Source: an uncultured delta proteobacterium (GTDB lineage: Bacteria > Desulfobacterota > Binatia > JACPRU01). Taken from it: a stretch of 64,000 nt of DNA. The stretch spans positions 128,001-192,000 of the forward strand of contig CAVUWD010000016.1 of assembly GCA_963745025.1 (NCBI GenBank), written 5' to 3'. The notes below the pieces were generated by a model. That model did not search any database. It saw only the letters and a program-made list of their open reading frames with translations, and was not told where the DNA came from. Below are positions 1 through 64,000 of this stretch, one piece after another. Position 1 is the stretch's first letter; every line of letters starts with the position of its first letter. Made by a program: the position numbers and the translations under genes.

Positions 1-2
1 GA

Positions 3-155
3 ACCTTCCACGAGGGAATCGATCTTCAGGCGCCCGTCGGCACGTCGGTGCACGCGGCGGAGGAGGGACGCGTCGTGTTAGCAGGAAGCCAAATCGGCGA
101 CTACGGCAGCTCACCAGTGCGGCGACCTTCATCGGCGGATCGCATCGGATCGTAG
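3..155 (+). pseudogene. 3' remnant of an M23 peptidase domain (5' end outside window), apparently truncated
   Basis: Frame from nt 3 reads TFHEGIDLQAPVGTSVHAAEEGRVVLAGSQIGDYG (HxGxD motif), then loses similarity and stops at 153-155 without the HxH motif; overlaps the 3' end of a convergent gene. Confidence 0.6.
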
Positions 156-502
156 AGATTTCCGTACACGCATTCGAGCAAGCTAACGCGGACTTGCTGG
201 GCGTTCAATCCGAGGACGTCGCACACCGCCTGGAACGAGAACGGCGAACCGTCGTCGCGGCAACGAATCCACCGTTCGGCCTCGCGAAACAGCTTCCGCC
301 CCGTATTGTCGGGAGCGTGGCGGTGCTTGAAGAAGCAGCTCGCGGCATCGAGCAGCATCGCCCAGAGGAGCCGTCGTTCCCCCAAAGCGATCCCAAACCG
401 ATTGCCGAAATCGATTTGGGCCGGGAGAATGACCTGGAGAATGACCTCCGGAAAGGACTCGAAGGCCTCGGCGGCCCCGGCTGCATCACGGTCGATTTGC
501 AT
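101..502 (-). CDS. Conserved-looking hypothetical protein
   Basis: 133-aa ORF with ILPAQ...GERRLLWAMLLDA...LFREAERWI...PFSFQAVCDVLGL, a pattern I recall from Binatota/deltaproteobacterial hypotheticals. Confidence 0.7.
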   Translation of the reverse strand: MQIDRDAAGAAEAFESFPEVILQVILPAQIDFGNRFGIALGERRLLWAMLLDAASCFFKHRHAPDNTGRKLFREAERWIRCRDDGSPFSFQAVCDVLGLNAQQVRVSLLECVYGNLYDPMRSADEGRRTGELP

Positions 503-809
503 AGCGTTCGGGGATTCGAACCCTGCCTCCGAGAGGAAGTTTCGAAGCTGAAGTGCAGGAAATTCATTTTTCTAGTTGCACACCCGCCGGAGCCCCGCCC
601 TTCTGCCGGTACCAGCGCAGGCCCCGCAGGTGGAGGTCAACGAGGGCCGTCGCCGGCGTCGCGGATCAGGGAGCTTCCGGGAAAGATGGTCGCGAGGATC
701 CAGCCCGGCGCCACTGCTGCGTCGTCAAAAGGCTGGCGCCGCGACACCCGTTGCCCACGCCCCGCGCACGTGCAACGCTCGGCATGAGTTGTTCGAGCTG
801 TCGATTCCC

Positions 810-1190
810 ATGTGCATAGCTACCATCGTGATTCGCCTACGTCGTGCCGCGACAACCGGGATCATCTCGGGGTTCATGCTCGCGGCGGCTGCTCACTCGG
901 GCACCGCAGACGAAATTCAGCACCTGCTCGACTACATCAGCGGCTCTGGCTGTATCTTCGTACGAAATGGCGTCGAATCCGATGCTGCCGCAGCGCGGAA
1001 ACACATTGAGTCCAAGTACGCGTATGCCAAAGGCCACGTGGGTTCGGCGGAAGATTTCATTCGCTTGCTGGCTTCTCGAAGCAGCATGACCGGCGAGCCC
1101 TACGTCGTGCGCTGCGGGAGCTCGCAGTTCCTGAGCGGGGATTGGCTCACGGACGAACTCCGCCGCTACCGGCCGGATCCGGGTCAGTGA
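810..1190 (+). CDS. DUF5329-like secreted protein
   Basis: Hydrophobic N-terminus then EIQHLLDYI..SGCIFVRNG...KHIESKY...SAEDFI..ASRSSMTGEPYVVRC; start uncertain. Confidence 0.75.
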   Translation: MCIATIVIRLRRAATTGIISGFMLAAAAHSGTADEIQHLLDYISGSGCIFVRNGVESDAAAARKHIESKYAYAKGHVGSAEDFIRLLASRSSMTGEPYVVRCGSSQFLSGDWLTDELRRYRPDPGQ

Positions 1191-1440
1191 AACACACCGC
1201 CGGTGCCAGAAACGCCGTCGGAGCGCGGCTTTACGCGGCGAGCGCGTCGAGGCATCGAGGCCGAACGAAATGTCTGCGAGCAGTGCCTCCGTAGGAAGGG
1301 AGGTGCTGCAGCGGCGTGCGAGTGTCTGCATCGCCACAGGGGGGGGTGGTCCTTTCGACACGATCCAGGTAAGGTGTCTCGGACACTGACTCCAGCCCCG
1401 AATCACCTGTCACGTCGTGGCCGGGGCTTCTCAAGCGGAC

Positions 1441-2292
1441 ATGGCTCTCACCAGACGAGAATTCATCAAGGTAACAGCAGCCGCGGCGGTTATGGGTGGG
1501 GGCGGCCTGGCTGCGGCTCTACCCCGGCCGGCTTTCGCCGGCTCCTTGGAGAAGACCGAGCCCGAGCATCGGGTCTTCATGGTTCACGACCTCGACCCGG
1601 CGCACGACGGTCTGCGCGTGGCCCAGCTCTCCGACATCCACGTCGGGGCGCGGACGCCACCTGAGCGCATCCGCGACGCTATCGCGCTCGCGAACGCATT
1701 CGACCCCGACCTGGTGGTGCTGACGGGCGACTACCTCTCGCGCGAGGAGCGTGGCGTGGGACTTATCGGCGAGCTCATGGGCGGCCTCTCCGCTCCAACC
1801 TTCGCCGTGCTCGGCAACCACGACCACTGGGTCGATCCGCTCGGCGCCACCGGAGCGCTGATGGCGCTAGGATACGAGGTGCTCTGCAACGAGAACACGA
1901 CCATCACCTTGCGCGGCGCGCCCCTCACGGTCATCGGCATCGACGATCGCCTCACCGGCAACGCCGCACCTGAGCGAGCCTTCGCGGGCGCCGGCCGCGG
2001 CTCGCGCATCGTGCTCGCCCACGGTCCGCGCACCGCCGACGACCTGGTGTCGCTCGGCGAGCCGCTTCTGTGCCTGTCGGGGCACACCCATGGCGGACAG
2101 ATCCACATCCCGGGTGTGACGCCTCTCATGCTCCGGGCTTTCGCGCACGAGCCCTACGATCAAGGGCTTTTCCAGGTGGGCCCGGTGCAGCTCTACGTGA
2201 ACCGAGGCGTCGGGAACGCCGCGTTTCGCCTCAGGGTCAACTCCGCGCCCGAGGTCACTCTGGCCGTGCTGCGCCGGCCTCAGGCCGCCTGA
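1441..2292 (+). CDS. Tat-exported calcineurin-like metallophosphoesterase (YkuE-like)
   Basis: TRREFIK twin-arginine signal; SDIHVG, LTGDY, LGNHD, LAH and SGHTHGGQ motifs. Confidence 0.9.
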   Translation: MALTRREFIKVTAAAAVMGGGGLAAALPRPAFAGSLEKTEPEHRVFMVHDLDPAHDGLRVAQLSDIHVGARTPPERIRDAIALANAFDPDLVVLTGDYLSREERGVGLIGELMGGLSAPTFAVLGNHDHWVDPLGATGALMALGYEVLCNENTTITLRGAPLTVIGIDDRLTGNAAPERAFAGAGRGSRIVLAHGPRTADDLVSLGEPLLCLSGHTHGGQIHIPGVTPLMLRAFAHEPYDQGLFQVGPVQLYVNRGVGNAAFRLRVNSAPEVTLAVLRRPQAA

Positions 2293-2679
2293 TCGCGCTC
2301 CGCACTCCCCTGAGATCGGGCCGAGAGCCTCGGACATTCAGTTGACGGAGAAAGACGCGCTGCCCCGGCTGCACGACGAGACGTCACATCCTTGTCATCG
2401 TGCACGCGGCCCGCTAGCGTTCGACCGTGCGGGGGGTCTGTAATCGGGCCACACGCCCCGCTCGAGGGGGTGGATTGGGAGCAACTTTGCAGAGAAGTCG
2501 TTATCCATCGCCGTGGGAATGGCTCTCAAATCGCATGCACTAGTGGAACGACCTCGCCCGCAAACTCATGCGCTACGTACGTCATCACGACCGCAACGCC
2601 AGGCCGATCAAGTGGGCTTATCGCGATCTCTCTCACAGGATTCTTCCGACTCTCGATTCCGCCGTTACAGTCCACTAGT

Positions 2680-3321
2680 ATGTCGCGTTCAACCCAGGAA
2701 ACGGTCAGCGCAGCAGGACAAGCTCCCGGTACGGCATCAGCGCGGGTCCGGAGTGGGGCAACGATACGGATTGCGGATTTCACGACCCTACCAAACCTCT
2801 TGTCGCTGACACGCATCGCCGGTGTCGCGGCGGCGGTCCTGCTCTACTTCGCGGGTCATCCCCGCGTTACGGTGATCCTGGGAACGGCAGCCTGCCTGAC
2901 CGATCATCTGGACGGTTATCTGGCCCGCCGCCTGTCGCAGGAGACCATGCTCGGAGAGATGCTCGATCAGGCCGCTGACAGCTTCACCATTGCCATCGCG
3001 ATGGCGATGCTCGTGATCGCCGGCGGCGTCCCGTTCGTGTTCCTACTGATTTTCCTGCTGCGCGAGTTCTGGGTCGCGACGATCCGGCGGTACGCCGCTC
3101 TGGCCAACGTCGAGATCCCGTCGCATATCTCGGGCAAGCTCGCGACGGCTGTCATTTACTGGGCCATGCTACTGATGGCGATCGCCCTGATGCTCGACGT
3201 CCCCGAGGCGATTGCCGCGTTCCTGCGCCCGCTTGCAGGATTCGGCATGGCGGTCGGGCTGGCGCTCAGCTGCCTGGCGGGCGTGCGCTACACGCTCGTA
3301 CTTGCAGGGAAGGCGCAGTGA
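2680..3321 (+). CDS. CDP-alcohol phosphatidyltransferase (PgsA-like)
   Basis: PNLLSLTR and DHLDGYLARR...GEMLDQAAD signature; hydrophobic helices. Confidence 0.9.
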   Translation: MSRSTQETVSAAGQAPGTASARVRSGATIRIADFTTLPNLLSLTRIAGVAAAVLLYFAGHPRVTVILGTAACLTDHLDGYLARRLSQETMLGEMLDQAADSFTIAIAMAMLVIAGGVPFVFLLIFLLREFWVATIRRYAALANVEIPSHISGKLATAVIYWAMLLMAIALMLDVPEAIAAFLRPLAGFGMAVGLALSCLAGVRYTLVLAGKAQ

Positions 3322-4469
3322 CATCCGGAACCGTGCCGCGAGCAACGGCGGAGGTGCTGCTTTGTCCGGGTCCCGTCATGCTCTCGCCGGGCGTCAAGGC
3401 GGCGCTCGCACAGTGCGAGATCGGCCACAGAGACGCGCGCTTCTCCGAGCTTGTCGCACGCCTGCGCCGCAACTGCGGCCTGGTGCTGGGTGCGAACGAA
3501 GGGCACAGCGTCGTCTTCATCACGGGTCCTGCGACGGCAGGAATCGAGGCGGCATGCGCGTCGCTTTTCCCGGCAGACGCGTCGGTGATCGTCCCGGTGA
3601 ACGGGACTTTCGGGGCGCGGATCGCGGACATCCTGAAGGTCCATGGTGTGCCTTGCGTTCCAATCGACTTCGGATTTGGGCAGCCTTTCGACCTCGCACG
3701 AATCAAGGCCGCGGTGACTGAGCAGCGCCGGGCGGGATTTCCGGCGGCTCTGGCGATGACGCACCACGAGACCTCCGCCGGCCTGATCAATCCGGTGGCC
3801 GAGGTCTGCGCGCTCGCGCGCCGCTACGGACTGAAGACACTGGTCGACGCGACGTGCAGCGCGGGTGCCGAAGACCTCGACGTCACGCGCGACGGGATCG
3901 ACGTGTGCATCACTTCTTCGGGGAAGTGCCTGCACGCTCCGCCGGGCGTCGCTCTCGTCTGCGTGCGCCGTGACATGCTCTCGGCGCGCGTCGGGGCGTC
4001 CCCGCGGAGCTACTCCCTGGACTTGTTGCGTCACCACGACCAACTCGAGGCAAATTTACAAACCCCGTTCACGCCTGCGGTTCCGCTGTTCGTCGCGCTG
4101 GACCGGGCCGTCGAGGAACTGCTGGGACAGGGAGTCGCGAACCGCCGCCGCTCGTACCTGCATCGCCGCGCTTTTCTCGCCGCGGGTCTGCGACGCCTCG
4201 GGCTGCCGCTACTCCGTCTGCCGGCGGGCAACGAGGCCTGCTCGATACTCACGGTCGGGGTTCCGCAGCCGCTTGGCTTCGACGCTATGTATCGGGCGAT
4301 GCGCGAACGGGGCTACGTCATCTACGGGGCTAAGCCGCCGCTGGCGCCGAACTATTTCCAGCTCGGCGTCATGGGAGACCTGACCGAAGCCGACCTGTCC
4401 GGTTTCCTCGAGGGACTCGAGTCTTTCCTCTCCAGGCCAGCCGGGCGTTGCAGCGCCGCGACGGCTTAG
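3318..4469 (+). CDS. Class V PLP aminotransferase (PhnW/AEP-transaminase-like)
   Basis: LLCPGP, HHETSAGLINP, VDAT, SSGKCL (PLP Lys), TPFTP; GTGA overlap with the upstream gene. Confidence 0.88.
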   Translation: MTSGTVPRATAEVLLCPGPVMLSPGVKAALAQCEIGHRDARFSELVARLRRNCGLVLGANEGHSVVFITGPATAGIEAACASLFPADASVIVPVNGTFGARIADILKVHGVPCVPIDFGFGQPFDLARIKAAVTEQRRAGFPAALAMTHHETSAGLINPVAEVCALARRYGLKTLVDATCSAGAEDLDVTRDGIDVCITSSGKCLHAPPGVALVCVRRDMLSARVGASPRSYSLDLLRHHDQLEANLQTPFTPAVPLFVALDRAVEELLGQGVANRRRSYLHRRAFLAAGLRRLGLPLLRLPAGNEACSILTVGVPQPLGFDAMYRAMRERGYVIYGAKPPLAPNYFQLGVMGDLTEADLSGFLEGLESFLSRPAGRCSAATA

Positions 4470-4470
4470 C

Positions 4471-4995
4471 GTGACGGCACGGGGGTCGCGGCCAGCGCGC
4501 CGCCCGATGTTCGACCCGGCCATCAACCGGAGAGTGTTCGGCGACTGGCGCCACTGCCTGGCATTCGGCTTCGGCAGCGGGCTTGCCCGCTTCGCGCCCG
4601 GCACGTTCGGGACGCTGGTCGCGATCCCGCTGTACATCTTCATGGCTCACTTGCCTGCGCGGTCGTACGCGGTCACAGTGGCCGGTGCATTCGCCCTCGG
4701 GGTCTGGGTGTGCGACACCGTGTCCCGTGATCTGGGCGTGCACGACCACGGCGGCATCGTGTTCGACGAATTCGTGGGCTACTGGATTACGATGTTCCTG
4801 CTACCCGTCAACTGGACCTGGGTGCTGGCAGGATTCGCCATGTTTCGCCTCTTCGACATCTGGAAACCCGGGCCGATCCGGTGGTGCGACCGAAACGTGG
4901 AGGGCGGCTTCGGCATCATGCTGGACGATGTCGTCGCAGGCTTGTGCGCGTGCCTCGTGCTGCACGGTCTGCGCATCGCAATGGGCGCGTCGTAG
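4471..4995 (+). CDS. pgpA: Phosphatidylglycerophosphatase A
   Basis: GSGL..APGTFGTL, DHGGIVFDEFVG, FRLFDIWKPGP, GGFGIMLDDVVAG. Confidence 0.92.
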   Translation: MTARGSRPARRPMFDPAINRRVFGDWRHCLAFGFGSGLARFAPGTFGTLVAIPLYIFMAHLPARSYAVTVAGAFALGVWVCDTVSRDLGVHDHGGIVFDEFVGYWITMFLLPVNWTWVLAGFAMFRLFDIWKPGPIRWCDRNVEGGFGIMLDDVVAGLCACLVLHGLRIAMGAS

Positions 4996-5073
4996 CAATG
5001 TGGGCATGCTTGCGCTTAGTGTGAAACTCTCCCCGGTGATTGATTCACTGAGGAGCAACATCAACGACCGGAA

Positions 5074-6084
5074 CTACGACTTGCGCGATGTCGCCTTCAC
5101 CATCAGCGTCTTCCCCTCTTGGACGACCTCGTCCCTCTGGTTCAGGATCTGAAATCCGTAAGTGATGATCCCGCGGTCTGGTTTGCTCCGCGAGACCCTC
5201 GTTTCTGAAATCCTGTACAGGCAGCGGATCGTGTCGCCGATCCTGACCGGCGCGTGAAACACCGAGTTGTCGTTGAGATGCCCGGCGTCTTTCGAGCTGT
5301 CGCTGCTCTTCGTGCGCATGACGCCTCCGTCGCGGGTCCAGAGCCCGAAAGCCGCGGTGAAGACGAGCATGGCCGGCACGATCCTCCCCTTGAAGGGCCC
5401 CTGTCCGGCGAAGCTCTCGTCCACGTAGAGCGGGTTGTAGTCTCCGGTGAGCCCGGCGAAATTCACCACATCGGTCTCCGTGATCGTTCGTCCGGCGCTG
5501 ACGCCTCCTTGTCCTACGGGGAAGTCCTCGAGGTTGTAGATTCCATCCGCATCGAACTCGAACTCCTTCACGGCCCACCGGGCGGGCGACTTGAATTCGA
5601 GGGGCGCCGCGACACTGGCCGCGGACCTCCTCGGCACTTCGAGATCGAAGGAGCCGTCGTACATGGCTCGGTTCTCCTGGGTCACGAGCCGAAAATCGGT
5701 TCGCACGATTCCGAGCGCGGGGTGAAGGGGGGCGTCTCGCCGCTCGGCAACTTTCCACTCGACACGAACCGTGTCGCCGAGCCGGATCGCGTCGCGGTAG
5801 TTCGCGTCGAACCCGCAAAGGTAGCTTCCGGGCACGTTTCGGCCGACCGCGTGCGGGGCATCGAGCGAGAGTAGGCCGGCCGCGAGCGAGGTGCCGAGGA
5901 GGCCGTGGGCGATCCTGCCGCCGTACGGCCCTTCCATCGTGGGGTGGTGGGCCAGATGCACGTAGGAGTAGTCGCAGGTGATGCACCCGAAGCTCACGAT
6001 CTCGGGTTCACCGACGGTGCGCATCCGGCTGACGCCGGTTTGGCCGGGTTCGTAGTCTTCAAGGAACTCGTGCCTCTTCTTCAT
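5074..6084 (-). CDS. Tandem double MaoC/hot-dog dehydratase
   Basis: Two MaoC repeats (EDYEPGQ...TCDYSYVH...RIAHG and EDFPVGQ...LTGDYNPLY...PVRIGDT); start placed at MKKRHEF. Confidence 0.82.
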   Translation of the reverse strand: MKKRHEFLEDYEPGQTGVSRMRTVGEPEIVSFGCITCDYSYVHLAHHPTMEGPYGGRIAHGLLGTSLAAGLLSLDAPHAVGRNVPGSYLCGFDANYRDAIRLGDTVRVEWKVAERRDAPLHPALGIVRTDFRLVTQENRAMYDGSFDLEVPRRSAASVAAPLEFKSPARWAVKEFEFDADGIYNLEDFPVGQGGVSAGRTITETDVVNFAGLTGDYNPLYVDESFAGQGPFKGRIVPAMLVFTAAFGLWTRDGGVMRTKSSDSSKDAGHLNDNSVFHAPVRIGDTIRCLYRISETRVSRSKPDRGIITYGFQILNQRDEVVQEGKTLMVKATSRKS

Positions 6085-6538
6085 TCGAACCCCCTTCCAA
6101 CGCAGTTGGTTGCCGAAAGCCGTGCTCAGAGCCGCTCGCGTCGGCATCTCTTTCGATGAGCCCCAACGCCGCGCGAGAAGCGAGCTCGAGACCGTGCGAT
6201 GCGACAGCAGCCGCCAACGCCCGCCCAGCTTCGCATAGACGCGAACGTACTCGATCGAGTGCTCGGTCGGATCAGCCGGCGGCTCACGAACCACACGAAG
6301 CGTCCCGCCCGCGACGGCGACGTCGCCCGATTTGAAGGTCGCGGGCGTTCCATGGCTCTTTTTCCGCACGTCTTACGGCGGAAGTCGAGTCAACGGGTAA
6401 CGGTGGCGTCAGGTGCGGCACCAAGCGGCTCTAAGCGTTTCCGACGGGCGACGAGATGCTCGCTCTCGTGCTCGAAGCTCGACCGTAGCAGGGAGGGAAT
6501 TGGCACCGGGCGCGTCACTCGTGGTACGGAGGCGATCG

Positions 6539-7248
6539 GTGCGCTGTTCGGTCTGCTCCACTGAGAATCCCGCGGAAGACCGCTCTTGCGAGCAGTGCGG
6601 AGCGGCTCTTTCCGCGGAGTGTCCCGGCTGCGGGCGTCCGGTCCGGGCGGGCGCCCGCTTCTGCGGCGGATGCGACCACCGGCTCGGGCGCGAGGAAGCG
6701 CCCGTGTCGCCGCCGCCGCCACCGGTCGTCGAGGCGAAGCGGCCTTACACCCCGAAGCATCTCGCCGAGAAGATCCTCACCAGCCGAAGCGCCCTCGAGG
6801 GCGAGCGGCGCGTGGTCACGGTACTCTTCGCCGACTGCGCGGGATTCACCTCGATTGCCGAGAAGCTCGATCCCGAGGACGTCCACCGGATCATGGAGGG
6901 CTGCTTCGAGCGGATCGCCGCCGAGATCCACCGCTTCGAGGGAACGATCAACCAGTATCGGGGCGACGGCGTCATGGCACTTTTCGGCGCGCCGATCGCG
7001 CACGAGGACGGACCGCGGAGGGCGGCGCACGCGGCGCTCGGCGACGGCCGATCGTCTTCGTGTTCGAGGACCTCCACTGGGTCGACACGAGCAGCGAGGA
7101 GTTCTTGAAGCAATTCTTCGACACGGTGGCGGCGTCTCGGGAGCGCGCTTCCCTCTCCCAGGATTGCGGGCTGAATCCCGCAGAGTTTGGACACGTGGTT
7201 GCAGCTCCGGCGCGAAGCGCCATAGCTGCGGAAGGAAAACGCAGATGA
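6539..7248 (+). pseudogene. Internally deleted zinc-ribbon / class III adenylate-guanylate cyclase / AAA-ATPase gene
   Basis: Four CxxC pairs, GERRVVTVLFAD, GDGVMALFGAPIAHED; near 7040 the sequence jumps in another frame to RPIVFVFEDLHWVD (Walker B region), then decays. Confidence 0.8.
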
Positions 7249-8081
7249 CCATCGAATTCAGCGACGTGAAATTGGACTACATCACAATCGCCGAGGCACG
7301 CCGGATGTCAGGCCTGCGTATCGTGCTGGGCGCATATCCGATCCCGGGGCCGTGGCGTGAATCGTGTAAAGGCGTCTTTTACGTGAAGAGCCTCAAATAC
7401 GTGCCGGTGCGCACCGGGAACGAGGGCTCGTCCGATCTCGCGCTCGGCATGGGCGGCACGCAGACGGAACTGATCGAGTGGACCGGACAGGCTAGCGCCC
7501 CGGTCGTCGCCTGGAACGACGAACGACCGCGCGGGAGCTGGATCGATCAGTTGAACCTCGCCGAGCGCCTGGCCCCGAATCCGCCCTTGATTCCAGTGGA
7601 CGTCGACGAGCGTGCCCGGATGTTCGGTCTCGCCAACGAACTGCTAGGCGAGAATGGGATGGTCTGGGTCAAGCGCCTGCTGATGGTAGACGGTCCGCTC
7701 AAGTCCCTGTCCGCCGACGACCCGCAGCGCGGTTTCTGGATCTTTCTCGGCGAAAAGTACGGGTACAGCCGGGCGGCGGCCGGACGGGCCGCGCAACGCA
7801 TCGAGGCCATCGTGACTGCGTTTGCGAGTCAACTGACCTCCCAGCATGAGCGCGGCAGACGCTATCTCATCGGCGACCGCCTCTCTGCCCTCGATGTCTA
7901 CTGGGCCGCCTGCTGCGGCATCCTCGATCCCATGCCGCGCGAGCGATGTCCGATGGCCGACGCCTTCCGTGGAACCTACGGCAACACCGATCCGCGCATC
8001 GACAAGGCGTTGACACGGGAGCTGCGTGGGCATCGGGATTTCATCTACGACGACCACCTCGAAATGCCGATCGTGTTCTGA
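7245..8081 (+). CDS. GST-like hypothetical protein
   Basis: PGPWRESCKG N-terminal motif and C-terminal RYLIGDRLSALDVYWA typical of GST C-domains. Confidence 0.7.
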   Translation: MTIEFSDVKLDYITIAEARRMSGLRIVLGAYPIPGPWRESCKGVFYVKSLKYVPVRTGNEGSSDLALGMGGTQTELIEWTGQASAPVVAWNDERPRGSWIDQLNLAERLAPNPPLIPVDVDERARMFGLANELLGENGMVWVKRLLMVDGPLKSLSADDPQRGFWIFLGEKYGYSRAAAGRAAQRIEAIVTAFASQLTSQHERGRRYLIGDRLSALDVYWAACCGILDPMPRERCPMADAFRGTYGNTDPRIDKALTRELRGHRDFIYDDHLEMPIVF

Positions 8082-8244
8082 ATTCCCCCTCGGCGCGTGT
8101 CCACGCTCTTACGCCCGAACGTCAGCACCGCTTGGCGGTCTGGCGGCTCCTCTTCTGTCTCTACCTTGCGTGCCACGACCTTGCCGCGGGTGTTTTGCCT
8201 GGCCTGGGCTTTGTGGGCTATATCGAACCGGCGCGTCCAAAGCC

Positions 8245-8547
8245 TTACTTTGCGAGCCGGGGATCGTCGCTAGCGATGCACTGCGCTTCGATGAAGTCGA
8301 TCCAAAGCAACTTCTCAAGCTCCCGCTCGCCTCCTGCGGGATGGAATTTCTGTTCTTTACCCTCGCGTTGGCCCCGCGCCTTTGCCTGTTGGCATGAGTC
8401 AGCGCGATCGAAGGCTCCGGTAACCGTCCATTGGTTCAACGGTGCTTCAATATCTACGTACGACCTCCCGCCAGGCGCTTCGCGGATGGGAGCTAGCATT
8501 AAGTACCACCCGAGCAGAGCGAGTGCGGCGGCGTGAGGGGACTTCAT
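8245..8547 (-). CDS. Small exported hypothetical protein with two Cys
   Basis: HAAALALLGWYLMLAP...FDRADSC...QCIASDDPRLAK. Confidence 0.7.
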   Translation of the reverse strand: MKSPHAAALALLGWYLMLAPIREAPGGRSYVDIEAPLNQWTVTGAFDRADSCQQAKARGQREGKEQKFHPAGGERELEKLLWIDFIEAQCIASDDPRLAK

Positions 8548-9179
8548 GTCTTCCAGTACATTCTTCGTCGCACGGCCACTCGCTGGCGGCTGATCTTCGC
8601 CCGTCCGTCGCCTTAAAGCCACCAACGCGGACCTTCGGCCGCAACCAAGGCGGCGGCGCCCGGGAGTGCCTGCATGACGCACCGCGAAAGTTCTTTGCAA
8701 GCCGCAAAGAATCTATACCATGAGGCGTACCACGAAGATGCTCGTATTTCAGGGCTCTCGTTGTCGCGAGAGAAGTTCGACCGCGTCATCGCGGCTGGTG
8801 AACGTGCCGCTACTTGTGCACTGGAGCGCGTCCCGGCGAGTTTGAAGGCTGCCACCACGCTGCGCGCCCGGATTTCGCGGCCAATTGGCAGCTCCGGGTC
8901 CAGGTGATACTCCTATTTCCAGAGTGAGGTGACCATGGGAACAAGAGTTCGTCTGTGGGGATCGATCGCGATGCTCTCGCTCGTCGCGCCGGTGACCGCC
9001 AGATCGCAGGCGCTCGCCCGCCCCAAGGGGGTACCGCAAAACGACCGTTGGGTGAGCTCATGCTCGCCCCGCTCTTTGCTGGGAGCGAATTTGGATTGCA
9101 TGCCGCTCAAGGTATGGCGATCCTCGTCATGGTTGCGGCACTGTGGGCCGCCGGTGGGCGAGCGGCATCGGAGCGGGAC

Positions 9180-9797
9180 ATGACACTTAAATTGCTCTTC
9201 TGGGGATTATTGGCGCTCGCAATTCCGGCGGAAATTTTCGCGGCGCCCTCGTACGACGGAAACTCCGGCGCGTTAAAAAACGCAGTTATTCTCATCATCC
9301 GGCACGCCGAAGAACCGGATGATGGCTATGGGTTGTCCCCAGTGGGCGACGCTCGCGCTCAGGCTTACGTTAATTATTTCAAGAATTTCACGGTTGACGG
9401 ACAGCCGTTGAAACTGGACTACCTGTTCGCCGCCAAGGATTCCCCCAACAGTCATCGCCCGCGCCTCACCATCGAACCGCTCGCCAAGGCACTCGGTCTC
9501 ACGGTTGACACCCGGTTCGATAACAAACAATTTCTGAAATTGGTCGATGAAATTCAGAGCCGGCCACACGGTACCAACATCTTGATCTGCTGGCATCACG
9601 GGACAATTCCCCAGCTACTGAGCGCGCTGGGTGCTGATCCCAAAAAACTCCTTCCCGACGGCAAATGGCCGGACGATGTGTTCGGCTGGCTGATTCAGTT
9701 GCGCTACGACGAGAACGGTCGTTTGTTTGAAAGTAAACGCATCAACGAAAATTTGTCATCTGATGATTCGGCCAAACATGTCCGGGCTGCGGCTTGA
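9180..9797 (+). CDS. Secreted histidine-phosphatase-superfamily protein
   Basis: Signal peptide, IIRHAE, LSPVG..RA, RPRLTIEPLA, ILICWHH; visibly more AT-rich than its flanks. Confidence 0.78.
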   Translation: MTLKLLFWGLLALAIPAEIFAAPSYDGNSGALKNAVILIIRHAEEPDDGYGLSPVGDARAQAYVNYFKNFTVDGQPLKLDYLFAAKDSPNSHRPRLTIEPLAKALGLTVDTRFDNKQFLKLVDEIQSRPHGTNILICWHHGTIPQLLSALGADPKKLLPDGKWPDDVFGWLIQLRYDENGRLFESKRINENLSSDDSAKHVRAAA

Positions 9798-9938
9798 TAA
9801 ACGCTTGTTGGCCGGCGATGGAGAAATAGACGCATTCTCAATTTTTCAGACACTCTGACTCCGGAACACGCAATTTCCTCTAGATGCGGAGAGGTGATAG
9901 GGCGAATCCCAACCAGTTCGGAAAAGACGGAGGAGATC

Positions 9939-10778
9939 ATGTCATCGCATCTGTCTCGCACGGGCCGCCATGGCGGAAGAGCGTTTGGCATCATCATCAC
10001 TTTCGCCATCACCGCGCTCGCGTACGTGTTGCCGCCGGCAGCGTTCGGCGCCAACCCCGTAGAAGAAATGGCCAAGCAAAAATTCTCCATTGGCGGCGGT
10101 ATAGACCCGCAGGGCGATTCGTGGCTCGCCATGCAGAACAGCTTCGAGCAGTTCCTGCATCCGGAGTTCGTTCTGCGACTCCTTCTTAGTTTAACGTTGG
10201 CGGTGGGTTGTGCGTGGGTGTTCGCGTGGCATCCGCGCCACTCGTCGCGCCTCGATTCGCTTTCCGACCTCGAGGAGCGCAACACGCTCGTCCTCCTTGG
10301 CATGGTCGGGGCGATCGTCGCGGAATTGAGCGGGACCAGCCAAACGCTCGCGTTTGTCATCTTCGGGATCGGAGCACTGCTGCGTTTCCGCACCGTGCTC
10401 GACAATCCGAAGCTCACCGGAAAAGCCATCACGGTCGTGGTGATCGGGCTCGCGTGCGGCATGGGGTCATGGGTGATGGCGATCTTCGTCACCGCTTTCA
10501 GCTGGATCCTCATCTTTTGGCTGGATTCACACATCGCCTGCCGGGTCCGGATCCGGCTCGCCGAGGACGTGGATCCGGAGGCGGTTTTTGGCAGGGTGCA
10601 ATCGTTGCTAGGCTCGCGCGGTTGTCGGCTGCAAAGTTCCGCGCTCTACAAAGACAAACGACGGTTGGTGTTCCTTCTGCACATTCCAGCGGGACTCGAC
10701 CTAGAACAATTGAAGTTGGATGTACGCGCGAATCTGCCGGAGGCCGATGACGCCCGGATTAATATTGATTTGGAGTGA
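9939..10778 (+). CDS. DUF4956/MgtC-like membrane protein
   Basis: GGAG RBS; LAFVIFGIGALLRFRT, IGLACGMG, C-terminal soluble domain. Confidence 0.7.
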   Translation: MSSHLSRTGRHGGRAFGIIITFAITALAYVLPPAAFGANPVEEMAKQKFSIGGGIDPQGDSWLAMQNSFEQFLHPEFVLRLLLSLTLAVGCAWVFAWHPRHSSRLDSLSDLEERNTLVLLGMVGAIVAELSGTSQTLAFVIFGIGALLRFRTVLDNPKLTGKAITVVVIGLACGMGSWVMAIFVTAFSWILIFWLDSHIACRVRIRLAEDVDPEAVFGRVQSLLGSRGCRLQSSALYKDKRRLVFLLHIPAGLDLEQLKLDVRANLPEADDARINIDLE

Positions 10779-10978
10779 ACGCGCGGACACGCGAGCGGCA
10801 GTGTGCTGGCTATCGCGCGGCCATCGCCGCGCGAGCTAGGAGACGATTGCTCGAATGCTGCAGTCCCGCCCTTCAGCACGTCGCGCAGGACTGGGTCGCG
10901 CTGGGCACGTCCAAGGCCGCCGCGGTATCGCTTGAAGGGCAACGCGCAGACGGCGCAGAGTGAGGTCTGACTGTCTTC

Positions 10979-11521
10979 ATGGACATCACGGCGCGCGATC
11001 TGCAATACGTCACCTCTCTGGAGGAAATCTGGTGGGGCGGAACGCTTGTTGCGCTCACCCTGGCCATGCACGGCTTCGGCATGATCTGGACGATGCACGC
11101 GACCAACGCGCTGAAACACCGGTTCGCGCGCAACCAGTCCTTCGCCCTCGGCATGGGCGTCATCATTCTCGCGAGCTGGATGATCATCCTCGTCCATCTC
11201 CTCGAGGTGGTACTGTGGGCCGGATTTTTCCTTTGGCGGGGTGCGATGCCCAACGGCAGCCTTTCCTACTACTTCGCATTGATGGACTACACAACGCTGG
11301 GCAGCAACTTCAACCTGCCGTTGCGCTGGCGCCTGCTCGAGGGCATGATCGCCATCGCCGGGCTGATGACGTTCGCCTGGTCCACCGGCGTGTTGCTGAC
11401 GCTGGCGCAGGAGTTCCAGGATCAGCAGCTGAAACGCCTCAAAGAGCGGCTGGGAAGACATTCGTCTAAATCGGGCTCGCCGCCGCCGCACCGGCCGGGG
11501 GACACGGAACACAGCGTCTGA
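10979..11521 (+). CDS. Ion-channel-like (Ion_trans_2) membrane protein
   Basis: YYFALMDYTTLG pore-helix-like motif, WRLLEGMIAIAGLMTFAWSTG; no GYG filter. Confidence 0.72.
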   Translation: MDITARDLQYVTSLEEIWWGGTLVALTLAMHGFGMIWTMHATNALKHRFARNQSFALGMGVIILASWMIILVHLLEVVLWAGFFLWRGAMPNGSLSYYFALMDYTTLGSNFNLPLRWRLLEGMIAIAGLMTFAWSTGVLLTLAQEFQDQQLKRLKERLGRHSSKSGSPPPHRPGDTEHSV

Positions 11522-11845
11522 TATCGAGGCGTTAAGTAGCTTTCGGACCCTCGTAGGTGGTGGAGAACTAGCGGGGCGAGCTTCTCCTCGGGGTTGGGCC
11601 GATGGACCTCAACACCCGGCAAGCCGCTTGGGCAGCTCGGCGACTCTCGTGTCGCGCGAAGACGACGTCGTCGGAGCTATCGCTCTCGCGGTCGATCGTG
11701 GCACGCATCGAGTCGATCGATTCGGGCTCGACGATCGCCCGTAAGACCGCCGCGGGCTAGGGGATCCGCTTCTCGACGGTCCTCGCCACCGGTGTTCCCG
11801 TAGCGGAGGACCAATCGGCTCGGTTACCCCGGCGTTCCGCCGGGG

Positions 11846-12415
11846 TCAGATCGAAGCGGCCTTCTGTGGGATCCTGCACGACGCCCCGATCGCGTCGACT
11901 CCTAGCGCGTAGACGAGCCGACCGTAGCCGATGAAGACGCTCGTACGCCAGCCGAGCTCGACGATCTGCTCCTCGGTGTAGTGAACACGCAGCTCGGCGA
12001 AGATCTCGTCGAACGGCGCTCGCTTGTGCTCGCCTGCCATCGCATCGGCGAGCTGCATCGCCGCCTTCTCAGCCGGGGTGAAGAGCGGACTTTCGCGAAA
12101 GTTCGGAACGGCGTCCACCATCTCGTCGGTCAAACCTTGATGCCTCGCCGAGGCATACACGGCACCCCTTCAAAGGGTGCACGCGTTGTGCACCGCCACG
12201 GTGTGGCGGACGAGCTCGGTCAGCTTCACGCTGAGGCCGTTCCCGTCGGTCATGATGCGCGAGTAGTAGAACTTCACGAAGTCCTCGTAGAGCGCGGCCG
12301 GGTGACAGAAGTACTGGATCCACTCCGAGCCACCGAGCGCATCGTCGCTCGCCTGAACGATCGCCTGGATCTCGGGCTCCATCTTCTCGTAGGGGACCGG
12401 TGCGACTCTCGGCAT
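11846..12415 (-). CDS. AhpD/carboxymuconolactone-decarboxylase-family probable selenoprotein (CTLU), in-frame UGA at 12170-12172
   Basis: ORFs 12170..12475 and 11846..12160 are in one frame: ...ELVRHTVAVHNACTL-UGA-RGAVYASARHQGLTDEM...; GGAGG RBS before the ATG at 12415. Confidence 0.88.
12140..12156 (-). promoter_or_regulatory. SECIS-like hairpin 1
   Basis: mRNA AUGCCUC-GGC-GAGGCAU beginning 13 nt after the UGA. Confidence 0.75.
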
Positions 12416-12438
12416 TGCGACCTCCCTGGTGACGGAAG

Positions 12439-13005
12439 CTATTTCGCTCGATCGGCCGGCGTGGGCAGCGGGCACGTCTTACCGATCTCGAGACCGAGCG
12501 TGTAGATGAAACGTCCGTAGCCGACGAACGTCACGATTCGCCAGCCGAGGTCGACGATTTCGGCTTCCGTGAAGTGCTCGCGCAGCTCGTCGAAGAGCTC
12601 GGGGCCAGCTTGTCGATGGTCTCCCGCGAGCACCTCGGCGTAGCGTACCGCCGCCTTCTCGCGCGGGGTGAGGAGCTTGCTCGCGCGGTACCGCGGGAGC
12701 TCGGCGATCATCTCCTCGGTGAGGCCTTGTCGCGCTGCCAGCGCGAACCGGGCACCCTTTCAAAGCTGGCAGCCGTTGATCTCCGCGACTTTCAGACGCA
12801 CGAGCTCGGTGAGCTTCATGTCGACCGTGCCGCGCGTCTCCGTGATGAGCGGGAAGTAGAAGCGGATGAAGGACTTGAACACCTCGGGCGCATGGGCGAA
12901 TACGCGCACGAACTCCGACCCGCCGAGCTCGTCGTCATAGTCGCGCATGACCGCCTGAAGCTCGGAATCGACGGCGTCGAAGGGCAAGTAACTGACGTGC
13001 GGCAT
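12439..13005 (-). CDS. AhpD/CMD-family probable selenoprotein (CQLU), in-frame UGA at 12760-12762
   Basis: ORFs 12760..13044 and 12439..12711 join in frame: ...ELVRLKVAEINGCQL-UGA-KGARFALAARQGLTEEMIAEL...; paralog of the neighbouring gene. Confidence 0.88.
12730..12746 (-). promoter_or_regulatory. SECIS-like hairpin 2
   Basis: mRNA UCGCGCU-GGC-AGCGCGA beginning 13 nt after the UGA. Confidence 0.75.
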
Positions 13006-13229
13006 GCGGATCCCTCTCTTGCGGCGAGACTTATCACCCGTCACCGATGGTCACAATCTCTTGTGAGGTCCGTGCGTATGGAATCATTACACCCCCGGAC
13101 CCGACGAGATCTCGCTCGCCTACAGCGAATCAAGGGAGCAACGCTTCGAACTCAGCGATCACTTCCTATCGGCCGATGGGTTCTCACCCTGGCAGCGGAC
13201 GTGCTAGGTCTGTGGCCGGGAGTCGAACA

Positions 13230-14213
13230 ATGCCAGAGCGTCAACTACGGATTCTCGAAGAGGGACAGGGGCAGTACCTGCCGGTCGACCCGGACGGCTT
13301 CCGCGATGCCACGGGGAAGAAGAGCCGCGCGCTCGTCTCGAAGCTCGTCAGCGCGCGCGAAGCGGTCGAGCGTTACGTCGCCGACGGCGACTACGTCGTG
13401 TGGGAGTGCAATTACCTCCAGCGCGGCCCGTCGGTGCTGATCCGCGAGATCGTCCGGCAGCGAAAGCGCCGGCTCTGGGCATGCGGCAAGTTCACCTGGG
13501 TGGCGATCGCGCTTCTCGTCGAGGCAGACTGCTGCGACCGCGCCGACATGGGCTTTTTCATGGGCGGCCCCGGGCTCAACCGAGCGGTGCTCGATGGCCG
13601 GCTCACCATCTACGAGTACAGCAACGTGGTGATGACCGCGCGGCTGCGCGCCGGCGCCATGGGCGCTACGTTCGTGCCGGTGCGCTCGCTCGGCGGCACC
13701 GACAACTTCCGCTACTCGGGCGCGAAGCTCATCGAGGATCCGTACACCGGCAAGCCCACCGTCGTGGTGCCAGCGCTGAACCCCGACGTCGCGCTGATCC
13801 ACGTCCACCAGGCCGACGTCTACGGCAACGCGCGGATCTTCGGTGCCGGCATCACCGACGTCGAGTCCGCGCTGGCGTCGAAGAAGGTCGTTCTCAGCGC
13901 CGAGGAGATCATCGACACCGAGGACATCCGCCACAACCCGGGCCTCACCAAGATCCCCTACTACGTCGTCGACGCCGTGGTGCATGCGCCGTTCGGCGCG
14001 TATCCGGGCGAGACCCCGGGTCGCTACGCCTCGGACACCGAGCACGTGGGCGAGGTCTTCCTGTCGATGCACTCCGGCAAGCTTGGCGAGTATCTCGAGA
14101 AGTGGGTGCGCTCGGTCGCCGACGATCGCGAGATGCTCGAGAAGCGGGTCGGCACCGCCAAGCTCGAATCGCTGCAACGGCGCTCGACGCGCAAGGAGGG
14201 GTTTCGGCCATGA
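13230..14213 (+). CDS. CoA-transferase subunit A (GctA/CatI-like)
   Basis: RAGAMGATFVPVRSLGGTD, VPALNPDVALIHVHQADVYGNA, VDAVVHAPFGAYP. Confidence 0.88.
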   Translation: MPERQLRILEEGQGQYLPVDPDGFRDATGKKSRALVSKLVSAREAVERYVADGDYVVWECNYLQRGPSVLIREIVRQRKRRLWACGKFTWVAIALLVEADCCDRADMGFFMGGPGLNRAVLDGRLTIYEYSNVVMTARLRAGAMGATFVPVRSLGGTDNFRYSGAKLIEDPYTGKPTVVVPALNPDVALIHVHQADVYGNARIFGAGITDVESALASKKVVLSAEEIIDTEDIRHNPGLTKIPYYVVDAVVHAPFGAYPGETPGRYASDTEHVGEVFLSMHSGKLGEYLEKWVRSVADDREMLEKRVGTAKLESLQRRSTRKEGFRP

Positions 14214-15106
14214 TCTCACGCGGACCTTGGAACGACGCCCCGAAGGCGGCGGCGTTCGCCGAGCGGGAGTTTCAGGTGTGCATCGCAGCGCGGCTCGTCG
14301 AGGACGCGCGTACCTACTGGGTGGCCGCGGGCGGAGGGCCGATGTACACGGTGCTGCTCGCCCGCCAGCTGTACGCGCCGAACGCGATCTACGTGACCGA
14401 GGACGGCATCGTCGCCGCCGAGCCCGTGCTGCCGCTCGACCCGGTGATGACCGTGGTGGCCGAGCGGCCGTCCTTTCGGGCCCTGCAGTGGACGACGATG
14501 AACGGCATCGGCGACCAGTGCGCGACCGGCTACATGGATTACGGAATCCTCAACACGCTGCAGCTCGACCCCTACGGCAACATCAACTCGACATGGGTCG
14601 GCCGTTATCCGCAGCAGGGCAAGCGCATCAACGGCCCGGGCGGCGCCGACACGATCGCCGCGCAGTGCCGGCGCGTGATGCTGCTCACCGACCACCACAA
14701 GCGGAAGTTCGTCGAGAAGGTCGACTTCGTCTCGTCGCCCGGCTTCCTCGACGGCTCGCCGGGGGCCCGCGAGCGGGCCGGGCTGCCTCGCGACACGGGT
14801 CCGTGGGCGGTCGTCACGAACTGGGCGGTATTCGACTTCGACGAGAACACGCATCGGCTGCGCCTGCGCGCGATCGCCCCGTTCGTGACGCTGGACCAGG
14901 TGCTCGGCGAGATGTCGTTCACCCCGGTGCTCGCCGACGCGATCGAAACGCTCGACGCGCCGACGGAGCGCGAGCTCGACGTGTTCCGTGCCGAGATGGA
15001 CACGCGCGGCCAATTCACCGACGCCAGCGACCACTGGATCATCCGCGAGGAGGATCGCTGGACGATGGTCGCCAAGGAGAAGCCGGCGGGCACCGGGCTC
15101 CTCTAA
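14210..15106 (+). CDS. CoA-transferase subunit B (GctB/CatJ-like)
   Basis: ATGA overlap; YVTEDG, QLDPYGNINST, GPGGAD, FVEKVDFVSSPG. Confidence 0.88.
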   Translation: MISRGPWNDAPKAAAFAEREFQVCIAARLVEDARTYWVAAGGGPMYTVLLARQLYAPNAIYVTEDGIVAAEPVLPLDPVMTVVAERPSFRALQWTTMNGIGDQCATGYMDYGILNTLQLDPYGNINSTWVGRYPQQGKRINGPGGADTIAAQCRRVMLLTDHHKRKFVEKVDFVSSPGFLDGSPGARERAGLPRDTGPWAVVTNWAVFDFDENTHRLRLRAIAPFVTLDQVLGEMSFTPVLADAIETLDAPTERELDVFRAEMDTRGQFTDASDHWIIREEDRWTMVAKEKPAGTGLL

Positions 15107-15231
15107 TTGAACGACATCGAGCTCGCCATCGCCGTCGAGCGCGCGGCTACGGCGCGGCGCTGCTTTTGCAATAAGCTTGCAGCTCGGGGCTCAGCCTGAA
15201 GTCGATCGCCATGGGGTCAGGCTCCTTGGAT

Positions 15232-16011
15232 TCAGGCAGAGCCGCCGTCGACCGCGATGACGGCCCCGGTCGTGAAGCTCGAAGCTCGGCTCGCTAGGTA
15301 GACCGCGGCCCCGACGATCTCCCCCGGCTCACCGCCGCGCTGCAGGGCGATCGCCGATTTCGCCCGGCGCTCGAAGGCCTCCATGTCCCAGGCCTTGCTG
15401 ATGTCGGTGAAGAATGGGCCGGCTTGGATGGCGTTCACTCGCACCTTGGGCGCAAGGGCGTGCGCGAATCCGACGGTCATCGCCTCGAGCCCGGCCTTGG
15501 CGGCGGCGTAGGGAATGACGTCCGGCGTCGGCCGCTTCGCCGCACCGCTGCTGATGTTGATGATCGATCCGCCGTCGCCGCGAGCCATGCGGCTGCCGAC
15601 CAGCGCGGTGAGGCGAAAAGGCCCTTTGAGATTCACGTCGAGCACCTTGTTCCAGAGCTCTTCGCTGACCGCGTCCACGCTCGGATAGACCGGGGACATG
15701 CCGGCGTTGTTGACCAGGATGTCGACCTTGCCGAAGTGCGCGTAGGCGGCATCGGCGAGCGCCTCGAGATCCTTCCACCGCCCGACGTGGCATGCCCGGC
15801 CGATAACGCGTCTGCCGGTCGTCTTGGCGATCTCCGCGGCGGCATCGTCGCAACTGTCTTGTTTGCGGCTGGCGATCACGACGTCGGCGCCGAGCTCGGC
15901 GAAGGCGAGGGCCATCTCGCGGCCGAGGCCACGGCTGCCTCCGGTGATGAGCGCGACTCTGCCCGTCAGGTCGAAGAGGTCGGTTGGTTTTGCGGTCTTC
16001 GATGGCGTCAT
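15232..16011 (-). CDS. SDR family oxidoreductase
   Basis: TGGSRGLG, NNAG, YAAAK. Confidence 0.93.
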   Translation of the reverse strand: MTPSKTAKPTDLFDLTGRVALITGGSRGLGREMALAFAELGADVVIASRKQDSCDDAAAEIAKTTGRRVIGRACHVGRWKDLEALADAAYAHFGKVDILVNNAGMSPVYPSVDAVSEELWNKVLDVNLKGPFRLTALVGSRMARGDGGSIINISSGAAKRPTPDVIPYAAAKAGLEAMTVGFAHALAPKVRVNAIQAGPFFTDISKAWDMEAFERRAKSAIALQRGGEPGEIVGAAVYLASRASSFTTGAVIAVDGGSA

Positions 16012-16072
16012 GGCTCCATCCCCTCGCGGAACCGGTCGTCTCTAGGCAGTCATGAAGCGCGTCACGACGCAA

Positions 16073-16186
16073 GTGTAGGGGACGTTCTTAACCTTCGTAA
16101 CCTTCGCCGCGTTTCTCGCTTTCGTGAAATCCCGTTCGGAAGAGAGGCGCGACGAAGGTTACGAAGGTTAAGAACGTCCCCTACAC
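16073..16186. repeat. REPIN/MITE-like long inverted repeat
   Basis: 34-bp perfect arms GTGTAGGGGACGTTCTTAACCTTCGTAACCTTCG and its reverse complement, extending imperfectly to ~45 bp. Confidence 0.85.
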
Positions 16187-16227
16187 CGCTGGAATTCTTC
16201 GAGTATTTACTCTAAGCGTAGTCACTC

Positions 16228-16980
16228 ATGAGGTATTCACTGCCGGAATTCGTACTGGCTTCCGGGGTTCCGGTCGATACCGTCCGCTACTATCAGACCC
16301 TCGGTCTGCTGCATCCGCCGCAGCACGAGGGGCGCAGCGCCGTCTACGAGGCCGCTCATCTCGATCGACTGCGGCTGATCCGCTCGATGTCGAAGCGCGG
16401 CCTGTCGCTCAAGGTGATCGGTATGCTGCTCAAGCGCGGCGGCGCAGGGCTCGAATCGGACCAAGCGTTGCTCACGGCGATCGAGGAAGAGGCGGCCGAG
16501 CCCTCGTACTCGCGCGCCGAGCTCGCGGCCGAGATCGGCGTTCCCCAATCCCTGTTGCTGTCGATCGAGAAGGCCGGGTTGGCCGAAGCACAGGAGCAGG
16601 AAGATGGCTCCACGCGCTACACCGAGTCCGACCTCAAGGCAGCGCGTGGCGCGCTCAAGCTCCTCGGATACGGCTTCCCGCTCACGCGGCTCCTGACGCT
16701 GGCGGTGCGACATCACCGCGCAACCCGCCGCTCGGTCGACGAGGCGATCGAGCTCTTCGACGCGCACGTCCGCAAGCGCAACGGTGCGCACGAGAATCCG
16801 GAGGACGTCGCTCGCGGGTTCAAGGAAATTCTGCCGCTGGTGACCGCCCTCGTCGCCCACCACTTCCAACGCCTGCTGATCAACCGGGCGCTAAAGCGAC
16901 TGAGGAAGAAGGGCGACCGCGACGCCCTGCAGGTGGCCGTCGAGGTGTCGGCCCGCACGCGGCTTGGGCTTCGCTGGTGA
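16228..16980 (+). CDS. MerR-family transcriptional regulator with two HTH-like repeats
   Basis: SGVPVDTVRYYQTLGLL...HLDRLRLI..GLSL; second repeat YSRAELAAEIGV...RYTESDL. Confidence 0.88.
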   Translation: MRYSLPEFVLASGVPVDTVRYYQTLGLLHPPQHEGRSAVYEAAHLDRLRLIRSMSKRGLSLKVIGMLLKRGGAGLESDQALLTAIEEEAAEPSYSRAELAAEIGVPQSLLLSIEKAGLAEAQEQEDGSTRYTESDLKAARGALKLLGYGFPLTRLLTLAVRHHRATRRSVDEAIELFDAHVRKRNGAHENPEDVARGFKEILPLVTALVAHHFQRLLINRALKRLRKKGDRDALQVAVEVSARTRLGLRW

Positions 16981-17696
16981 GCGCCGTGCTTCCACGAGCG
17001 GACGAGAAGCAAGCCCGAGTCGAGGCGATGTTCGATCGCATCGCGCATCGCTACGACCTCATGAACCGTCTGATGACGCTCGGCATCGACCGGGCCTGGC
17101 GGCGGACCACGATTGCCGCACTGCAGATCTCTCCGCGCGATCGTCTGATCGATCTCGCGTGCGGCACCGGCGATCTGGCGCTCGAGGGTGCGCGCGCGGG
17201 GGCGCGAGTGATCGGCTTCGACCTGTCGGCAGGCATGCTGCGCGAGGCGCGCGAACGCCGCATCGCCTGTGTGCTGGTACGGGGCGACGCGCTTTGTTTG
17301 CCGCTCGCCGATGCCTGCTGCGACGCCGTAGTCTCGGGCTTCGCGCTGCGGAACTTCGCGGATGTGGCCGTCGCGTTCGCGGAGGCCGCACGCGTCCTGA
17401 AGCCGGACGGGCGGTTGGCGCTCCTCGAGGTCGACACGCCGGGGAGCCGGCTCCTTCGCTGCGGTCATCGGCTCTACTTCCACCACGTCGTTCCGCTCCT
17501 CGGCCGGCTTCTCTCCGACGGCGACGCCTACTCCTACCTGCCGGCCTCGGTGGCGTACTTGCCGGCAGAGCGGGCCCTCCGCGAGATGCTCCAAGCCGCG
17601 GGCTTTCGGTCGATCGAGAAACGTCGGCTGTCGGGCGGCGTGGCCCAGCTCGTGACGGCTCGACGCAGCCGAGAGCGAGAGGACGACGGTGCGTGA
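16977..17696 (+). CDS. menG: Demethylmenaquinone methyltransferase
   Basis: MFDRIAHRYDLMNRLMTLGID, DLACGTGD, FALRN, AYSYLPAS. Confidence 0.9.
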   Translation: MSAVLPRADEKQARVEAMFDRIAHRYDLMNRLMTLGIDRAWRRTTIAALQISPRDRLIDLACGTGDLALEGARAGARVIGFDLSAGMLREARERRIACVLVRGDALCLPLADACCDAVVSGFALRNFADVAVAFAEAARVLKPDGRLALLEVDTPGSRLLRCGHRLYFHHVVPLLGRLLSDGDAYSYLPASVAYLPAERALREMLQAAGFRSIEKRRLSGGVAQLVTARRSREREDDGA

Positions 17697-19008
17697 TCGG
17701 CTCCACAGCGCGCAGGAGCGCTCGAAGCTCCGGCCCGCGGAACTCCTGGCACTCGCCGGTGCGACTCCCGAAACGCCGATCTTCCATTTGGAAAAGCCGG
17801 TCGAAGGGCTCGCGCTGCTCGCGCTCGGCGCCGCTTGGGAAATCCGCACGTCGGGCGTGGAGCGATTCGGCGAGGCGTCGCGGGCGGCGATCGAAGCGCT
17901 CGCGCGGCTGCCGCGATCGACCGATCCGCGTTTCGGCCCGCTCGTGCTCGGCGGCTTCGGGTTCTCGGACGCGGATTGTCTCGAGCCGGGATGGCGTGAG
18001 TTCCCGTCCGCCCGGCTGTGGATCCCGGAGCTTCTCTGGGTTCGGCGCGGTGGCGAATGTCGACTGACGCGGATCTGGCGAGACGGAGCGCAGCGTGACA
18101 TCGAGCGGCGCTTGTACAGGGCGACCCAAGCGGCGTCTGGCGCGGCTGCGCACGGTGTGCGATCGGCGACGCGCGTTCGCCCCGATCCGGACGAGCGGCG
18201 TCGCTGGGGCGAGCGGGTCGAAGCCGCCTGCGCGCGGATCGCCGCGGGCGGGCTGGACAAGGTGGTGCTCGCCCGCCGCCGCGTGATGCATCTCGACCCG
18301 GCCGCGGAGCCCGTGGCGATCCTCCGCGCGGCGCGCCGCCGCCGCCCATCGTGCTTCAACTTCTGGATCGGCGGACGGGAGACGAGCTTCGTCGGATCGA
18401 GCCCCGAGCGGCTCGTCGCACTCGACGGCGACCGCTTCGTCGCGGGCGCGCTCGCCGGCTCGGCGCCGCGGGGGCGCCGTGTTGGCGAGGACGAGCGGCT
18501 GGGCGAAGCGCTGCTCGCCTGCCCGAAGAATCGCCGCGAGCACGAGCTGGTGGTCACCGCGGTGCGCGAATCCCTCGCCCCGGTCAGCGCCTCGTTGCGA
18601 GTCGGCGAGCACCCGACGTTGCGACGCCTCCCCGAAGCGCAGCACCTCACGACGCCGATCACCGGCCGGCTCGCGGAGCGCCTCACGGTCCTCGACCTCG
18701 CGGGGCTTCTTCATCCCACGCCCGCCGTGTGCGGCGTACCGCGCGACACCGCCCGTCGCCTGATCGAGCAGCAAGAACCGGGACGGGGATGGTTCACCGG
18801 CGCGGTCGGTTGGATGGCGGAAAATGGCGCGGGTGAGATCGCCGTCGCGCTCCGCTCGGTTCTCATCGATGGCGCTGCGGCCACCGTTTGGGCGGGTGCC
18901 GGAATCGTCAGTGGATCGAGCGCCGAAGCCGAGTTCTCCGAGACCGAGGCCAAGATGAGCGCTCTCTTCGAGACGCTCGCTGCCACCGCCGATGAGTACG
19001 CTGCGTAA
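17689..19008 (+). CDS. menF: Isochorismate synthase
   Basis: KVVLAR, GSSPERL, KNRREH, LHPTPAVCG, ALRS, AGAGIV. Confidence 0.9.
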   Translation: MRDRLHSAQERSKLRPAELLALAGATPETPIFHLEKPVEGLALLALGAAWEIRTSGVERFGEASRAAIEALARLPRSTDPRFGPLVLGGFGFSDADCLEPGWREFPSARLWIPELLWVRRGGECRLTRIWRDGAQRDIERRLYRATQAASGAAAHGVRSATRVRPDPDERRRWGERVEAACARIAAGGLDKVVLARRRVMHLDPAAEPVAILRAARRRRPSCFNFWIGGRETSFVGSSPERLVALDGDRFVAGALAGSAPRGRRVGEDERLGEALLACPKNRREHELVVTAVRESLAPVSASLRVGEHPTLRRLPEAQHLTTPITGRLAERLTVLDLAGLLHPTPAVCGVPRDTARRLIEQQEPGRGWFTGAVGWMAENGAGEIAVALRSVLIDGAAATVWAGAGIVSGSSAEAEFSETEAKMSALFETLAATADEYAA

Positions 19009-20764
19009 CCCGAACCGCCGCATGGGGCAGGCGATCGCCGAGGAGCTCGAGCGCTCGGGGGTCGTCAGCGCCTGCATCTCCCCGGGTTCGCGATCCACCC
19101 CGCTGGCGCTCGCCCTCGACGCCGCTCCCGGTATCCGAGTGTTCGTCGTGACCGACGAGCGATCGAGCGGCTTCTTTGCTCTCGGGCTCGCCCGCGAGGA
19201 GCGCCGACCGGTGGCGCTGCTCTGCACGTCGGGGACGGCGGCGGCGAACTATCTCCCGGCGATCGTCGAAGCGTCGCTCGCCCGGGTCCCGCTGATCGTG
19301 CTCACCGCCGATCGGCCGCCGGAGCTTCGCGACTGCGGCGCGCCGCAGACGATCGCTCAGGCGAGCCTGTTCGCCGGACACGTGCGCTGGAGCTTCGACG
19401 TGCCGGCTCCGACCGCGGGCGTCGATCTGGATCGTCTCTACCGCACGCTGGCGTGCCGCGCGGTCGCGGCGGCGCTGGAGTGGCCGGGCGGTCCCGTCCA
19501 TCTCAACCTGCCGATGCGCGAGCCGCTCCTCGACGTGGAAGAGGAAGTCACGATCGTCGCCGTGGAGCGGGGCGCCGCGGAGGCTCGACCGTTCACGACC
19601 GTGCACGCGGCGCGTGCGGTGACCGCGCCGCAGACGCTCGAGCGGTTGGCGCGGACGCTCGAGGAACGAGAGCGCGGGCTGATCGTCGGCGGCCCCGGCA
19701 CCGACGCTGCGGCGGCCGGTGAGATCGCGCTCCTCGCGCGGGCTCTCCGCTGGCCGATTCTCGCGGACCCGCTCTCGGGGCTGCGCTTCGGCTCGCACGA
19801 TCGCTCCGCGCTCGCCGATAGCTACGACGTCTTGCTGCGCGACCGCGAGTTCGCCGCAGCGCACGCTCCGGACGCGATCCTGCAGATCGGCTCGCTTCCC
19901 GCCTCCAAGCCGCTCGCGCAATTCCTCGGGGAGGCGCCCCGCAGCTGCCATGTGATGGTGGCGGCGCCCGGCAGCTGGCCCGATCCGCTTCACCGCGCGA
20001 CCGACGTCGTGCGCGCCGCTCCGCAGGAGCTCTGTGCGGCGCTCGCCGCGCGGCTCCCGGCGCGGCCGTCGACCTCTCCCTGGCTCGACGATTGGCTCGA
20101 GAGCTCCGTGGCGTTGAGAGCCGCGCTCGACGACGAGGTCGCGGCCGTCGACGAGGTGCTCGAGGGAAAGCTCTTCCCGCTGCTTTGCGACCGCCTGCCG
20201 GGGGAAAGCCTCGTGGTGTTGGGCAACAGCATGCCCGTGCGTGACGCCGACACCTTTCTCGGCTCGAGCGATCGCGCGCTTCGCTTTTGCGGCAATCGCG
20301 GCGCGAGCGGCATCGACGGCGTGACGTCCAGCGCGCTCGGGGCGGCGGCGGCGCGACGCGAGCCGACCGTCCTCGTGGTCGGCGACCTGAGCTTCCTCCA
20401 CGACCTCGGCGCGCTGCAGATCGCCGCGCGCTATGCGGTCCCGCTCCTCATCGTCGCGGTTCACAACGACGGCGGGGGCATCTTTTCGTTCTTGCCGCAG
20501 GCTCGGCTCGACGGTCCCTTCGAGGCGCTCTTCGGGACCCCGCACGGGCTCGAGCTGGAGCCCGCGGTCCGCATGTGCGGAGGACGTCACGTGCGGGTCG
20601 CCTCATGGCGGGGATTCGCGGCCGCGATCGACGCGGCGCTCGGCGAGCGCGAACTCTCCGTGGTCGAGCTCGCGAGTGACCGTGCGCGGAACCACACGCT
20701 CCGCGAACGGACGATCGCGGCGGCGCTCGCGCGCTGGCGGCGTCGCCGGGAGTACGCGGCGTGA
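18992..20764 (+). CDS. menD: SEPHCHC synthase
   Basis: SPGSRSTPL, DERS, CTSGTAAAN, NRGASGIDG, GDLSFLHD, NDGGGIF. Confidence 0.95.
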   Translation: MSTLRNPNRRMGQAIAEELERSGVVSACISPGSRSTPLALALDAAPGIRVFVVTDERSSGFFALGLAREERRPVALLCTSGTAAANYLPAIVEASLARVPLIVLTADRPPELRDCGAPQTIAQASLFAGHVRWSFDVPAPTAGVDLDRLYRTLACRAVAAALEWPGGPVHLNLPMREPLLDVEEEVTIVAVERGAAEARPFTTVHAARAVTAPQTLERLARTLEERERGLIVGGPGTDAAAAGEIALLARALRWPILADPLSGLRFGSHDRSALADSYDVLLRDREFAAAHAPDAILQIGSLPASKPLAQFLGEAPRSCHVMVAAPGSWPDPLHRATDVVRAAPQELCAALAARLPARPSTSPWLDDWLESSVALRAALDDEVAAVDEVLEGKLFPLLCDRLPGESLVVLGNSMPVRDADTFLGSSDRALRFCGNRGASGIDGVTSSALGAAAARREPTVLVVGDLSFLHDLGALQIAARYAVPLLIVAVHNDGGGIFSFLPQARLDGPFEALFGTPHGLELEPAVRMCGGRHVRVASWRGFAAAIDAALGERELSVVELASDRARNHTLRERTIAAALARWRRRREYAA

Positions 20765-21720
20765 TCCGGCGGCTTCAGGTTCGCGGCCGCACCGTCGAAC
20801 TCGCCGACGAAGGGGCGAGCGGCGCTCCTGCCGTCGTCCTTCTCCACGGCTTCACCGGCAGCAAGAACAGCTGGCGGACGCTCCGCCGGGAGTTGCGGGG
20901 ACGATACCACGTGGTGGCGATCGACCTTCCCGGGCATGGCGGCACGCCGGCCGCGCGCGATCGGCACGCCGACTCGCTCTGGCGCGCCGCCGATCTCGTC
21001 GTCCGAGCGCTTCAGGCAATCGCGGTCGAGCGGTTCTCGCTGGTCGGTTACTCGATGGGCGGACGGCTCGCGCTCGGGCTTGCGCTCGCGCATCCGCAGC
21101 GCGTCGAGCGCCTTCTCCTGGAGAGCGCGTCCCCGGGTCTCGCGGGGGCGGAGGAGCGCGCCGTGCGGCGTGACGCCGACGAGGGGCTCGCCCGTCTGCT
21201 CGATCGCGAAGGCATCTCGAGCTTCGTCCGGTCCTGGGAGCGGATGCCGCTCTTCGCAACCTTCGCGCGGCTGCCCGATGCCGTTCGCACGGACCTTCGG
21301 CGCCAGCGGCTCGCCTGCTCGCCGCGTGGCCTCGCCGCGTGTTTACGCGCGCTCGGTACCGGGAGCCAGCCCTGGCTCGGCAACCGGCTGAGCGAGCTCT
21401 CGCTCCCGGTGACGATCGTGGTCGGCAGCCGCGACGATAAGTTCCGCGCGATCGGCGCCTGGATGCGGAGCCGACTGCTCGCCGCGCGGCTCGAGATTGT
21501 GCCCGCCGCAGGGCACGCGCCACACCTCGAACGCCCGCAGCGGTACGGCGCGATCGTCGCGCAGTTCCTGAGCGTGGGCGATTCGGCAAAGGAGGACAAT
21601 CGATGCGCTGGGAAACGGTTCGTGAGTACGAGGACATCACCTTTCGGCGTGCCGAAGGCATCGCTCGGATCGCGATCAACCGCCCGGAGGTGCGCAATGC
21701 CTTCCGGCCGCAGACGGTGA
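20761..21720 (+). CDS. menH: SHCHC synthase (alpha/beta hydrolase)
   Basis: LHGFTG, GYSMGGR, ESASPG, AGHAPH; C-terminus overlaps menB. Confidence 0.9.
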
Positions 21721-22415
21721 CGGAGCTGATCGACGCGTTCGCGCGCGCGCGAGAGGACTCTTCCGTCGGTGTGGTGATCCTGACGGGCGAGGGCAGCGAG
21801 GCCTTCTGCAGCGGTGGCGATCAACGCGTGCGGGGCGAAGCGGGATACGTCGGCGGGGATGGCGTGCCGCGGCTGAACGTCCTCGATCTGCAGAAGGCGA
21901 TCCGCAGCCTGCCGAAGCCGGTGATCGCCATGGTCGCCGGCTATGCGATCGGTGGCGGCCACGTGCTCCACGTCGTCTGCGACCTGACGATCGCCGCCGA
22001 CAATGCGGTGTTCGGTCAAACCGGCCCGCGCGTCGGCAGCTTCGACGGGGGGTTCGGCGCGGGTCAGCTGGCGCGACTCGTCGGCCAGAAAAAGGCGCGC
22101 GAGGTGTGGTACCTCTGCCGCCGGTACGATGCGCGCAAGGCGTTGGCCATGGGCCTGGTGAACGAGGTCGTTCCGCTCGCGGAGCTCGAAGAGACGACGG
22201 TGGGCTGGTGCCGCGAAATTCTCGCGCAGAGTCCGATGGCGCTCCGCTGCTTGAAATCGGCGTTCAACGCCGAGCTCGACGGCATGGCCGGCATCCAGGA
22301 ACTCGCTGGCAACGCCACGTTGCTCTTTTACATGACCGAAGAGGGGCAGGAGGGACGCAACGCGTTTCTCGAGAAGCGAGAGCCCGACTTCCAGCGGTTT
22401 CCACGACTTCCCTGA
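21603..22415 (+). CDS. menB: 1,4-dihydroxy-2-naphthoyl-CoA synthase
   Basis: RNAFRP, FCSGGDQ, GYAIGGG, VGSFDGG; AAGGAGG RBS. Confidence 0.97.
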
Positions 22416-22428
22416 AGCGCTCTGCGCC

Positions 22429-23298
22429 GTGCCGACTCCACTCGTCGCCTGGCTCGCCGCCGCCCGCCCGCGGACGCTCTCCGCGGCGCTCGCTCCCGTG
22501 GCCGTCGGCCTCGCGGTGGCGATGCGGGAGCACCCGATGGATTGGCTGACAGCCGCTGCCACGCTGGTCGCGGCGCTGCTCATCCAGGTCGGCACGAACC
22601 TCGCGAACGACTACTACGACTTCGTGAACGGCGCCGACACGCCGGATCGGCTCGGACCGTCTCGCATCACTCAAGCCGGTCTCGCCTCGCCGGCGGCCGT
22701 GCGGCGTGCGGCACTCACGGTCCTCGCGCTCGCCGGCGGAGTCGGCGTCTATCTGGTGGAGATCGGCGGCTGGCCGATCCTGACGATCGGCGTGCTGTCG
22801 CTGATGTCCGCGCTCGCCTACACCGGCGGGCCGTGGCCACTCGCCTCCCATGGGCTCGGCGAGGTGTTCGTCTTCCTTTTCTTCGGCGTAATCGCCGTCA
22901 ACGGCACCGTCTGGCTGCAGACGGGGGAGGCCTCGATGCTCGCGCTCTTCGCCTCGTTGCCCGTGGCCTGCCTGGCGACGGCGATCCTGGTGATCAACAA
23001 CCTCCGCGACATCCCGACCGATGCCCGCGCCGGCAAGCGAACGCTCGCGGTGCGGCTCGGCGCCACGGCGACGCGCGGCGAATACCTGCTGCTCGTCACG
23101 GCCGCGTTTCTCTGCGCGATGCTGCTGTCGCGGCTCGCCGGACCACGCGTGCTGCTGACGCTCGGCGCGCTGCCGCTCGCCCTCGTCGAAGCCCGGGCGC
23201 TCCCGCGGCGCACGGGAGCGGAGCTCAACCGGAGCCTCGCCGGAACCGCGCGCCTGCATCTGGTCTTCGGCGTGCTGCTGGCGATCGGTCTCGCATGA
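22429..23298 (+). CDS. menA: DHNA polyprenyltransferase
   Basis: AARPRTL, NLANDYYD, NNLRDIPTD..GKRTLAVRLG. Confidence 0.94.
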   Translation: MPTPLVAWLAAARPRTLSAALAPVAVGLAVAMREHPMDWLTAAATLVAALLIQVGTNLANDYYDFVNGADTPDRLGPSRITQAGLASPAAVRRAALTVLALAGGVGVYLVEIGGWPILTIGVLSLMSALAYTGGPWPLASHGLGEVFVFLFFGVIAVNGTVWLQTGEASMLALFASLPVACLATAILVINNLRDIPTDARAGKRTLAVRLGATATRGEYLLLVTAAFLCAMLLSRLAGPRVLLTLGALPLALVEARALPRRTGAELNRSLAGTARLHLVFGVLLAIGLA

Positions 23299-24353
23299 AC
23301 GTCGTTCGCGCGGAGTTCGCGCCGTTCTCGCTGCCGCTTCGCCGTCCGCTGGTGACCGCGCAAGGCTCGATCTCGCGGCGCGCGGGATTCTTGCTGCGCC
23401 TTCACGCAGAGGGCGGGCTCGTGGGAGTCGGGGAGGCGAGCCCGGCGTTCTGGCTCGGTGGAGAGCAGCTCGAGGAGACCGAGCGGTCGCTCCGCGAGAT
23501 CGTTCGCCGCGCGCGATTCCGCTCCGCCGGCGTGCTCGCATCGGATGCTGCACGCGCTGCGGCGTGCGCTCTGGAAACCGCCCTTCTGGATCTCGACGCC
23601 CGCGCCTCGGGAGTATCCGCGGCCGCGCGGCTCGGTGGAGGGACGCTACAGCCGATTCGCCAGAGCGCGCTGCTCGTCGAGTCCGGTCTCGAGGGCCTCG
23701 CGCAGGAGGTCGACCGGGCGCTGGCAGAGGGCGTGCGCTCGCTCAAGCTCAAGGTAGGCGGCTCGCGGAGCGAGGATCTCCGGCGGCTCGAGCGGGTTCG
23801 CCGGCACGGGGGACCGGCGGTGGCGATCGCGCTCGACGCCAACCGCGCCTGGGGCTTCGACGACGCGCGTGCGGCGCTCGAGGGATTCGCGCCATTCGCG
23901 CCCGCGTTCGTCGAAGAGCCGCTACGTTCCGACGATCTCGGCGATCTCGCCCGCCTGCGGGCGGCGACAGGCGTGCCGATTGCCGTGGACGAGTCGCTTC
24001 GAGACCTCGAAGACTTGGAGCGCGTCGCCGCAGCGCGTGCTGCCGACGTCGTGGTGCTGAAGCTCGCCCGCCTCGGCGGTCCGCGCCCGCTGATGACGAT
24101 GGCCGGCCGAGCGCGAGTCGCCGGCCTGCGCGTCGTTCTCACCGACTCGATCGACACCGCAATCGGCCGGAGTGCCGTGGCGCACGTGGCGTGCGCGCTG
24201 TCGATTGCGGAAGTCGGTCTTGGCGGCGCCCGGCTGCTCGCCGAGGACGTGGACGGCGGCGGCCCGAGCGGCGCGGCGATCGAGCCGCGCGGTCCGGGTC
24301 TCGGTGTCACGCTCGATCCAGGCTTCGAGAGGAGCCTCGATTGGCATGCCTGA
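23295..24353 (+). CDS. menC: o-succinylbenzoate synthase
   Basis: Enolase superfamily: KLKVG, LDANRAW, EEP, DES; ATGA overlap with menA. Confidence 0.88.
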   Translation: MNVVRAEFAPFSLPLRRPLVTAQGSISRRAGFLLRLHAEGGLVGVGEASPAFWLGGEQLEETERSLREIVRRARFRSAGVLASDAARAAACALETALLDLDARASGVSAAARLGGGTLQPIRQSALLVESGLEGLAQEVDRALAEGVRSLKLKVGGSRSEDLRRLERVRRHGGPAVAIALDANRAWGFDDARAALEGFAPFAPAFVEEPLRSDDLGDLARLRAATGVPIAVDESLRDLEDLERVAAARAADVVVLKLARLGGPRPLMTMAGRARVAGLRVVLTDSIDTAIGRSAVAHVACALSIAEVGLGGARLLAEDVDGGGPSGAAIEPRGPGLGVTLDPGFERSLDWHA

Positions 24354-25884
24354 GCCGCTCCTCGACCCGGCGATTCCCTGGCTCTTCGCGCGTGCCCAAA
24401 GCGATCCTCGTGCGCTCGCGATTCGCTGCGACGGCGGGGAGATCTCCTTCGCCGAGCTCGCCGCTCGTTCCGAAGCCGTCGCCCGCCGGCTGCGGACCCT
24501 CGGCGTCGAGCCGGAGGATCGCGTGGCGGCTCTCGTCGGCTCCTCGGTGCGCTTCGTCGAGCTCGTTCATGCCGTGCAACGCTTGGGCGCGGCTCTCGTG
24601 CCACTCAACACTCGGTTGACGACGGCCGAGATCCTCGCGCTCCTCGACGATTGTCGGCCGAGGCTCCTGATCGTCGATCCGCAATCGACGGCGCTCGCCT
24701 CGGAGGTTGCGCTGCGGCGTTCGGGGACTCGCACGATCGAGGCGGGAGTCGGGATCGATCGCGTCTCTCCCTCGCGCGAGCTGCCCGAGGCGCGCCTCGG
24801 TGCGCATTCGATTTGCACGATCGTCTACACTTCGGGCACCACCGGCAAGGCGAAAGGAGCGATGCTGACGCATGCCAATCACTTCGCGTCCGCATCGGCC
24901 TCGCGCGCCAATCTCACTCTGCGTCCCGGCGATCGCTGGCTCGCCGTGCTGCCACTCCATCACGTGGGCGGGCTGTCGATTCTGCTGCGCAGCGTGATCG
25001 ACGGCAGCGCCGTCGTGCTCCACCGCGGCTTCGACGCGGGGCGGGTGGAACGCGCGATTCACGAGCAAGGGATCACGCTGCTCTCGCTCGTGGGGACGAC
25101 GCTCCGGCGCCTGCTCGACCATTCGGCAGGCAGGCGGTACCCGCGATCGCTCCGGGCGGTCCTGGTCGGCGGCGGGGCGACTCCGCCGGAGCTCTTGGAG
25201 CGGGCTCGGGCGCTCGGCCTTCCGGCGCTCGCGACCTATGGCCTCACCGAGGCGGCTTCGCAGGTCACGACCGAGCCCCTCGGAGGGGATCGCGATGCGG
25301 CGGGAAGCGCGGGGCGAGCGTTGGTGGGAACGCGCGTGGCGATCGCCGATCCCGACGTGCACGGCGATGGCGAGATCCTCGTCGCGGGACCGACGGTGAT
25401 GGCGGGCTACCTCGGTCGCAGCGAGGAGACCGAGCGCCCGCTTCGGGGCGGATGGTTGCACACGGGGGACGTCGGCCGGCTCGACGCGTCCGGGCGCCTG
25501 TACGTTCACGATCGGCGGAGCGATCTCATCGTCAGTGGCGGCGAGAACGTCTATCCCACGGAGATCGAGGTCGTGCTGCTCGGCCATCCGGACGTGAGCG
25601 AGGCCGCGGTCTATGCCGTGCCGGATCCGGAGTGGGGACAGCGTGTCGGCGCGGCGGTGGTGCTACGAGCGGGGCGTCATCTCGACAGCGGTGAGCTTCG
25701 GGAGTGGTGCGCGGCTCGGCTGGCACGCTTCAAGCTCCCCCGGACGATTCGCTTCGTCGACTCGCTGCCACGCACGGCGTCGGGAAAGGTGAAGCGTCAC
25801 GAGGTCGCTCGGTCCGGAACCCGTAACGACAATTCGAACAGGCTGCCGCCGTCGACGTTGAGCGAGCGGCCCTCGAAGCGCTAA
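24346..25884 (+). CDS. menE: o-succinylbenzoate-CoA ligase
   Basis: YTSGTTGKAKG, TYGLTEAASQ, HTGD, SGGENVYP. Confidence 0.92.
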   Translation: MPEPLLDPAIPWLFARAQSDPRALAIRCDGGEISFAELAARSEAVARRLRTLGVEPEDRVAALVGSSVRFVELVHAVQRLGAALVPLNTRLTTAEILALLDDCRPRLLIVDPQSTALASEVALRRSGTRTIEAGVGIDRVSPSRELPEARLGAHSICTIVYTSGTTGKAKGAMLTHANHFASASASRANLTLRPGDRWLAVLPLHHVGGLSILLRSVIDGSAVVLHRGFDAGRVERAIHEQGITLLSLVGTTLRRLLDHSAGRRYPRSLRAVLVGGGATPPELLERARALGLPALATYGLTEAASQVTTEPLGGDRDAAGSAGRALVGTRVAIADPDVHGDGEILVAGPTVMAGYLGRSEETERPLRGGWLHTGDVGRLDASGRLYVHDRRSDLIVSGGENVYPTEIEVVLLGHPDVSEAAVYAVPDPEWGQRVGAAVVLRAGRHLDSGELREWCAARLARFKLPRTIRFVDSLPRTASGKVKRHEVARSGTRNDNSNRLPPSTLSERPSKR

Positions 25885-25893
25885 GAGAGTGCC

Positions 25894-27276
25894 GTGGATC
25901 CTCTGTCACTGACCCTGGCGCTCGCGCTCGGGGCTGTGGCCGCGGTGCTCGTCGGGCTGGCGCTGCGCGCGGCCGGATCGGGCGCCGGGCCCGCGGCGAT
26001 CGCCGAGCTCCGTGTGCGGCTCGAGGAGCGCTCGGCACGCGCCGCCGCGCTCGAGACCGAGTGCGCCGAAGCGCAGCGGAGAATCACCGAGCTCGCCGCC
26101 GCCAAGGAAAGGCTTTCCGCCGAGCTCGAGCACGAGCGGCGAACGGGTCTTGAGAAGCTCGCGCTGCTTGCGGACGCCGAGATGAAGCTTCGCGAAGCCT
26201 TCCAGAGCCTTTCGGCCGAGGCCCTTCGCCAGAACAATCAGTCGTTTCTCGATCTCGCCAGGACGTCGCTCGGCGAATTCCAGAAGAGCGCCGTCGCCGA
26301 GCTCGAGGGCCGCCGGCAGGCGATCGGCGAGCTCGTCAAGCCGGTTCGCGAGTCGCTCGACAAGGTCGACTCGAAGCTCCAGGCCGTCGAACGAGAGCGC
26401 CTGGGGGCCTATGCGTCGCTCAGCGAGCAAGTGAAGTCGCTCGCTCAGACCCAGCAGCAGCTGCACTCGGAGACGGCGAAGCTCGTGCGCGCCCTGCGCA
26501 CGCCCGCCGTGCGGGGGCGCTGGGGAGAGATCCAGCTGAAGCGGGTCGTCGAGCTCGCGGGCATGGTCGATCACTGCGACTTCTACGAGCAGCAGAGCGT
26601 GACGACGGAGGACGGTCGCCTGCGCCCCGACCTTCTCGTCAAGCTGCCCGGCGGTCGAAACATCATCGTCGACGCCAAGGCGCCCCTCGGCGCCTACCTG
26701 GAGGCCTTCGAGGCAAGCGACGAGGCGCTGTGCGAGGTGATGCTCCGCGACCACGCGCGCCAGGTCCGCGATCACATGACGAAGCTCGGCACCAAAGCCT
26801 ATTCCGCCCAGTTCGAGCCGGCGCCCGAGTTCGTCGTCATGTTCTTGCCAGGCGAGACCTTCTTCGCCGCGGCGCTGCAGCACGACCCCGAGCTCATCGA
26901 GTTCGGCGTCGACAAGCGCGTCATCCCCGCGAGCCCGACGACGCTCATCGCACTACTGCGAGCCGTTGCCTACGGCTGGCGCCAGGAGCAGCTCGCGGAG
27001 AACGCTCAGGCGATCAGCGAGCTCGGCCGGGAGCTCTACGACCGGCTTCGTTCCATGGCGGAGCACTTCGTACGACTCGGCGGTCAGCTCGACAGGGCGG
27101 TGTCGGCATACAACGACGCCATCGGGTCGATCGAGCGCCGAGTGCTCGTCACCGCCCGCCGCTTGAAGGATCAAGGAGCGGGGACGGCCGACGAGATCCC
27201 CGTGCTCGACGCGCTCGACCGATCGGCGCGCGTTCTCCAACCGGCGCTCCCAGAAGGGGAGAGCGAAGAGTCCTGA
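25894..27276 (+). CDS. rmuC: DNA recombination protein RmuC
   Basis: RGRWGEIQL, RPD, IVDAK, PEFVVMFLPGE, SPTTLIALL. Confidence 0.94.
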   Translation: MDPLSLTLALALGAVAAVLVGLALRAAGSGAGPAAIAELRVRLEERSARAAALETECAEAQRRITELAAAKERLSAELEHERRTGLEKLALLADAEMKLREAFQSLSAEALRQNNQSFLDLARTSLGEFQKSAVAELEGRRQAIGELVKPVRESLDKVDSKLQAVERERLGAYASLSEQVKSLAQTQQQLHSETAKLVRALRTPAVRGRWGEIQLKRVVELAGMVDHCDFYEQQSVTTEDGRLRPDLLVKLPGGRNIIVDAKAPLGAYLEAFEASDEALCEVMLRDHARQVRDHMTKLGTKAYSAQFEPAPEFVVMFLPGETFFAAALQHDPELIEFGVDKRVIPASPTTLIALLRAVAYGWRQEQLAENAQAISELGRELYDRLRSMAEHFVRLGGQLDRAVSAYNDAIGSIERRVLVTARRLKDQGAGTADEIPVLDALDRSARVLQPALPEGESEES

Positions 27277-27465
27277 ATGCCGACGCTCCATGCTCGTGCT
27301 CGCTGCGGCGAAGGTCACTCCGTGCTGCGAGCGCCAGGGCGATCGCCGCGACGGCCCGCGTGTTCTTCGTTGAAGAGCCCGAATTGTCGATTGAATTGAT
27401 CCTCGATTTCACGAGACGCCGCGCTTCGACTTGACTCTCAATTGCGGCGGACGCACGTTCGTGGC

Positions 27466-28041
27466 GTGAAGCGGCTCGTCGCGAGCACCGTGCTTGGGTT
27501 GATCGCCATCGCGGCGGTGGCTGCGGCGGACGCGATTCAGAAGTGGCGGACGCCCGAGGGGTCTTTGTATTTCGGCGATCGCCCCCCCGCCGGCAGCACC
27601 CTCCTCGACACCTATGCGGATACGCCTGCGCCGCCCGCGACGGTCGTCTCGTCCGACGTTGCCAGCCTGTCGCAGGCGGCCGCCGATGGTCGTGAGATCA
27701 TCCGTCGCCGCGAGGCGTCGCGGGAGGCGGAGCGACAGGCCGACGCGGCGCGGGAAGCGCGGATGGCAGAGATCGCCGCCATGCAGGTCGGCGAATACGT
27801 CCCCGCACCGTCTTGGTTCATCACCAGTACGGTTCCCCCATGCCGCTTTGGTGAGCCTTGCGCGCACGAGGACGTTCGAACCCACCGCCATCAGGGTCCG
27901 CACCACGGTACTGTCGGTGGCTTCGTCCTCGACCACTTCGCCACCGCAGCGGTTCCGCCGTTTCGTCCCGCGCCAGCTCCGCCGCCTCGGACCGCCCGCG
28001 GGTCGTTTCAGATGTCGCCGCGGCTTGGCGGAGCGCACTGA
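27466..28041 (+). CDS. DUF4124-like exported protein
   Basis: Signal peptide then IQKWRTPEGSLYFGDRPP. Confidence 0.7.
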   Translation: MKRLVASTVLGLIAIAAVAAADAIQKWRTPEGSLYFGDRPPAGSTLLDTYADTPAPPATVVSSDVASLSQAAADGREIIRRREASREAERQADAAREARMAEIAAMQVGEYVPAPSWFITSTVPPCRFGEPCAHEDVRTHRHQGPHHGTVGGFVLDHFATAAVPPFRPAPAPPPRTARGSFQMSPRLGGAH

Positions 28042-28070
28042 GCTGAGGCTGGAAGCGGAAGTACCTCTGA

Positions 28071-28094
28071 CCTCTCCCCGTCGTCGGGGAAAGG
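28071..28094. terminator. Hairpin between convergent genes (REP-like / terminator)
   Basis: CCTCTCCCCG-TCGT-CGGGGAAAGG. Confidence 0.45.
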
Positions 28095-28113
28095 GGATTC
28101 ATGACTGCTTGTC

Positions 28114-28743
28114 CTATTTCCCGTTGAGACCGAGGGCGACGCGGATCGATTCGATCGACCGCTCCTTCCAGTACCGGCCATGGTTCGTCGTGGTCATGAA
28201 GGAGCGCCGCTCCATGCGGTCGATGTAGAGGCAGCCGTTCAAGTGGTCGATCTCGTGCTGGAGGATTCGGGCGTGCCAGCCGTGCGCCTCGATCACCACG
28301 GGCTCGGCACGCTCGTTCAGGCACTCCACGCGCACGGCTCGGGCGCGAGCCACGAGGGCAGTGAACCCGGCCACGCTGAGGCATCCCTCGAAGAATTCCA
28401 CCCGCTCTTCGGCGATGACGGACAGCCTCGGGTTGATGAGAACGCAGAACGGAACGACCGCGCGCTCACGCTCCGCGATCCAGACCGGATCGGCGCCGTG
28501 CACGTATTCGGCGCGGTCCTCGATGACGGCGAGCTGCAGCGACTCACCGATTTGCGGCGCCGCGAGACCGACGCCCGGAGCATCGCGCATCGTGTCGCGC
28601 ATCCGCTCGATGAGGTCCTGGATTCTCGGGCTGCCGATCTCATCGGTTGAAACCTCCCGCGCCCCCACCCGCAATACGGGCTCGCCAACCTGAAGAATCT
28701 TCAGCCGGAGGGCCGAATGCGCGTCCGAGGGTTCGTTGGCCAT
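28114..28743 (-). CDS. def: Peptide deformylase
   Basis: [22 protein letters not shown]. Confidence 0.96.
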
Positions 28744-28772
28744 CGCGGTCGTCTAGTCGGGCCGGGGCCAGG

Positions 28773-28824
28773 TTGACAAGTCACGGCGAGGATATAGTAT
28801 TTGAAACAGTACCGCTTAGGTACT
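28773..28824 (+). promoter_or_regulatory. Sigma70 promoter and palindromic operator upstream of the suf operon
   Basis: TTGACA-16nt-TAGTAT followed by AGTACC-GCTTA-GGTACT. Confidence 0.6.
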
Positions 28825-28844
28825 CTTTAAGCCGAGGCTGCGAC

Positions 28845-29315
28845 GTGATCCGCATAACCAAACTCACCGATTACGGGATCGTGCTGCTCACGCACTTCGC
28901 GCGCCATCCCGAGCGGCTGACGCGCAACGCGCCGGAGATCGCGGCGGCGGCACGCCTGCCGCTACCGACCGTGAGCAAGATCCTGAAGATTCTCGCTCGC
29001 GAGGGGCTTCTGGTGCCGCACCGCGGCGCCAAGGGTGGATTCAGCCTCGCCCGTTCCCCGCGAGACATCACAGTGGCCGATATCATCAGCGCGTTCGAGG
29101 GGCCGATTGCGCTCACCGAATGTAACACCCATGGCGCGGACCGATGCGGCATCGAGTCGCTCTGCCCGGTGAGCACGAACTGGCAGCGTATCAACCGCGC
29201 CGTGCTGGACGCGCTCAGCGGGGTCACGCTCGCGGAGATGGCCTCGCCGCGCCCGGCTCTGCCCCCCCTGCTCGCGTCGCGGGGCTCCCGCGCCGAGGCG
29301 CGAACAGGATCCTAA
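28845..29315 (+). CDS. Rrf2-family SUF Fe-S regulator
   Basis: [23 protein letters not shown], three Cys (EC...RC.....CP). Confidence 0.92.
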
Positions 29316-29332
29316 CCGCGTTGGAGACGCTC

Positions 29333-30790
<1,458 letters not shown>

Positions 30791-30795
30791 TGGAA

Positions 30796-30879
30796 CGGCT
30801 ACCGGCTACCGCCTTCCGACTACCGCAAAAGACCCCAAGAAGGCTTTGCCGGTAGTCGGTAGCCGGAAGCCGGAAGCCG
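30796..30879. repeat. Heptamer-armed palindrome, copy 1
   Basis: (CGGCTAC)-like units, a spacer, then (GTAGCCG/GAAGCCG)-like units. Confidence 0.8.
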
Positions 30880-30890
30880 AAGGGAGTCGA

Positions 30891-31646
30891 ATGCTACTCG
30901 AAATTCGCAATCTCCACGTGAGCATCGACGGCAAGCCGATTCTCCGCGGTCTCGACCTCGCGGTCGCCGAAGGCGAAGTCCACGCCGTCATGGGCCCGAA
31001 CGGCTCGGGTAAGTCGACGCTTGCGCAGGTGCTCGCGGGGCATCCCGCCTACGAGGTGACCGCGGGAGAGGTCTTCTACCTCGGCACGAACCTGCTCGAG
31101 ATGCCCGCCGAGAAACGGGCGCGGGAGGGCATTTTTCTCGCCTTTCAGTATCCGGTCGAGATCCCGGGAGTGGCAAACGCATACTTCCTGCGCGCGGGGT
31201 TGAACGAGATCCGCGCGTACCGAGGGCTCGAGGAGCTCGACGCCATGGAGTTCCTGGCGCTCCTCAAGGAAAAGCTGAAGATCGTCGATATGGACTCAGC
31301 GATGATGTCGCGGGCCGTGAACGAGGGGTTCTCCGGCGGCGAGAAGAAGCGGAACGAGATCCTGCAGATGGCGGTGCTCGAGCCGAAGCTGGCGATCCTC
31401 GACGAAACCGACTCGGGGCTCGACATCGATGCGCTGCGTGTGGTGGCGACGGGAGTCGAGAAGCTTCGTCGTCCCGACAACGCCACGATCCTCGTCACGC
31501 ACTACCAGCGGCTGCTCAACTACATCACGCCGGATCACGTGCACGTGCTCTATCGGGGCCGGATCGTGAAATCGGGCGGCAAGGATCTCGCGCTCGCGCT
31601 CGAGGCCAAGGGCTACGACTGGCTCCGCGAGGAAGCGGCGACGTGA
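30891..31646 (+). CDS. sufC: Fe-S assembly ATPase SufC
   Basis: GPNGSGKST, FQYPVEIPG, FSGGEKKRNE, DETDSGLD. Confidence 0.97.
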   Translation: MLLEIRNLHVSIDGKPILRGLDLAVAEGEVHAVMGPNGSGKSTLAQVLAGHPAYEVTAGEVFYLGTNLLEMPAEKRAREGIFLAFQYPVEIPGVANAYFLRAGLNEIRAYRGLEELDAMEFLALLKEKLKIVDMDSAMMSRAVNEGFSGGEKKRNEILQMAVLEPKLAILDETDSGLDIDALRVVATGVEKLRRPDNATILVTHYQRLLNYITPDHVHVLYRGRIVKSGGKDLALALEAKGYDWLREEAAT

Positions 31647-32971
31647 GCGGCACCGAGCATTTCGTCGGCGATTTCCGGAGATTCGTCTCGCGCGCCGAGC
31701 GTCCGGTGCCGCCGTGGGTCGCCGCGGTGCGCGAGACGGCGATCTCGCGCTTCGCGGAGGTCGGCTTTCCGACGACGCGCGAGGAGGACTGGAAATACAC
31801 GAACGTCGCTCGGCTGGTGAGCGTTCCCTATCGCGCGGAGCTCGAGAGCCGTGAACGGCGCGATGCTCGACGCATCGCCGGTGCGAGCCTGGTCGGCGGC
31901 GCGGCGACGAGCCGCCTCGTCTTCGTGAACGGCGGCTTCGTGGCGGACGCTTCGGACCTCGGACGATTGCCTGCGGGGGTTCGCGTCGAGAGCCTGGCCG
32001 CCGCTCTCGCCCGCGATGGCGAAGTCGTCGCGCATCACCTGGCGCGGCACGCCGCCTTCGACCAGAATGGCTTTACCGCGCTGTCCACGGCGTTCCTCGA
32101 GGATGGAGCGTTCGTCTTCGTGCCCGATGGAATCGAGCTCGAGGGACCGATCGAACTGGTGTTCGTCTCGAGCGGTGGCCGTGGCGAGGTGGTCGCGTAT
32201 CCGCGCCTGCTCGTCGTCTGCGGCCGGCAAAGCCGCGCGGCGCTCGTCGAGCAGTACGTGGCCTCGGGAGACGGATCGACGCTGACGAACGCGGTCGGTG
32301 AAGTCGTGCTCGGGGATGGCGCTCGCCTCGATCACGTGAGGATCGCCCGCGAAGGCGCGCGCGGCGCGCAAGTGGCAACGACGGAGGTCGTCCAGGGGCG
32401 TGACAGCCGGTACCGATCTTCGGCGATCATGCTCGGTGCGGCGTTTCTGCGCCACACCCTGAACGTGACGCTCGGCGCCGAGGGTGCAGACTGCGTGCTC
32501 GACGGCCTCTACCTGGCCGGAGGGGAAGATTTCGTCGACAATCACACGACCATCGACCATGCCGTGCCGCACGGCACGAGCCGGGAGCTCTACAAGGGTA
32601 TCCTCGGCGGCAAGGCGAAGGCTGTATTCAACGGCAAGGTCATCGTCCGCGCGGACGCGCAGAAGTCGGACGCGCAGCAAACGAACAAGAATCTGCTGTT
32701 GTCCGAGAGCGCCGAAATCGATACCAAGCCCGAGTTGCAGATCTTCGCCGACGACGTGAAATGCGCGCACGGCGCGGCCATCGGCCAGCTCGATCCCGAC
32801 GCGCTCTTCTACCTGAAGAGCCGCGGAATCGGCGAGGCGACGGGCCGGCGCCTCCTGACCTATGGATTCGCCAACGAGGTGATCCAGCGGGTGCCGATCC
32901 CGGAGCTCCGGCCGGTGCTCGAGCGTGCCTTCGTCGAGCGCCTCGAGCGGGATCTAGTGGGGGAGCGATGA
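31643..32971 (+). CDS. sufD: Fe-S assembly protein SufD
   Basis: EDWKYT, FNGKVIV, KPELQIFADDVKCAHGA. Confidence 0.95.
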   Translation: MSGTEHFVGDFRRFVSRAERPVPPWVAAVRETAISRFAEVGFPTTREEDWKYTNVARLVSVPYRAELESRERRDARRIAGASLVGGAATSRLVFVNGGFVADASDLGRLPAGVRVESLAAALARDGEVVAHHLARHAAFDQNGFTALSTAFLEDGAFVFVPDGIELEGPIELVFVSSGGRGEVVAYPRLLVVCGRQSRAALVEQYVASGDGSTLTNAVGEVVLGDGARLDHVRIAREGARGAQVATTEVVQGRDSRYRSSAIMLGAAFLRHTLNVTLGAEGADCVLDGLYLAGGEDFVDNHTTIDHAVPHGTSRELYKGILGGKAKAVFNGKVIVRADAQKSDAQQTNKNLLLSESAEIDTKPELQIFADDVKCAHGAAIGQLDPDALFYLKSRGIGEATGRRLLTYGFANEVIQRVPIPELRPVLERAFVERLERDLVGER

Positions 32972-34230
32972 GAGCCGTGCGTGGAACGAGCTCTGCGGTA
33001 GAGGCCGGAGCACGATTCGACGTCGAGCGAATCCGGCGAGATTTCCCGGTGCTGCAGCGCAAGGTGCACGGCAAGCCGCTCGTGTACCTCGACAATGCCG
33101 CGACCAGTCAAAAGCCGAAGGCGGTGATCGATACGCTGACGCGCTACTATTCCGAGTTCAACTCGAACATCCACCGCGGTATCCATCAACTGAGCGAAGA
33201 GGCCACGAGCGCATACGAGGACGCTCGCGCCAAGGTGAAGAGCTTCCTGAACGCGGCCGATGAGCGTGAGATCGTGTTCGTGCGCGGCACGACCGAGGCG
33301 ATCAACCTGGTCGCGCAGAGCTACGGCCGGGCGTTCGTCAAGCCCGGCGACGAGATCGTGATCACGGCGATGGAGCACCATTCGAACATCGTGCCGTGGC
33401 AGCTCCTCGGGGAGCAGACGGGCGCGCGGCTGCGCGTCGTGCCCATCAACGACGAAGGCGAGCTGCTGATCGACGAGCTCGAGCCGATGCTCACCGGCAA
33501 GACCCGGTTGATCGCCGTCGCTCACGTGTCGAACGCCCTCGGAACCGTCAATCCGGTCAAGCGGATCGCGAAGATCGCACACCGGCGCGGCATCCCCGTG
33601 CTCGTCGACGGAGCGCAAGCCGTGCCGCACATGAAGGTCGACGTCCAGGATCTCGACTGCGACTTCTACGCGTTCTCCGGCCACAAGATGTACGCGCCGA
33701 CCGGTATCGGCATCCTGTACGGCAAGTCCCGTTGGCTCGAGAAGATGCCGCCCTACCAGGGCGGCGGCAGCATGATCAGCCTGGTGACGTTCGAGAAGAC
33801 GCACTACAACGTGCCGCCTTACAGGTTCGAGGCGGGCACTCCCGACATCGCCGGCGGCATCGGCCTCGGTGCGGCGATCGACTATCTGAACGCCATCGAT
33901 CTCGAAGCGGCCGCCGCCTACGAGCAGGAAGTACTGGCCTATGGCACCGAGGTGCTCTCGGCGATCGAGGGACTGCGCCTAATCGGTCAGGCGAAGGCCA
34001 AGGCGAGCGTGCTCTCGTTCGTGCTCGAGGGCGTTCATCCGCACGACATCGGTACGATCCTCGATCGCGAGGGAGTGGCGATTCGTGCCGGCCATCACTG
34101 CGCGATGCCGGTCATGCAGCGCTTCGGCGTGCCGGCCACGGCGCGCGCATCCTTGGCCTTTTACAACACGAAGCAGGAAATGGACGCGCTCGGTCGCTCC
34201 ATCCGCAGGGTGAGAGAGGTGTTCTGCTGA
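32968..34230 (+). CDS. sufS: Cysteine desulfurase SufS
   Basis: YLDNAATSQKP, FSGHKM, RAGHHCA. Confidence 0.97.
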   Translation: MRAVRGTSSAVEAGARFDVERIRRDFPVLQRKVHGKPLVYLDNAATSQKPKAVIDTLTRYYSEFNSNIHRGIHQLSEEATSAYEDARAKVKSFLNAADEREIVFVRGTTEAINLVAQSYGRAFVKPGDEIVITAMEHHSNIVPWQLLGEQTGARLRVVPINDEGELLIDELEPMLTGKTRLIAVAHVSNALGTVNPVKRIAKIAHRRGIPVLVDGAQAVPHMKVDVQDLDCDFYAFSGHKMYAPTGIGILYGKSRWLEKMPPYQGGGSMISLVTFEKTHYNVPPYRFEAGTPDIAGGIGLGAAIDYLNAIDLEAAAAYEQEVLAYGTEVLSAIEGLRLIGQAKAKASVLSFVLEGVHPHDIGTILDREGVAIRAGHHCAMPVMQRFGVPATARASLAFYNTKQEMDALGRSIRRVREVFC

Positions 34231-34676
34231 TGTCGGAGCTCACGGATCTCTACCAAGAGGTCATCCTCGACCACAACAAGAGGCCGCGCAACTACCAGAG
34301 ACTCGCGGACGCGAACCGTACCGCCGAGGGCTTCAATCCGCTCTGCGGCGACCAGCTCCAGCTCTACGTGAAGGTCGAGGGCGGCGTGATCCGCGACATC
34401 GGTTTCCAGGGGTCGGGCTGCGCGATCTCGAAGGCGTCCGCTTCGCTGATGACGTCGATGCTGAAGGGCAAGACGTGCGCCGAGGCCGACGAGCTCTTCG
34501 AGCGCTTCCATCGCTTGGTGGCGAGCGACGCGGTGGCGGATCCTGCGGAGCTCGGCAAGCTCAACGTCTTTTCGGGAGTCCGCGAGTTCCCCGCGCGCGT
34601 CAAGTGTGCCAGCCTCCCTTGGCACACGCTCCGCGCCGCGCTCGAGGAGAAAGCCGATCCCGTCACCACGGAATGA
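34230..34676 (+). CDS. sufU: SufU/NifU-family protein
   Basis: NPLCGD, GCAISKAS, RVKCA. Confidence 0.94.
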   Translation: MSELTDLYQEVILDHNKRPRNYQRLADANRTAEGFNPLCGDQLQLYVKVEGGVIRDIGFQGSGCAISKASASLMTSMLKGKTCAEADELFERFHRLVASDAVADPAELGKLNVFSGVREFPARVKCASLPWHTLRAALEEKADPVTTE

Positions 34677-34686
34677 GGATAGAGTC

Positions 34687-35244
34687 ATGTCACCGCACGA
34701 ATCGATCACGCTCAGCCGCGATTGCGAGGCGATTCAAATCCCGAGCGGCGCCAAGATGGTGCTGCCGGCCGGGACGATGGTGATGATCACGCAGTCGCTC
34801 GGCGACACCTACACGGTCACCACGGATCACGGCTACATGGTGCGGATCTCCGGCAAGGACGCCGACGCGATGGGCCTCGAGCGCGCGCCCGCGGCGCCGG
34901 TCGCCGCGACCGGGGCTCCGCAGGGAGCGGGAGACCTCGAGAAGCTCGTGTGGGAGCAGCTTCGCACCTGCTACGACCCGGAGATCCCCGTCAACATCGT
35001 CGACCTAGGCCTGATCTACGAGTGCACGGTCACGGCGCTCGAGGGCGGCGGTCACCGCGCGGAGGTCAAGCTCACGCTGACCGCGCCGGGCTGCGGCATG
35101 GGCGGCGTGCTCGCCGCGGACGCGCAGGCCAAGATCGGCGGGATCGCCGGCATCCGCGAGGCCAACGTCGAGGTCGTCTTCGAGCCGCCGTGGAATCCCG
35201 GCATGATGTCGGAAGCGGCGCGTCTCGAGCTCGGGATGATGTGA
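34687..35244 (+). CDS. sufT: SufT (DUF59)
   Basis: YDPEIPVNIVDLGLIY, TLTAPGCGMG. Confidence 0.92.
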   Translation: MSPHESITLSRDCEAIQIPSGAKMVLPAGTMVMITQSLGDTYTVTTDHGYMVRISGKDADAMGLERAPAAPVAATGAPQGAGDLEKLVWEQLRTCYDPEIPVNIVDLGLIYECTVTALEGGGHRAEVKLTLTAPGCGMGGVLAADAQAKIGGIAGIREANVEVVFEPPWNPGMMSEAARLELGMM

Positions 35245-35247
35245 AAC

Positions 35248-35328
35248 GACGGCTATCGGCCACCGGCTTCCGGCTACCGATAACGACACCGGGGATTCTG
35301 TTGCGGTAGCCGGTAGTCGGTAGCCGTC
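35248..35328. repeat. Heptamer-armed palindrome, copy 2
   Basis: GACGGCTATCGGCCACCGGCTTCCGGCTACCG...CGGTAGCCGGTAGTCGGTAGCCGTC between convergent genes. Confidence 0.8.
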
Positions 35329-36660
35329 TTACTCGCGCCCCAGTAAAGCCCTGAGCCGCACGTACAGAATCGCGCTCGAGGCGACGTTGCCCGTCGCCAT
35401 GGCGAGAAAGATCGACCATACCGGCGCGCCGAGCGCCGCCAGACAAACGGCCGCGGTGACCACGATCGCGGTACGGGCCGCGACCAGTACCAGCGGAAAC
35501 ACCGCCCGTCCGAGCCCCTGGAACGTGAACGAGCAGGCCATCGACATGCCGAGAAAGGGATAGCTCGGCGCGAGGATCCGCAGGTAGATTCCGCCGGTCG
35601 CCAAGATCTCCGGCTCGCGGGTGAAGATCGCGAGCCAGAGCGCCGGCTTCCAGATCAGCAAGACCGACAACAGTGACAGCATGACGGTGACGAGCGCGAC
35701 GGCGCGCGAGACGAGCGCCGCCACGCGACGAAGATCGCCGGCGCCGGCGGCCAAGCCGACGAGTGTCAGCACCGCCGAGCCGACGCCGAAGGCGAGCGTG
35801 ATGATGAGGAAGTCGAGCCGCGTGCCGAGCCCGAAAGCGGCGATCTCATGGGTGCCGTAACGAGCGACGATGGCGGTGAGGAGTAACAGTCCGAGGTAAT
35901 TCGCGAGCGTCGCCAGCGAAGCCGGGATGCCGACGCGAAGGATGTCGCGCATCGGACGGGCAGAGAGCGGACGGGGAAAGAGGCTGGGTCGCACGATGCC
36001 TTGTCCGCCGAACACGAAGTACGCGCGCGGCAGCAACCCGACGAGCTGCCCGATGATCGTGGCCGCCGCCGCACCGGCCAGCCCGAGGCCGAATGAAAAC
36101 ATGAACAGCGGCACGAGCAGGATCTGCAGCGAGAGCGAGACGGTTGCACAGAGCGACGCCACTCGTACGTTGCCCTCGCCGCGCAGAATGCTGTCGAAGG
36201 TCGACACGGCGAAGCTGACGAGCACGCCGCTGAAGAGAACGCGCGCGAAGAGGATCGCGCCGTCGAGGACGGCGCCCGTCCCGCCCATCCAGCGAAACAG
36301 GATCGGCGCACCGCCGACGAAGAGCAGCGTGAGCACTGCCGAGAGGGCTCCGGTGAGCACGAACGCGTGCTCTGCGACTCGCTCGGCATCGCGCCCACGG
36401 CCGCCGCCGAGCGCCTGCGCGACCGCTGCGGAGACCCCGGCTCCGACGCCTCCTCCCATCATCGTCAGGACGATCAGGTGGACCGGGAAGACGAGCGAGA
36501 GCGCGGCAATCGCATCGGCGCCGAGACGCGAGACGAAGTAGGTATTCACCACGCCGGAGGTCGCGCCGAGCACCATCACCGCGGTGGTCGGTACGGCGAG
36601 GGCGGAGATCGCTCGCAGCGGCGGCAGCGTCAAGAGGCGCTCGGCGCGGCTCGACACCAC
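35329..36660 (-). CDS. MATE family efflux transporter
   Basis: Hydrophobic protein; FVSRLGADAIAAL, ILRGEGN, GLAGAAAAT; start estimated at GTG (VVSSRAERLL). Confidence 0.88.
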   Translation of the reverse strand: MVSSRAERLLTLPPLRAISALAVPTTAVMVLGATSGVVNTYFVSRLGADAIAALSLVFPVHLIVLTMMGGGVGAGVSAAVAQALGGGRGRDAERVAEHAFVLTGALSAVLTLLFVGGAPILFRWMGGTGAVLDGAILFARVLFSGVLVSFAVSTFDSILRGEGNVRVASLCATVSLSLQILLVPLFMFSFGLGLAGAAAATIIGQLVGLLPRAYFVFGGQGIVRPSLFPRPLSARPMRDILRVGIPASLATLANYLGLLLLTAIVARYGTHEIAAFGLGTRLDFLIITLAFGVGSAVLTLVGLAAGAGDLRRVAALVSRAVALVTVMLSLLSVLLIWKPALWLAIFTREPEILATGGIYLRILAPSYPFLGMSMACSFTFQGLGRAVFPLVLVAARTAIVVTAAVCLAALGAPVWSIFLAMATGNVASSAILYVRLRALLGRE

Positions 36661-36939
36661 GTTGCGGGTCAGGCGCCGAAGCTGCGCAGCTGCAGCCGCA
36701 GAAGCGAATCGAACGCGCGGTCCGGCAGCAGCCACTTGAGGCCGAGGAGAATGATCAACACGGATTTCGAGATCGCTGGGGCCGGCATGAGAGTTTCCTC
36801 GCTGGCGATGGGGGCCGATCAATACAGTTACCGCACGTCCACGCAAGCGTCCGCGGGGGGATGCCTGCGGCGAGGGCGGGTTCATGATATGGTGCGTCAT
36901 TCCGCGGCACGATCGAGGCCCGCGCCGAGGAGGTGAACG

Positions 36940-38658
36940 ATGGCGAAGGACTTTTTCCATCCGGACATGGAGCGGTTCATCGATCATCGGTTCGACTGGG
37001 AGCGCTACCTTCGGCTGTCGGGCCGGGTGGGCAGCGTGGCCGACGAGGTCGACGCCTTCAAGATGATCCTGCGCACCGTCGGCGAGATCTGCGAGGACAT
37101 CGACGCCGATGCTCGCGATCACTGGCACGAGGAGGCGCGGCTCGCGCACGGAACCGTGGTGGTGCCCCCGCACATCGCGCAAGCCTATGAGAAGCTCCGC
37201 TCGGCCGGGCTCGTCTGCCTGACGCTCGATGCGGAGTACGGCGGTCAGAGCCTCGGCGTTCTGCTGAACTGCTTCTACCTCGAGATGGTCGCGCGCGCCG
37301 ATGCGAGCCTGATGACCATCGTCGGTCTGCAGACCGGGGTCGCGCACGACATCCAGCACTTCGGCTCCGCGGAGATCAAGGAGCGCTACCTGCCGCGCTT
37401 CGCCTCCGGAGAGCTCCAGGGCGCCATGGATCTCACCGAGCCGCAGGCGGGATCCGACCTCGGGGCCATTCGTACACGCGCGACCGAGGAGAACGGCCGC
37501 TACTTCGTCGACGGCGAGAAGATCTTCATCACCAACGGCGGCGCGCCGGTTCACCTCGTGCTCGCGCGCGACGCCGCCTCCTTCGAGCAGTCGAAGGGAA
37601 CGACCAGCGGCCTGTCGCTCCTTCTCTGTCCGACGACGCTCCCCGACGGCACGCCGAATCGGATCCACGTCACGCGCATCGAGACCAAGCTCGGGATTCA
37701 CGGAGCGCCGACGTGCGTGGTCGAGTTCGATCACGCCGAGGGCGTTCTGCTCGGAAGCGCGGGCGCCGGGTTTCACGCCATGCTCGAGCTCATGAACAAC
37801 GCGCGCCTCGGCGTCGCAGCGCAGGGGATCGGCATCGCGGAGGCCGCGTATCGCCAGGCCCGCGAGTATGCGGCCGCGCGCGTGCAGTTCGGCGCGCCGA
37901 TCGAGCAGCAACCGCTCGTCAAGTCGATGCTGGCGGCGATGGCGATCCACATCGCCGCGGCGCGCGCCTTGGTCTATCGAACTTGCGCGCTCATGGATCA
38001 GACCGAGGCGTTGCGGCGCCATCTTCGCAGCGAGGCCGGAGTGAAGGATCCCGAGCGACCGCGTCTCGCGAACGAGGTCGAGCAGAACACGCAGCTCGTC
38101 CGCTTCTTCACGCCGCTGTGCAAGTACTACGCGACCGAGATCTCGAGCCACGTGACCCGTCAAGCGATCCAGGTGCACGGGGGCATCGGCTACATGGCCG
38201 AGTCTCGCGTTGCCCACTGTCACTCGGACTCGATCATCACCACGATCTACGAAGGCACCTCCGAGATCCAGGCGAGCTTCGCGCTGAAGGAGATGAGCAA
38301 GGGGGCGCTGTTCGCGGCGCTCGACTCGGTTCATGGCGATCTCGACAAGCGGCGCGCGAGCTTCCCCGAGCTGGTCGACCTCGTCTGCAAGGGGATCGAT
38401 TGGATCCAGCAATCGGTTCCGGCGTTGATGGGCGACCCGCAGTATGCGCTGCTCAACGCCAAACGCGTGTGCGAGATGGTCATCGACGTCGTCGTCGCCG
38501 CCGAGTTGCTGCTTCAGGCCGAGGTCTCCGAGCAGCGACACGCGCTCGCCACGGCTTTCATCCGCCGTCAGATGTTGGCGGTCGAGCTCAACGCGCGCCG
38601 CATCTCGACGGGAGACGCGACCCGGATCCGCAACTACGATCGGATTCTCGGGCTTTGA
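36940..38658 (+). CDS. Acyl-CoA dehydrogenase
   Basis: MDLTEPQAGSDL, GEKIFITNG, KLGIHG, IQVHGGIGY, IYEGTSEIQ; GAGGAGG RBS. Confidence 0.94.
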   Translation: MAKDFFHPDMERFIDHRFDWERYLRLSGRVGSVADEVDAFKMILRTVGEICEDIDADARDHWHEEARLAHGTVVVPPHIAQAYEKLRSAGLVCLTLDAEYGGQSLGVLLNCFYLEMVARADASLMTIVGLQTGVAHDIQHFGSAEIKERYLPRFASGELQGAMDLTEPQAGSDLGAIRTRATEENGRYFVDGEKIFITNGGAPVHLVLARDAASFEQSKGTTSGLSLLLCPTTLPDGTPNRIHVTRIETKLGIHGAPTCVVEFDHAEGVLLGSAGAGFHAMLELMNNARLGVAAQGIGIAEAAYRQAREYAAARVQFGAPIEQQPLVKSMLAAMAIHIAAARALVYRTCALMDQTEALRRHLRSEAGVKDPERPRLANEVEQNTQLVRFFTPLCKYYATEISSHVTRQAIQVHGGIGYMAESRVAHCHSDSIITTIYEGTSEIQASFALKEMSKGALFAALDSVHGDLDKRRASFPELVDLVCKGIDWIQQSVPALMGDPQYALLNAKRVCEMVIDVVVAAELLLQAEVSEQRHALATAFIRRQMLAVELNARRISTGDATRIRNYDRILGL

Positions 38659-38669
38659 AGACGGCGACG

Positions 38670-39401
38670 ATGCGCGGAACGCTCTACGCCGGTACTTCGG
38701 GCTTCGCTTACAAGACGTGGAAGCCCGGTTTCTATCCGCCACGGCTCAAGAATCGCGACATGCTGCGCTACTACGCCGAGCGCCTTCCGTCGGTCGAGAT
38801 CAACAACACGTTCTATCGGATGCCGAGCGAGAAACTGCTCGCCGGCTGGCGCGATGAGACGGCCGAGAGCTTCGTGTTCACGCTCAAGGCTCCGCGACGG
38901 ATCACCCACATCGCGAGGCTGCGCGACGTCGCCGACCCCCTCGGCTATTTCCTGCAGAGCGCGCGCTCGCTCGGCCGGCGCCTTGGCTGCATCTTCTTTC
39001 AGTGCCCTCCATATCTTCGCTACGACGCAGCTCTGCTCGACAGCTTCCTCGCCGCGCTCCCCGACGACGGCCTGCGCTTCGCCATGGAGTTCCGCCATGC
39101 GAGCTGGGGCGATGGAGAGGCGCGCGCCAAGCTGGCGGCGCGGTCGATCGCTTGGTGTACGGTTGACGCGGAGGACGGCGCGCCCCGCGTGGAGCAAACG
39201 GCGCGCGATTTCGTCTATCTTCGGTTACGCAAGCCCGCCTACGACGAAGCCTCGCTCGCTTCGTGGGCCGACCACCTCGATGCGGTCCTCGATCACGGCG
39301 TCGATGTCTACGTCTATTTCAAGCACGAGGACGATCCGGCCGGCATCGAATATGCCCGCATCCTGCTCCGCCGCCTCGTGGTAGGATGGCAGGCACCATG
39401 A
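38670..39401 (+). CDS. DUF72 family protein
   Basis: GTSGFAY, VEINNTFY, ITH..RL, EFRHASW, YLRLR. Confidence 0.92.
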   Translation: MRGTLYAGTSGFAYKTWKPGFYPPRLKNRDMLRYYAERLPSVEINNTFYRMPSEKLLAGWRDETAESFVFTLKAPRRITHIARLRDVADPLGYFLQSARSLGRRLGCIFFQCPPYLRYDAALLDSFLAALPDDGLRFAMEFRHASWGDGEARAKLAARSIAWCTVDAEDGAPRVEQTARDFVYLRLRKPAYDEASLASWADHLDAVLDHGVDVYVYFKHEDDPAGIEYARILLRRLVVGWQAP

Positions 39402-40573
39402 AGTGGTCCTCCACCGTCTCGACCGAGCCCGACCTCGAGGATGCGATCGTAGAAGCGGTCTCGCGTGTCCGGCAGGTTCTCGGTCAGCCGCCAGACCTGG
39501 CGGCCGTGTTCGTCTCGGAGCACCACCGTAGCGGCTACGATGCATTACCCGGGGAGCTTGTCAGGCGCCTGGGCGCGCGGGTGGTCATCGGCTGCTCCGC
39601 GGGCGGCGTGATCGGCGGCGGACGGGAGGTCGAGCAGAAGCCCGGCGTGTCGCTCACGGCAGCGGTTCTGCCGGGTGTGGAGCTTGCGGGCTTTCACGTT
39701 GCGGATGTCGAAGAGCTCACCCAGCCGGCATGGCGGCGACAACTCGATCAGCTGAGCACCGCGCCAGATTTCTTGCTCCTCGCCGATCCCTTCACGTTCG
39801 ACGTCGAGACGCTCATCCGCGGCCTCGACGCAGGGTTTCCGGCCAGCGCGAAGGTGGGTGGGCTCGCCAGCGGCGGGCACCAGCCCGGCGAGAACGTGCT
39901 TTACCTGAGCGGCAAAGCGCACCGTGCCGGGTGTGTAGGCGTGGCGCTTGCGGGCGACGTCCGCGTCGACACGCTGGTCGCGCAGGGCTGTCGACCGATC
40001 GGCGAGCCGATGTTCGTGACGCGCCGTCAGGGTAACGTGATCTTCGGCCTCGACGGCCGGACGCCTCTCGAGGTGCTGCAGGGGATCTATGCAGGGCTCG
40101 ATCGACGAGACCAGGAACGCTTCCGGCACTCGCTCTTCGTCGGGCTCGTGATGCGCGAGAAGAGCGAGGTCTATCGGCAGGGGGATTTCCTGATCCGCAA
40201 CATCGTCGGCCTCGATGCCGAGCGGGGGACGCTCGCGGTCGGTGCGGTTGTGAGCGAGAGCACGATCGTGCAGTTCCATCTGCGCGACGCCGCGACCTCG
40301 GCGGCAGACCTCGAGGACATCCTCTCTCAGCTGGCTCCCGAGCAGCGCAGCGCGACGCGTGGCTCGCTGCTGTTCTCCTGCCTCGGGCGGGGCCGGCATC
40401 TCTACGGGCGCGCCGACCACGATACCGACGCGTTCCGACGCCACCTGGGCGACGTACCGCTCGGCGGTTTTTTCTGCAACGGAGAGATCGGACCCGTGCA
40501 CGGCACCACGTTCCTGCACGGCTACACGAGCTCGTTCGGACTGTTTCGGTCCCGGGACCGCGGATCGCGCTGA
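39398..40573 (+). CDS. FIST-domain protein
   Basis: GGLASGG, QGCRPIG, FSCLGRG, GFFCNGEIGP. Confidence 0.92.
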   Translation: MKWSSTVSTEPDLEDAIVEAVSRVRQVLGQPPDLAAVFVSEHHRSGYDALPGELVRRLGARVVIGCSAGGVIGGGREVEQKPGVSLTAAVLPGVELAGFHVADVEELTQPAWRRQLDQLSTAPDFLLLADPFTFDVETLIRGLDAGFPASAKVGGLASGGHQPGENVLYLSGKAHRAGCVGVALAGDVRVDTLVAQGCRPIGEPMFVTRRQGNVIFGLDGRTPLEVLQGIYAGLDRRDQERFRHSLFVGLVMREKSEVYRQGDFLIRNIVGLDAERGTLAVGAVVSESTIVQFHLRDAATSAADLEDILSQLAPEQRSATRGSLLFSCLGRGRHLYGRADHDTDAFRRHLGDVPLGGFFCNGEIGPVHGTTFLHGYTSSFGLFRSRDRGSR

Positions 40574-40600
40574 AGAGCGGATTCGGGCGACAGGTAAAGG

Positions 40601-40666
40601 GACGGCTACCGGCTACCGCAAGAGACTTCGCGAAGTCTTTGCCGGAAGCCGGAAGCAGAAAGCCGT
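40601..40666. repeat. Heptamer-armed palindrome, copy 3
   Basis: GACGGCTACCGGCTACCGCAAGAGACTTCGCGAAGTCTTTGCCGGAAGCCGGAAGC... Confidence 0.75.
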
Positions 40667-40738
40667 TCTGTTGCCCGAAGCCCACAAATGCCGCCCAAAG
40701 GGATTGACTGGCACCGAGGCAAGGGCTAATAACCAATT

Positions 40739-40757
40739 GAAAATGAATTTCACTATC
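40739..40757 (+). promoter_or_regulatory. Fur box
   Basis: GAAAATGAATTTCACTATC matches GATAATGATAATCATTATC at 14/19; AT-rich patch directly upstream of an iron permease; TTGACT at 40704. Confidence 0.7.
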
Positions 40758-42005
40758 TCAGGGCGCGCGGGACGATGGGCTCCGGTCCACCGGCTCTTGC
40801 TCGCCGCCGCGCTCACCTTCACGGGTGCAGTCGGGCCATCCGTGGCGCTCGCCGCGCCCGAGTCGCCGGCGGCGGGCCAGGCTCTGCGATCGATCATCGA
40901 GCGCTATTCGGTGGAGGACGCGAAGCAGGCGAAGCAAGCGGCTGCAGATGTCTTCTTCGAGTTCGAGGGATCGACGCTCGACCGCGATCTCGCGGCGCGT
41001 GCCCCCGCGCTCTATCGCCAGCTGGAAGGCGAGTGGATGCGTCTATTGGCGGCCATGGACGGCGGGCGTTCCGAGGAGCAGGTGCGGGCGCAGGGCGAGC
41101 AGGTTCTCGCGCTCCTCGAGCGCGGCGGCGCCCAGGCTGCCGACGGCGGCGGCAGCGTCTTCGTCGATTCGCTGCTCATCATCCTGCGCGAGGGGTTCGA
41201 GGCGATTCTCATCGTGTCGGCCCTCGCCGCGTATCTCGTGCGCATCGGCGAACGGTCGCGCGCGCCGTATCTCTACGGCGGAGCGGCGCTCGCCGTCGGC
41301 GCGAGCGTCCTCCTCTGGATTGCGGCGCGCAGCGTTCTCGTGCTCTCCGGCGCGGAGCGGGATGCGCTCGAAGGCTGGACGATTCTGCTCGCCACCGGTG
41401 TTCTCTTCTGGGTCTCGTACTGGCTCGTGTCGAAGGCCGAGGCCGATCGCTGGCAGGCGTTCGTCAAGAGCCGAGTCGACCGCGCCGTCGGACGAGGGGC
41501 GCTCTTCGGCCTGGCCTTCCTCTCGTTCGTGGTCGTGTTCCGTGAGGGGCTCGAGACCGTGCTGTTCTACGAAGCGGTTGCCGCGCGTACTCGGGATGCC
41601 TCGGACCAGTCGTTGCTCGTCGCGGGATTCGTCACGGGCTGCGGGGCCCTCGCGGCTCTCTCTGTGCTGTTTCAGAAGCTGGGACCGCGCATCCCGATGC
41701 GCGCCTTCTTCAACGTCACCGGCGGGCTTCTCTACTTCATGGCGTTTCGCTTCGCGGGCGCCGGCGTCCGCGAGTTGCAGGAGGCCGGTGTTCTAGGGCA
41801 GACGCCGCTCGATTTCGTGCCCGAGTCGAGAGCGCTCGCGCAGTGGCTCGGTCTCTTTCCTTATCTCGAGCCGCTCGCCCTCCAGGGCGTGCTCGTCGTT
41901 CTGGCTCTGTTCGCCTTCTTCCAAACGTGGCGCCGCCGTCGTGTTCCTGCCGCCGCCGCGCCGCCGGCAGTCGAGCAGCAGCGCGCCGTGGCCGGCCGCC
42001 GCTGA
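40743..42005 (+). CDS. FTR1-family iron permease with N-terminal extracytoplasmic domain
   Basis: Two REGxE motifs (LREGFEA, FREGLET); start uncertain. Confidence 0.9.
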   Translation: MNFTISGRAGRWAPVHRLLLAAALTFTGAVGPSVALAAPESPAAGQALRSIIERYSVEDAKQAKQAAADVFFEFEGSTLDRDLAARAPALYRQLEGEWMRLLAAMDGGRSEEQVRAQGEQVLALLERGGAQAADGGGSVFVDSLLIILREGFEAILIVSALAAYLVRIGERSRAPYLYGGAALAVGASVLLWIAARSVLVLSGAERDALEGWTILLATGVLFWVSYWLVSKAEADRWQAFVKSRVDRAVGRGALFGLAFLSFVVVFREGLETVLFYEAVAARTRDASDQSLLVAGFVTGCGALAALSVLFQKLGPRIPMRAFFNVTGGLLYFMAFRFAGAGVRELQEAGVLGQTPLDFVPESRALAQWLGLFPYLEPLALQGVLVVLALFAFFQTWRRRRVPAAAAPPAVEQQRAVAGRR

Positions 42006-42013
42006 TGAAAAAG

Positions 42014-42053
42014 CGCCGCTGAAAAAAGAGACCGGATCTCTTTTTCGTCGGCG
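42014..42053. terminator. Bidirectional terminator-like hairpin
   Basis: AAAAAGAGA-CCGGA-TCTCTTTTT closed by CGCCG/CGGCG, between convergent genes. Confidence 0.55.
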
Positions 42054-42063
42054 TGAGCCGTTT

Positions 42064-42975
42064 TCACGCGTGGTCTGTCGTTTCGCAGGTGGTTTCCGGC
42101 CCCCATTCGACCTGGATCGTCGCGTGGTCGATGCCGGCCGCTTCCTTGAGGAGCTTCTGCACCGCTCGTAGCACCTCGCCGCGCGGGCTCTCCTGGGCGG
42201 CGCGGATGTGCACCGTCGCCGAGTGCAATCCCGACGTGAGCGTCCAAAAGTGCAGATCGTGAAGCTCGACGACGCCGGGAACGGCGAGTATCCTTTGGCG
42301 GACTTCCGTGAGATCGACCTCGCGCGGCGTGCCCTCGAGCAGGATGTGTGCCGATTGGCGGAGAAGGGTTACCATCCGCGGCAACACCAGGCAGCCGATT
42401 CCCGCAGACACCAACGGATCGACCCAGAACCAGCGCGTGACGCTCATCAATATCGCGGCAAGCGCGACTCCGAGCGCCCCGAGCGCGTCGCTCAGCACCT
42501 CGAGGTACGCCGCCTTCAAGTTGAGGCTATGCTCGCTTCCTTCGTGCAAGAGCGCGACCGACACGACGTTGGCGGCGAGCCCGGCGACGGCGACGGCCGT
42601 CATCAGGCTGGTATGGATCTCGGGCGGCGCGAGCAGCCTCATGTAGGCCTCGTAGAAGAGGAACCCGGTCACGATCAAGAGCAGCTCCGCATTGACGAAC
42701 GCCGCGAGGATCTCCGCGCGATACAGCCCGAAGGTGTATTTCTTGGTCGGCACGACCTCGGCGAGCGTCATCGCGCCGTAGGCGAGTATCAGCGCCGCAA
42801 CGTCGGCGAACAGGTGGGTCGCATCGGCGAGCAGCGCGAGGCTGCCGGAGGCGAGCCCGCCGGCGATCTCGATCACGAGGAAGACGAGAACCAACACGAG
42901 CACGCCGCGCAGGCGGCGCTTGTGGAATTCCCGGTTCCTTCCCCGTTCGGCGTCGTGCGGTTGCACTGCGATCAT
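42064..42975 (-). CDS. CDF-family cation efflux transporter (CzcD-like)
   Basis: SLALLADATHLFAD, AYLEVLSD, HDLHFW, HATIQVE. Confidence 0.92.
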   Translation of the reverse strand: MIAVQPHDAERGRNREFHKRRLRGVLVLVLVFLVIEIAGGLASGSLALLADATHLFADVAALILAYGAMTLAEVVPTKKYTFGLYRAEILAAFVNAELLLIVTGFLFYEAYMRLLAPPEIHTSLMTAVAVAGLAANVVSVALLHEGSEHSLNLKAAYLEVLSDALGALGVALAAILMSVTRWFWVDPLVSAGIGCLVLPRMVTLLRQSAHILLEGTPREVDLTEVRQRILAVPGVVELHDLHFWTLTSGLHSATVHIRAAQESPRGEVLRAVQKLLKEAAGIDHATIQVEWGPETTCETTDHA

Positions 42976-43069
42976 CCTGTGCGATCTCGCGAAACTTGCC
43001 AAGCGTCACTCGCTCGGCGGGGGCCGCGATCTACGCAGCAGCGCGAGCCTCTGCTACGATCCTCCACGG

Positions 43070-43741
43070 GTGATCCGTCTCTACCATGTCTCCAAGGTCT
43101 ATCCGCCGCGGTTCACCGCGTTGAGCGACGTCTCGCTCGCGATCGAGCCCGGCGAATTCGTGTTCCTGACGGGCCCGAGCGGGGCGGGCAAGACGACCCT
43201 GCTTCGGCTGCTGCTCGGCGCCGAGACGCCGACCGTGGGACAGGTCGTGATCGGTGGCAGGAACCTGGTGCGCCTCGGGCGCCGGGGGATCGCCAAGTTG
43301 CGCCGCTCGACGGGAATGGTGTTCCAGGACGCCAAGCTGCTTCCCGGGCTCCCAGTGCTCGACAACGTCGCATTGCCCGCCGAGGCGGCGGGCGAATCAT
43401 CGAAGGAGGCGCGCCGCAAGGCATTTGCGCTGCTCCGTGACCTCGGATTGAAGGACTTGGTGCGCCGCTACCCGCGTTCCTTGTCGGGGGGAGAGCAGCA
43501 GCGAGTGGCGCTCGCGCGTGCGCTCGTCAACGAGCCTGGGTTACTCCTCGCCGACGAGCCGACCGGCAACTTGGACGAAGAGTCGGCGCGCCGGGTCGTG
43601 GAGCTCATGGTGCGCGCCCATTCCGGAGGGGCGACGGTCGTGCTCGCAACACACGACCCGCAGCTACTGGGTGCGGTGTCCGGTCGGCAGATCACGCTGC
43701 GAGCGGGACACTTGGTCGACGGTGGGGCCGCGGCCGAATGA
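43070..43741 (+). CDS. ftsE: Cell division ATP-binding protein FtsE
   Basis: [28 protein letters not shown]; upstream of ftsX. Confidence 0.9.
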   Translation: MIRLYHVSKVYPPRFTALSDVSLAIEPGEFVFLTGPSGAGKTTLLRLLLGAETPTVGQVVIGGRNLVRLGRRGIAKLRRSTGMVFQDAKLLPGLPVLDNVALPAEAAGESSKEARRKAFALLRDLGLKDLVRRYPRSLSGGEQQRVALARALVNEPGLLLADEPTGNLDEESARRVVELMVRAHSGGATVVLATHDPQLLGAVSGRQITLRAGHLVDGGAAAE

Positions 43742-44649
43742 GACGGTTCCACCCCTTCTATTTCGTCCGTCGCGCGCTCGCCAACCTGCGCGGCGCCCCG
43801 CGGCCCGCCGCGGTCACCGCTTCGACGATCGCGATCGCGATCTTCCTGTTTGGTGCGTTCTGGCTCTTCGGCGAGAACCTCTACCGTACGCTGGTCGGCT
43901 GGGCGGGGGAGGGAGATCCCCTGGTCGTCTACGCGAAGCGAGGCCTGCCGCCGGCGACGACCGAGGCGCTCGCCCGCCAGATCCAGACGCAGCCGGAGGT
44001 GGCGCGGGTGCGCGTGATTCCCCCCGCGGAGGGGCTGAAGGATCTCCGCCGCACGCTCGGCAGCGACGCCGACGTTCTCGAAGGAATCGATGCCGAGGTG
44101 CTGCCGGCCATCGTCTCGGTCGGGCTGCGCCGAACGACGCTCGACCCGACGGTCACGGAGCTGCTCGCCGCCCGCATCCGGCACTTCGAAGGCGTGGAGA
44201 CGGTCGATTCGCAGGTCGCGTGGATCGAGCGCTTCGCCAAGCTCGGCCGCTGGCTCATGTGGGTGGGCTTCGGCTGGGCCCTGATCCTTGGCTTCGGCGC
44301 GTTGCTGGTGATCGGGAACTCGGCGCGCTTGGCGGCGCTGACCCGCAAGGAGGAGATCGAGGTCCTGCGGCTCGTTGGAGCGTCGGAAGCCTTCATCGTT
44401 GTGCCGTTCTTCATCGAGGGTGCGATCCAGGGACTGGCCGGATCGCTGCTCGGGACGGGCGCGCTCGCGGCGGCGTTCTTCGCGCTCGAGCGATCCCTCG
44501 AGGATGGCTCGCTTCTCCCCTTGTTCACACCCTCGCTCGCGTTTCTCGAGCCGCGTTTGATCGGCGTTCTGCTCACGGCCGGGCCGCTTCTCGGAGCAAT
44601 CGGCAGCGCCGGCTCGGCGCGCCGCTACCTCCGCGGGGTGGAGCTGTGA
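43738..44649 (+). CDS. ftsX: Cell division protein FtsX
   Basis: EEIEVLRLVGAS..FI..PF.IEG. Confidence 0.9.
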   Translation: MRRFHPFYFVRRALANLRGAPRPAAVTASTIAIAIFLFGAFWLFGENLYRTLVGWAGEGDPLVVYAKRGLPPATTEALARQIQTQPEVARVRVIPPAEGLKDLRRTLGSDADVLEGIDAEVLPAIVSVGLRRTTLDPTVTELLAARIRHFEGVETVDSQVAWIERFAKLGRWLMWVGFGWALILGFGALLVIGNSARLAALTRKEEIEVLRLVGASEAFIVVPFFIEGAIQGLAGSLLGTGALAAAFFALERSLEDGSLLPLFTPSLAFLEPRLIGVLLTAGPLLGAIGSAGSARRYLRGVEL

Positions 44650-45758
44650 GGCCTGCTCGCGGGCTCTGGCTGCCGACACTCGCGACGCTCTCGGTAGCGA
44701 CCGCGATCGGCGCCGGAGACTCCGCCGATCGCCTGAAGGAAGTCGAGCAAGAAATCCAGCGGACCGAGGAAGAGGCGAAATCCATCGAAGCGCAAGCAGA
44801 AGGGGTGCTCGGCGAGATCGATACCGTCGATCGCTCGATCAGCGACCACGCGCGGCGCCTGCGCGATCTGACCACCGAGATCCGCGCGGCCCAGGCGCGC
44901 ATGGATGCCGTCGAACGCACGATTGCCAAGCTCGACGCCGAGGAACCGCGCCTGCACGCACGCTTCGTCGCGCGAGCCCGGGGTCTCTATCGTCTGCGCC
45001 AGCGAGGGCTCGCACCAATCGTCTTCCAAGCGCCGCGCGATTGGGGCGAGGCCACTCGCTACCAGCGAAGCCTCGAAGCGGTGCTCGCATACGACCACGC
45101 GCTCGCAGCGGAGCTGCGCCGCAATCGTGGCGAGGCGGCCGCCGCCCGGGAGCAGGCGGCTTCCGAAGCGGCGACGCTCGCGGCACGCCGCAAGGACAGC
45201 GCTCGGGAGCTCGAATCCCTCCGTGCCGAGCGGGCCAAGAAGCAAACGATACTCGCGTCGCTGCGAGGCGAAGGGCAGAAGCGCACGCGTCTTCTCGACG
45301 AGCTCAAATCCTCGGCGGAGAAGCTTCGGGAGCTGATCGAAAAAGAGGAAGCGTCAAAGACGCCGCCGTTCGAACCTCCCGCGGGTTCGGCCGTGCACAT
45401 GCGGTTCCCGATCCGCTCGGTGGGCGAGGCGGTCACCTCGGTCCGTAACGGCGTCGAGATCCGGGCTGCGGCAGGGACGTCGATTCAGGCGGTGAAAGCC
45501 GGACGCGTGGTCTTTGCCGGCTGGTTTGCCGGCTACGGCAAAATGGTGATTCTCGATCACGGCGACCATCTCTACACGGTGTACGGCTACGCGGAGAGTC
45601 TGCTCGTCGAGGCCGGCCGGGTCGTCGACGCCGGCGATCTCATCGCCACCGTCGGCGTGACCGGACCCGTCATCGCGCCGAGCCTCTACTTCGAGATTCG
45701 CGACCACGGCGTGCCGCGCGACCCGGCCTCCTACATCCCCGCGCTCGCACGGAAGTGA
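44646..45758 (+). CDS. envC: Murein hydrolase activator EnvC-like
   Basis: Coiled coil plus degenerate M23 domain (NGVEI, GYGKMVILDHG, LYFEIR); follows ftsEX. Confidence 0.85.
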   Translation: MRPARGLWLPTLATLSVATAIGAGDSADRLKEVEQEIQRTEEEAKSIEAQAEGVLGEIDTVDRSISDHARRLRDLTTEIRAAQARMDAVERTIAKLDAEEPRLHARFVARARGLYRLRQRGLAPIVFQAPRDWGEATRYQRSLEAVLAYDHALAAELRRNRGEAAAAREQAASEAATLAARRKDSARELESLRAERAKKQTILASLRGEGQKRTRLLDELKSSAEKLRELIEKEEASKTPPFEPPAGSAVHMRFPIRSVGEAVTSVRNGVEIRAAAGTSIQAVKAGRVVFAGWFAGYGKMVILDHGDHLYTVYGYAESLLVEAGRVVDAGDLIATVGVTGPVIAPSLYFEIRDHGVPRDPASYIPALARK

Positions 45759-45795
45759 GCGCAGTCGTCCTCACTCTCACGGGGCAGTGTAACGT

Positions 45796-46035
45796 CTCAG
45801 TCTCGGGTGCGAGCGCTCGAAATTCCTGATGCGCTGGATCTTCCGGTCGGCCCGTGCTCGGGTCGACCGGAAGATCCAGGCACCGCGCGGAAGCGCGGAA
45901 GGCAATAGACCAACTCGCGGGTTATTACCTCCCGCGCTCCGCGCGGTTGCGGTCGGTTGTGATCGACCCGAATACGGGCCGATCACAACCGACCGCGCTC
46001 TTCGTTGTCCCGAAGCACTCGCGGCGAAGACTGAG
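45796..46035. repeat. Multi-hairpin intergenic element, copy A
   Basis: Three hairpins (45834-45879, 45882-45947, 45949-45996) inside an imperfect closing stem; homologous to 59320-59572. Confidence 0.88.
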
Positions 46036-46097
46036 CTCTCACCGAGCGTCACCATCGCGTTGACTGGCTGCGGACCCTCGGTTAAGACAACGGCCCA

Positions 46098-47582
46098 ATG
46101 CCCGATTCCGCCAGTGATCTGCTGGTCGCGCGCCGGCGGAAGCTCGAGGCGCTGCGTGCACGCGGCGGTGTTGCCTTTCCGAACGATTTCGTCCCCGATC
46201 GGACGACCGGCGAGGCACGCACGCGCTTCGGCGATGTGAGCGCCGAGCGTCTGGCGGATGCGAAAGAGACGGTGCGCCTCGCGGGACGCATCGTCGGCAT
46301 GCGCGACTTCGGCAAGGCGGCATTCTTTCACTTGCAAGATCGCAGTGGCCGGCTGCAGGTCTACGTCAAGCGCGAAGAGCTCGGCGAGGAAGGATTCGCG
46401 GTCTACCGGCACTGCGACGTCGGCGACGTCGTCGGTGTGGAAGGCGAGCTCTTTCGCACGCGAACCGGGGAGCTGACCCTGCTCGCGCGCCGCTTCCGAA
46501 TCCTCACCAAGTCGCTTCGGCCGCTTCCCGAGAAGTGGCACGGTCTCGCCGACACCGAGATCCGCTATCGGCAGCGCTACCTCGACCTGATCGCCAACCC
46601 GCAAGCCGCCGAGGTCTTCCGCAAGCGTGCCGCGATCATGCAGAAGATTCGCGACTACTTCGCCGCACGCGATTTCATCGAGGTCGAGACGCCGATGATG
46701 CAGCTCACCGCCGGGGGCGCCGCGGCCCGGCCCTTCGTCACCCACCACAATGCGCTGGATCTCGATCTCTACCTGCGCATCGCACCCGAGCTGTATCTGA
46801 AGCGTCTCGTGGTCGGCGGATTCGAGCGCGTCTTCGAGCTCTCCAGGGTGTTTCGCAACGAAGGCGTGTCGACGCAGCACAATCCCGAGTTCACGCTCCT
46901 CGAGTTCTACATGGCGTATGCGGATTACCACAGGCTCATGGAGATCACCGAAGAGCTCTTCTGCGAGCTCGCGCGGGAAGCGGCCGGCGGTCTCCGACTG
47001 CCGTGGGGAAAGCACGAGATCGATCTCACGCCCCCCTGGAAGCGGCTCACGCTGCGCCAGGCGGTGCGCAGCCACGCCGGAGCTCGTGACGCGGACCTCG
47101 CCTCGGAAGCGTCGCTACGGGCGTTTGCCGCGGGTCGGGGCCTGGCGCTCGACAAGAGCTGGGGCGCGGGCAGGATTCTTCTCGAGCTCTTCGAGGCCTT
47201 CGCCGAAGACAAGCTCGTCTCGCCGACCTTCGTGTTGGGATATCCGGTGGAGGTCTCACCTCTTGCGCGGCGCAATCCGGACGACCCCGAGATCACGGAC
47301 CGCTTCGAGCTCTACATCGCCGGACGGGAGATGGCGAACGCGTTTTCCGAGCTGAACGATCCCGACGACCAGCGCCGCCGTTTCGAAGCCCAGGCACGCG
47401 CCAAGGCCGCTGGCGACGAGGAGGCGCAGGAGATGGATGAGGACTTCGTGCTCGCGCTCGAGCACGCCATGCCGCCGACCGCGGGAGAAGGCGTGGGGGT
47501 CGATCGATTGGTGATGATGCTCACCAATCAGTCGTCGATCCGCGACGTGATCCTCTTTCCGCTGCTTCGCCCGCCTGCCTGA
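46098..47582 (+). CDS. lysS: Lysine--tRNA ligase
   Basis: LPEKWHGL, RQRYLDL, YLRIAPELYLKRL, FRNEG, HNPEF. Confidence 0.97.
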   Translation: MPDSASDLLVARRRKLEALRARGGVAFPNDFVPDRTTGEARTRFGDVSAERLADAKETVRLAGRIVGMRDFGKAAFFHLQDRSGRLQVYVKREELGEEGFAVYRHCDVGDVVGVEGELFRTRTGELTLLARRFRILTKSLRPLPEKWHGLADTEIRYRQRYLDLIANPQAAEVFRKRAAIMQKIRDYFAARDFIEVETPMMQLTAGGAAARPFVTHHNALDLDLYLRIAPELYLKRLVVGGFERVFELSRVFRNEGVSTQHNPEFTLLEFYMAYADYHRLMEITEELFCELAREAAGGLRLPWGKHEIDLTPPWKRLTLRQAVRSHAGARDADLASEASLRAFAAGRGLALDKSWGAGRILLELFEAFAEDKLVSPTFVLGYPVEVSPLARRNPDDPEITDRFELYIAGREMANAFSELNDPDDQRRRFEAQARAKAAGDEEAQEMDEDFVLALEHAMPPTAGEGVGVDRLVMMLTNQSSIRDVILFPLLRPPA

Positions 47583-47592
47583 GCCGCTTTCC

Positions 47593-48855
47593 GTGCGGTA
47601 CGAGCTGTTCATCAGCCTGCGCTACCTCCGCGCGAAGCGCCGAGAGGCGTTCATCAGCCTGATCACGCTGATCTCGATCCTCGGCGTGACGATCAGCGTG
47701 ACGACGCTCGACATCGCGCTGTCGGTGACCACCGGCTTCGAAAACGATTTGCGAAACCGGATCCTCGGCTTCACGCCGCACGTGATCGTCACCAGCTACG
47801 GCGGGCCGATCGCGGATCCGGCAAAGGTGATGGGCCCGATCCTGCGCACGCCCGGCGTGGTGGCGGCTGCTCCGTACGTGTACGTGCAGGCCATGGTCTC
47901 CTACGGCAGCGCCGTCACCGGCGTTTTCATCCGCGGCGTCGAGCCCGAGCGGGCGCACGCGGTGGTCGACGTGAAGCGCTTCCTGCGCAGCGGCAGCTTC
48001 GACGAGATGGGCAAGCCGCACGACGTGACGATCCACGAACAAGGGGAGGAGAGGCGGGTGGCGCTGTCCGGCGTGGTCATCGGCGTCGAGCTCGCCAAGC
48101 AGCTCGGCGTCAGCGAGGGCAGCGCGGTCACGGTCATTCTGCCCGTGGGTACGCCCTCCTCGCTCGGGATGGTTCCGCGCATCAAGCGCTTCGCGGTCGT
48201 CGGCCTCTTCGACTCGGGGATGGCCGAGTTCGATTCGAGCCTCATGTATATGGCGCTTGCCGACGCGCAGGGCTTGGTCGGCCTGAAGGACGCCGTCACG
48301 GGAGTGGAAGTCCGCACGGAGCGAATCGACCAAGCCGCGGAAGTCGCCGCGCGGATCGCAAAGAGCGGACTCGGATTTCCCTACGAAGCGCGGGATTGGA
48401 TGCAGATGAACCGCAACGTGTTCATCGCGCTGCGGTTGGAGAAGCTCGTCTATTTTCTCGTGCTCTCGCTCATGCTCGTGGTTGCGGGCTTCTCCATTCT
48501 CGCGACGTTGATCATGGTCGTGATGGAGAAGCGAAAAGACATCGCGATTTTGAAGTCGATGGGGGCCACGGACGGCTCGGTGGCGCGAATCTTCGTCTTC
48601 AAGGGGTTGGTGATCGGGCTCATCGGTACGGTTCTCGGTAACATCGGCGGTCTCGGCCTCTCCTGGTTGATCTCCCGATACAAGCTCCCGCTGCCGCACG
48701 GGGTGTTCTTCACCGAGACCGTGCCCGTCGAGATCGTTCCCGCCTACTTCGTGGCGGTGACCGTCGCGGCGTTCGTGGTCTGCTTGTTCGTCACGGCCTA
48801 TCCGGCGTCACGTGCGGCGCGCGTCGCCCCCGTGGACGTCATTCGCTATGAATGA
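47593..48855 (+). CDS. Lipoprotein-releasing ABC permease LolC/E
   Basis: [37 protein letters not shown]...RYE. Confidence 0.93.
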
Positions 48856-49576
48856 GGAGCTTGCTTCGGCGGCGGTCGGCGAGCCGCTCGTGTACGTCGA
48901 TGGGCTCGTCAAGCACTTCAGCGACGTCGGGCGGGTCGTGCGCGTGCTCGAGGGGGTGCATCTCGAGGTACAGCCAGCCGAGAAGATCGCCATCGTCGGC
49001 GAGTCGGGCGTGGGTAAATCGACGTTGCTGCACATCCTCGGGGCGCTCGACCGGCCGACCGCCGGGGTCGTGCGCTATGGCGGCGCCGACCTTCAGTCGC
49101 TCACGCCACGGGCGCTCGCCGCCTTCCGCAACCGCGACATCGGTTTCGTCTTCCAGTTCCACCACTTGATGGCGGATCTCACCGCCGAGGAGAACGTCAT
49201 GATGCCGGCGCTGATCGCCGGTCTGAGCTGGGATCGCGCTCGCCAAGAGGCGCGCGCCATCCTCGAGCGCGTGGGCCTCGCCGATCGGCTCGCGCACAAG
49301 CCTGGTGAGCTTTCCGGGGGCGAGCAGCAGCGGGTGTCGGTCGCGCGGGCGGTCGTGCGGTCCCCTCGGGCGCTCCTCGCCGACGAGCCCACGGGGAACC
49401 TCGATCCTGCCACGGGCGAGGAGGTCCAGCGCCTGCTGATCGAGCTCAACCGTGAGCGCGGCGTGGCGCTCGTCGTCGTCACCCACAATCCACGGCTCGC
49501 CGCGGCGATGGATCGCGTACTCCGTCTGCACGGCGGCCGCCTCGAGGCGGTTCGCGATCTCGGAGCACGGGTTTGA
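48848..49576 (+). CDS. lolD: Lipoprotein-releasing ABC ATPase
   Basis: [29 protein letters not shown]. Confidence 0.92.
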
Positions 49577-49662
49577 AGACCAGACGCCCGCCGCACGTCG
49601 AAGGGCCGTGCTGTACACCCCGCAAACCATCTGATACCACGGCGCAATTTCGTGAATTCCAC

Positions 49663-51993
49663 ATGACCGTCTGCAGGTTCCTGCTCTTCTGGGTGCTGGC
49701 GCTCGCGTCGTCAGGGGCTGCCGGGGAAGCGCCAATCGAGGCCATTTCGGTCACCGGCAACAGCCGCGTCGAGCAATCGGCGATCCGCGTCCGCATCAAG
49801 AGCCCGATCGGCAAGCCGCCCGACCCCGCCCTCATCGAGCAGGACGTACGCTCGATCTACGCCATGGGTTTTTTCGAGGACGTACGAGCGTCGGTCGAGG
49901 ACGGCGACGGCAGACGCACGCTCACGTTCCACGTGGTCGAGCGGCCGATGATCAAAGAGATCAAGCTCGAGGGCAACAAGAAGATCAAAGACGACGATCT
50001 GCAGATCGCGCTGAAGGTTCGGCCGCACACGTTGCTCGACGTCGAGAAGATCCAGCGAGGCATGGAGGAAGCCAAGAAGCTCTACGACCAGAAGGGCTAC
50101 AAGGACGCCGCGATCACCTTCAAGACCTCCGAGCCGGTGGGGGGAGAGGTCACGCTTACCTTCCATGTCGTCGAGGGTAAGGTCGTCCGCATCCGGCACA
50201 TCATCTTCGAGGGCAACAAGGAGTTCTCGGCGCGTGAACTGCGCCGCATCATGCAGACGAAGCAGGCGTGGTTCCTCTCCGTGCTGACCGGTGCCGGCAA
50301 CCTCGATCCCGAGGTGCTGAAGACCGACGTCGAGCGGTTGACCGCCTTCTACTACGACAGCGGACACGTGAACGTGAAAGTCGACGAGCCGCAGGTCGAG
50401 CGCAAGGAAGACGGGCTCGATGTGACGATCCGCATCGAAGAGGGCGCTCAGTACGTGGTCGGGCCGGTGAAGTTCGCCGGGGACATCGTGGGTGACCCGG
50501 ACGTCACCATGGCGCACCTCGAGATGAAGAGCGGAGATGTGTTCCGCGCGAGCCGGCTCCGCAAGGATATCCTCTTTCTCACCGAATCCTACGGCGATCT
50601 CGGCTTCGCCTTCGTCAACGTCGAGCCGCTCACCGAAGTGGATCCCGACAAGAAGCAGGTCGGGCTCACCTACAAGATCGACAAGGGCCCCGTGGTCTAT
50701 TTCGATCGCATCGAGATCACCGGCAACACCAAGACCAAGGACGAGGTGATCCGTCGCGAGCTGAACGTTCAGGAGCAGCAGCTCTTCCGCGGCAGCGATC
50801 TGAAGACGAGCCGGGCCCGCGTGCAGCGCCTGGCTCTCTTCCAGGAAGTGAACATGACGACCCAGCGCGCGGATCAGCCGGACAAGATCGATCTGCTGGT
50901 CGACGTCAAGGAGTCGCAAACCGGTGCGTTCACCGCCGGTGCGGGGTTCAGCACGGCCGACCAATTCCTGTTCAACGTGCGGCTCTCCGAGAACAACCTG
51001 TTCGGAACCGGCGACCGGGTGGTGCTCAACGCGGACGTCGGCTCGCAGCGGCGGAACTTCACCCTCGACTACACCAACCCCTACAGCTTCGACACCTACT
51101 TCACCTCGATCTTCTCGGCGTTCAACTACCTTACCGAATTCGACGACTTCGACCGTGGCGGCACCGGCTTCTCGATCGAGGCACTCTATCCATTCACCGC
51201 GCTCGGCGTGCGCCGGGTGCCGTTCGTCGGCGCCTCGCTCGACGAGGTGCGCTTCGGCATGCGCTACAGACTCGACGATACGGACATCAGCAACGTCTCG
51301 AGCTTTTTCCGCGTGCCGAGCATCGACGCCGAGGAAGGCAAAATGCTGGTGAGCAGCGTGATTCCCACGCTCGTGCGCAACACCCTGAACCATCCCTTCG
51401 ATCCGACCGACGGCTCGATCCAGGACATGTCGGTGCAATTCGCCGGCATCGGCGCGGGGGCGGGTTACTTAATCGTCGAGGGGCGAGGGCGCTGGTTCTA
51501 TCCCTTCTACAAGAGCCCGACGTTCGGCACTTTCGTGCTCTCGCATGGGACTCGCGTCGGTTGGGGCGTCGGCCAGGAAGACCGTAGCGGAAAGGAAATT
51601 CCGCTGTTCGAGCGGTTCTTCCCCGGTGGCATCAACTCGGTGCGCGGCTACGAAGCTCGCACGCTCGGCCCCCGCGAGCCGGTGTTCGACCCAGAGAACA
51701 ACATCGTCGACACCACTCCGGTCGGAGGCAGCACGCAGCTGATCTTCAACAACGAGCTGATCTTTCCGATCTTCGAGCAACTCGGGCTGCGCGGCGTGCT
51801 CTTCTTCGACCTCGGTAACGCCTGGCGGCACGACCAGGGAATCCCCTTGAGCGATTTGCGCAAATCCGTGGGATGGGGCGTCCGCTGGCTGTCGCCGATC
51901 GGTCCGCTGCGCATCGAACTCGGATATCCGCTGCAGAAGAAGGCGAACGAGAAGAGCAGCGTCTTTCAGTTCTCGTTCGGCGCCCCCCTATAG
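49663..51993 (+). CDS. bamA: Outer membrane assembly factor BamA
   Basis: POTRA repeats, SVRGY, WLSPIGPL, C-terminal FQFSFG. Confidence 0.96.
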   Translation: MTVCRFLLFWVLALASSGAAGEAPIEAISVTGNSRVEQSAIRVRIKSPIGKPPDPALIEQDVRSIYAMGFFEDVRASVEDGDGRRTLTFHVVERPMIKEIKLEGNKKIKDDDLQIALKVRPHTLLDVEKIQRGMEEAKKLYDQKGYKDAAITFKTSEPVGGEVTLTFHVVEGKVVRIRHIIFEGNKEFSARELRRIMQTKQAWFLSVLTGAGNLDPEVLKTDVERLTAFYYDSGHVNVKVDEPQVERKEDGLDVTIRIEEGAQYVVGPVKFAGDIVGDPDVTMAHLEMKSGDVFRASRLRKDILFLTESYGDLGFAFVNVEPLTEVDPDKKQVGLTYKIDKGPVVYFDRIEITGNTKTKDEVIRRELNVQEQQLFRGSDLKTSRARVQRLALFQEVNMTTQRADQPDKIDLLVDVKESQTGAFTAGAGFSTADQFLFNVRLSENNLFGTGDRVVLNADVGSQRRNFTLDYTNPYSFDTYFTSIFSAFNYLTEFDDFDRGGTGFSIEALYPFTALGVRRVPFVGASLDEVRFGMRYRLDDTDISNVSSFFRVPSIDAEEGKMLVSSVIPTLVRNTLNHPFDPTDGSIQDMSVQFAGIGAGAGYLIVEGRGRWFYPFYKSPTFGTFVLSHGTRVGWGVGQEDRSGKEIPLFERFFPGGINSVRGYEARTLGPREPVFDPENNIVDTTPVGGSTQLIFNNELIFPIFEQLGLRGVLFFDLGNAWRHDQGIPLSDLRKSVGWGVRWLSPIGPLRIELGYPLQKKANEKSSVFQFSFGAPL

Positions 51994-52021
51994 ATCCCGA
52001 ATGTTTCTCGAGGAGGTTTGA

Positions 52022-52558
52022 ATGAAGCGATGGATTCTACCGTTTGCGATTCTGCTGCTCGCGGCGCCCCTGGTCCGGGCCGAGGAGCTGAAGCTCGCCA
52101 CCGTCGACATGCAGCGAGCGCTGAACGAGTGCGACGCCGGAAAGAAAGCGAAGGAGGACTTCAAGAGCCAGGTCGACAAGCTGCAGGCCGACCTGAACAA
52201 GCAGAAGACGGACATCGAGAAGATCAAGGAAGACGTCGAGAAGAAGGGGATGGTGCTGAAAGAGGACGAGCGCAAGAACATCGAGCGCGACTACCAGAGG
52301 CGCCTGCGCGACTTCCAGCGGACCTACAAGGACTCGCAGGCCGAGCTGCAGCAACGCGACAACGAGCTCACCTCCGAGATCCTACGCCAGCTCCAAGAGG
52401 TGATCGCCGAATACGGCGCCAAGCAGGGCTACACGCTGGTCCTGGAGGCCTCCAACACCGGGGCGGTGCTCTACAACTCGCGCTCGGTCGACATCACGGA
52501 TCTGGTGATTCAGGAGTACAATTCCAGGCGCAAGGGCGCGACGGCCAAGACGAAGTGA
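52022..52558 (+). CDS. skp: OmpH/Skp chaperone
   Basis: Signal peptide, KLATVDMQRAL, coiled coil, DITD. Confidence 0.92.
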   Translation: MKRWILPFAILLLAAPLVRAEELKLATVDMQRALNECDAGKKAKEDFKSQVDKLQADLNKQKTDIEKIKEDVEKKGMVLKEDERKNIERDYQRRLRDFQRTYKDSQAELQQRDNELTSEILRQLQEVIAEYGAKQGYTLVLEASNTGAVLYNSRSVDITDLVIQEYNSRRKGATAKTK

Positions 52559-52571
52559 AGCAACGCTGACG

Positions 52572-53024
52572 GTGCGACTCGACTATCCAGACATCATCCG
52601 ACGATTGCCGCACCGCTATCCCTTCCTGCTCGTCGATCGCGTGATCGAGCTTACGGACGGACGGCGCCTGGTGGCGATCAAGAACGTGACCGCCAACGAG
52701 CCCTTCTTCGGTGGGCACTTTCCCGGGCGTCCGATCATGCCCGGGGTATTGATTTGCGAGGCGCTGGCGCAGGCGGGGGGGCTGCTCGCCAGCTGCTCGA
52801 GCGACGGCCTGCCCGCGGGGAGGGGGATCGTGCTCGCCGGCCTCGAGCACGTGCGCTTCCGCCGGCGGGTGGTCCCTGGAGATCAGCTACGGCTGGAGGT
52901 CGAGCTCGTGCACAAGCGCCGTCCGCTCTGGAAGATGAAGGGACGGGCACTCGTCGACGGAAACGTAGCCACCGAAGCCGAATTCCTCACCATGGAAGTC
53001 GACAGCTCCGAGATGGGATTCTGA
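52572..53024 (+). CDS. fabZ: 3-hydroxyacyl-ACP dehydratase
   Basis: LPHRYPFLLVD, HFPGRPIMPGVLICEALAQ. Confidence 0.96.
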   Translation: MRLDYPDIIRRLPHRYPFLLVDRVIELTDGRRLVAIKNVTANEPFFGGHFPGRPIMPGVLICEALAQAGGLLASCSSDGLPAGRGIVLAGLEHVRFRRRVVPGDQLRLEVELVHKRRPLWKMKGRALVDGNVATEAEFLTMEVDSSEMGF

Positions 53025-53026
53025 GC

Positions 53027-53842
53027 GTGTCGATTCATCCCAAAGCGATCATCGCGCCGGGGGCGGATCTCGCCGGGGATGTCGAGATCGGTCCCTACGC
53101 GGTGATCGGCCCCGAGGTGCGGATCGGCCGCGGCACGAAGGTGGGCGCTCACGCGGTGATCGAAGGCCGCACGACCATCGGCGAGCGTAACCGCGTCTTC
53201 CAGTTCGCCGCGCTCGGCGCGATTCCTCAGGATCTGAAGTATCACGGCGAGCTGACGACGCTCGTCATCGGCAACGAGAACCAGATCCGCGAGTTCACGA
53301 CCCTGCACATCGGCACCGAGGGGGGTGGGGGCGTGACCTCGGTCGGGGACCGCAACCTGTTCATGAACTTCTCGCACGTTGCGCATGATTGTCACATCGG
53401 CAACCGCGTGATCTTCGCCAACGGCGCCACGCTCGCGGGACACGTGGTCGTCGAGGATCACGTGATCGTCGGCGGCCTCGCGGCCGTTCATCAGTTCGTG
53501 CGGCTCGGCGAATCGTCGATGCTCGGCGGCGGCGCGATGGTCGCGCAGGACGTGCCGCCGTTCTGCGTCGTGCAGGGCGACCGGGCCGGTCTCGTGGGAC
53601 TCAACGTCGAGGGGTTGCGCCGCCGCGGCTTCTCCGATGACGAGGTGCGCGCGCTGCGCGTCGCCTACCGTACGCTCTTCCGCTCGGGCCTGACCGTGCG
53701 CGACGCGATCCGGAAGATGCGCGAGGAGCACGCCCTGGGGGTGGCCGCCGAACGGTTGCTGCAGTTCGTCGAGAGCTCGAAGCGGGGAATCTGCCGACTC
53801 CGCGGCGAGGCCGGGGATGACGCGGACCCCGAGTCGTTGTGA
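53027..53842 (+). CDS. lpxA: UDP-GlcNAc acyltransferase
   Basis: Hexapeptide repeats, PQDLKY, HVAHDC, LAGHV, VHQF. Confidence 0.96.
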   Translation: MSIHPKAIIAPGADLAGDVEIGPYAVIGPEVRIGRGTKVGAHAVIEGRTTIGERNRVFQFAALGAIPQDLKYHGELTTLVIGNENQIREFTTLHIGTEGGGGVTSVGDRNLFMNFSHVAHDCHIGNRVIFANGATLAGHVVVEDHVIVGGLAAVHQFVRLGESSMLGGGAMVAQDVPPFCVVQGDRAGLVGLNVEGLRRRGFSDDEVRALRVAYRTLFRSGLTVRDAIRKMREEHALGVAAERLLQFVESSKRGICRLRGEAGDDADPESL

Positions 53843-53844
53843 AA

Positions 53845-53920
53845 GGCTACGGGCTTCGGGCTACGGCCTACAGGAAAGGCTCAGGGAGTCTTTGCCCGTA
53901 GCCCGAAGTCTGTAGCCGTC
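53845..53920. repeat. Heptamer-armed palindrome, copy 4
   Basis: GGCTACGGGCTTCGGGCTACGG...CCCGTAGCCCGAAGTCTGTAGCC. Confidence 0.75.
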
Positions 53921-53922
53921 GT

Positions 53923-54756
53923 ATGAACGAACCCATCGGCCTCATCGCCGGCAACGGACGCTTTCCGTTGATTTTCGCCGAGACGGCGAAGCGGGAAGGC
54001 GTGCGCGTGATCGCCGTCGCGCACCGCGGCGAGACCGACCCGGCGCTCGACGGCATGGCCGAAGCGGTCACCTGGGTGCGGGTCGGGGAGCTCGGCAAGA
54101 TGATTCGCGCGCTGCGCGACGCCGGCGTGCGCCGGGCGGTGATGGCGGGCGGGCTCTCCAAGGCCGGTGTGTTTCGCGGCGGCCGCCCGGATCTTCGTGG
54201 CGCCATGTTCCTCGCACGGATACGAAGCTTTCGTGACGACACCCTGCTGCGCGGCATCGCCGGCGAGTTCGAGAGCGACGGCATCGAGATCGTTCCTTCG
54301 ACGACGTTCCTGTCGACGATCGTCACTCACGAGGGTGTGCTCGGGCGGCACGGGCCGAAGCAGCGCGAGTGGGCCGACGTGGCCTACGGCTTTCGCGTCG
54401 CCAAGGAAGTCGGCCGCTTCGACGTCGGGCAGAGCGTCGTGGTACGCGGGGGCGTGGCGCTGGCGATCGAGGGCATGGAGGGTACCGACGCGTGCATTCG
54501 CCGCGGCGGGGAGCTCGGACACGGCGGTGTCGTCGTGATCAAGGTCTCGAAGCCCGGGCAAGACCTGCGCTTCGACGTCCCGGCCGTCGGACCGCGCACG
54601 ATCGAGGCGATGACCGAGGTGAAGGCGCGCGTTCTGGCTCTCGAGGCCGAACGCACGATCCTGCTCGACCGCGCGGAGCTGCTCGCCAGCGCCGATCGCG
54701 CAGGGATCGCCGTCCTCGGCGTGAGCGAGGCGAGCCTGCGGGAGCGTGCGTCGTGA
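53923..54756 (+). CDS. lpxI: UDP-2,3-diacylglucosamine diphosphatase LpxI
   Basis: GLIAGNG, DVGQSVV, IEGMEGTD, QDLRFDVPAVG. Confidence 0.93.
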   Translation: MNEPIGLIAGNGRFPLIFAETAKREGVRVIAVAHRGETDPALDGMAEAVTWVRVGELGKMIRALRDAGVRRAVMAGGLSKAGVFRGGRPDLRGAMFLARIRSFRDDTLLRGIAGEFESDGIEIVPSTTFLSTIVTHEGVLGRHGPKQREWADVAYGFRVAKEVGRFDVGQSVVVRGGVALAIEGMEGTDACIRRGGELGHGGVVVIKVSKPGQDLRFDVPAVGPRTIEAMTEVKARVLALEAERTILLDRAELLASADRAGIAVLGVSEASLRERAS

Positions 54757-55700
54757 GAACGCGCGTTGCCGTCGTCGGGGTCGGCTACCTCGGTCGGTTC
54801 CACGCCGAAAAATACGCGGCCGAGCCGGGGGTCGAGCTCGTCGGCGTGGTCGACAGCGACACCGAGCGTGCCCGCGAGGTGGCGGCTCGCTTCGGCTGTC
54901 GAGCCTTCTCCGACGCCCGCGAGCTCTACGGCCTGGTCGATTGCGCGAGCGTCGTGGTGCCGACGCCGCTCCACCGCGACGTCGGGACGGGGCTCCTCGA
55001 GGCCGGCATCGACGTGCTCGTCGAGAAGCCGATCGCCGCCACGCTCGAGGAGGCGCGGGCGCTCGTGCGCGTCGCCGAGGAGCGGGGTCGGATCCTCCAG
55101 GTCGGACATCTCGAGCGCTTCAACCCGGCGATGCGCGCGGTCGCCGAGGTGCTGACGCGCCCGCGGTTTCTCGAGTGCCATCGCCTCGCGCCGTTCGTCG
55201 AGCGCGGCACCGACGTGGACGTGGTGCTCGATCTCATGATCCACGATCTCGACGTGATCCTCAGCATGATGACGAGCCCCGTGGCGGCGGTCGAGGCGGT
55301 GGGGGTTCCGGTGATCACGAGCTCGCCCGACATCGCCAACGCGCGGATCCGCTTCGCCGACGGCGCGATCGCCAACGTCACGGCGAGTCGCGTGTCGTTC
55401 AAGCGCGAGCGCAAGCTGCGCATCTTTCAGCACGACACCTACATCTCCCTCGACTACGGCGAGAAGCGCCTGCGCATCTGCCGTCGCGGCCAGGCGCCGC
55501 CCGGCGGACTCGCTCCGATCGAGGTCGAGGAACGCATCGTCGAGGGGGAGGACGCGCTCGCCGAAGAGATCCGCGCCTTTCTCGCCGCCGTGCGCACGCG
55601 CCAGGCGCCGCTGGTGAGCGGTCGCGAGGGGTTGCGAGCGGTCGAGCTCGCCTATCAGGTTCGCGAGCGCGTCGAGGACGAGATACGGCGCTCGCGATGA
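54753..55700 (+). CDS. Gfo/Idh/MocA oxidoreductase (GnnA-like)
   Basis: GVGYLGRFH, VEKP, QVGHLERFNP, DLMIHD; located between lpxI and lpxB. Confidence 0.85.
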   Translation: MRTRVAVVGVGYLGRFHAEKYAAEPGVELVGVVDSDTERAREVAARFGCRAFSDARELYGLVDCASVVVPTPLHRDVGTGLLEAGIDVLVEKPIAATLEEARALVRVAEERGRILQVGHLERFNPAMRAVAEVLTRPRFLECHRLAPFVERGTDVDVVLDLMIHDLDVILSMMTSPVAAVEAVGVPVITSSPDIANARIRFADGAIANVTASRVSFKRERKLRIFQHDTYISLDYGEKRLRICRRGQAPPGGLAPIEVEERIVEGEDALAEEIRAFLAAVRTRQAPLVSGREGLRAVELAYQVRERVEDEIRRSR

Positions 55701-56878
55701 GCGTCGAAAGGCGTCTGCTCGCCGCGGAGGAGGCCGGCACTCCCTCGTCGCGCGTGATGCTCGTTGCGGGCGAGGCTTCGGGTGATCTGCACGCGGCCGG
55801 GCTCGTCGCGGCGATGCGGCGGCGGGCGCCGGGAATCCAGATCTGGGGAATCGCCGGAGGCGAGGCGCGCTCCCAGGGGATGGTCACCGCGGTCGACATC
55901 GCCGAGATCGCCACCTTCGGCCTCACCGAGGTCGCCGAGAAGGGGCGCGCACTCTGGCGCAGTTACCGGATGCTCCGCCGTGAGATCTACGAGCGTCCGC
56001 CACGGCTTCTGGTGCTGATCGATTTTCCGGAGTTCAATCTCGCGCTCGCGGCGGTCGCCAAGCGGCGCGGGGTGCCGGTCTTCTACTACGTGAGCCCGCA
56101 GGTCTGGGCGTGGAGGCGCGGGCGCGTTCGCAAGATTCTTCGCCGGGTCGACCGGCTCGCGGTCCTCTTTCCCTTCGAGCCCGCGGCGTATGGAAACGCC
56201 CCGAAGGTCGTCTTCGTCGGTCACCCGCTACTCGATCGGGTGCGGGCGACGGCGAGCCGAGAGGAGACGCTCGCGCGGCACGGCCTGGATGCCGCGAAGC
56301 GGTTGGTCGTGCTTCTGCCGGGCAGCCGGCGGCGGGAGATCGAGCGCCTCCTGCCCGAAATGGCGGGCGCCGCCGAGCGGCTCGCCAGGCGTCGCCCGCT
56401 CGAGTTCGCGGTCGTTCTCGCGCCGACGCTGCCGCGCACGCTCGCGGAGTCGCTGACCGCCGGCTGCGGCGTGCCGCTTCCCCTGGTCGAGAGCGATGCC
56501 TATAACCTGATCGCCGCTGCGGATCTGGTGTTGACGGCCTCGGGCACGGCGACGCTCGAGGTCGCGCTCCTCGAGCGGCCGATGGTGATCATGTATCGAG
56601 CCTCGCCACTGACCTTTGCCGTTGCCCGCGCCCTCGTCGACGTCCCGTGGATCGGCATGCCGAATCTGATCGCCGGCCGAGCCATCGTGCCCGAGCTGAT
56701 TCAAGGTCGGGCGCGCGCCGCGGAGATCGCGCGCGAGGCGGAGGCCATCCTCTCGGACCCGGCACGCACGCGAGTGATGCAGGCGGATCTCGCTGCCGTT
56801 CGTGCGTCGCTCGGCTCGGGAGGCGCCGCCGAGCGTGCCGCGGGGCTCGCCTTGGCTCTGATGGGAGCGGGGACGTGA
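55697..56878 (+). CDS. lpxB: Lipid A disaccharide synthase
   Basis: AGEASGD, IDFPEFN, YVSPQVWAWR, LPGSR, SGTATLE. Confidence 0.96.
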   Translation: MSVERRLLAAEEAGTPSSRVMLVAGEASGDLHAAGLVAAMRRRAPGIQIWGIAGGEARSQGMVTAVDIAEIATFGLTEVAEKGRALWRSYRMLRREIYERPPRLLVLIDFPEFNLALAAVAKRRGVPVFYYVSPQVWAWRRGRVRKILRRVDRLAVLFPFEPAAYGNAPKVVFVGHPLLDRVRATASREETLARHGLDAAKRLVVLLPGSRRREIERLLPEMAGAAERLARRRPLEFAVVLAPTLPRTLAESLTAGCGVPLPLVESDAYNLIAAADLVLTASGTATLEVALLERPMVIMYRASPLTFAVARALVDVPWIGMPNLIAGRAIVPELIQGRARAAEIAREAEAILSDPARTRVMQADLAAVRASLGSGGAAERAAGLALALMGAGT

Positions 56879-58623
56879 AACTCTACCGCCGCCTGCTCGG
56901 CTACCTGCGGCCATACGTCTGGCCCCGCTTCACGCTGGCCGTGATCTGCATGGTGTTCTACAGCTCCACGAACGGCGTGATGCCGTATCTCGTGCGCAGC
57001 GTCTTCGACGACGTCTTCTTGCAGAAGAAGGAGTGGGCGCTGCGCGTGCTGCCGGTTGCGATCGTCACCGTCTTTCTGTTTCGCGCCGTGATGAGCTTCA
57101 ACCAGAGCTATCTGATGGAGTGGATCGGGCAGCACGTGATCGCCGACATCCGCAGTCAGCTGAACGCGCACTTCCAGCGCCTGTCGCTCTCGTTCTACAA
57201 CCGCACGCCGACCGGTACGCTGCTCTCGCGCATGACCAACGACGTCGAGCTCATGCGCAGCGCGCTCACGGATGCGGTCGCGTCGGTGATGAAAGACCTG
57301 ACGTCGCTCCTGGTGCTGCTCGCGGTCGCGTTTTTCATGGATTGGACGCTCGCGCTGATCGCCTTCGTCGCGTTCCCGCTCACGGTGCTGCCGATCTTGC
57401 GATTGTCACGGCGCTTGCGGAGGGTCACCCGCAAGGGTCAGGTGACGCTCGGCAACCTGGCGACGCTGCTCCAGGAGACGATTCAGGGGAACCGCGTCGT
57501 CAAGGCCTTCGGCATGGAGGACTACGAAATCCGCCGCTTCGATGCGGAGAGCGAGCGGCTCGTCGGGCTGTACATGAGGGCGGCACGCATCAAGGCCTTC
57601 ACCACGCCGATGATGGAAGTGCTCGCCTCGTTCGGCATCGCCGGAGTCGTCTGGTACGGCGGCTCGAGCGTGATGGCCGGTGGGCGCACGCCCGGCTCGT
57701 TCATGGCCTTTCTCACGGCGATGCTGCTGCTCTACGATCCGTTCAAGGGTCTGACCAAGACCAACAACGTCGTGCAGCAGGGACTGGCGGGGGCGAGCCG
57801 CATCTTCGAGATGCTCGACCAAGCGAGCGACGTGGTGGAACGGCCCACGGCGACCGCTCTGCAGGGCTTTCGCGAGGGCATCCGCCTCGAAGACGTGACC
57901 TTCCGTTACGAGGCGGAGCCGGTGCTCCGCGAGGTGAACCTGGAGATTCGCCGTGGCGAGGCCGTCGCGCTGGTCGGCCGCAGCGGCTCGGGCAAGAGCA
58001 CGCTGGCGGATCTGATTCCACGCTTCTACGACGTCACAGGAGGTCGGATCACGGTCGACGGACGGGATGTGCGCGACCTGACGCTGGCATCGCTTCGTGC
58101 CGAGATCGCGATCGTCACGCAGTTCACCTTTCTCTTCAACGACACCGTGCGAACCAACATCGCCTACGGCGACGTCGGCACCTCGCTGGAGCGGATCGAA
58201 GCCGCGGCGCGCGCCGCCAACGCGCACGACTTCATTTGCGAGCTGCCGCAGGGCTACGACACGGTGATCGGTGAGCTAGGCGTCAAGCTTTCCGGAGGGC
58301 AGCGCCAGCGCGTGGCGATCGCACGCGCTCTCCTCAAGAACGTGCCGATCCTGATCCTCGACGAGGCGACCTCGGCTCTCGATAACGAGTCCGAGCGGCT
58401 GGTCCAAGAGGCGATCGAACGGCTGATGGCGGGTCGCACGACGCTGGTCATCGCCCACCGCCTCTCGACCATCCGCAACGCCGACCGGATCGCGGTTCTC
58501 GACCGCGGGCGCATCATCGAGGAAGGGACGCATGCGGAGCTCCTCGATCGCGGCGGCGAGTATCGCCGGCTCTACGACATGCAGTTCCGCGACGAGCCCC
58601 GCGCCGCGGTGGCCGGGGAATGA
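56875..58623 (+). CDS. msbA: Lipid A flippase MsbA
   Basis: ABC transmembrane domain + NBD, GRSGSGKST, LSGGQRQR, DEATSALD; lpx context. Confidence 0.93.
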   Translation: MKLYRRLLGYLRPYVWPRFTLAVICMVFYSSTNGVMPYLVRSVFDDVFLQKKEWALRVLPVAIVTVFLFRAVMSFNQSYLMEWIGQHVIADIRSQLNAHFQRLSLSFYNRTPTGTLLSRMTNDVELMRSALTDAVASVMKDLTSLLVLLAVAFFMDWTLALIAFVAFPLTVLPILRLSRRLRRVTRKGQVTLGNLATLLQETIQGNRVVKAFGMEDYEIRRFDAESERLVGLYMRAARIKAFTTPMMEVLASFGIAGVVWYGGSSVMAGGRTPGSFMAFLTAMLLLYDPFKGLTKTNNVVQQGLAGASRIFEMLDQASDVVERPTATALQGFREGIRLEDVTFRYEAEPVLREVNLEIRRGEAVALVGRSGSGKSTLADLIPRFYDVTGGRITVDGRDVRDLTLASLRAEIAIVTQFTFLFNDTVRTNIAYGDVGTSLERIEAAARAANAHDFICELPQGYDTVIGELGVKLSGGQRQRVAIARALLKNVPILILDEATSALDNESERLVQEAIERLMAGRTTLVIAHRLSTIRNADRIAVLDRGRIIEEGTHAELLDRGGEYRRLYDMQFRDEPRAAVAGE

Positions 58624-59294
58624 AGGGAAGCCGCCGTGCGCGGATTCGGGTTGCGTTTCTTGGGTTCGCCGCCCGCTGCCTCTACGGGCTGGTCAAGAAC
58701 ACCGTGCGCCCGGTGGTGGGTCCGGACGCTCGCGAGGTGCTCGCGGCCTTCGAGAAGAACGAGCGCGTCGTGATCGCGTTCTGGCACGGTCAACTGGCGA
58801 TGCTGCAGGCGGCGTACCGCGGTCGCGGTGCCGGGATTTGCGTTCAAGTGAGCCATCACAGCGACGGTGAGATCATCACCCGTGCCGTCCGTCCGTTCGG
58901 CATCCGCGCGGCGCGCGGCTCGGCCACGCGCGGCGGACTGGCGAGCGTGCGCGAGATGCTCGAAGCGCATCGCCAGGGCTACGACCTGGCTCTCGCGCCC
59001 GATGGCCCGCGCGGTCCGATTCACCGTGCCAAGCCAGGAGCGATCCGGCTCGCGCAAGCGACGGGGGCGCGTCTTTTTCCCGTGGCGTGCGCTCCACGAC
59101 GGGCATTGGTGTTCCGAAGCTGGGACCGCTTCATTGTGCCGCTGCCGTTCACGCGGGTTTATTACGTCGTCGGGACGCCGCTGTCGGTTCCGCACGGCGT
59201 CGATGCGGAAGCGATCGAACGCGCGAGACGGACTCTTGAAGAGGAGCTCTGCCGCGCCACCTTGGAAGCCGAGCGGCGCGCCGGGCGGCGGTGA
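58620..59294 (+). CDS. DUF374 acyltransferase (LpxJ-like)
   Basis: FWHG, SHHSDGE, RGSATRGG, PDGPRGP, SWDRF..P.PF. Confidence 0.88.
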   Translation: MKGSRRARIRVAFLGFAARCLYGLVKNTVRPVVGPDAREVLAAFEKNERVVIAFWHGQLAMLQAAYRGRGAGICVQVSHHSDGEIITRAVRPFGIRAARGSATRGGLASVREMLEAHRQGYDLALAPDGPRGPIHRAKPGAIRLAQATGARLFPVACAPRRALVFRSWDRFIVPLPFTRVYYVVGTPLSVPHGVDAEAIERARRTLEEELCRATLEAERRAGRR

Positions 59295-59319
59295 TGAGGA
59301 CCGAGGCATCGTCACGTTC

Positions 59320-59572
59320 GCATCCCCTCACTCTTTGCCTCGAGCGCTCGAGATTCCGAAAGCGCTGGATTCTCCGGTCGGCCCGTACACGGGTCGACCG
59401 GAAAATCCAGCCACCGCGCGGAGCGCGGAACGCAATAACCCGCGAGTTGGTCTATTGCCTTCCGCGCTCTGCGCGGTTGCGGTCGGTTGTGATCGACCCG
59501 AGTACGGACCGATCACAACCGACCGCGCTCTCCGCCGTTTCGATTCATTCGAGGCGAAAACTGAGGGGATGC
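59320..59572. repeat. Multi-hairpin intergenic element, copy B
   Basis: Same architecture as 45796-46035, closed by GCATCCCCTCA/TGAGGGGATGC; middle hairpin reversed. Confidence 0.88.
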
Positions 59573-59618
59573 CCACCCTCGTGCGTTTCGGGTGCGGCCG
59601 CGAGGCTGCGCTGAGGAC

Positions 59619-60857
59619 ATGTACGCGCTCTACAACCTACTGCTCGCGGTGCCTGGGCTCGCGGTGGCCCCGGCGCTCCGGCTGCCGCGCTTCCGTGCGC
59701 ATCGGGAGCGGCTCGGAGTGTATGCGCCCGAGCTCCTCGAGCGAGTGCGCGGGCGGAAGGTGCTGTGGCTTCACAACGCCTCGATCGGAGAGCTCAAGGC
59801 GTCTCGACCGCTTCTGCGCCGCCTCCGTGAGGAGCTCGTCGAGTGGCGAATCGTCCTCTCCACGACGAGCATCACGGGGCGCGACCTGGCACGAGAGCTG
59901 GCCGAGGCGGACGGTGCGGTGCTGCTGCCGCTCGACTTCCCGGCATCCGTCGAGCGTGCCGTCGATGCGATCGCGCCTTCGCTCTTCGTGTTCACCGAAA
60001 CCGAGATCTGGCCGAACTTGCTGCGCGCGCTTCGCCGGCGGGGCGTTCCCGCCGTGCTCCTCTCCGGACGCGTGTCGCCTCGCTCGTTCCGTCGCTACCT
60101 CTGGATTCGTTCCTTTCTGCGGCGCGTGCTGCAAGACGTGGCGTTGTTGGGCATGCAGAGCGAGGCGGAGGCGGAGCGCATTCGCGCGCTCGGCGCGCCG
60201 CCGGAGCGCGTGCGGGTCACGGGCAGCTTGAAGCTCGAGGCGATCGCCGAGCCGCGGGCGCTGGCGATCGACAGTCCGCCGGGATTCCTCTGGATCGCGG
60301 CCTCGACGCACGCCGGCGAGGAAGATGTCTGCGCGCGCGTGTTCGGTCGGTTGCGCGAGCGGTTCGCCGGGCTCCGGCTGCTGCTGGCTCCTCGGCATCT
60401 CGAGCGGTTGCCGGCGGTGGAAAGCCTCCTGCGCGCGCAAGGGCTCGATTTCATCCGACGCACGGATCTGCGCGAGAACCGTTGGACGGGCGAGCCTCCG
60501 GTGTTGCTGCTCGACACGCTCGGAGAGCTCGCCGGCCTCTACGCGGGAGCCGCCGCGGCATTCGTCGGCGGCACGCTCGCTCGCGTGGGTGGGCACAATC
60601 TCCTCGAGCCGGCCCGAGTCGGTGTGCCGGTGCTCTACGGACCGCACGTGGAGAACGTCGCGGCGCTCGCCGACGTGCTCGATTCGAGCGGCGGCGGATT
60701 CCGCGTCGCCGACGAAGCGGATCTCGCCGCGAAGCTCGAGGCGCTGCTCGACGATCCCGAGCTCTGCGCGCGTACGGGACGCGCGGCGCAGGCAACGGTT
60801 GCATCGGTCGGAAGCGTCGAGGCGAGTCTGCGCGCCGCGCTCGAATGTCTGGCGTGA
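59619..60857 (+). CDS. waaA: Kdo transferase
   Basis: WLHNASIGE, ETEIWPN, ASTHAGE, APRHLER, GGHNLLEP. Confidence 0.94.
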   Translation: MYALYNLLLAVPGLAVAPALRLPRFRAHRERLGVYAPELLERVRGRKVLWLHNASIGELKASRPLLRRLREELVEWRIVLSTTSITGRDLARELAEADGAVLLPLDFPASVERAVDAIAPSLFVFTETEIWPNLLRALRRRGVPAVLLSGRVSPRSFRRYLWIRSFLRRVLQDVALLGMQSEAEAERIRALGAPPERVRVTGSLKLEAIAEPRALAIDSPPGFLWIAASTHAGEEDVCARVFGRLRERFAGLRLLLAPRHLERLPAVESLLRAQGLDFIRRTDLRENRWTGEPPVLLLDTLGELAGLYAGAAAAFVGGTLARVGGHNLLEPARVGVPVLYGPHVENVAALADVLDSSGGGFRVADEADLAAKLEALLDDPELCARTGRAAQATVASVGSVEASLRAALECLA

Positions 60858-60871
60858 CCGAGGGGGGATCG

Positions 60872-61993
60872 ATGCGGCGAGCGATCGAGCGCGCCTGGAA
60901 GCGGCAAGGAATCGAGGGACGCGCGATCCGCCTGGCACTTCTGCCCGCCTCGGCGCTGTTCTCGGTGGCCGTGCGGCTGCGTGCGCTCGCCTACCGGTGG
61001 CACCTGCGCAGCCGCCATGCGCTTCCTGCGGCGGTGGTCTCGGTCGGCAACCTTTCGGTCGGTGGCACCGGGAAGACGCCGACGGCGCTGTGGCTGGCCG
61101 AGAGCCTGCAGCAGCGCGGCTATTGCGTGGCGATCCTATCGCGGGGTTACGGCGGCGAGGCGCGCGTGCCGACCGTGGTCGGAGCGGCTCCGATAGCAGG
61201 GATCGCCGCGTCGACGGATGTGCGGGTCGTCGGGGACGAGAACGTCGTCCTCGCGCGACGCTTCTCGGGGCCGGTCGTGGTCGCACGGCGCCGGGCGGAG
61301 GCGGGTGCCCTCGCCTGCCGGGAGCTCGGCGCGGACGTACTCGTGCTCGATGACGGATTCCAGCACCTGGCGCTGCGCCGCGACTTCGACCTCGTCTGCG
61401 TGCGCCCGTCCGCGGCCGGCGACGATCGCGTTCTGCCCGCGGGCCGGCTGCGCGAGCCGCCCGCGGCGCTCGGTCGAGCGCACGCCGCCCTCATCACCAA
61501 GGGGGGGACCGACGAACGCGTCCATCCCGCGCTCGAGCGCCATCTGGCAAACATCCCGACGTATCGCGGAGAGCTGCGGGCCGTGACCCTGTTGACGCCC
61601 GACTCGGGCGAATGGCGCGAGCGGCCGATGGGCGTCTTGGCGGCGCGGAAGGCCCTCGGCGTCTCCGGCCTGGCCGATCCACAGCCGTTCTACCGCATGC
61701 TCCACGACTGGGAAGCCAGACTCCAGGACTTCCTGGAGTTCGCCGATCATCACGTTTACACTCTCGACGACTGGAAAAGGATCGCCCACCGCAGCCGGGA
61801 GCTCGATTTGGTGGTGACGACGGAGAAGGATCTGGTGAAGCTCGAACGATTTCCGTTCGCGAAGGACAAACTGGTGGCCGTACGGGTGTCGATGCACGTC
61901 GAGAACGGCGCTCAGCTCGTCGATTCCGTCGTCGCGGCAATCGAGCGACGGCGTGCCGAGCTCGCGGCCGACCGCGAGACGAGACGTCGGTGA
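60872..61993 (+). CDS. lpxK: Tetraacyldisaccharide 4'-kinase
   Basis: [37 protein letters not shown]. Confidence 0.95.
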
Positions 61994-62952
61994 AGTGCCT
62001 GGTCACCGGCGCGGCCGGCTTCATCGGCTCGCATCTCGCCGCGCGCCTCGCCGAGCTCGGCCACGAGATCGTCGGCGTCGACTGCTTCCTCGACTACTAC
62101 CCGCGCACGGTGAAGGAGCGAAATCTCCGATCGCTCGGCGAGCGGCCGAACGTCCGGTTCCTCGAGCAGGATCTGTCGCGTGTCGAGCTCGCACCGCTCC
62201 TCGCGGGCGTGGATTGGGTCTTCCACCAAGCCGCGCAGGCCGGGGTGCGGGCGAGCTGGGGGCGCGACTTCGAGATCTACGCGCTCCACAACGTGCTTGC
62301 CACACAGCGCCTGCTTGAAGCCGCGCGGAACGCGAAGGTCCGTCGCTTCGTCTATGCGTCGTCCTCTTCGGTATACGGGGACACGACCGACCTGCCGATG
62401 CGCGAGCAGAGCCTTCCCCGCCCGATCTCGCCCTACGGCGTGACCAAGCTCGCGGCCGAGCACCTCTGCTGGCTCTACTGGCGGAGCTACGGGCTGCCGA
62501 CCGTATCGCTCCGCTACTTCACGGTCTACGGCCCCCGCCAGCGTCCTGACATGGCGTTTCACCGCTTTCTCAAGGGGGCGCTCCGCGGCGAAGAGATCAC
62601 GCTCTACGACGACGGTGAGCAGACCCGCGACTTCACGTTCGTGTCCGACGTGGTGGCGGCCAACCTCGCCGCGGCGGAGCGAGGCGAGGGTGGCGACGTG
62701 TTCAACATCGGCGGCGGCTCGGAGGTCAGCATCAACCACGTGCTCGAGACGATCGAACGGCTCTGCGGCCGCACTCTCCGCGTGCGGCGCGGAGGGCGGC
62801 AAAAGGGGGACGTTCGGCACACGGCCGCCGACTGCAGCCGCGCGCGAGCGGCGCTCGGCTTCCAGCCCGGCATCGCGCTCCCGGAGGGGCTTCGTCGCGA
62901 GTGGGAATGGATCCAGGAGGAGTATGATGGGCATCAGCCAAGAGCTGCTTGA
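61990..62952 (+). CDS. NAD-dependent nucleotide-sugar epimerase/dehydratase
   Basis: TGAAGFIG, ASSSSVYG, YGVTK, RYFTVYGPRQRPDMA. Confidence 0.92.
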   Translation: MKCLVTGAAGFIGSHLAARLAELGHEIVGVDCFLDYYPRTVKERNLRSLGERPNVRFLEQDLSRVELAPLLAGVDWVFHQAAQAGVRASWGRDFEIYALHNVLATQRLLEAARNAKVRRFVYASSSSVYGDTTDLPMREQSLPRPISPYGVTKLAAEHLCWLYWRSYGLPTVSLRYFTVYGPRQRPDMAFHRFLKGALRGEEITLYDDGEQTRDFTFVSDVVAANLAAAERGEGGDVFNIGGGSEVSINHVLETIERLCGRTLRVRRGGRQKGDVRHTAADCSRARAALGFQPGIALPEGLRREWEWIQEEYDGHQPRAA

Positions 62953-63097
62953 AATTCTCGCCTGCCCCAAGTGCAAGGGCGACCTCGAACTCAACCCGAA
63001 GCAGGACGGGCTCGTCTGCAAGGCATGCAAGCTCCTCTACCGCATCGAGGACGACATCCCGATTATGCTGATCGACGAGGCCGTGAAGCTCGAGTGA
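62924..63097 (+). CDS. Trm112/YcaR family protein
   Basis: LLEILACPKCKG...C..C...YRIEDDIPIML. Confidence 0.92.
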   Translation: MMGISQELLEILACPKCKGDLELNPKQDGLVCKACKLLYRIEDDIPIMLIDEAVKLE

Positions 63098-64000
63098 GCG
63101 AGACGCAGGTCCCCGAAAGCCGCTCGGCCGCCAGCGGGCGCGCGCCGTTTACGGAGTGGCATGGCGCCGTCGAGCGTTTGAACGTGGAGACCTGTGAGGC
63201 CGCCGAGCTCGCCTTTGGGCGCGGGGAGACGGCCGGCGTGCGGGAGTTTCTCTGGGATCCGATGCGCGCGTTCGTCGTCACCGCGCTCCGCAGGGGGCTG
63301 TCGCAGGCCGTGCTCGACGGGTACTGGAGGCTCGCCCGCGCCGCGAAGCTCTGGGAAACCGAAATGCGCTGGCGGAAGCGGCATCTGGAAAGCTTCGAGC
63401 AGGGGGCCGTGTCGGGGATCGCCCGCCGGGAGTGGCGGGACTCGCTCGAACGCCTGCTCGGCGCCGAGGGCGCCGCCGACCGCATCGCCGGTGGACGGGG
63501 CACGGCGCGGCGGATTACGACCGACCAAGGGACGGTGATCGTACGTCGCTACCGCCGCGGCGGTGCGATGCGCTGGCTCGGCCAGAGCTACTTCGGCTTT
63601 CGGTCGCGCCCGTTTCGCGAGTTTCGGGTGTTGCTTTGCGCCCGTCGCCGTGGTCTGCCGGTACCCGACGCGATCGCCGCCGTGGTGGAGCGGAGGTTCG
63701 GGCTCGTCTACCGCGGCCATCTGCTGATGCGCGAGATCGGCGGCAGCGTGCCGATCCTCGACTTTCTGCGCAGCCATCCCGGCGCCGACGCCGTCCCTCT
63801 GCTGGCGCGTGGCCTGCGAGAGCTCCACGACGCGGGCCTGTGGCATCCGGACCTGAATCTCGGAAACGTTCTGGTGGTCGCGCGTTCGTATGGAGCGAGT
63901 CTCGCCTTCGTAGACCTGGACCGCGCACGGCTGGCCGACCGCCCGCTCGGCATCGCCGCACGGCGGCGAAGCCTCCACCGCCTGCGGCGATCGGCGGCGA
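63094..64000 (+). CDS. Kdo/LPS kinase (KdkA-like), partial, runs off the window; absent from the ORF track
   Basis: From GTG 63094: GGRG, VRRYRRGG, RPFREF, GLPVP, LHDAGLWHPDLNLGNVL, VDLDRA. Confidence 0.85.
   Translation, partial: MSETQVPESRSAASGRAPFTEWHGAVERLNVETCEAAELAFGRGETAGVREFLWDPMRAFVVTALRRGLSQAVLDGYWRLARAAKLWETEMRWRKRHLESFEQGAVSGIARREWRDSLERLLGAEGAADRIAGGRGTARRITTDQGTVIVRRYRRGGAMRWLGQSYFGFRSRPFREFRVLLCARRRGLPVPDAIAAVVERRFGLVYRGHLLMREIGGSVPILDFLRSHPGADAVPLLARGLRELHDAGLWHPDLNLGNVLVVARSYGASLAFVDLDRARLADRPLGIAARRRSLHRLRRSAA

Follow-up and report, generated by a model that had tools for sequence, protein, structure and literature searches.

A tandem pair of probable CMD/AhpD-like selenoproteins of the CxxU type, split by in-frame UGA codons

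Two neighbouring reading frames on the minus strand of the window, by which we mean the whole 64-kb stretch of DNA that was analysed, are best explained as genes for full-length CMD/AhpD-like selenoproteins of ~21 kDa in which the UGA at codon 82 is read as selenocysteine (Sec), a reading to which we give a probability of roughly 0.85. The two genes and their recoded codons are located as follows, in window positions:

12439..13005, minus strand: gene A, probable CMD/AhpD-like selenoprotein, 188 aa plus TAG stop, from translation
11846..12415, minus strand: gene B, probable paralogous CMD/AhpD-like selenoprotein, 189 aa plus TGA stop, from translation
12760..12762, minus strand: probable Sec-UGA of gene A, codon 82
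12170..12172, minus strand: probable Sec-UGA of gene B, codon 82

Gene A starts with its ATG at 13005, and the final base of the gene B stop is at 11846. Under translation table 11 the same region yields four short ORFs (12760..13044, 12439..12711, 12170..12475 and 11846..12160), which readthrough of TGA merges into two frames; so read, the annotation is corrected from four fragments to two complete redox enzymes. The preliminary description had joined these ORFs into two paralogues of ~188 aa, each with one in-frame TGA at the same position, and this arrangement was borne out with exact coordinates: the two proteins align over 186 residues with 46% identity (E 3e-63), without a break in similarity at the TGA. 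The codon lies in the context NGCQL-U-KGA in gene A (C79-Q-L-U82, accompanied by Glu67, Arg86 and a tail Cys178) and NACTL-U-RGA in gene B (C79-T-L-U82, with Glu67, Val86 and a tail Cys). When all six frames of the 64 kb were scanned for in-frame TGAs flanked on each side by at least 50 stop-free codons and by coding-type GC3/GC2, only these two sites were returned, so that the pair goes beyond what chance would produce.

Related loci were fetched by similarity to gene A, 80 of 126 being kept by the genome scan, from ~66 assemblies. Of the 80, 77 have TGA at the aligned codon, three TGC (Cys) and none TGG, with protein identities of 57-90% across the TGA, and the gene B orthologues found at two of the loci (L001 and L023) carry TGA too. 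The scan was without bias toward TGA, since the pattern covering the motif demanded a Cys or Trp codon at this place and TGA loci could be reached only via the other pattern. Homologues with Cys in place of U, anticipated in the preliminary description, were found both as the three TGC loci and as protein clusters in which Cys occupies the U column (nine close and nine distant relatives of A, and one relative of B).

These data bear on the objection that A and B are pseudogenes whose TGAs arose by inactivating mutation or by sequencing error. Such an account would fit the four short ORFs of table-11 calling, and one related locus (L056) has an additional TAG at the codon for Glu67, which indicates that decay does occur in this CMD/CxxU subfamily; because of its extra stop this locus was excluded from the family alignment and read on its own. 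The objection is nevertheless effectively refuted by the occurrence of TGA at the same codon in both paralogues and throughout most of the related loci, by selection of purifying type visible on either side of the TGA in those loci, by the position of the TGA exactly at the second Cys of CxxC, and by a covarying hairpin 3' of it (see below). Extremely improbable as well is a genome-wide use of TGA for a standard amino acid, e.g. Trp or Gly, which would make A and B ordinary genes under another genetic code. Four database clusters (P0013-P0016) do have Trp at the U column, but the Trp forms nest among gammaproteobacterial TGA loci in a quick tree whose deep branches are weakly supported, their source contigs measure 1.0-1.8 kb, and TGG at codon 82 is absent from all 80 genomic loci. 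We infer that these forms reflect a gene caller choosing a TGA=Trp model. Moreover, TGA is the stop of 28 of the 34 Pfam-supported ORFs of the window and of 45 of the 80 family genes, at lengths that fit their homologues, as well as of gene B itself, and the codons at position 82 are the only two in-frame TGAs in 64 kb with coding signal on both sides.

The splitting error is systematic: ~90 half-length gene calls of A type are present in databases, some of them named 'hypothetical protein', and most of the 79 database matches of B type are halves too. Homologues bear the JGI names 'AhpD family alkylhydroperoxidase' and 'alkylhydroperoxidase family enzyme', the latter being presumably the name of COG2128. 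The subfamily occurs mostly in Candidatus Binatia and 'delta proteobacterium' MAGs, and its reading as a selenoprotein would imply that Binatia and related lineages use selenocysteine and require selenium; a narrow literature search found no report of selenocysteine use in Candidatus Binatia.

Both proteins match the Pfam family PF02627 (CMD), with 49.4 bits for A and 43.1 bits for B against a cut-off of 23. The AF2 model of gene A, predicted alone, is all-helical (pLDDT 90.2, pTM 0.84), and Foldseek matched it with a probability of 1.00 to 2prr, 2ijc, 6k40, 7xw1 and 6ohj, at TM values of 0.77 for 2prr, 0.76 for 6k40 and 0.75 for Bmp8 (6ohj). A profile search recovered the same PDB entries, and in the profile alignment to PA0269 residues C79 and U82 fall on Cys48 and Cys51. 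Together with the table-11 ORFs and the half-length database entries, these results uphold the earlier proposal of hidden CxxU genes of the CMD/AhpD fold that standard calling splits. Across 84 family sequences the tail Cys is invariant (84/84) and Glu67 is present in 83, the lone exception being the stop codon of L056, while the redox motif is CxxU in 81 and CxxC in three. Position 86 is occupied by Arg in 81 sequences and by Val in the other three, all of B type. The tail Cys lies within a segment of pLDDT <50 in the model of gene A.

Curated NCBIfam models all score below their cut-offs, namely TIGR01926, a peroxidase-related enzyme (44.1 bits for A and 31.6 for B vs 81.8), NF053654, a YciW-related (seleno)protein (71.1 and 62.3 vs 310), and NF041047, the GSU3128 family (seleno)protein (21.1 and 18.4 vs 110). 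By these model scores the genes form a separate subfamily, and a dedicated model would recover it as a selenoprotein in Binatia and related MAGs.

Selenoproteins of this general type are well documented. A CxxU AhpD-like selenoprotein was described from the Sargasso Sea in 2005 by Zhang, Gladyshev and co-workers (PMC1088965), the GOS selenoproteins of 2008 include 'AhpD-like 1' (COG2128) and 'AhpD-like 2' (pfam02627) (PMC2398784), and a 2026 review catalogues AhpD-like selenoproteins under TIGR01926 and PF02627 (PMC13188914). As these reports describe it, the CxxU AhpD-like/CMD family has been established since 2005, and the pair adds a member to it and not a new kind of system. With its published members the pair shares PF02627, the CxxU motif in which Sec takes the second Cys position, the existence of Cys homologues and a SECIS element after the UGA, whereas it differs in its scores below the curated models and in its tandem arrangement.

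A functional reference is AhpD, in which a Glu stands 12 residues before the first Cys, the C-x-x-C opens the second helix of a conserved pair, and a His four residues past the second Cys, invariant and essential, belongs to the proton relay; AhpD works with AhpC, and the two genes are often adjacent (PMC3141380). Genes A and B share with M. tuberculosis AhpD and P. aeruginosa PA0269 (2ijc, 2o4d, 7xw1) the all-helical fold and the helix pair with its Glu(-12)...C-x-x-C arrangement, and PA0269 is 30-31% identical to A over ~140 aligned positions. They depart from both in that the second Cys is exchanged for Sec and that Arg (A) or Val (B) occupies the +4 position of the relay His; they also have ~40 additional N-terminal residues, resembling those of 2prr and 2oyo, as well as the invariant tail Cys, and lack a nearby ahpC. 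The best full-length structural matches are 'uncharacterized peroxidase-related' CMD proteins of the TIGR01926 type (2prr, 2oyo, 2pfx, 3c1l) and D. radiodurans AhpD (6k40), which align over 174-195 columns with TM values of 0.72-0.77 and resemble A in length (~185-195 aa); these are, however, Cys proteins with 18-20% identity, and A and B remain below the TIGR01926 cut-off. The debrominase Bmp8 (6ohi, 6ohj), whose dehalogenation mechanism is thiol-based, likewise has the CMD fold and a similar length (TM 0.73-0.75, profile E-value 6e-08), but its identity is 17-19%, and it acts on a bromopyrrole substrate within a biosynthetic cluster, nothing comparable being present near A and B. The distinctive traits of the subfamily are modest: Arg or Val for the AhpD relay His, and the invariant Cys of the C-terminal tail. 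Its Sec and Cys forms constitute a natural pair on an AhpD-like scaffold without the canonical relay His, which could be used to probe what Sec buys in this fold.

Each UGA is followed by a hairpin of SECIS type:

12724..12753, minus strand: SECIS-type hairpin of gene A, from folding, covariation and bSECIS constraints
12134..12163, minus strand: SECIS-type hairpin of gene B, from folding, register shared with A

In gene A the element has 11 pairs in all, three in the lower stem and eight in the upper, where a single U is bulged; its apical loop, GGC, begins 20 nt past the UGA. The gene B element consists of an AUGCCUC/GAGGCAU stem with a GGC loop, the stem departing from that of A by compensatory changes. 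In single-sequence folding the hairpins are only moderately better than shuffled sequences: the MFE of -15.1 kcal/mol in A was equalled by 11 of 200 shuffles (z -1.6) and that of -13.8 kcal/mol in B by 4 of 200 (z -2.6), and 63-nt pieces gave z values of -0.7 (A) and -1.4 (B). The comparative evidence comes from an alignment of 71 hairpin sequences (47 distinct), in which 88% of cells pair, as against 25-50% after sliding of the 3' partners, and both-sided changes occur at five of the 11 pairs. The covariation score of 0.234, compared with 0.109 in shuffles, was reached by none of 500 shuffles, which ignore kinship although many of the 71 sequences are closely related. The 7-bp core is almost fully paired (327 of 329 cells), and one-sided changes are absent from it. 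A gammaproteobacterial clade has its hairpin 3 nt nearer the UGA, with GGUC-type loops and a protein without indel, and there 91% of cells pair.

The bSECIS model set out in the 2026 review requires a loop of 3-9 nt with a G in its first two positions, an upper stem of 4-16 bp, a UGA-to-loop distance of 16-37 nt and an MFE of -7.5 kcal/mol or lower (PMC13188914), and both hairpins conform to these constraints as given there (3-nt GGC loop, 7-8 bp upper stem, 20-nt spacing, and MFE). The three Cys-form loci fold in the same place into a different hairpin of similar stability with no G at the loop start, and hairpin potential by itself therefore does not discriminate between the forms. An initial notion that the Cys forms are without a hairpin was dropped, what they miss being the SECIS geometry with its GG loop.

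The hairpin also matters for the possibility that UGA is read through without selenium, either by hairpin-stimulated near-cognate decoding or by Cys insertion via the Sec pathway, so that residue 82 would be Cys or Trp. In favour of such readthrough, no Sec machinery was seen in the 64-kb window, and the Cys forms of the family are evidently functional. We nonetheless consider it quite improbable: the hairpin satisfies constraints specific to bSECIS elements, among them the spacing and a loop starting with GG, the UGA stands exactly at the redox Cys as in the CxxU AhpD-like selenoproteins catalogued in the review, and the prevalence of TGA among the related loci would be hard to account for if a single change to TGC gave the same product.

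Neither selA, selB, selC nor selD was found within the window by Pfam scanning of 57 ORFs and by tRNA and Rfam searches, an absence that tells little because 64 kb is ~1% of a genome of this type. ARAGORN detected no tRNA in the window or in the 60 of 80 related loci scanned, and Rfam at gathering thresholds gave no match in the window, a blank that is uninformative since bacterial SECIS elements are poorly covered by Rfam. No AhpC/peroxiredoxin domain occurred among the 57 window ORFs, nor among 22 representatives of recurrent neighbour families and nine individual neighbours of the closest loci. The commonest neighbour family, Leu/Phe-tRNA protein transferase, is a housekeeping one (20 of 81 loci, i.e. 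the 80 plus the window), and no recurring redox partner emerged among the scanned neighbours of these loci. With neither a peroxiredoxin nor a conserved partner nearby, AhpC recycling is without support from the gene context.

According to the selenoprotein reading, UGA82 would be decoded by the standard bacterial Sec mechanism, the hairpin 11 nt downstream, with its apical loop starting GG, serving as a bacterial SECIS that would recruit SelB with Sec-tRNA(Sec). The resulting C-x-x-U redox centre would open the second of the two helices that form the conserved AhpD pair, Sec taking the place of AhpD's second Cys. The chemistry most likely to follow from fold and motif is that of a thiol/selenol-disulfide oxidoreductase of antioxidant type. 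Such an enzyme would cycle between a selenol/thiol state and a selenenylsulfide, and could reduce either a peroxiredoxin-like partner or hydroperoxides directly, while the invariant Cys of the flexible C-terminal tail could resolve the selenenylsulfide or pass electrons onward.

An unlikely alternative is that the genes have no part in AhpC recycling and represent a His-less CMD selenoenzyme system built on Cys79, Sec82 and a mobile tail Cys, in which an Arg-type A and a Val-type B subunit would divide the labour, possibly within a mixed oligomer, and perform a different chemistry. By analogy, candidate reactions would be peroxiredoxin-like direct reduction of peroxide through an Arg-activated selenolate, or Bmp8-like reductive detoxification of a small molecule. 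If this alternative were true, the subfamily would also be a main selenoprotein of Candidatus Binatia.

The expression signals read from the sequence around the pair are:

13011..13018, minus strand: purine-rich Shine-Dalgarno-like GAGAGGGA 5' of the gene A ATG
12421..12427, minus strand: Shine-Dalgarno-like AGGGAGG, 5 nt 5' of the gene B ATG
11827..11845, minus strand: GC-rich hairpin with 8-bp stem and GAA loop, abutting the gene B stop

A spacer of 23 nt, which contains the Shine-Dalgarno-like motif of gene B, separates the two genes, and the GC-rich hairpin is present after B and not after A. A promoter and terminator scan of positions 11400-13400 found none, this hairpin, a possible terminator, escaping the consensus terminator scan for want of a T-run. 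Spacer, Shine-Dalgarno motif and the hairpin after B alone make it plausible that A and B are carried on one transcript.

The preliminary description took the pair to be possibly heteromeric. Probable co-transcription of a closely spaced tandem would suit an obligate heteromeric selenoenzyme formed by A and B, as would the presence of the same tandem in L001 and of a B-type gene adjoining the A-type gene, in divergent orientation, in L023; Val (B) vs Arg (A) at position 86 could also reflect a division of labour. We regard an obligate heteromer as doubtful. In 78 of the 80 related loci the A-type gene stands without a B-type gene within 4 kb, and this comparison does not favour the heteromer, although a search seeded with A would miss B-type genes lying elsewhere in the same genomes. 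At least 14 assemblies have two A-type copies at distant loci, each protein contains the full set of Glu, CxxU and tail Cys, and the solved CMD/AhpD-like proteins considered in the AhpD study are homo-oligomers (PMC3141380). A and B are each probably homo-oligomeric, as is usual in CMD proteins, with a mixed A/B oligomer possible and not required.

When TGA was read through, four short minus-strand ORFs predicted under translation table 11 joined as two adjacent frames, genes A and B:

13005..12439, minus strand: gene A, 188 aa, TAG stop, from read-through of table-11 ORFs
12762..12760, minus strand: in-frame TGA of A, codon 82 (...N-G-C-Q-L-U-K-G-A...)
12415..11846, minus strand: gene B, 189 aa, TGA stop, from read-through of table-11 ORFs
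12172..12170, minus strand: in-frame TGA of B, codon 82 (...N-A-C-T-L-U-R-G-A...)

The products of A and B share 46% identity (E 3e-63), with similarity unbroken through the TGA, which is read as selenocysteine (U) in a C79-x-x-U82 motif. A six-frame scan of the window for TGA codons set in coding-type composition, with no fewer than 50 open codons to either side, recovered only the sites of A and B. The preliminary description of the pair was exact in its coordinates and content, and its core interpretation, that of hidden CxxU selenoprotein genes, proved right.

Related loci were sought in one genome per species, which yielded 126 loci, the best 80 of which were kept. In these best 80 of 126 the aligned codon was TGA in 77, TGC in three (a Nevskia, a Rhodospirillales and a gammaproteobacterial MAG) and TGG in none. 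Since the motif pattern of the scan required a Cys or Trp codon at the site, and TGA loci could enter only via a second, C-terminal pattern, this count is not biased toward TGA. At least 14 assemblies supplied two loci each, so that the best 80 loci represent about 66 assemblies. The B-type genes adjoining A-type ones in two loci (L001 and L023) carry TGA as well. One locus (L056:1929-2486, plus strand) carries, besides the Sec-TGA, TAG in place of the invariant Glu67 codon, which may reflect a decaying copy or a base misread. A general recoding of TGA is very improbable, as this codon terminates 28 of the 34 Pfam-supported ORFs of the window, 45 of the 80 family genes (best 80 of 126 loci) and gene B itself.

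Protein databases hold the family mostly in pieces. Among the 120 matches listed for A, about 90 are fragments of 103-133 aa and only 13 are near full length, with Cys at the U column in nine and Trp in four; B gave 79 matches, mainly halves, with a single Cys form (P0125). The Cys-for-U homologues that the preliminary description proposed to look for thus exist for both genes, and the prevalence of half-length pieces bears out its expectation that standard gene calling would split them. Twelve of 15 proteins inspected start at the first start codon past the TGA, two stop at ...C-x-L right before it, and one is a 272-aa chimeric gene call. The latter (P0120) is a fusion of GST-like domains with the C-terminal third of an A-type sequence; it and P0124, a B-type model whose 9-residue gap falls precisely on the U site, both appear to be artefacts of gene calling near the UGA. 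The four Trp forms (P0013-P0016) read C-F-L-W at the Sec column, lie on contigs of 1.0-1.8 kb and, in a quick tree, nest within TGA-bearing gammaproteobacterial loci; their Trp is probably TGA translated by a gene caller under a code-4 (TGA=Trp) model.

In every TGA locus among the best 80 of 126, the UGA is followed by a hairpin, which in the two genes is as follows:

A: CGCGCU-GGC-AGCGCG, starting 11 nt past the UGA, loop starting 20 nt past the UGA
B: AUGCCUC-GGC-GAGGCAU, starting 11 nt past the UGA, loop starting 20 nt past the UGA

In the bacterial SECIS (bSECIS) model (PMC13188914, Fig. 2 legend), the loop measures 3-9 nt and has a G within its first two nucleotides, the upper stem spans 4-16 bp, the UGA-to-loop distance is 16-37 nt and the MFE does not exceed -7.5 kcal/mol; both hairpins fall within all four constraints of the model as set out in that source. 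Taken as single sequences, they are only modestly better than shuffles. Across 71 sequences (47 distinct), a proposed 11-pair structure was 88% paired vs 25-50% with slid partners, and both sides change in five pairs; its 7-bp core was paired in 327 of 329 cells, with a one-sided change in no pair. The covariation score was 0.234, vs a shuffled mean of 0.109, and was reached in 0/500 shuffles, which ignore relatedness, so that these figures are not probabilities; the slid-partner controls, in which relatedness is preserved, point the same way. In ten gammaproteobacterial loci (L052, L064, L068, L074-L080) the hairpin lies 3 nt nearer the UGA with no protein indel, at about 4254-4277 in most of the ten, with a 4-nt loop (GGUC, AGUU or AGGU); pairing there is 91%, one pair covaries, and the score was reached in 8/500 shuffles. 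In this clade the RNA structure is rebuilt inside an unchanged coding frame. The three Cys loci form, at the SECIS place, a stable but different hairpin (-12 to -16 kcal/mol; L018:4253-4282, L046:2754-2783, L047:4253-4282) whose loop starts without G, and which could be a fossil SECIS or merely GC-rich coding sequence.

Both products score over the cut-off of Pfam CMD (PF02627), and the best NCBIfam models, NF053654 ('YciW-related (seleno)protein'), TIGR01926 ('peroxidase-related enzyme') and NF041047 ('GSU3128 family (seleno)protein'), all score under their own cut-offs. The AlphaFold2 model of A, built from an alignment of 51 rows, is all-helical (pLDDT 90.2) and uncertain only in a tail at residues 175-182. 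Foldseek matched it to AhpD-like structures, including 2prr (TM 0.77), Deinococcus radiodurans AhpD 6k40 (TM 0.76), the debrominase Bmp8 (TM 0.75) and Pseudomonas aeruginosa PA0269/AhpD (30-31% identity), and a profile search of PDB sequences returned the same entries.

A Glu, the Cys-x-x-Cys motif and, four residues further on, a His make up the relay of AhpD, in which both Cys and the His are described as invariant and most essential (PMC3141380). Of 84 family sequences, 83 have Glu67, 81 carry CxxU and three carry CxxC. Unlike AhpD as characterized in that source, the family has Arg at the relay-His position in 81 of the 84 sequences and Val in the remaining three, which are B-type. All 84 also have a Cys in their flexible tail, within G-x-x-C-P/S/R. 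The column correspondence was confirmed by profile alignment to PA0269. We infer a selenol/thiol redox cycle at C79/U82, in which Sec82 would be the attacking residue because the second Cys of Mycobacterium tuberculosis AhpD is reportedly the nucleophile; the selenolate may be stabilised by Arg86, with the tail Cys possibly acting as a resolving or relay residue.

CxxU selenoproteins of this kind were reported from the Sargasso Sea in 2005 as an 'AhpD-like protein' (COG2128) and a 'CMD domain-containing protein' (Pfam02627) (PMC1088965). In the GOS survey, 'AhpD-like 1' ranked fourth in abundance among the families (299 selenoproteins, 902 Cys homologues), 'AhpD-like 2' occurred more often in non-marine samples, and one read carried adjoining Prx-like 1 and AhpD-like 2 genes (PMC2398784). 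A 2026 review lists AhpD-like (TIGR01926), CMD-like (PF02627), AhpD-related (NF041238) and a distant AhpD homologue (NF041047), all CxxU (PMC13188914), and BSepDB has a page for the AhpD-like family (PMC13326102). In the one paper retrieved on Binatota together with selenocysteine, the latter was named only in a reference. A and B are, in practice, a sub-threshold subfamily of an already described kind of selenoprotein, of modest interest for the tandem arrangement, the relay without a His and the invariant Cys of the tail; the main practical value lies in annotation, the family being systematically split in public data.

A and B are separated by 23 nt, with AGGGAGG ahead of the ATG of B and a GC-rich hairpin only 3' of B, and are likely co-transcribed; consensus scans of the gene region returned no promoter or terminator. 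The tandem recurs in L001, and the B-type gene is divergent in L023. The preliminary description had raised a heteromeric pair, but an obligate heteromer seems improbable, since in the other 78 of the best 80 (of 126) loci the A-type gene stands alone within 4 kb either side, and A and B each keep a full catalytic set. As paralogues in a homo-oligomeric family, the two proteins would probably dock with each other whether or not they form a natural heteromer. Neighbourhoods of related loci vary by clade, with no peroxiredoxin among 22 representatives of recurrent neighbour families and nine individual neighbours from the closest loci. Just upstream of the A-type gene in L001 only, the closest locus with the tandem, a gene (L001:2634-3869, plus strand) encodes a sulfur-handling enzyme with a 2-thiouracil desulfurase domain and DUF1722.

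The window, about 1% of a genome of this type, contained no tRNA, no Rfam match and, among 57 ORFs, no Sec-machinery Pfam domain; likewise, no tRNA was found in 60 related loci scanned. The selenocysteine reading is weakened by these negatives, by the modest single-sequence scores of the hairpins, by the hairpins of the Cys loci and by the TAG in L056. Its G+C content is 67%. The closest loci among the best 80 of 126 (85-90% identity) belong to 'delta proteobacterium' MAGs, those 80 being mostly Candidatus Binatia or Binataceae, and a 90%-identical protein fragment among the 120 matches listed is labelled Candidatus Binatia. The remaining genes of the window include:

8955-11521, plus strand: three ORFs (8955-9797, 9894-10778, 10979-11521) with good coding signal, downstream of and convergent with B, without Pfam match at E <= 0.001, the last two membrane-protein-like by sequence
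13047-15106, plus strand: CoA transferase, two subunits, divergent from A
16977-23298, plus strand: menaquinone-type cluster, with UbiE/MenG-like methyltransferase, chorismate-binding enzyme (MenF-like), TPP enzyme (MenD-like), enoyl-CoA hydratase family (MenB-like) and UbiA prenyltransferase (MenA-like)
29144-35244, plus strand: Suf iron-sulfur assembly operon (SufB, SufC, SufD, SufS, FeS_assembly_P)
49573-60857, plus strand: BamA, OmpH, FabZ-like, LpxA-like, LpxI, MsbA-like ABC exporter, Kdo transferase

The outer-membrane and lipid A genes indicate a diderm organism. The CoA transferase is not conserved in related loci; its first subunit likely starts at an ATG (13231), so that it and A would share about 225 nt of upstream region.

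Follow-up and report, generated by a model that had tools for sequence, protein, structure and literature searches.

The geometry of predicted SECIS hairpins in probable tandem AhpD/CMD-type selenoprotein genes of a Candidatus Binatia genome is a trait of the protein subfamily and not of the lineage

The adjacent genes A and B (Table 1) are most probably a tandem pair of AhpD/CMD-type selenoprotein genes, in each of which an internal UGA would be recoded by a bacterial SECIS; we put the probability of this reading at about 0.9. The evidence for it is the position of each in-frame UGA at the second Cys of a C-x-x-C motif, the selenocysteine (Sec) machinery of the host, the covariation of the hairpin stems among homologues and the absence of the hairpin from Cys homologues. 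To this extent the first-pass annotation, which took both hairpins to be SECIS-like, stands. Its further suggestion, that they may define a lineage-specific consensus with which the selenoproteome could be mined, does not, since the geometry belongs to one protein subfamily. The genes lie in the window, that is, the whole 64,000-nucleotide stretch of DNA analysed (C16:128001-192000), which comes from a 5.65-Mb MAG of an uncultured host (20 contigs, 65.9% G+C, 92.65% complete, 7.6% contamination).

Table 1. Positions of genes A and B and of their predicted recoding signals in the window
Feature	Position	Strand	Description
Gene B	13005..12439	minus	188 codons; ATG 13005; TAG stop 12441..12439; translated with TGA=U
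Gene B, predicted Sec codon UGA	12762..12760	minus	residue 82; motif C79-Q-L-U82; second Cys of C-x-x-C in TGC/TGT homologues
Gene B, predicted SECIS hairpin UCGCGCU-GGC-AGCGCGA	12746..12730	minus	5' arm 12746..12740; loop 12739..12737; 3' arm 12736..12730
Shine-Dalgarno-like AGGGAGG before gene A	12421..12427	minus	within the 23-nt gap between A and B; read from sequence
Gene A	12415..11846	minus	189 codons; ATG 12415; TGA stop 11848..11846; translated with TGA=U
Gene A, predicted Sec codon UGA	12172..12170	minus	residue 82; motif C79-T-L-U82
Gene A, predicted SECIS hairpin AUGCCUC-GGC-GAGGCAU	12156..12140	minus	5' arm 12156..12150; loop 12149..12147; 3' arm 12146..12140

Judged by their sequences, A and B are paralogues within the carboxymuconolactone-decarboxylase/AhpD family, with UGA in place of the second Cys codon of C-x-x-C. 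The proteins are 46% identical across 186 residues and both match the Pfam CMD family PF02627 well above its cutoff of 23 bits (43.1 bits for A, 49.4 bits for B). The orthologues of gene B among relatives (65-90% identity) have one in-frame TGA each, and orthologues of gene A with a single in-frame TGA are present in the relatives G001, G004, G005 and G006. The short intergenic gap suggests that A and B are probably co-transcribed; promoter and terminator scans of 11600..13300 returned no promoter- or terminator-like sites. The neighbouring genes encode a CoA-transferase-like protein, a short-chain dehydrogenase and a MerR regulator, and provide no functional link.

Each UGA is followed by a 13-nt spacer (12169..12157 in gene A), a stem of seven perfect Watson-Crick pairs and a GGC loop, so that the arrangement reported in the first-pass annotation is confirmed when read on the minus strand. 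The stems had been described as differing in sequence while pairing is kept; five of the seven pairs are changed between A and B and all five changes are compensated. The shared context CUU-UGA-A[A/G]G-GGU-GCC is also present in both genes as described, though it reflects paralogy: codon -1 stands for Leu in 119 of 143 Sec sequences but uses six different codons for it, and there is wide variation at codon +1. Minimum free energy (MFE) folds over 56 nt contain the hairpin in both genes (-19.8 kcal/mol for A, -22.1 kcal/mol for B), with a modest gain over shuffled sequences (z = -2.1 and -1.6, respectively). The 17-nt hairpins on their own give -8.5 (A) and -9.7 (B) kcal/mol, and the 43-nt segments that begin with the UGA and extend 10 nt beyond the hairpin give -14.3 (A) and -19.7 (B) kcal/mol. 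The MFE folds also contain a lower stem that pairs GCC with GGY. This was rejected as unsupported: pairing in homologues is only 65%, the changes are all one-sided and an invariant Gly codon makes up its 3' side. An Rfam scan of 11700..13200 at E values up to 10 gave no match at either hairpin; four weak matches in the same interval sit away from the hairpins and far under their gathering scores.

The hairpin is entirely coding and has a fixed register with the reading frame. Its stem opens with the second base of codon +5 and is built from codons +5 to +7 and +8 to +10; the loop consists of the wobble base of codon +7 and the first two bases of codon +8, and the 3' arm of the last base of codon +8 followed by codons +9 and +10. 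The GC of the loop is thus set by the protein, because codon +8 is an Ala codon (GCN) in almost every Sec form and also in 23 of the 31 Cys forms. Since the stem occupies these six codons, the amino acids they encode co-vary with the RNA pairing. Residues +9 and +10 vary (AR, RQ, GQ, KQ, RH, VQ, RR and others) in step with the 5' arm, so that at these positions it is the RNA that constrains the protein.

Could such hairpins arise by chance? The genome contains 120,917 TGAs and, counting both strands, 102 perfect 7-bp stems closed by GGC, from which about 1.1 coincidences of TGA, N13 and hairpin are expected (11,292,060 positions). A strict scan of the genome for TGA-N13-perfect 7-bp stem-GGC found four. 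Three are at in-frame UGAs of CMD-family genes, namely A, B and, at C16:576381, a third paralogue. The remaining one, at C9:66753, lies out of frame within an unrelated gene and was set aside as a chance match. As A and B are paralogous, their agreement with each other is by itself weak evidence; the decisive evidence against chance is the covariation found in homologues.

DNA around the codon aligned with U82 was collected from 40 relatives and a species-level genome collection (66 loci), from metagenome contigs (63 loci) and from one order labelled ‘Gammaproteobacteria’ (a match in 32 of 81 genomes). Removal of identical contexts left 175 distinct ones, of which 143 have TGA at this codon, 31 have TGC or TGT and one has another codon. 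The exact N13/7-bp/GGC arrangement is present in 97 of the 143 Sec forms and in none of the 31 Cys forms, although the latter are mostly distant controls (26-42% identity) and the close Cys clade is represented at the DNA level by a single orthologue. With at least six of seven pairs and a GGC loop the counts are 107/143 and 0/31, and with a contiguous hairpin of at least 6 bp and a G early in a loop of 3-5 nt they are 118/143 and 1/31; in the remaining 25 Sec forms the hairpin at this place is interrupted. The single close Cys orthologue, L209, is 86% identical to P0004, a public Cys-form protein that is itself 65% identical to gene B; it has TGC, forms only three of the seven pairs and reads CGC in place of the loop. 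Also obtained was L208, a Cys form at a greater distance. A metagenome scan with one protein of the Cys clade gave no relatives, and a scan with the alignment gave the 63 loci mentioned above, among which 53 were usable and distinct. All 53 are TGA forms, so that DNA of the close Cys clade comes only from the L209 genome.

The 97 strict cases comprise 17 different perfectly paired stems, with two stem sequences accounting for 65 of them, and the gene A hairpin or compensated variants of it occur among orthologues of the gene A type. When 59 Sec sequences are aligned without gaps, 87.4% of cells pair, compared with 40-52% when the 3' partner is slid by 1-3 columns, though because the sequences are related such counts of cells exaggerate how many events were independent. 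All seven pairs change on both sides in this alignment, and the covariation score of 0.583 (shuffled mean 0.219) was reached by none of 500 shuffles. When the same structure is imposed on 29 Cys sequences, 32.5% of cells are paired and there is no covariation signal. RNAalifold, given no structure, predicted six of the seven pairs, all with compensatory changes. Overall downstream folding energy does not separate the two classes and was dropped as a criterion: the mean MFE of the 45 nt past the codon is -14.9 kcal/mol for Sec forms and -14.2 kcal/mol for Cys forms. With these values nearly equal, only the position-specific hairpin tells the forms apart.

These comparisons bear on the possibility that the hairpins are a by-product of a conserved F/Y-A-x-A-x-x peptide, with no selection on the RNA structure. 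The wholly coding stem and the Ala codon that supplies the GC of the loop in Cys homologues too are what such an origin would produce. However, the Cys homologues that share this Ala lack the stem, the 17 stems keep their pairing through double changes that alter amino acids encoded by both arms, and G at the first loop base, a wobble position, is commoner among Sec forms (111 of 143) than among Cys forms (8 of 31). We therefore regard a peptide origin as very improbable. Still less probable, in our estimate, is that the UGAs are true stops, each gene then being two short ORFs or a pseudogene, or that UGA has been reassigned to another amino acid. Public databases can be read in this way: a protein search gave a few full-length Cys forms and many fragments of about 104 residues that start after the UGA, deposited as separate proteins under the names ‘hypothetical protein’ or ‘alkylhydroperoxidase family enzyme’, and in four full-length entries the Sec position is read as W. 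The W entries, however, were presumably called under a TGA=Trp code, and truncation is hard to reconcile with 143 distinct sequences that keep TGA at precisely this place in C-x-x-C, with homology continuous across it. Reassignment is contradicted by stop-codon usage over the first 27 kb of the window, where TGA terminates 10 of 17 other confident ORFs, gene A included; TGA is thus an ordinary stop in the host. The genome also has dedicated Sec machinery. Genes for SelA (571 bits), SelB (397 bits against a cutoff of 242) and SelD (385 bits), all over curated cutoffs, form a cluster on C20, and C15 has a tRNA-Sec (anticodon TCA); SelB carries the winged-helix domains SelB-wing_2 and SelB-wing_3, and selD itself has one in-frame TGA.

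The selenoproteome of the MAG provides a test of how far the geometry extends. Selenoprotein UGAs were predicted where an in-frame TGA is flanked on either side by a coding-type G+C pattern and followed by a hairpin, and the candidates were compared with Pfam and NCBIfam. At least 17 well-supported selenoprotein genes were found: five of the CMD family, five PrdB/GrdB-like genes, and genes for UGSC, WAxxUGC ResA-like, DsbA-like, PrxQ-like peroxiredoxin, Prx-like and C-GCAxxG-C-C proteins and SelD. One further candidate, an FG-GAP/ASPIC protein, brings the set to 18; for such a selenoprotein family the searches found neither a curated model nor a relevant paper. Across the 18, spacers are 9-16 nt, stems 6-8 bp and loops start 17-23 nt past the UGA, with loops of GGC, GUC, GUG, GUA, GGAC, GGUC, GGUCG and others; one Prx-like gene has a spacer of 5 nt and its best hairpin is off the bacterial SECIS (bSECIS) model. 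A possible read-through at C16:845458, an alpha/beta-hydrolase followed by a luciferase-like protein, was discarded as it looks like two adjacent genes. The search for a Sec formate dehydrogenase covered C16:401800-404800, where there is no clean single-UGA frame; matches to PF00384 with internal TGAs on C7 and C13 lay outside it. Among the papers listed in a literature search of main texts, there was no relevant report of selenocysteine or selenoproteins in Binatia or Binatota.

Against this set, the idea that N13/7-bp/GGC is a lineage-wide SECIS consensus of the host, usable for mining its whole selenoproteome, is unlikely. It gains something from SelD, whose predicted SECIS (N9, 8 bp) also has a GGC triloop, and from the frequency of similar hairpins: a relaxed motif with a G[G/U]N triloop and a stem of at least 6 bp follows 10 of the 18 UGAs, SelD with two G-U pairs being an eleventh, and these 11 have perfect 6-8-bp stems and triloops that start 17-22 nt past the UGA. 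But the exact geometry is found at only three of the 18, all in one CMD subfamily, so that the genome scan proposed in the first-pass annotation shows no spread over other selenogenes. The relaxed motif occurs after 211 TGAs genome-wide; this rate, 0.174%, is that of the background (all trinucleotides, 0.170%). A covariance model made with the 59 aligned Sec sequences recovers the five CMD genes only (E values of 7e-12 to 4e-5), no other match falling under E = 0.09; genome-wide, no PrdB-like, Prx, DsbA, UGSC or SelD gene was found at E values below 1e-4. Moreover, the geometry follows the protein family into other phylum labels, being kept by the CMD subfamily in MAGs labelled Methylomirabilota, Nitrospinota, Alphaproteobacteria or Gammaproteobacteria, whilst in one gammaproteobacterial order the gene-B type has N10/7-bp/GGUC or AGUU and the gene-A type keeps N13/7/GGC. 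The general features are those of the published bSECIS model as summarised in PMC13188914. N13/7-bp/GGC is thus a trait of the protein subfamily, resting partly on the conserved Ala codon, and not a consensus of Candidatus Binatia, and structure alone cannot be used to mine the selenoproteome.

If the genes are selenoprotein genes, the C-x-x-C of AhpD/CMD-fold redox proteins of about 190 residues would have become C-x-x-U, with a 17-nt hairpin in the coding sequence, its loop 20 nt past the UGA, serving to recode the UGA as Sec. In E. coli fdhF, the C-terminal winged-helix domains of SelB recognise the apical part of the hairpin 3' of the UGA, and for SelB binding an upper stem-loop as small as about 17 nt is reported to be enough. 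By analogy with E. coli and Moorella, SelB-GTP-Sec-tRNA(Sec) may bind the apical loop of the A and B hairpins in the same way, and SelB bound at the right distance could bring the Sec-tRNA to a ribosome with the UGA in its A site, ahead of release factor 2. We infer SelB binding, Sec insertion at the two UGAs and a redox function of the two proteins.

A broader reading combines three proposals: that for the bacteria with this family, Binatia above all, a hairpin of only 17 nt, lacking a bulge and closed by a G[G/U]N triloop, is a sufficient SECIS; that a loop anchored on Ala eases the switch from Cys to Sec; and that Binatia have a large selenoproteome, the FG-GAP/ASPIC candidate family included. 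We offer it tentatively and consider it rather doubtful as a whole. Under it, since the loop sits on an Ala codon that Cys homologues already have, a Cys-to-Sec switch would need only a change of TGY to TGA and the building of a stem in six flanking codons, and the CMD subfamily would be a natural series for the birth and drift of SECIS elements, for example from N13/GGC to N10/GGUC or AGUU within one gammaproteobacterial order. The value of the predicted selenoprotein genes is more immediate for annotation: A, B and most of their more than 140 relatives are predicted to be full-length selenoprotein genes, which in public records are mostly split or mistranslated. They also provide a set that is unusually clean among bacterial SECIS elements for the study of covariation, with 17 stems in a fixed frame, and an example of why a geometry common to paralogues should not be generalised to a lineage.

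Both the type of signal and the type of selenoprotein are already known, and what is understood of Sec decoding is unchanged. Two groups of C-x-x-U selenoproteins, AhpD-like (27 sequences) and ‘CMD domain-containing’ (4), have been known from the Sargasso Sea since 2005 (PMC1088965), and these families are listed again in a 2026 review (PMC13188914). They resemble A and B in the AhpD/CMD fold, in Sec at the second position of C-x-x-C, in widespread Cys homologues and in a SECIS with a small G-containing loop. The two proteins stay below the cutoffs of the curated NCBIfam models for these families and thus form a separate subfamily of this known kind. For TIGR01926, the AhpD-like ‘peroxidase-related enzyme’, A scores 31.6 and B 44.1 against a cutoff of 81.8, and for NF041047 they score 18-21 bits against 110. 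The best NCBIfam match of both is NF053654, ‘YciW-related (seleno)protein’ (GroundWater_YciW), at 62.3 (A) and 71.1 (B) against a cutoff of 310; two other genes of the host score higher, one on C12 (UGA at 15111) nearly reaching the cutoff with 294 bits and one on C19 reaching 110, and these have a different SECIS, with N11-12, 6-7 bp and a GUC or GUG loop. A His four residues past the second Cys is typical of AhpD; A and B lack it and have V or F at +4. The closest solved sequences to the profile of the A/B subfamily are those of CMD/AhpD-type proteins such as PA0269 of Pseudomonas aeruginosa (PDB 2ijc/2o4d; E = 2e-18). In these Cys proteins of about 145 residues, which cover profile positions 40-166 only, the C-x-x-C aligns with C-x-x-U. 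We know of no solved structure of a Sec form.

As for the signal itself, the SECIS of E. coli fdhF is about 40 nt long and has a bulged U; the A and B hairpins have no bulge. The bSECIS model of Zhang and Gladyshev, as summarised in PMC13188914, specifies a loop of 3-9 nt with at least one G among its first two bases, an upper stem of 4-16 bp beneath it, a UGA-to-loop distance of 16-37 nt and an MFE of -7.5 kcal/mol or lower. Both hairpins fit all four constraints, with a triloop on 7 bp, a GGC loop, a distance of 20 nt (13 + 7) and the energies given above for the 17-nt hairpins, and they lie within the ORF just 3' of the UGA, as the model has it. With a perfect 7-bp stem, a triloop and a spacing fixed over 97 sequences, they are at the small, rigid end of the model so summarised, and nothing in them falls outside it.

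The geometry shared by the SECIS elements of genes A and B, the two CMD/AhpD-like selenoprotein genes of the window (13 nt after the UGA, a 7-bp stem and a GGC loop), accompanies some variation in the protein and is itself varied in some relatives. In one group of metagenome loci (L185-L189, L192) the hairpin is intact and [S/A]-A-K-P-U replaces C-x-x-U at the codon aligned to U82, so that Sec has no partner Cys three residues N-terminal to it. In MAGs labelled 'Gammaproteobacteria' and in metagenome contigs (L170, L176, L180, L182-L183, L210-L226, L235), the gene-B-type SECIS lies 3 nt nearer the UGA and carries a tetraloop (10 nt, 7 bp, GGUC/AGUU/AGGU), and the gene-A type in those 'Gammaproteobacteria' genomes retains the 13-nt, 7-bp, GGC form, with one mismatch in some. 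In public protein collections, CMD-family Sec genes appear either as entries that read Trp in place of Sec or as post-UGA fragments of about 104 residues (P0012-P0015; P0016-P0102).

The A-B tandem order is conserved in the same genus only (G001); in the relative G006 the two genes are adjacent yet divergent. Nothing evident ties the neighbouring CoA-transferase, dehydrogenase and MerR-family genes to the two selenoprotein genes. A perfect hairpin follows the stop codon of gene A, its loop starting 7 nt past the stop, which is too close for a SECIS. The hairpin is missed by a terminator scan because no T-run follows it on its 3' side; as a stem-loop it may act in stabilisation or termination.

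Coordinates of features in the window and elsewhere in the source MAG (G000)
Feature	Location	Strand	Remarks
Hairpin CCCCGGC-GGAAC-GCCGGGG	window 11827-11845	-	7 bp; directly 3' of gene A terminal UGA
CoA-transferase-family gene	window 13047-14213	+	divergent from gene B
Short-chain dehydrogenase	window 15232-16011	-	
MerR-family regulator	window 16228-16980	+	
selA, selB, selD	C20:20417-25012	-	single cluster; L001, L008, L009, L137
FG-GAP-repeat/UnbV_ASPIC gene	C10:273621-276167 (L133:1-2547)	-	UGA at C10:274205
TGA-bearing tandem units	C6:574512-575727		L136
TGA-bearing tandem units	C11:41929-43002		L135
TGA-bearing tandem units	C11:515791-517565		

The predicted selenoproteome of the source MAG is large (L118-L131, L137), and the list, drawn up with ad hoc filters on G+C by codon position, is non-exhaustive. 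It holds five CMD-family genes, five PrdB/GrdB-like genes of the U-P-V-C-H-Q type, UGSC, a ResA-like protein (WAxxUGC), a DsbA-like protein, a PrxQ-like protein (G-U-T), a Prx-like protein (W-U-P-Y-C), a C-GCAxxG-C-C protein and SelD. The last of these, encoded with selA and selB, is predicted to be a selenoprotein itself (K-A-A-G-U-A-A-K); in its SECIS a 9-nt spacer precedes a stem of 8 bp, two of them G-U pairs, which closes a GGC loop. On two contigs, C6 and C11, there are units of about 55 and 66 codons arranged in tandem, each with an in-frame TGA (for example ...A-A-W-H-U-S-G-A-A-Q...) in a frame with a coding-like G+C pattern. These units have no Pfam match, and the frame is probably a non-coding one of repeat proteins.

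The in-frame TGA of the FG-GAP/UnbV_ASPIC gene lies between the FG-GAP repeats and the ASPIC domain, in the context D-D-V-U-M-D-M-F-E-G, and is followed after 14 nt by a hairpin of 6-7 bp with a GGUC loop. It is kept at the same position in nine aligned loci from seven genomes and is also present in a 36%-identical paralogue from an eighth (loci other than L133: L238-L246, L254). The only homologue lacking the TGA has Phe at the aligned position, and therefore no Cys homologue is seen. The protein matches none of the NCBIfam families; the terms FG-GAP, ASPIC, CRTAC1, VCBS and UnbV do not occur in the 2026 review of bacterial SECIS and selenoprotein families (PMC13188914), and a literature search on selenoproteins and FG-GAP found no relevant paper. 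The FG-GAP/ASPIC protein is a candidate that may represent an undescribed selenoprotein family.

Follow-up and report, generated by a model that had tools for sequence, protein, structure and literature searches.

A dispersed three-hairpin repeat in an uncultured delta proteobacterium whose middle hairpin carries its centre in either orientation

We describe an unnamed repeat of about 240 bases that folds into three long hairpins (H1, H2 and H3) and is scattered, as a single unit, over intergenic sites that are unrelated, with the centre of the middle hairpin, H2, present in either of two orientations. We give a probability of roughly 0.6 to the reading that the element is a non-coding, non-autonomous and narrowly distributed palindromic repeat of the REP-doublet, REPIN or MITE kind, in which at least 15 nt at the centre of H2 invert passively between arms of ~28 bp. 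The two orientations most likely reflect a general tendency of DNA palindromes to invert at the middle, rather than a genetic switch.

Two copies, A and B, lie in the window (the 64,000-nucleotide stretch of DNA that was analysed) at the positions, and between the genes, reported in the first-pass annotation (Table 1). Upstream of copy A, the stop codon of the M23 peptidase gene, which follows ftsEX, ends at 45758; the ATG of lysS, in which Pfam finds a class II tRNA synthetase, is at 46098. Copy B is flanked by the DUF374 gene (stop codon ending at 59294) and by waaA (ATG at 59619), and Pfam likewise returns DUF374 and Kdo transferase as its neighbours. A direct alignment of the two copies covers 227 columns at 84.6% (E 4e-66), and both have the hairpin order H1-H2-H3 inside a closing stem, whose terminal arm sequences are, as first described, unlike between A and B yet still paired. 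Folded as DNA, copy A reaches -99 kcal/mol (z = -12.2; 0 of 200 shuffles equally stable), and the minus strand of copy B folded as RNA gives z = -15.9.

Table 1. Positions of the two copies in the window and of their parts.
Feature	Position	Strand	Remarks
Copy A, whole element	45796..46035	+	in 339-nt gap between envC-like M23 peptidase gene and lysS
Copy A left terminal arm	45796..45832	+	outer 8 nt pair perfectly with last 8; inner pairing interrupted
Copy A H1	45834..45879	.	21-bp stem, 4-nt loop, one G-T pair on + strand
Copy A shared 22-nt apical motif in H1	45846..45867	-	reads on minus strand
Copy A H2, forward state	45882..45947	.	~28-bp imperfect stem, one bulged base near loop; loop of 8 nt, 45912-45919
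Copy A smallest segment needing inversion relative to B	45908..45922	+	inside 30-nt exact match 45897-45926
Copy A H3	45949..45996	.	22-bp stem, 4-nt loop, one A-C mismatch on + strand
Copy A shared 22-nt apical motif in H3	45962..45983	+	orientation opposite to that in H1
Copy A right terminal arm	45997..46035	+	
Copy B, whole element	59320..59572	+	11-bp perfect outer stem; between DUF374 gene and waaA
Copy B H1	59364..59411	.	shared motif 59377-59398 on minus strand
Copy B H2, flipped state	59413..59477	.	loop 59441-59448
Copy B smallest inverted segment	59438..59452	-	inside 30-nt exact match 59434-59463
Copy B H3	59479..59526	.	shared motif 59492-59513 on + strand
Copy B right terminal arm	59527..59572	+	

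A feature missed in the first reading is that H1 and H3 of both copies carry one common 22-nt motif in opposite orientations. The window holds four exact matches to this motif and, with up to three mismatches, seven, all of them at the H1 and H3 hairpins of A and B, where 0.05 would be expected. H1 and H3 form an inverted doublet of one motif-bearing hairpin, a layout like that of REP doublets, and H2 is a structured spacer between them. A scan of a genome collection, which required an exact match to the 22 nt and would miss diverged relatives and further copies in the same MAG, found four further copies (L002, L004, L005 and L007) in a second genome, the MAG of an uncultured delta proteobacterium. 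Three of the seven scan loci (L001, L003 and L006) had the 22-nt pattern but no other part of the element and were dropped as chance. Beyond those three chance matches, a profile search of the window and the seven loci found no lone H1, H2, H3 or end module. The motif is degenerate in H1 of L004 and L007.

The six copies occupy six different gene neighbourhoods in the two genomes, all of them intergenic; those in the MAG adjoin genes for a histidine kinase and a CoA ligase, nagZ and a deoxynucleoside kinase, a lactonase and an OB-fold gene, and a phosphorylase and an aldehyde dehydrogenase. Five copies lie between co-directional genes, one of these five in the opposite orientation, and one further copy lies between divergent genes. 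The proposal that the element inserts within envelope and translation clusters, where it could tune downstream expression, gains no support, because the four other copies stand beside unrelated genes and copies occur on either strand. Distribution appears narrow, covering two compositionally similar genomes: tetranucleotide profiles of window thirds correlate with those of the MAG loci at 0.66-0.83, compared with 0.71-0.83 among the window thirds themselves and 0.33-0.68 with the three unrelated loci. With blastn, plasmids and phages each yielded a single chance match of 30 nt to copy A; plasmids yielded no match to L007, and E. coli genomes none to copy B.

The stems stay paired through double Watson-Crick changes while their sequence drifts. 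Across H1 and H3, both sides have changed in 12 of 43 pairs, as many as in none of 500 shuffles; in H3 alone six pairs changed on both sides, none through a G-U step, as is expected either from copying of one arm onto the other or from a need for pairing on both strands. The 3' half of the left hairpin of L005 resembles the reverse complement of H3, which we take as a second sign of internal arm copying, and in A and L007 the H1-side arm of H2 has been corrected to match the opposite arm. The ends are imperfectly paired in A, B, L004 and L007 (perfectly over 8 bp in A and 11 in B), and the left end is degenerate in L002 and L005.

The 30-nt stretch of H2 in copy A is, as first reported, the exact reverse complement of its counterpart in copy B. 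That the whole hairpin is flipped does not follow: since H2 is a palindrome the inversion need span only 15 nt, and 28 inversion intervals explain the A/B pair equally well. Four of the six copies are in the forward state and two, B and L004, are flipped, so that both states occur in each genome. Alignments of five opposite-state pairs gain 17, 13, 15, 10 and 6 in score once the H2 centre is inverted, and those of three same-state pairs gain 0, 4 and 6. The H2 loop varies in sequence and in length (8-9 nt or more), and the 20-nt core is identical in A and B and 85% alike in L002 and L004, with cross-pairs at 67%. Within each genome, copies in opposite states have loop sequence in common, which speaks for two separate flips without proving them. 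The H1-side arm of H2 reads GGAACGC in B and L004, the two flipped copies, and the complement of this is on the H3 side of no copy; arm asymmetries stay in the frame of the element, which suggests breakpoints near the loop. For the A/B and L007/B pairs the breakpoints can be fitted within a short inverted repeat adjoining the loop; those that best suit L002/L004 are farther from the loop than the innermost of A/B, and the interior of a palindrome cannot fix the crossover points. The description of H2 as an invertible module holds insofar as both states recur in both genomes, but there is no sign of a dedicated invertase, no single locus was found in both states, and passive loop inversion in long stems is known.

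How the element may spread and flip can be outlined from these observations. We infer mobility from the dispersed copies, no empty site having been seen, and copying would be carried out in trans by an enzyme that reads folded single-stranded DNA; Y1 HUH transposases are the candidates usually considered, and the H1/H3 doublet, being inverted, would present such an enzyme with one active hairpin on each strand. The flip of H2 would be a passive micro-inversion, its ~28-bp arms allowing either a template switch during replication or a recombination event, inside a single copy or across two in head-to-tail alignment, that can be resolved either way. The same process may copy one arm onto the other, which would account for the near-perfect stems, and a flip may be tolerated because the centre of H2 is spacer, whereas the orientation of the motif in H1 and H3 would be fixed. 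Our best reading likens the inversion to those in plastid and rRNA hairpins: 25-27-bp inversions between 18-bp inverted repeats are described in plastid spacers such as trnH-psbA (PMC2903610), and 69 loop inversions in RNA-gene hairpins are attributed to template switching (PMC8794818). As in H2, a short asymmetric centre is found there in both orientations between long inverted arms, recurrently and alongside multi-base compensatory stem changes. Those cases, as described, are alleles at one locus, whereas here the two states are in paralogous copies of a dispersed bacterial repeat in which one of three hairpins flips. We note that the arms of H1 and H3 are as long as those of H2 and that no flip is seen in H3 (0 of 6 copies) or in H1 (0 of 3 informative copies), which passive inversion alone does not explain.

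The view of the element as unnamed and non-autonomous is strengthened by its six unrelated intergenic sites in two genomes and by the outcome of searches for a known family and a nearby enzyme. Rfam at the gathering threshold returned no family in the window or at the four MAG loci, and a scan of copy A by E-value gave 20 sub-threshold matches that were hairpin-shaped only. The window was said to lack a transposase or recombinase, and none is found among its 200 scanned ORFs (67 and 133) or in the 54 flank ORFs of the MAG loci, a linked HUH (RAYT) gene included; an unlinked gene elsewhere in the genomes is possible. In A, B and L007, the copies scanned, no target-site duplication was found; the longest flanking direct repeats are 7, 5 and 6 nt (p 0.09, 0.86 and 0.30), and none abuts both ends. 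REPs are marked by an unpaired GTAG (GT[AG]G) or CGTC at the hairpin foot. Canonical GTAG is at no foot of the element; on the minus strand GTGG precedes H1 in B and L007 only (2 of 4 copies), and GTTG stands 5' of H3 in 5 of 6 copies. The same foot letters, GTGG and GTTG, also form the end of the H2 stem. Hammerhead and dif/Xer readings were discarded on inspection of the alignment against their consensus sequences. Integron attC sites have RYYYAAC ... GTTRRRY ends and stand in cassette arrays; by inspection the ends of H2 do not fit, and the flanking genes are housekeeping genes rather than cassettes. A possible likeness of the H2 arms to repeats beside GxxExxY genes found no support in the literature.

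The closest described relatives in layout are the REP doublets, REPINs and BIMEs moved by RAYT (TnpA-REP), which are also intergenic, dispersed and G+C-rich (PMC3116915, PMC3733652, PMC6006769, PMC8266576). Like REPINs as described there, the element has two related inverted hairpins ~100 nt apart with a structured spacer, and a fixed mismatch makes its two strands differ; in A and B these hairpins form an inverted doublet present only as a unit. REP dimers with structured spacers are known (PMC3733652). A GTAG/CGTC-tagged REP is, however, defined as a 20-40-bp palindrome with a 6-13-bp stem (PMC3733652), whereas the hairpins here measure 46-66 nt with stems of 21-28 bp (21-23 bp in H1 and H3) and, the GTGG and GTTG at some feet apart, have no canonical GTAG/CGTC tag. 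Unlike those of REPINs, the two hairpins share only their apical 22 nt and fold separately, inside an extra closing stem, and no RAYT was found in the scanned ORFs. Motif searches found no resemblance to the Class 3 TnpAY1 hairpins or the other REP consensus sequences in table S1 of PMC6006769. Bacterial MITEs (Correia, ERIC, YPAL, Chunjie, Nezha; PMC3184786) and TIRYT-associated TIR families (PMC3733652) are described as similarly non-coding, 70-300 bp long and very stably folded, beside coding sequences, with terminal inverted arms to which the paired ends of the element correspond in part. The element differs in that its terminal arms are imperfect and drift between copies, it is G+C-rich with no GGGG-led terminal motif, it has three internal hairpins rather than one rod, it lacks a target duplication in the three copies scanned, and no cognate IS is known for it.

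It is possible, but unlikely, that the element is a multicopy structured RNA made from the minus strand (H3 to H2 to H1), opposite to the strand of the first reading, either a stand-alone non-coding RNA or an element that spreads through RNA, with the H2 centre flipping because only shape matters. The minus strand is 7-13 kcal/mol more stable as RNA in all six copies, which are related and so do not amount to six independent observations, and is richer in G-U pairs in five of six. Covariation in the stems is strong, and copy-specific transition mismatches in the three stems are G-U on the minus strand in seven cases and on the plus strand in two (two-sided binomial p ~0.18). Yet accepted G-U substitutions are absent from the plus strand of H3, wobble occurs on both strands in the terminal stems, neither a promoter-like nor a terminator-like site is found at either window copy, and Rfam offers copy A sub-threshold matches only. 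The motif also has opposite orientations in the two outer hairpins, and a single transcript would therefore hold two different forms of it.

Slightly less likely is that H2 would be the cut-and-rejoin site of a dedicated site-specific recombinase or HUH nickase, the flip being a product of the element's own reaction and H1 and H3 the binding hairpins. Enzymes acting on folded single-stranded DNA are described as recognising bulges and mismatches strand-specifically (PMC8266576), and AGACC with a bulged base is conserved on one side of the H2 loop in all six copies; the confinement of flips to H2, the two states in both genomes and the short inverted repeat in which the A/B and L007/B breakpoints can be placed also fit. 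The loop varies, however, the L002/L004 breakpoints do not coincide with the innermost ones of A/B, no such gene is among the scanned ORFs, and the arm copying seen in A, L007 and L005, being non-reciprocal, suits conversion better than conservative recombination. More speculative by a little is a new class of single-stranded DNA mobile element in which H1 and H3, inverted and marked by mismatches, would load a putative nickase or recombinase and H2 would be cut and rejoined in each round, leaving flip or flop. The flip-flop terminal hairpins of parvoviruses and AAV likewise have a fixed palindromic frame around an inner segment that occurs as either of two reverse complements; they are the ends of linear single-stranded DNA viruses, and the Rep nickase makes the flip-flop in every round. 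The element, in contrast, is chromosomal, with no Rep and no evidence of obligatory flipping.

We consider it more doubtful again that one ancient inversion founded forward and flipped subfamilies that both spread, later gene conversion making the loops alike within each genome. The H1-side arm sequence common to B and L004 agrees with this, and a B+L004 clade is compatible with all non-H2 columns (AU p 0.34 for the six copies and 0.34 for the four complete ones; informative sites for the three topologies 2, 2 and 3), although six sequences this short give the trees low power. Cores, however, group by genome pair and not by state (A identical to B; L002 with L004, bootstrap 88), the clade is rejected on H3 and the right end only (AU p 0.030) and is borderline on the core (p 0.055), and converting the loop of a flipped copy from a forward one would itself need head-to-tail recombination in the arms. 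An assembly artefact at the H2 palindrome is very improbable: palindromes can trouble assemblers, but H2 spans just 65-66 bp, its arms are imperfect and differ between A and B at several positions, and both states recur, with other loop sequences, in a separately assembled genome.

Lastly, the passively inverting palindromic repeat that we favour adds to the known repeats an unnamed family with an unusual three-hairpin build, and provides a natural record, within a bacterial repeat, of micro-inversion at a hairpin and of homogenised arms, of modest interest for REP and MITE biology. Its importance would grow if the fixed H1/H3 motif, which by the motifs checked is not that of a listed REP transposase partner, led to an enzyme, or if flipping of H2 proved to be part of a transposition reaction. 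Were H2 indeed a site of cutting and rejoining, the element would represent a parvovirus-like signature in a bacterial chromosome, and its cognate enzyme would be a new tool-grade single-stranded DNA recombinase.

Copies A and B of the element lie where the first-pass annotation had placed them when the window sequence is re-read, and align directly at 84.6% over 227 columns. The DNA fold of copy A reproduces the three long hairpins (H1, H2 and H3, in order) within a closing stem (-99 kcal/mol, z = -12.2, with 0 of 200 shuffles equally stable), and the minus-strand RNA fold of copy B has z = -15.9. The annotation's central observation, that positions 59434-59463 are the exact reverse complement of 45897-45926 in the middle hairpin, is likewise borne out. 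The lower stems of H1 and H3 are unrelated, and a 22-nt apical motif is common to both, in opposite orientation. This pattern has four exact matches in the window, one per H1 and H3 of each copy, and seven with up to 3 mismatches, all at those four hairpins (0.05 expected). An unpaired position in the motif appears as G-T or A-C depending on the strand, so that each DNA strand has one hairpin of each form.

Coordinates of the two element copies, the hairpins of copy A and a second hairpin family (window positions)
Feature	Position	Description
Copy A	45796-46035	
Copy B	59320-59572	
Copy A, H1	45834-45879	
Copy A, H2	45882-45947	~28-bp imperfect arms, one bulged base, 8-nt loop
Copy A, H3	45949-45996	
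Inverted 7-mer tandem-repeat hairpin	30796-30879	
Inverted 7-mer tandem-repeat hairpin	35257-35326	
Inverted 7-mer tandem-repeat hairpin	40593-40665	
Inverted 7-mer tandem-repeat hairpin	53845-53917	

An exact-match scan for the motif in 185,579 species genomes returned seven loci, the window's own genome not being among them. Four are true copies (L002, L004, L005 and L007), all from one MAG titled uncultured delta proteobacterium, whose base composition the window's resembles; the other three, which have the pattern alone and no other part of the element, were dropped as chance matches. L004 and L007 are complete, and L002 and L005 retain H2, H3 and the right end beside a degenerate left part; neither the window nor the scan loci showed a hairpin or end module on its own. 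We note that H1 of L007 (9865-9919) is without the motif mismatch and has a loop of 11 nt instead of 4 nt. No meaningful match was found in plasmids (queries copy A and L007), phages (copy A) or E. coli genomes (copy B), and no Rfam family matched the element.

By Pfam, copy A follows ftsEX and an M23 peptidase gene and precedes lysS, occupying 240 nt of a 339-nt intergenic gap, and copy B lies after msbA and DUF374 and before waaA and lpxK. The MAG copies adjoin other kinds of gene, lying between a histidine kinase gene and a CoA-ligase fusion gene, between divergent nagZ and deoxynucleoside kinase genes, between lactonase and OB-fold genes, and between phosphorylase and aldehyde dehydrogenase genes; the suggested link to envelope and translation genes thus does not extend beyond this window. 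Among the five copies between co-directional genes, four run along the genes and one (L007) against them. That the window has no transposase or recombinase holds for 67 likely genes and 133 further stop-to-stop frames (those spanning stretches without a Pfam match), none of which belongs to a transposase, integrase or recombinase family, and no mobile-element enzyme was found among 54 ORFs flanking the MAG copies. At L002, a 938-aa minus-strand ORF (7122-9938), in which an FAD-binding monooxygenase-like domain is joined to an AMP-binding CoA-ligase domain, begins inside the right end of the copy's flank. A scan called no promoter-like or terminator-like site at copy A or B. Between copy A and the ATG of lysS (46060-46098) there is a TTGACT hexamer, followed 17 nt downstream by a weak second one, a pair on which the scan made no call; if it is a promoter, copy A lies outside the lysS leader and lysS is nearly leaderless.

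With H3 and the right end as reference, B and L004 have H2 flipped, whereas it is forward in the other four copies (A, L002, L005 and L007). When the H2 centre is inverted, the alignment score of five opposite-state pairs rises by 17, 13, 15, 10 and 6, and that of three same-state pairs by 0, 4 and 6 (eight of the fifteen pairs were scanned). Since H2 is a palindrome, the A/B inversion need span only 15 nt (59438-59452 against 45908-45922; 28 intervals score equally). In common orientation A and B have the same 20-nt H2 core and L002 matches L004 at 85%, against 67% between these pairs, which suggests that H2 flipped once in the lineage of each genome. The AU test, a weak one here, gave p values for a B+L004 clade of 0.055 (core), 0.030 (H3 and right end) and 0.34 (all non-H2 columns), and a tree of the four complete copies alone gave no resolution of the question. 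Arm asymmetry keeps to the element frame in both flipped copies, which points to breakpoints near the loop. The H1-side arm of H2 in A and L007 has been corrected to match the opposite arm. At L005 (~9860-9920) the left hairpin is a hybrid: its 3' half is similar to H3 of the same copy in reverse complement, evidence of rearrangement between the two motif hairpins. H1 is flipped in none of the three copies where its state can be told, and H3 in none of six, its motif having been selected by the search pattern in the four MAG copies, so that conservation there is not independent evidence. The flip is real and probably recurrent; of the proposed invertible module, the two orientations stand, in two genomes, and most likely reflect the ordinary behaviour of a palindrome.

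In H1 and H3, 88.8% of cells pair and 12 of 43 pairs have changed on both sides, which 0 of 500 shuffles reach and for which slid controls give 1-4 pairs, in tests inflated by kinship of the copies. Six of these pairs are in H3, with no G-U step on the plus strand, and several compensations are clustered, in L002 H3 and L004 H1. Such changes fit arm-to-arm copying, or a need for pairing on both DNA strands. A less likely reading takes the element as minus-strand RNA: RNA folding is better on that strand by 7-13 kcal/mol in 6 of 6 copies, and copy-specific transition mismatches are G-U there by 7 to 2 (p about 0.18, partly alignment-dependent). Passive inversion of H2, by template switching or recombination within its arms, would have parallels: inversions of short segments flanked by 18-bp inverted repeats have recurred within plant species (PMC2903610), and template switching is given as the cause of loop inversions, accompanied by compensatory clusters, in RNA-gene hairpins (PMC8794818). 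It leaves the never-flipped H1 and H3 without explanation; these may be held by a constraint on motif orientation, the alternative being an enzyme cutting in H2. We consider an enzyme-made flip/flop of H2 in a new ssDNA element improbable.

Elsewhere in the window, skp is followed directly by fabZ (52022-53024), without the lpxD that often sits between them, and the window showed no second hexapeptide gene; a stretch of ~4.7 kb (7109-11845) has several long ORFs and nearly no Pfam match (one weak GST C-terminal). Inverted 7-mer tandem repeats of GGCTACC/GGCTTCC type form a second dispersed intergenic family of hairpins; heptamer intergenic repeats are described in Beggiatoaceae (PMC4679880). 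A third palindromic element consists of ~100-115-nt rods (window 16073-16186 and L007 4489-4590) whose arms start with the same GGGGACGTT motif in both genomes and whose interiors are unrelated; the motif is close to the GGGGWSAS of TIRYT-associated repeats without matching it.

In its workings the element resembles a REP doublet whose spacer is structured (PMC3733652, PMC3116915), but it is not filed as REP, since its stems exceed the REP length two- to threefold and it is without the canonical GTAG foot; the GTGG/GTTG seen at the inner feet is nonetheless suggestive. None of its motifs was found in what is available of the REP table of PMC6006769. By the definition in PMC3184786 it is MITE-sized with paired ends, but no target duplication was found in three copies scanned. 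No published description was found in a search that covered few subscription papers and could not reach consensuses in figures, and no paper had two of the four element motifs, the shortest motif alone appearing in the 15 of 98 matches listed. The element is real and unnamed, a variant build of a known repeat type: one dispersed unit with an inverted motif doublet, maintained stems and an H2 that occurs in both states in each of two genomes. It may have been spread by an in-trans enzyme reading folded single-stranded DNA; the analogy is with the transposases of REP and IS200/IS605 elements, for which strand-specific recognition of mismatches in the stem is described (PMC8266576).
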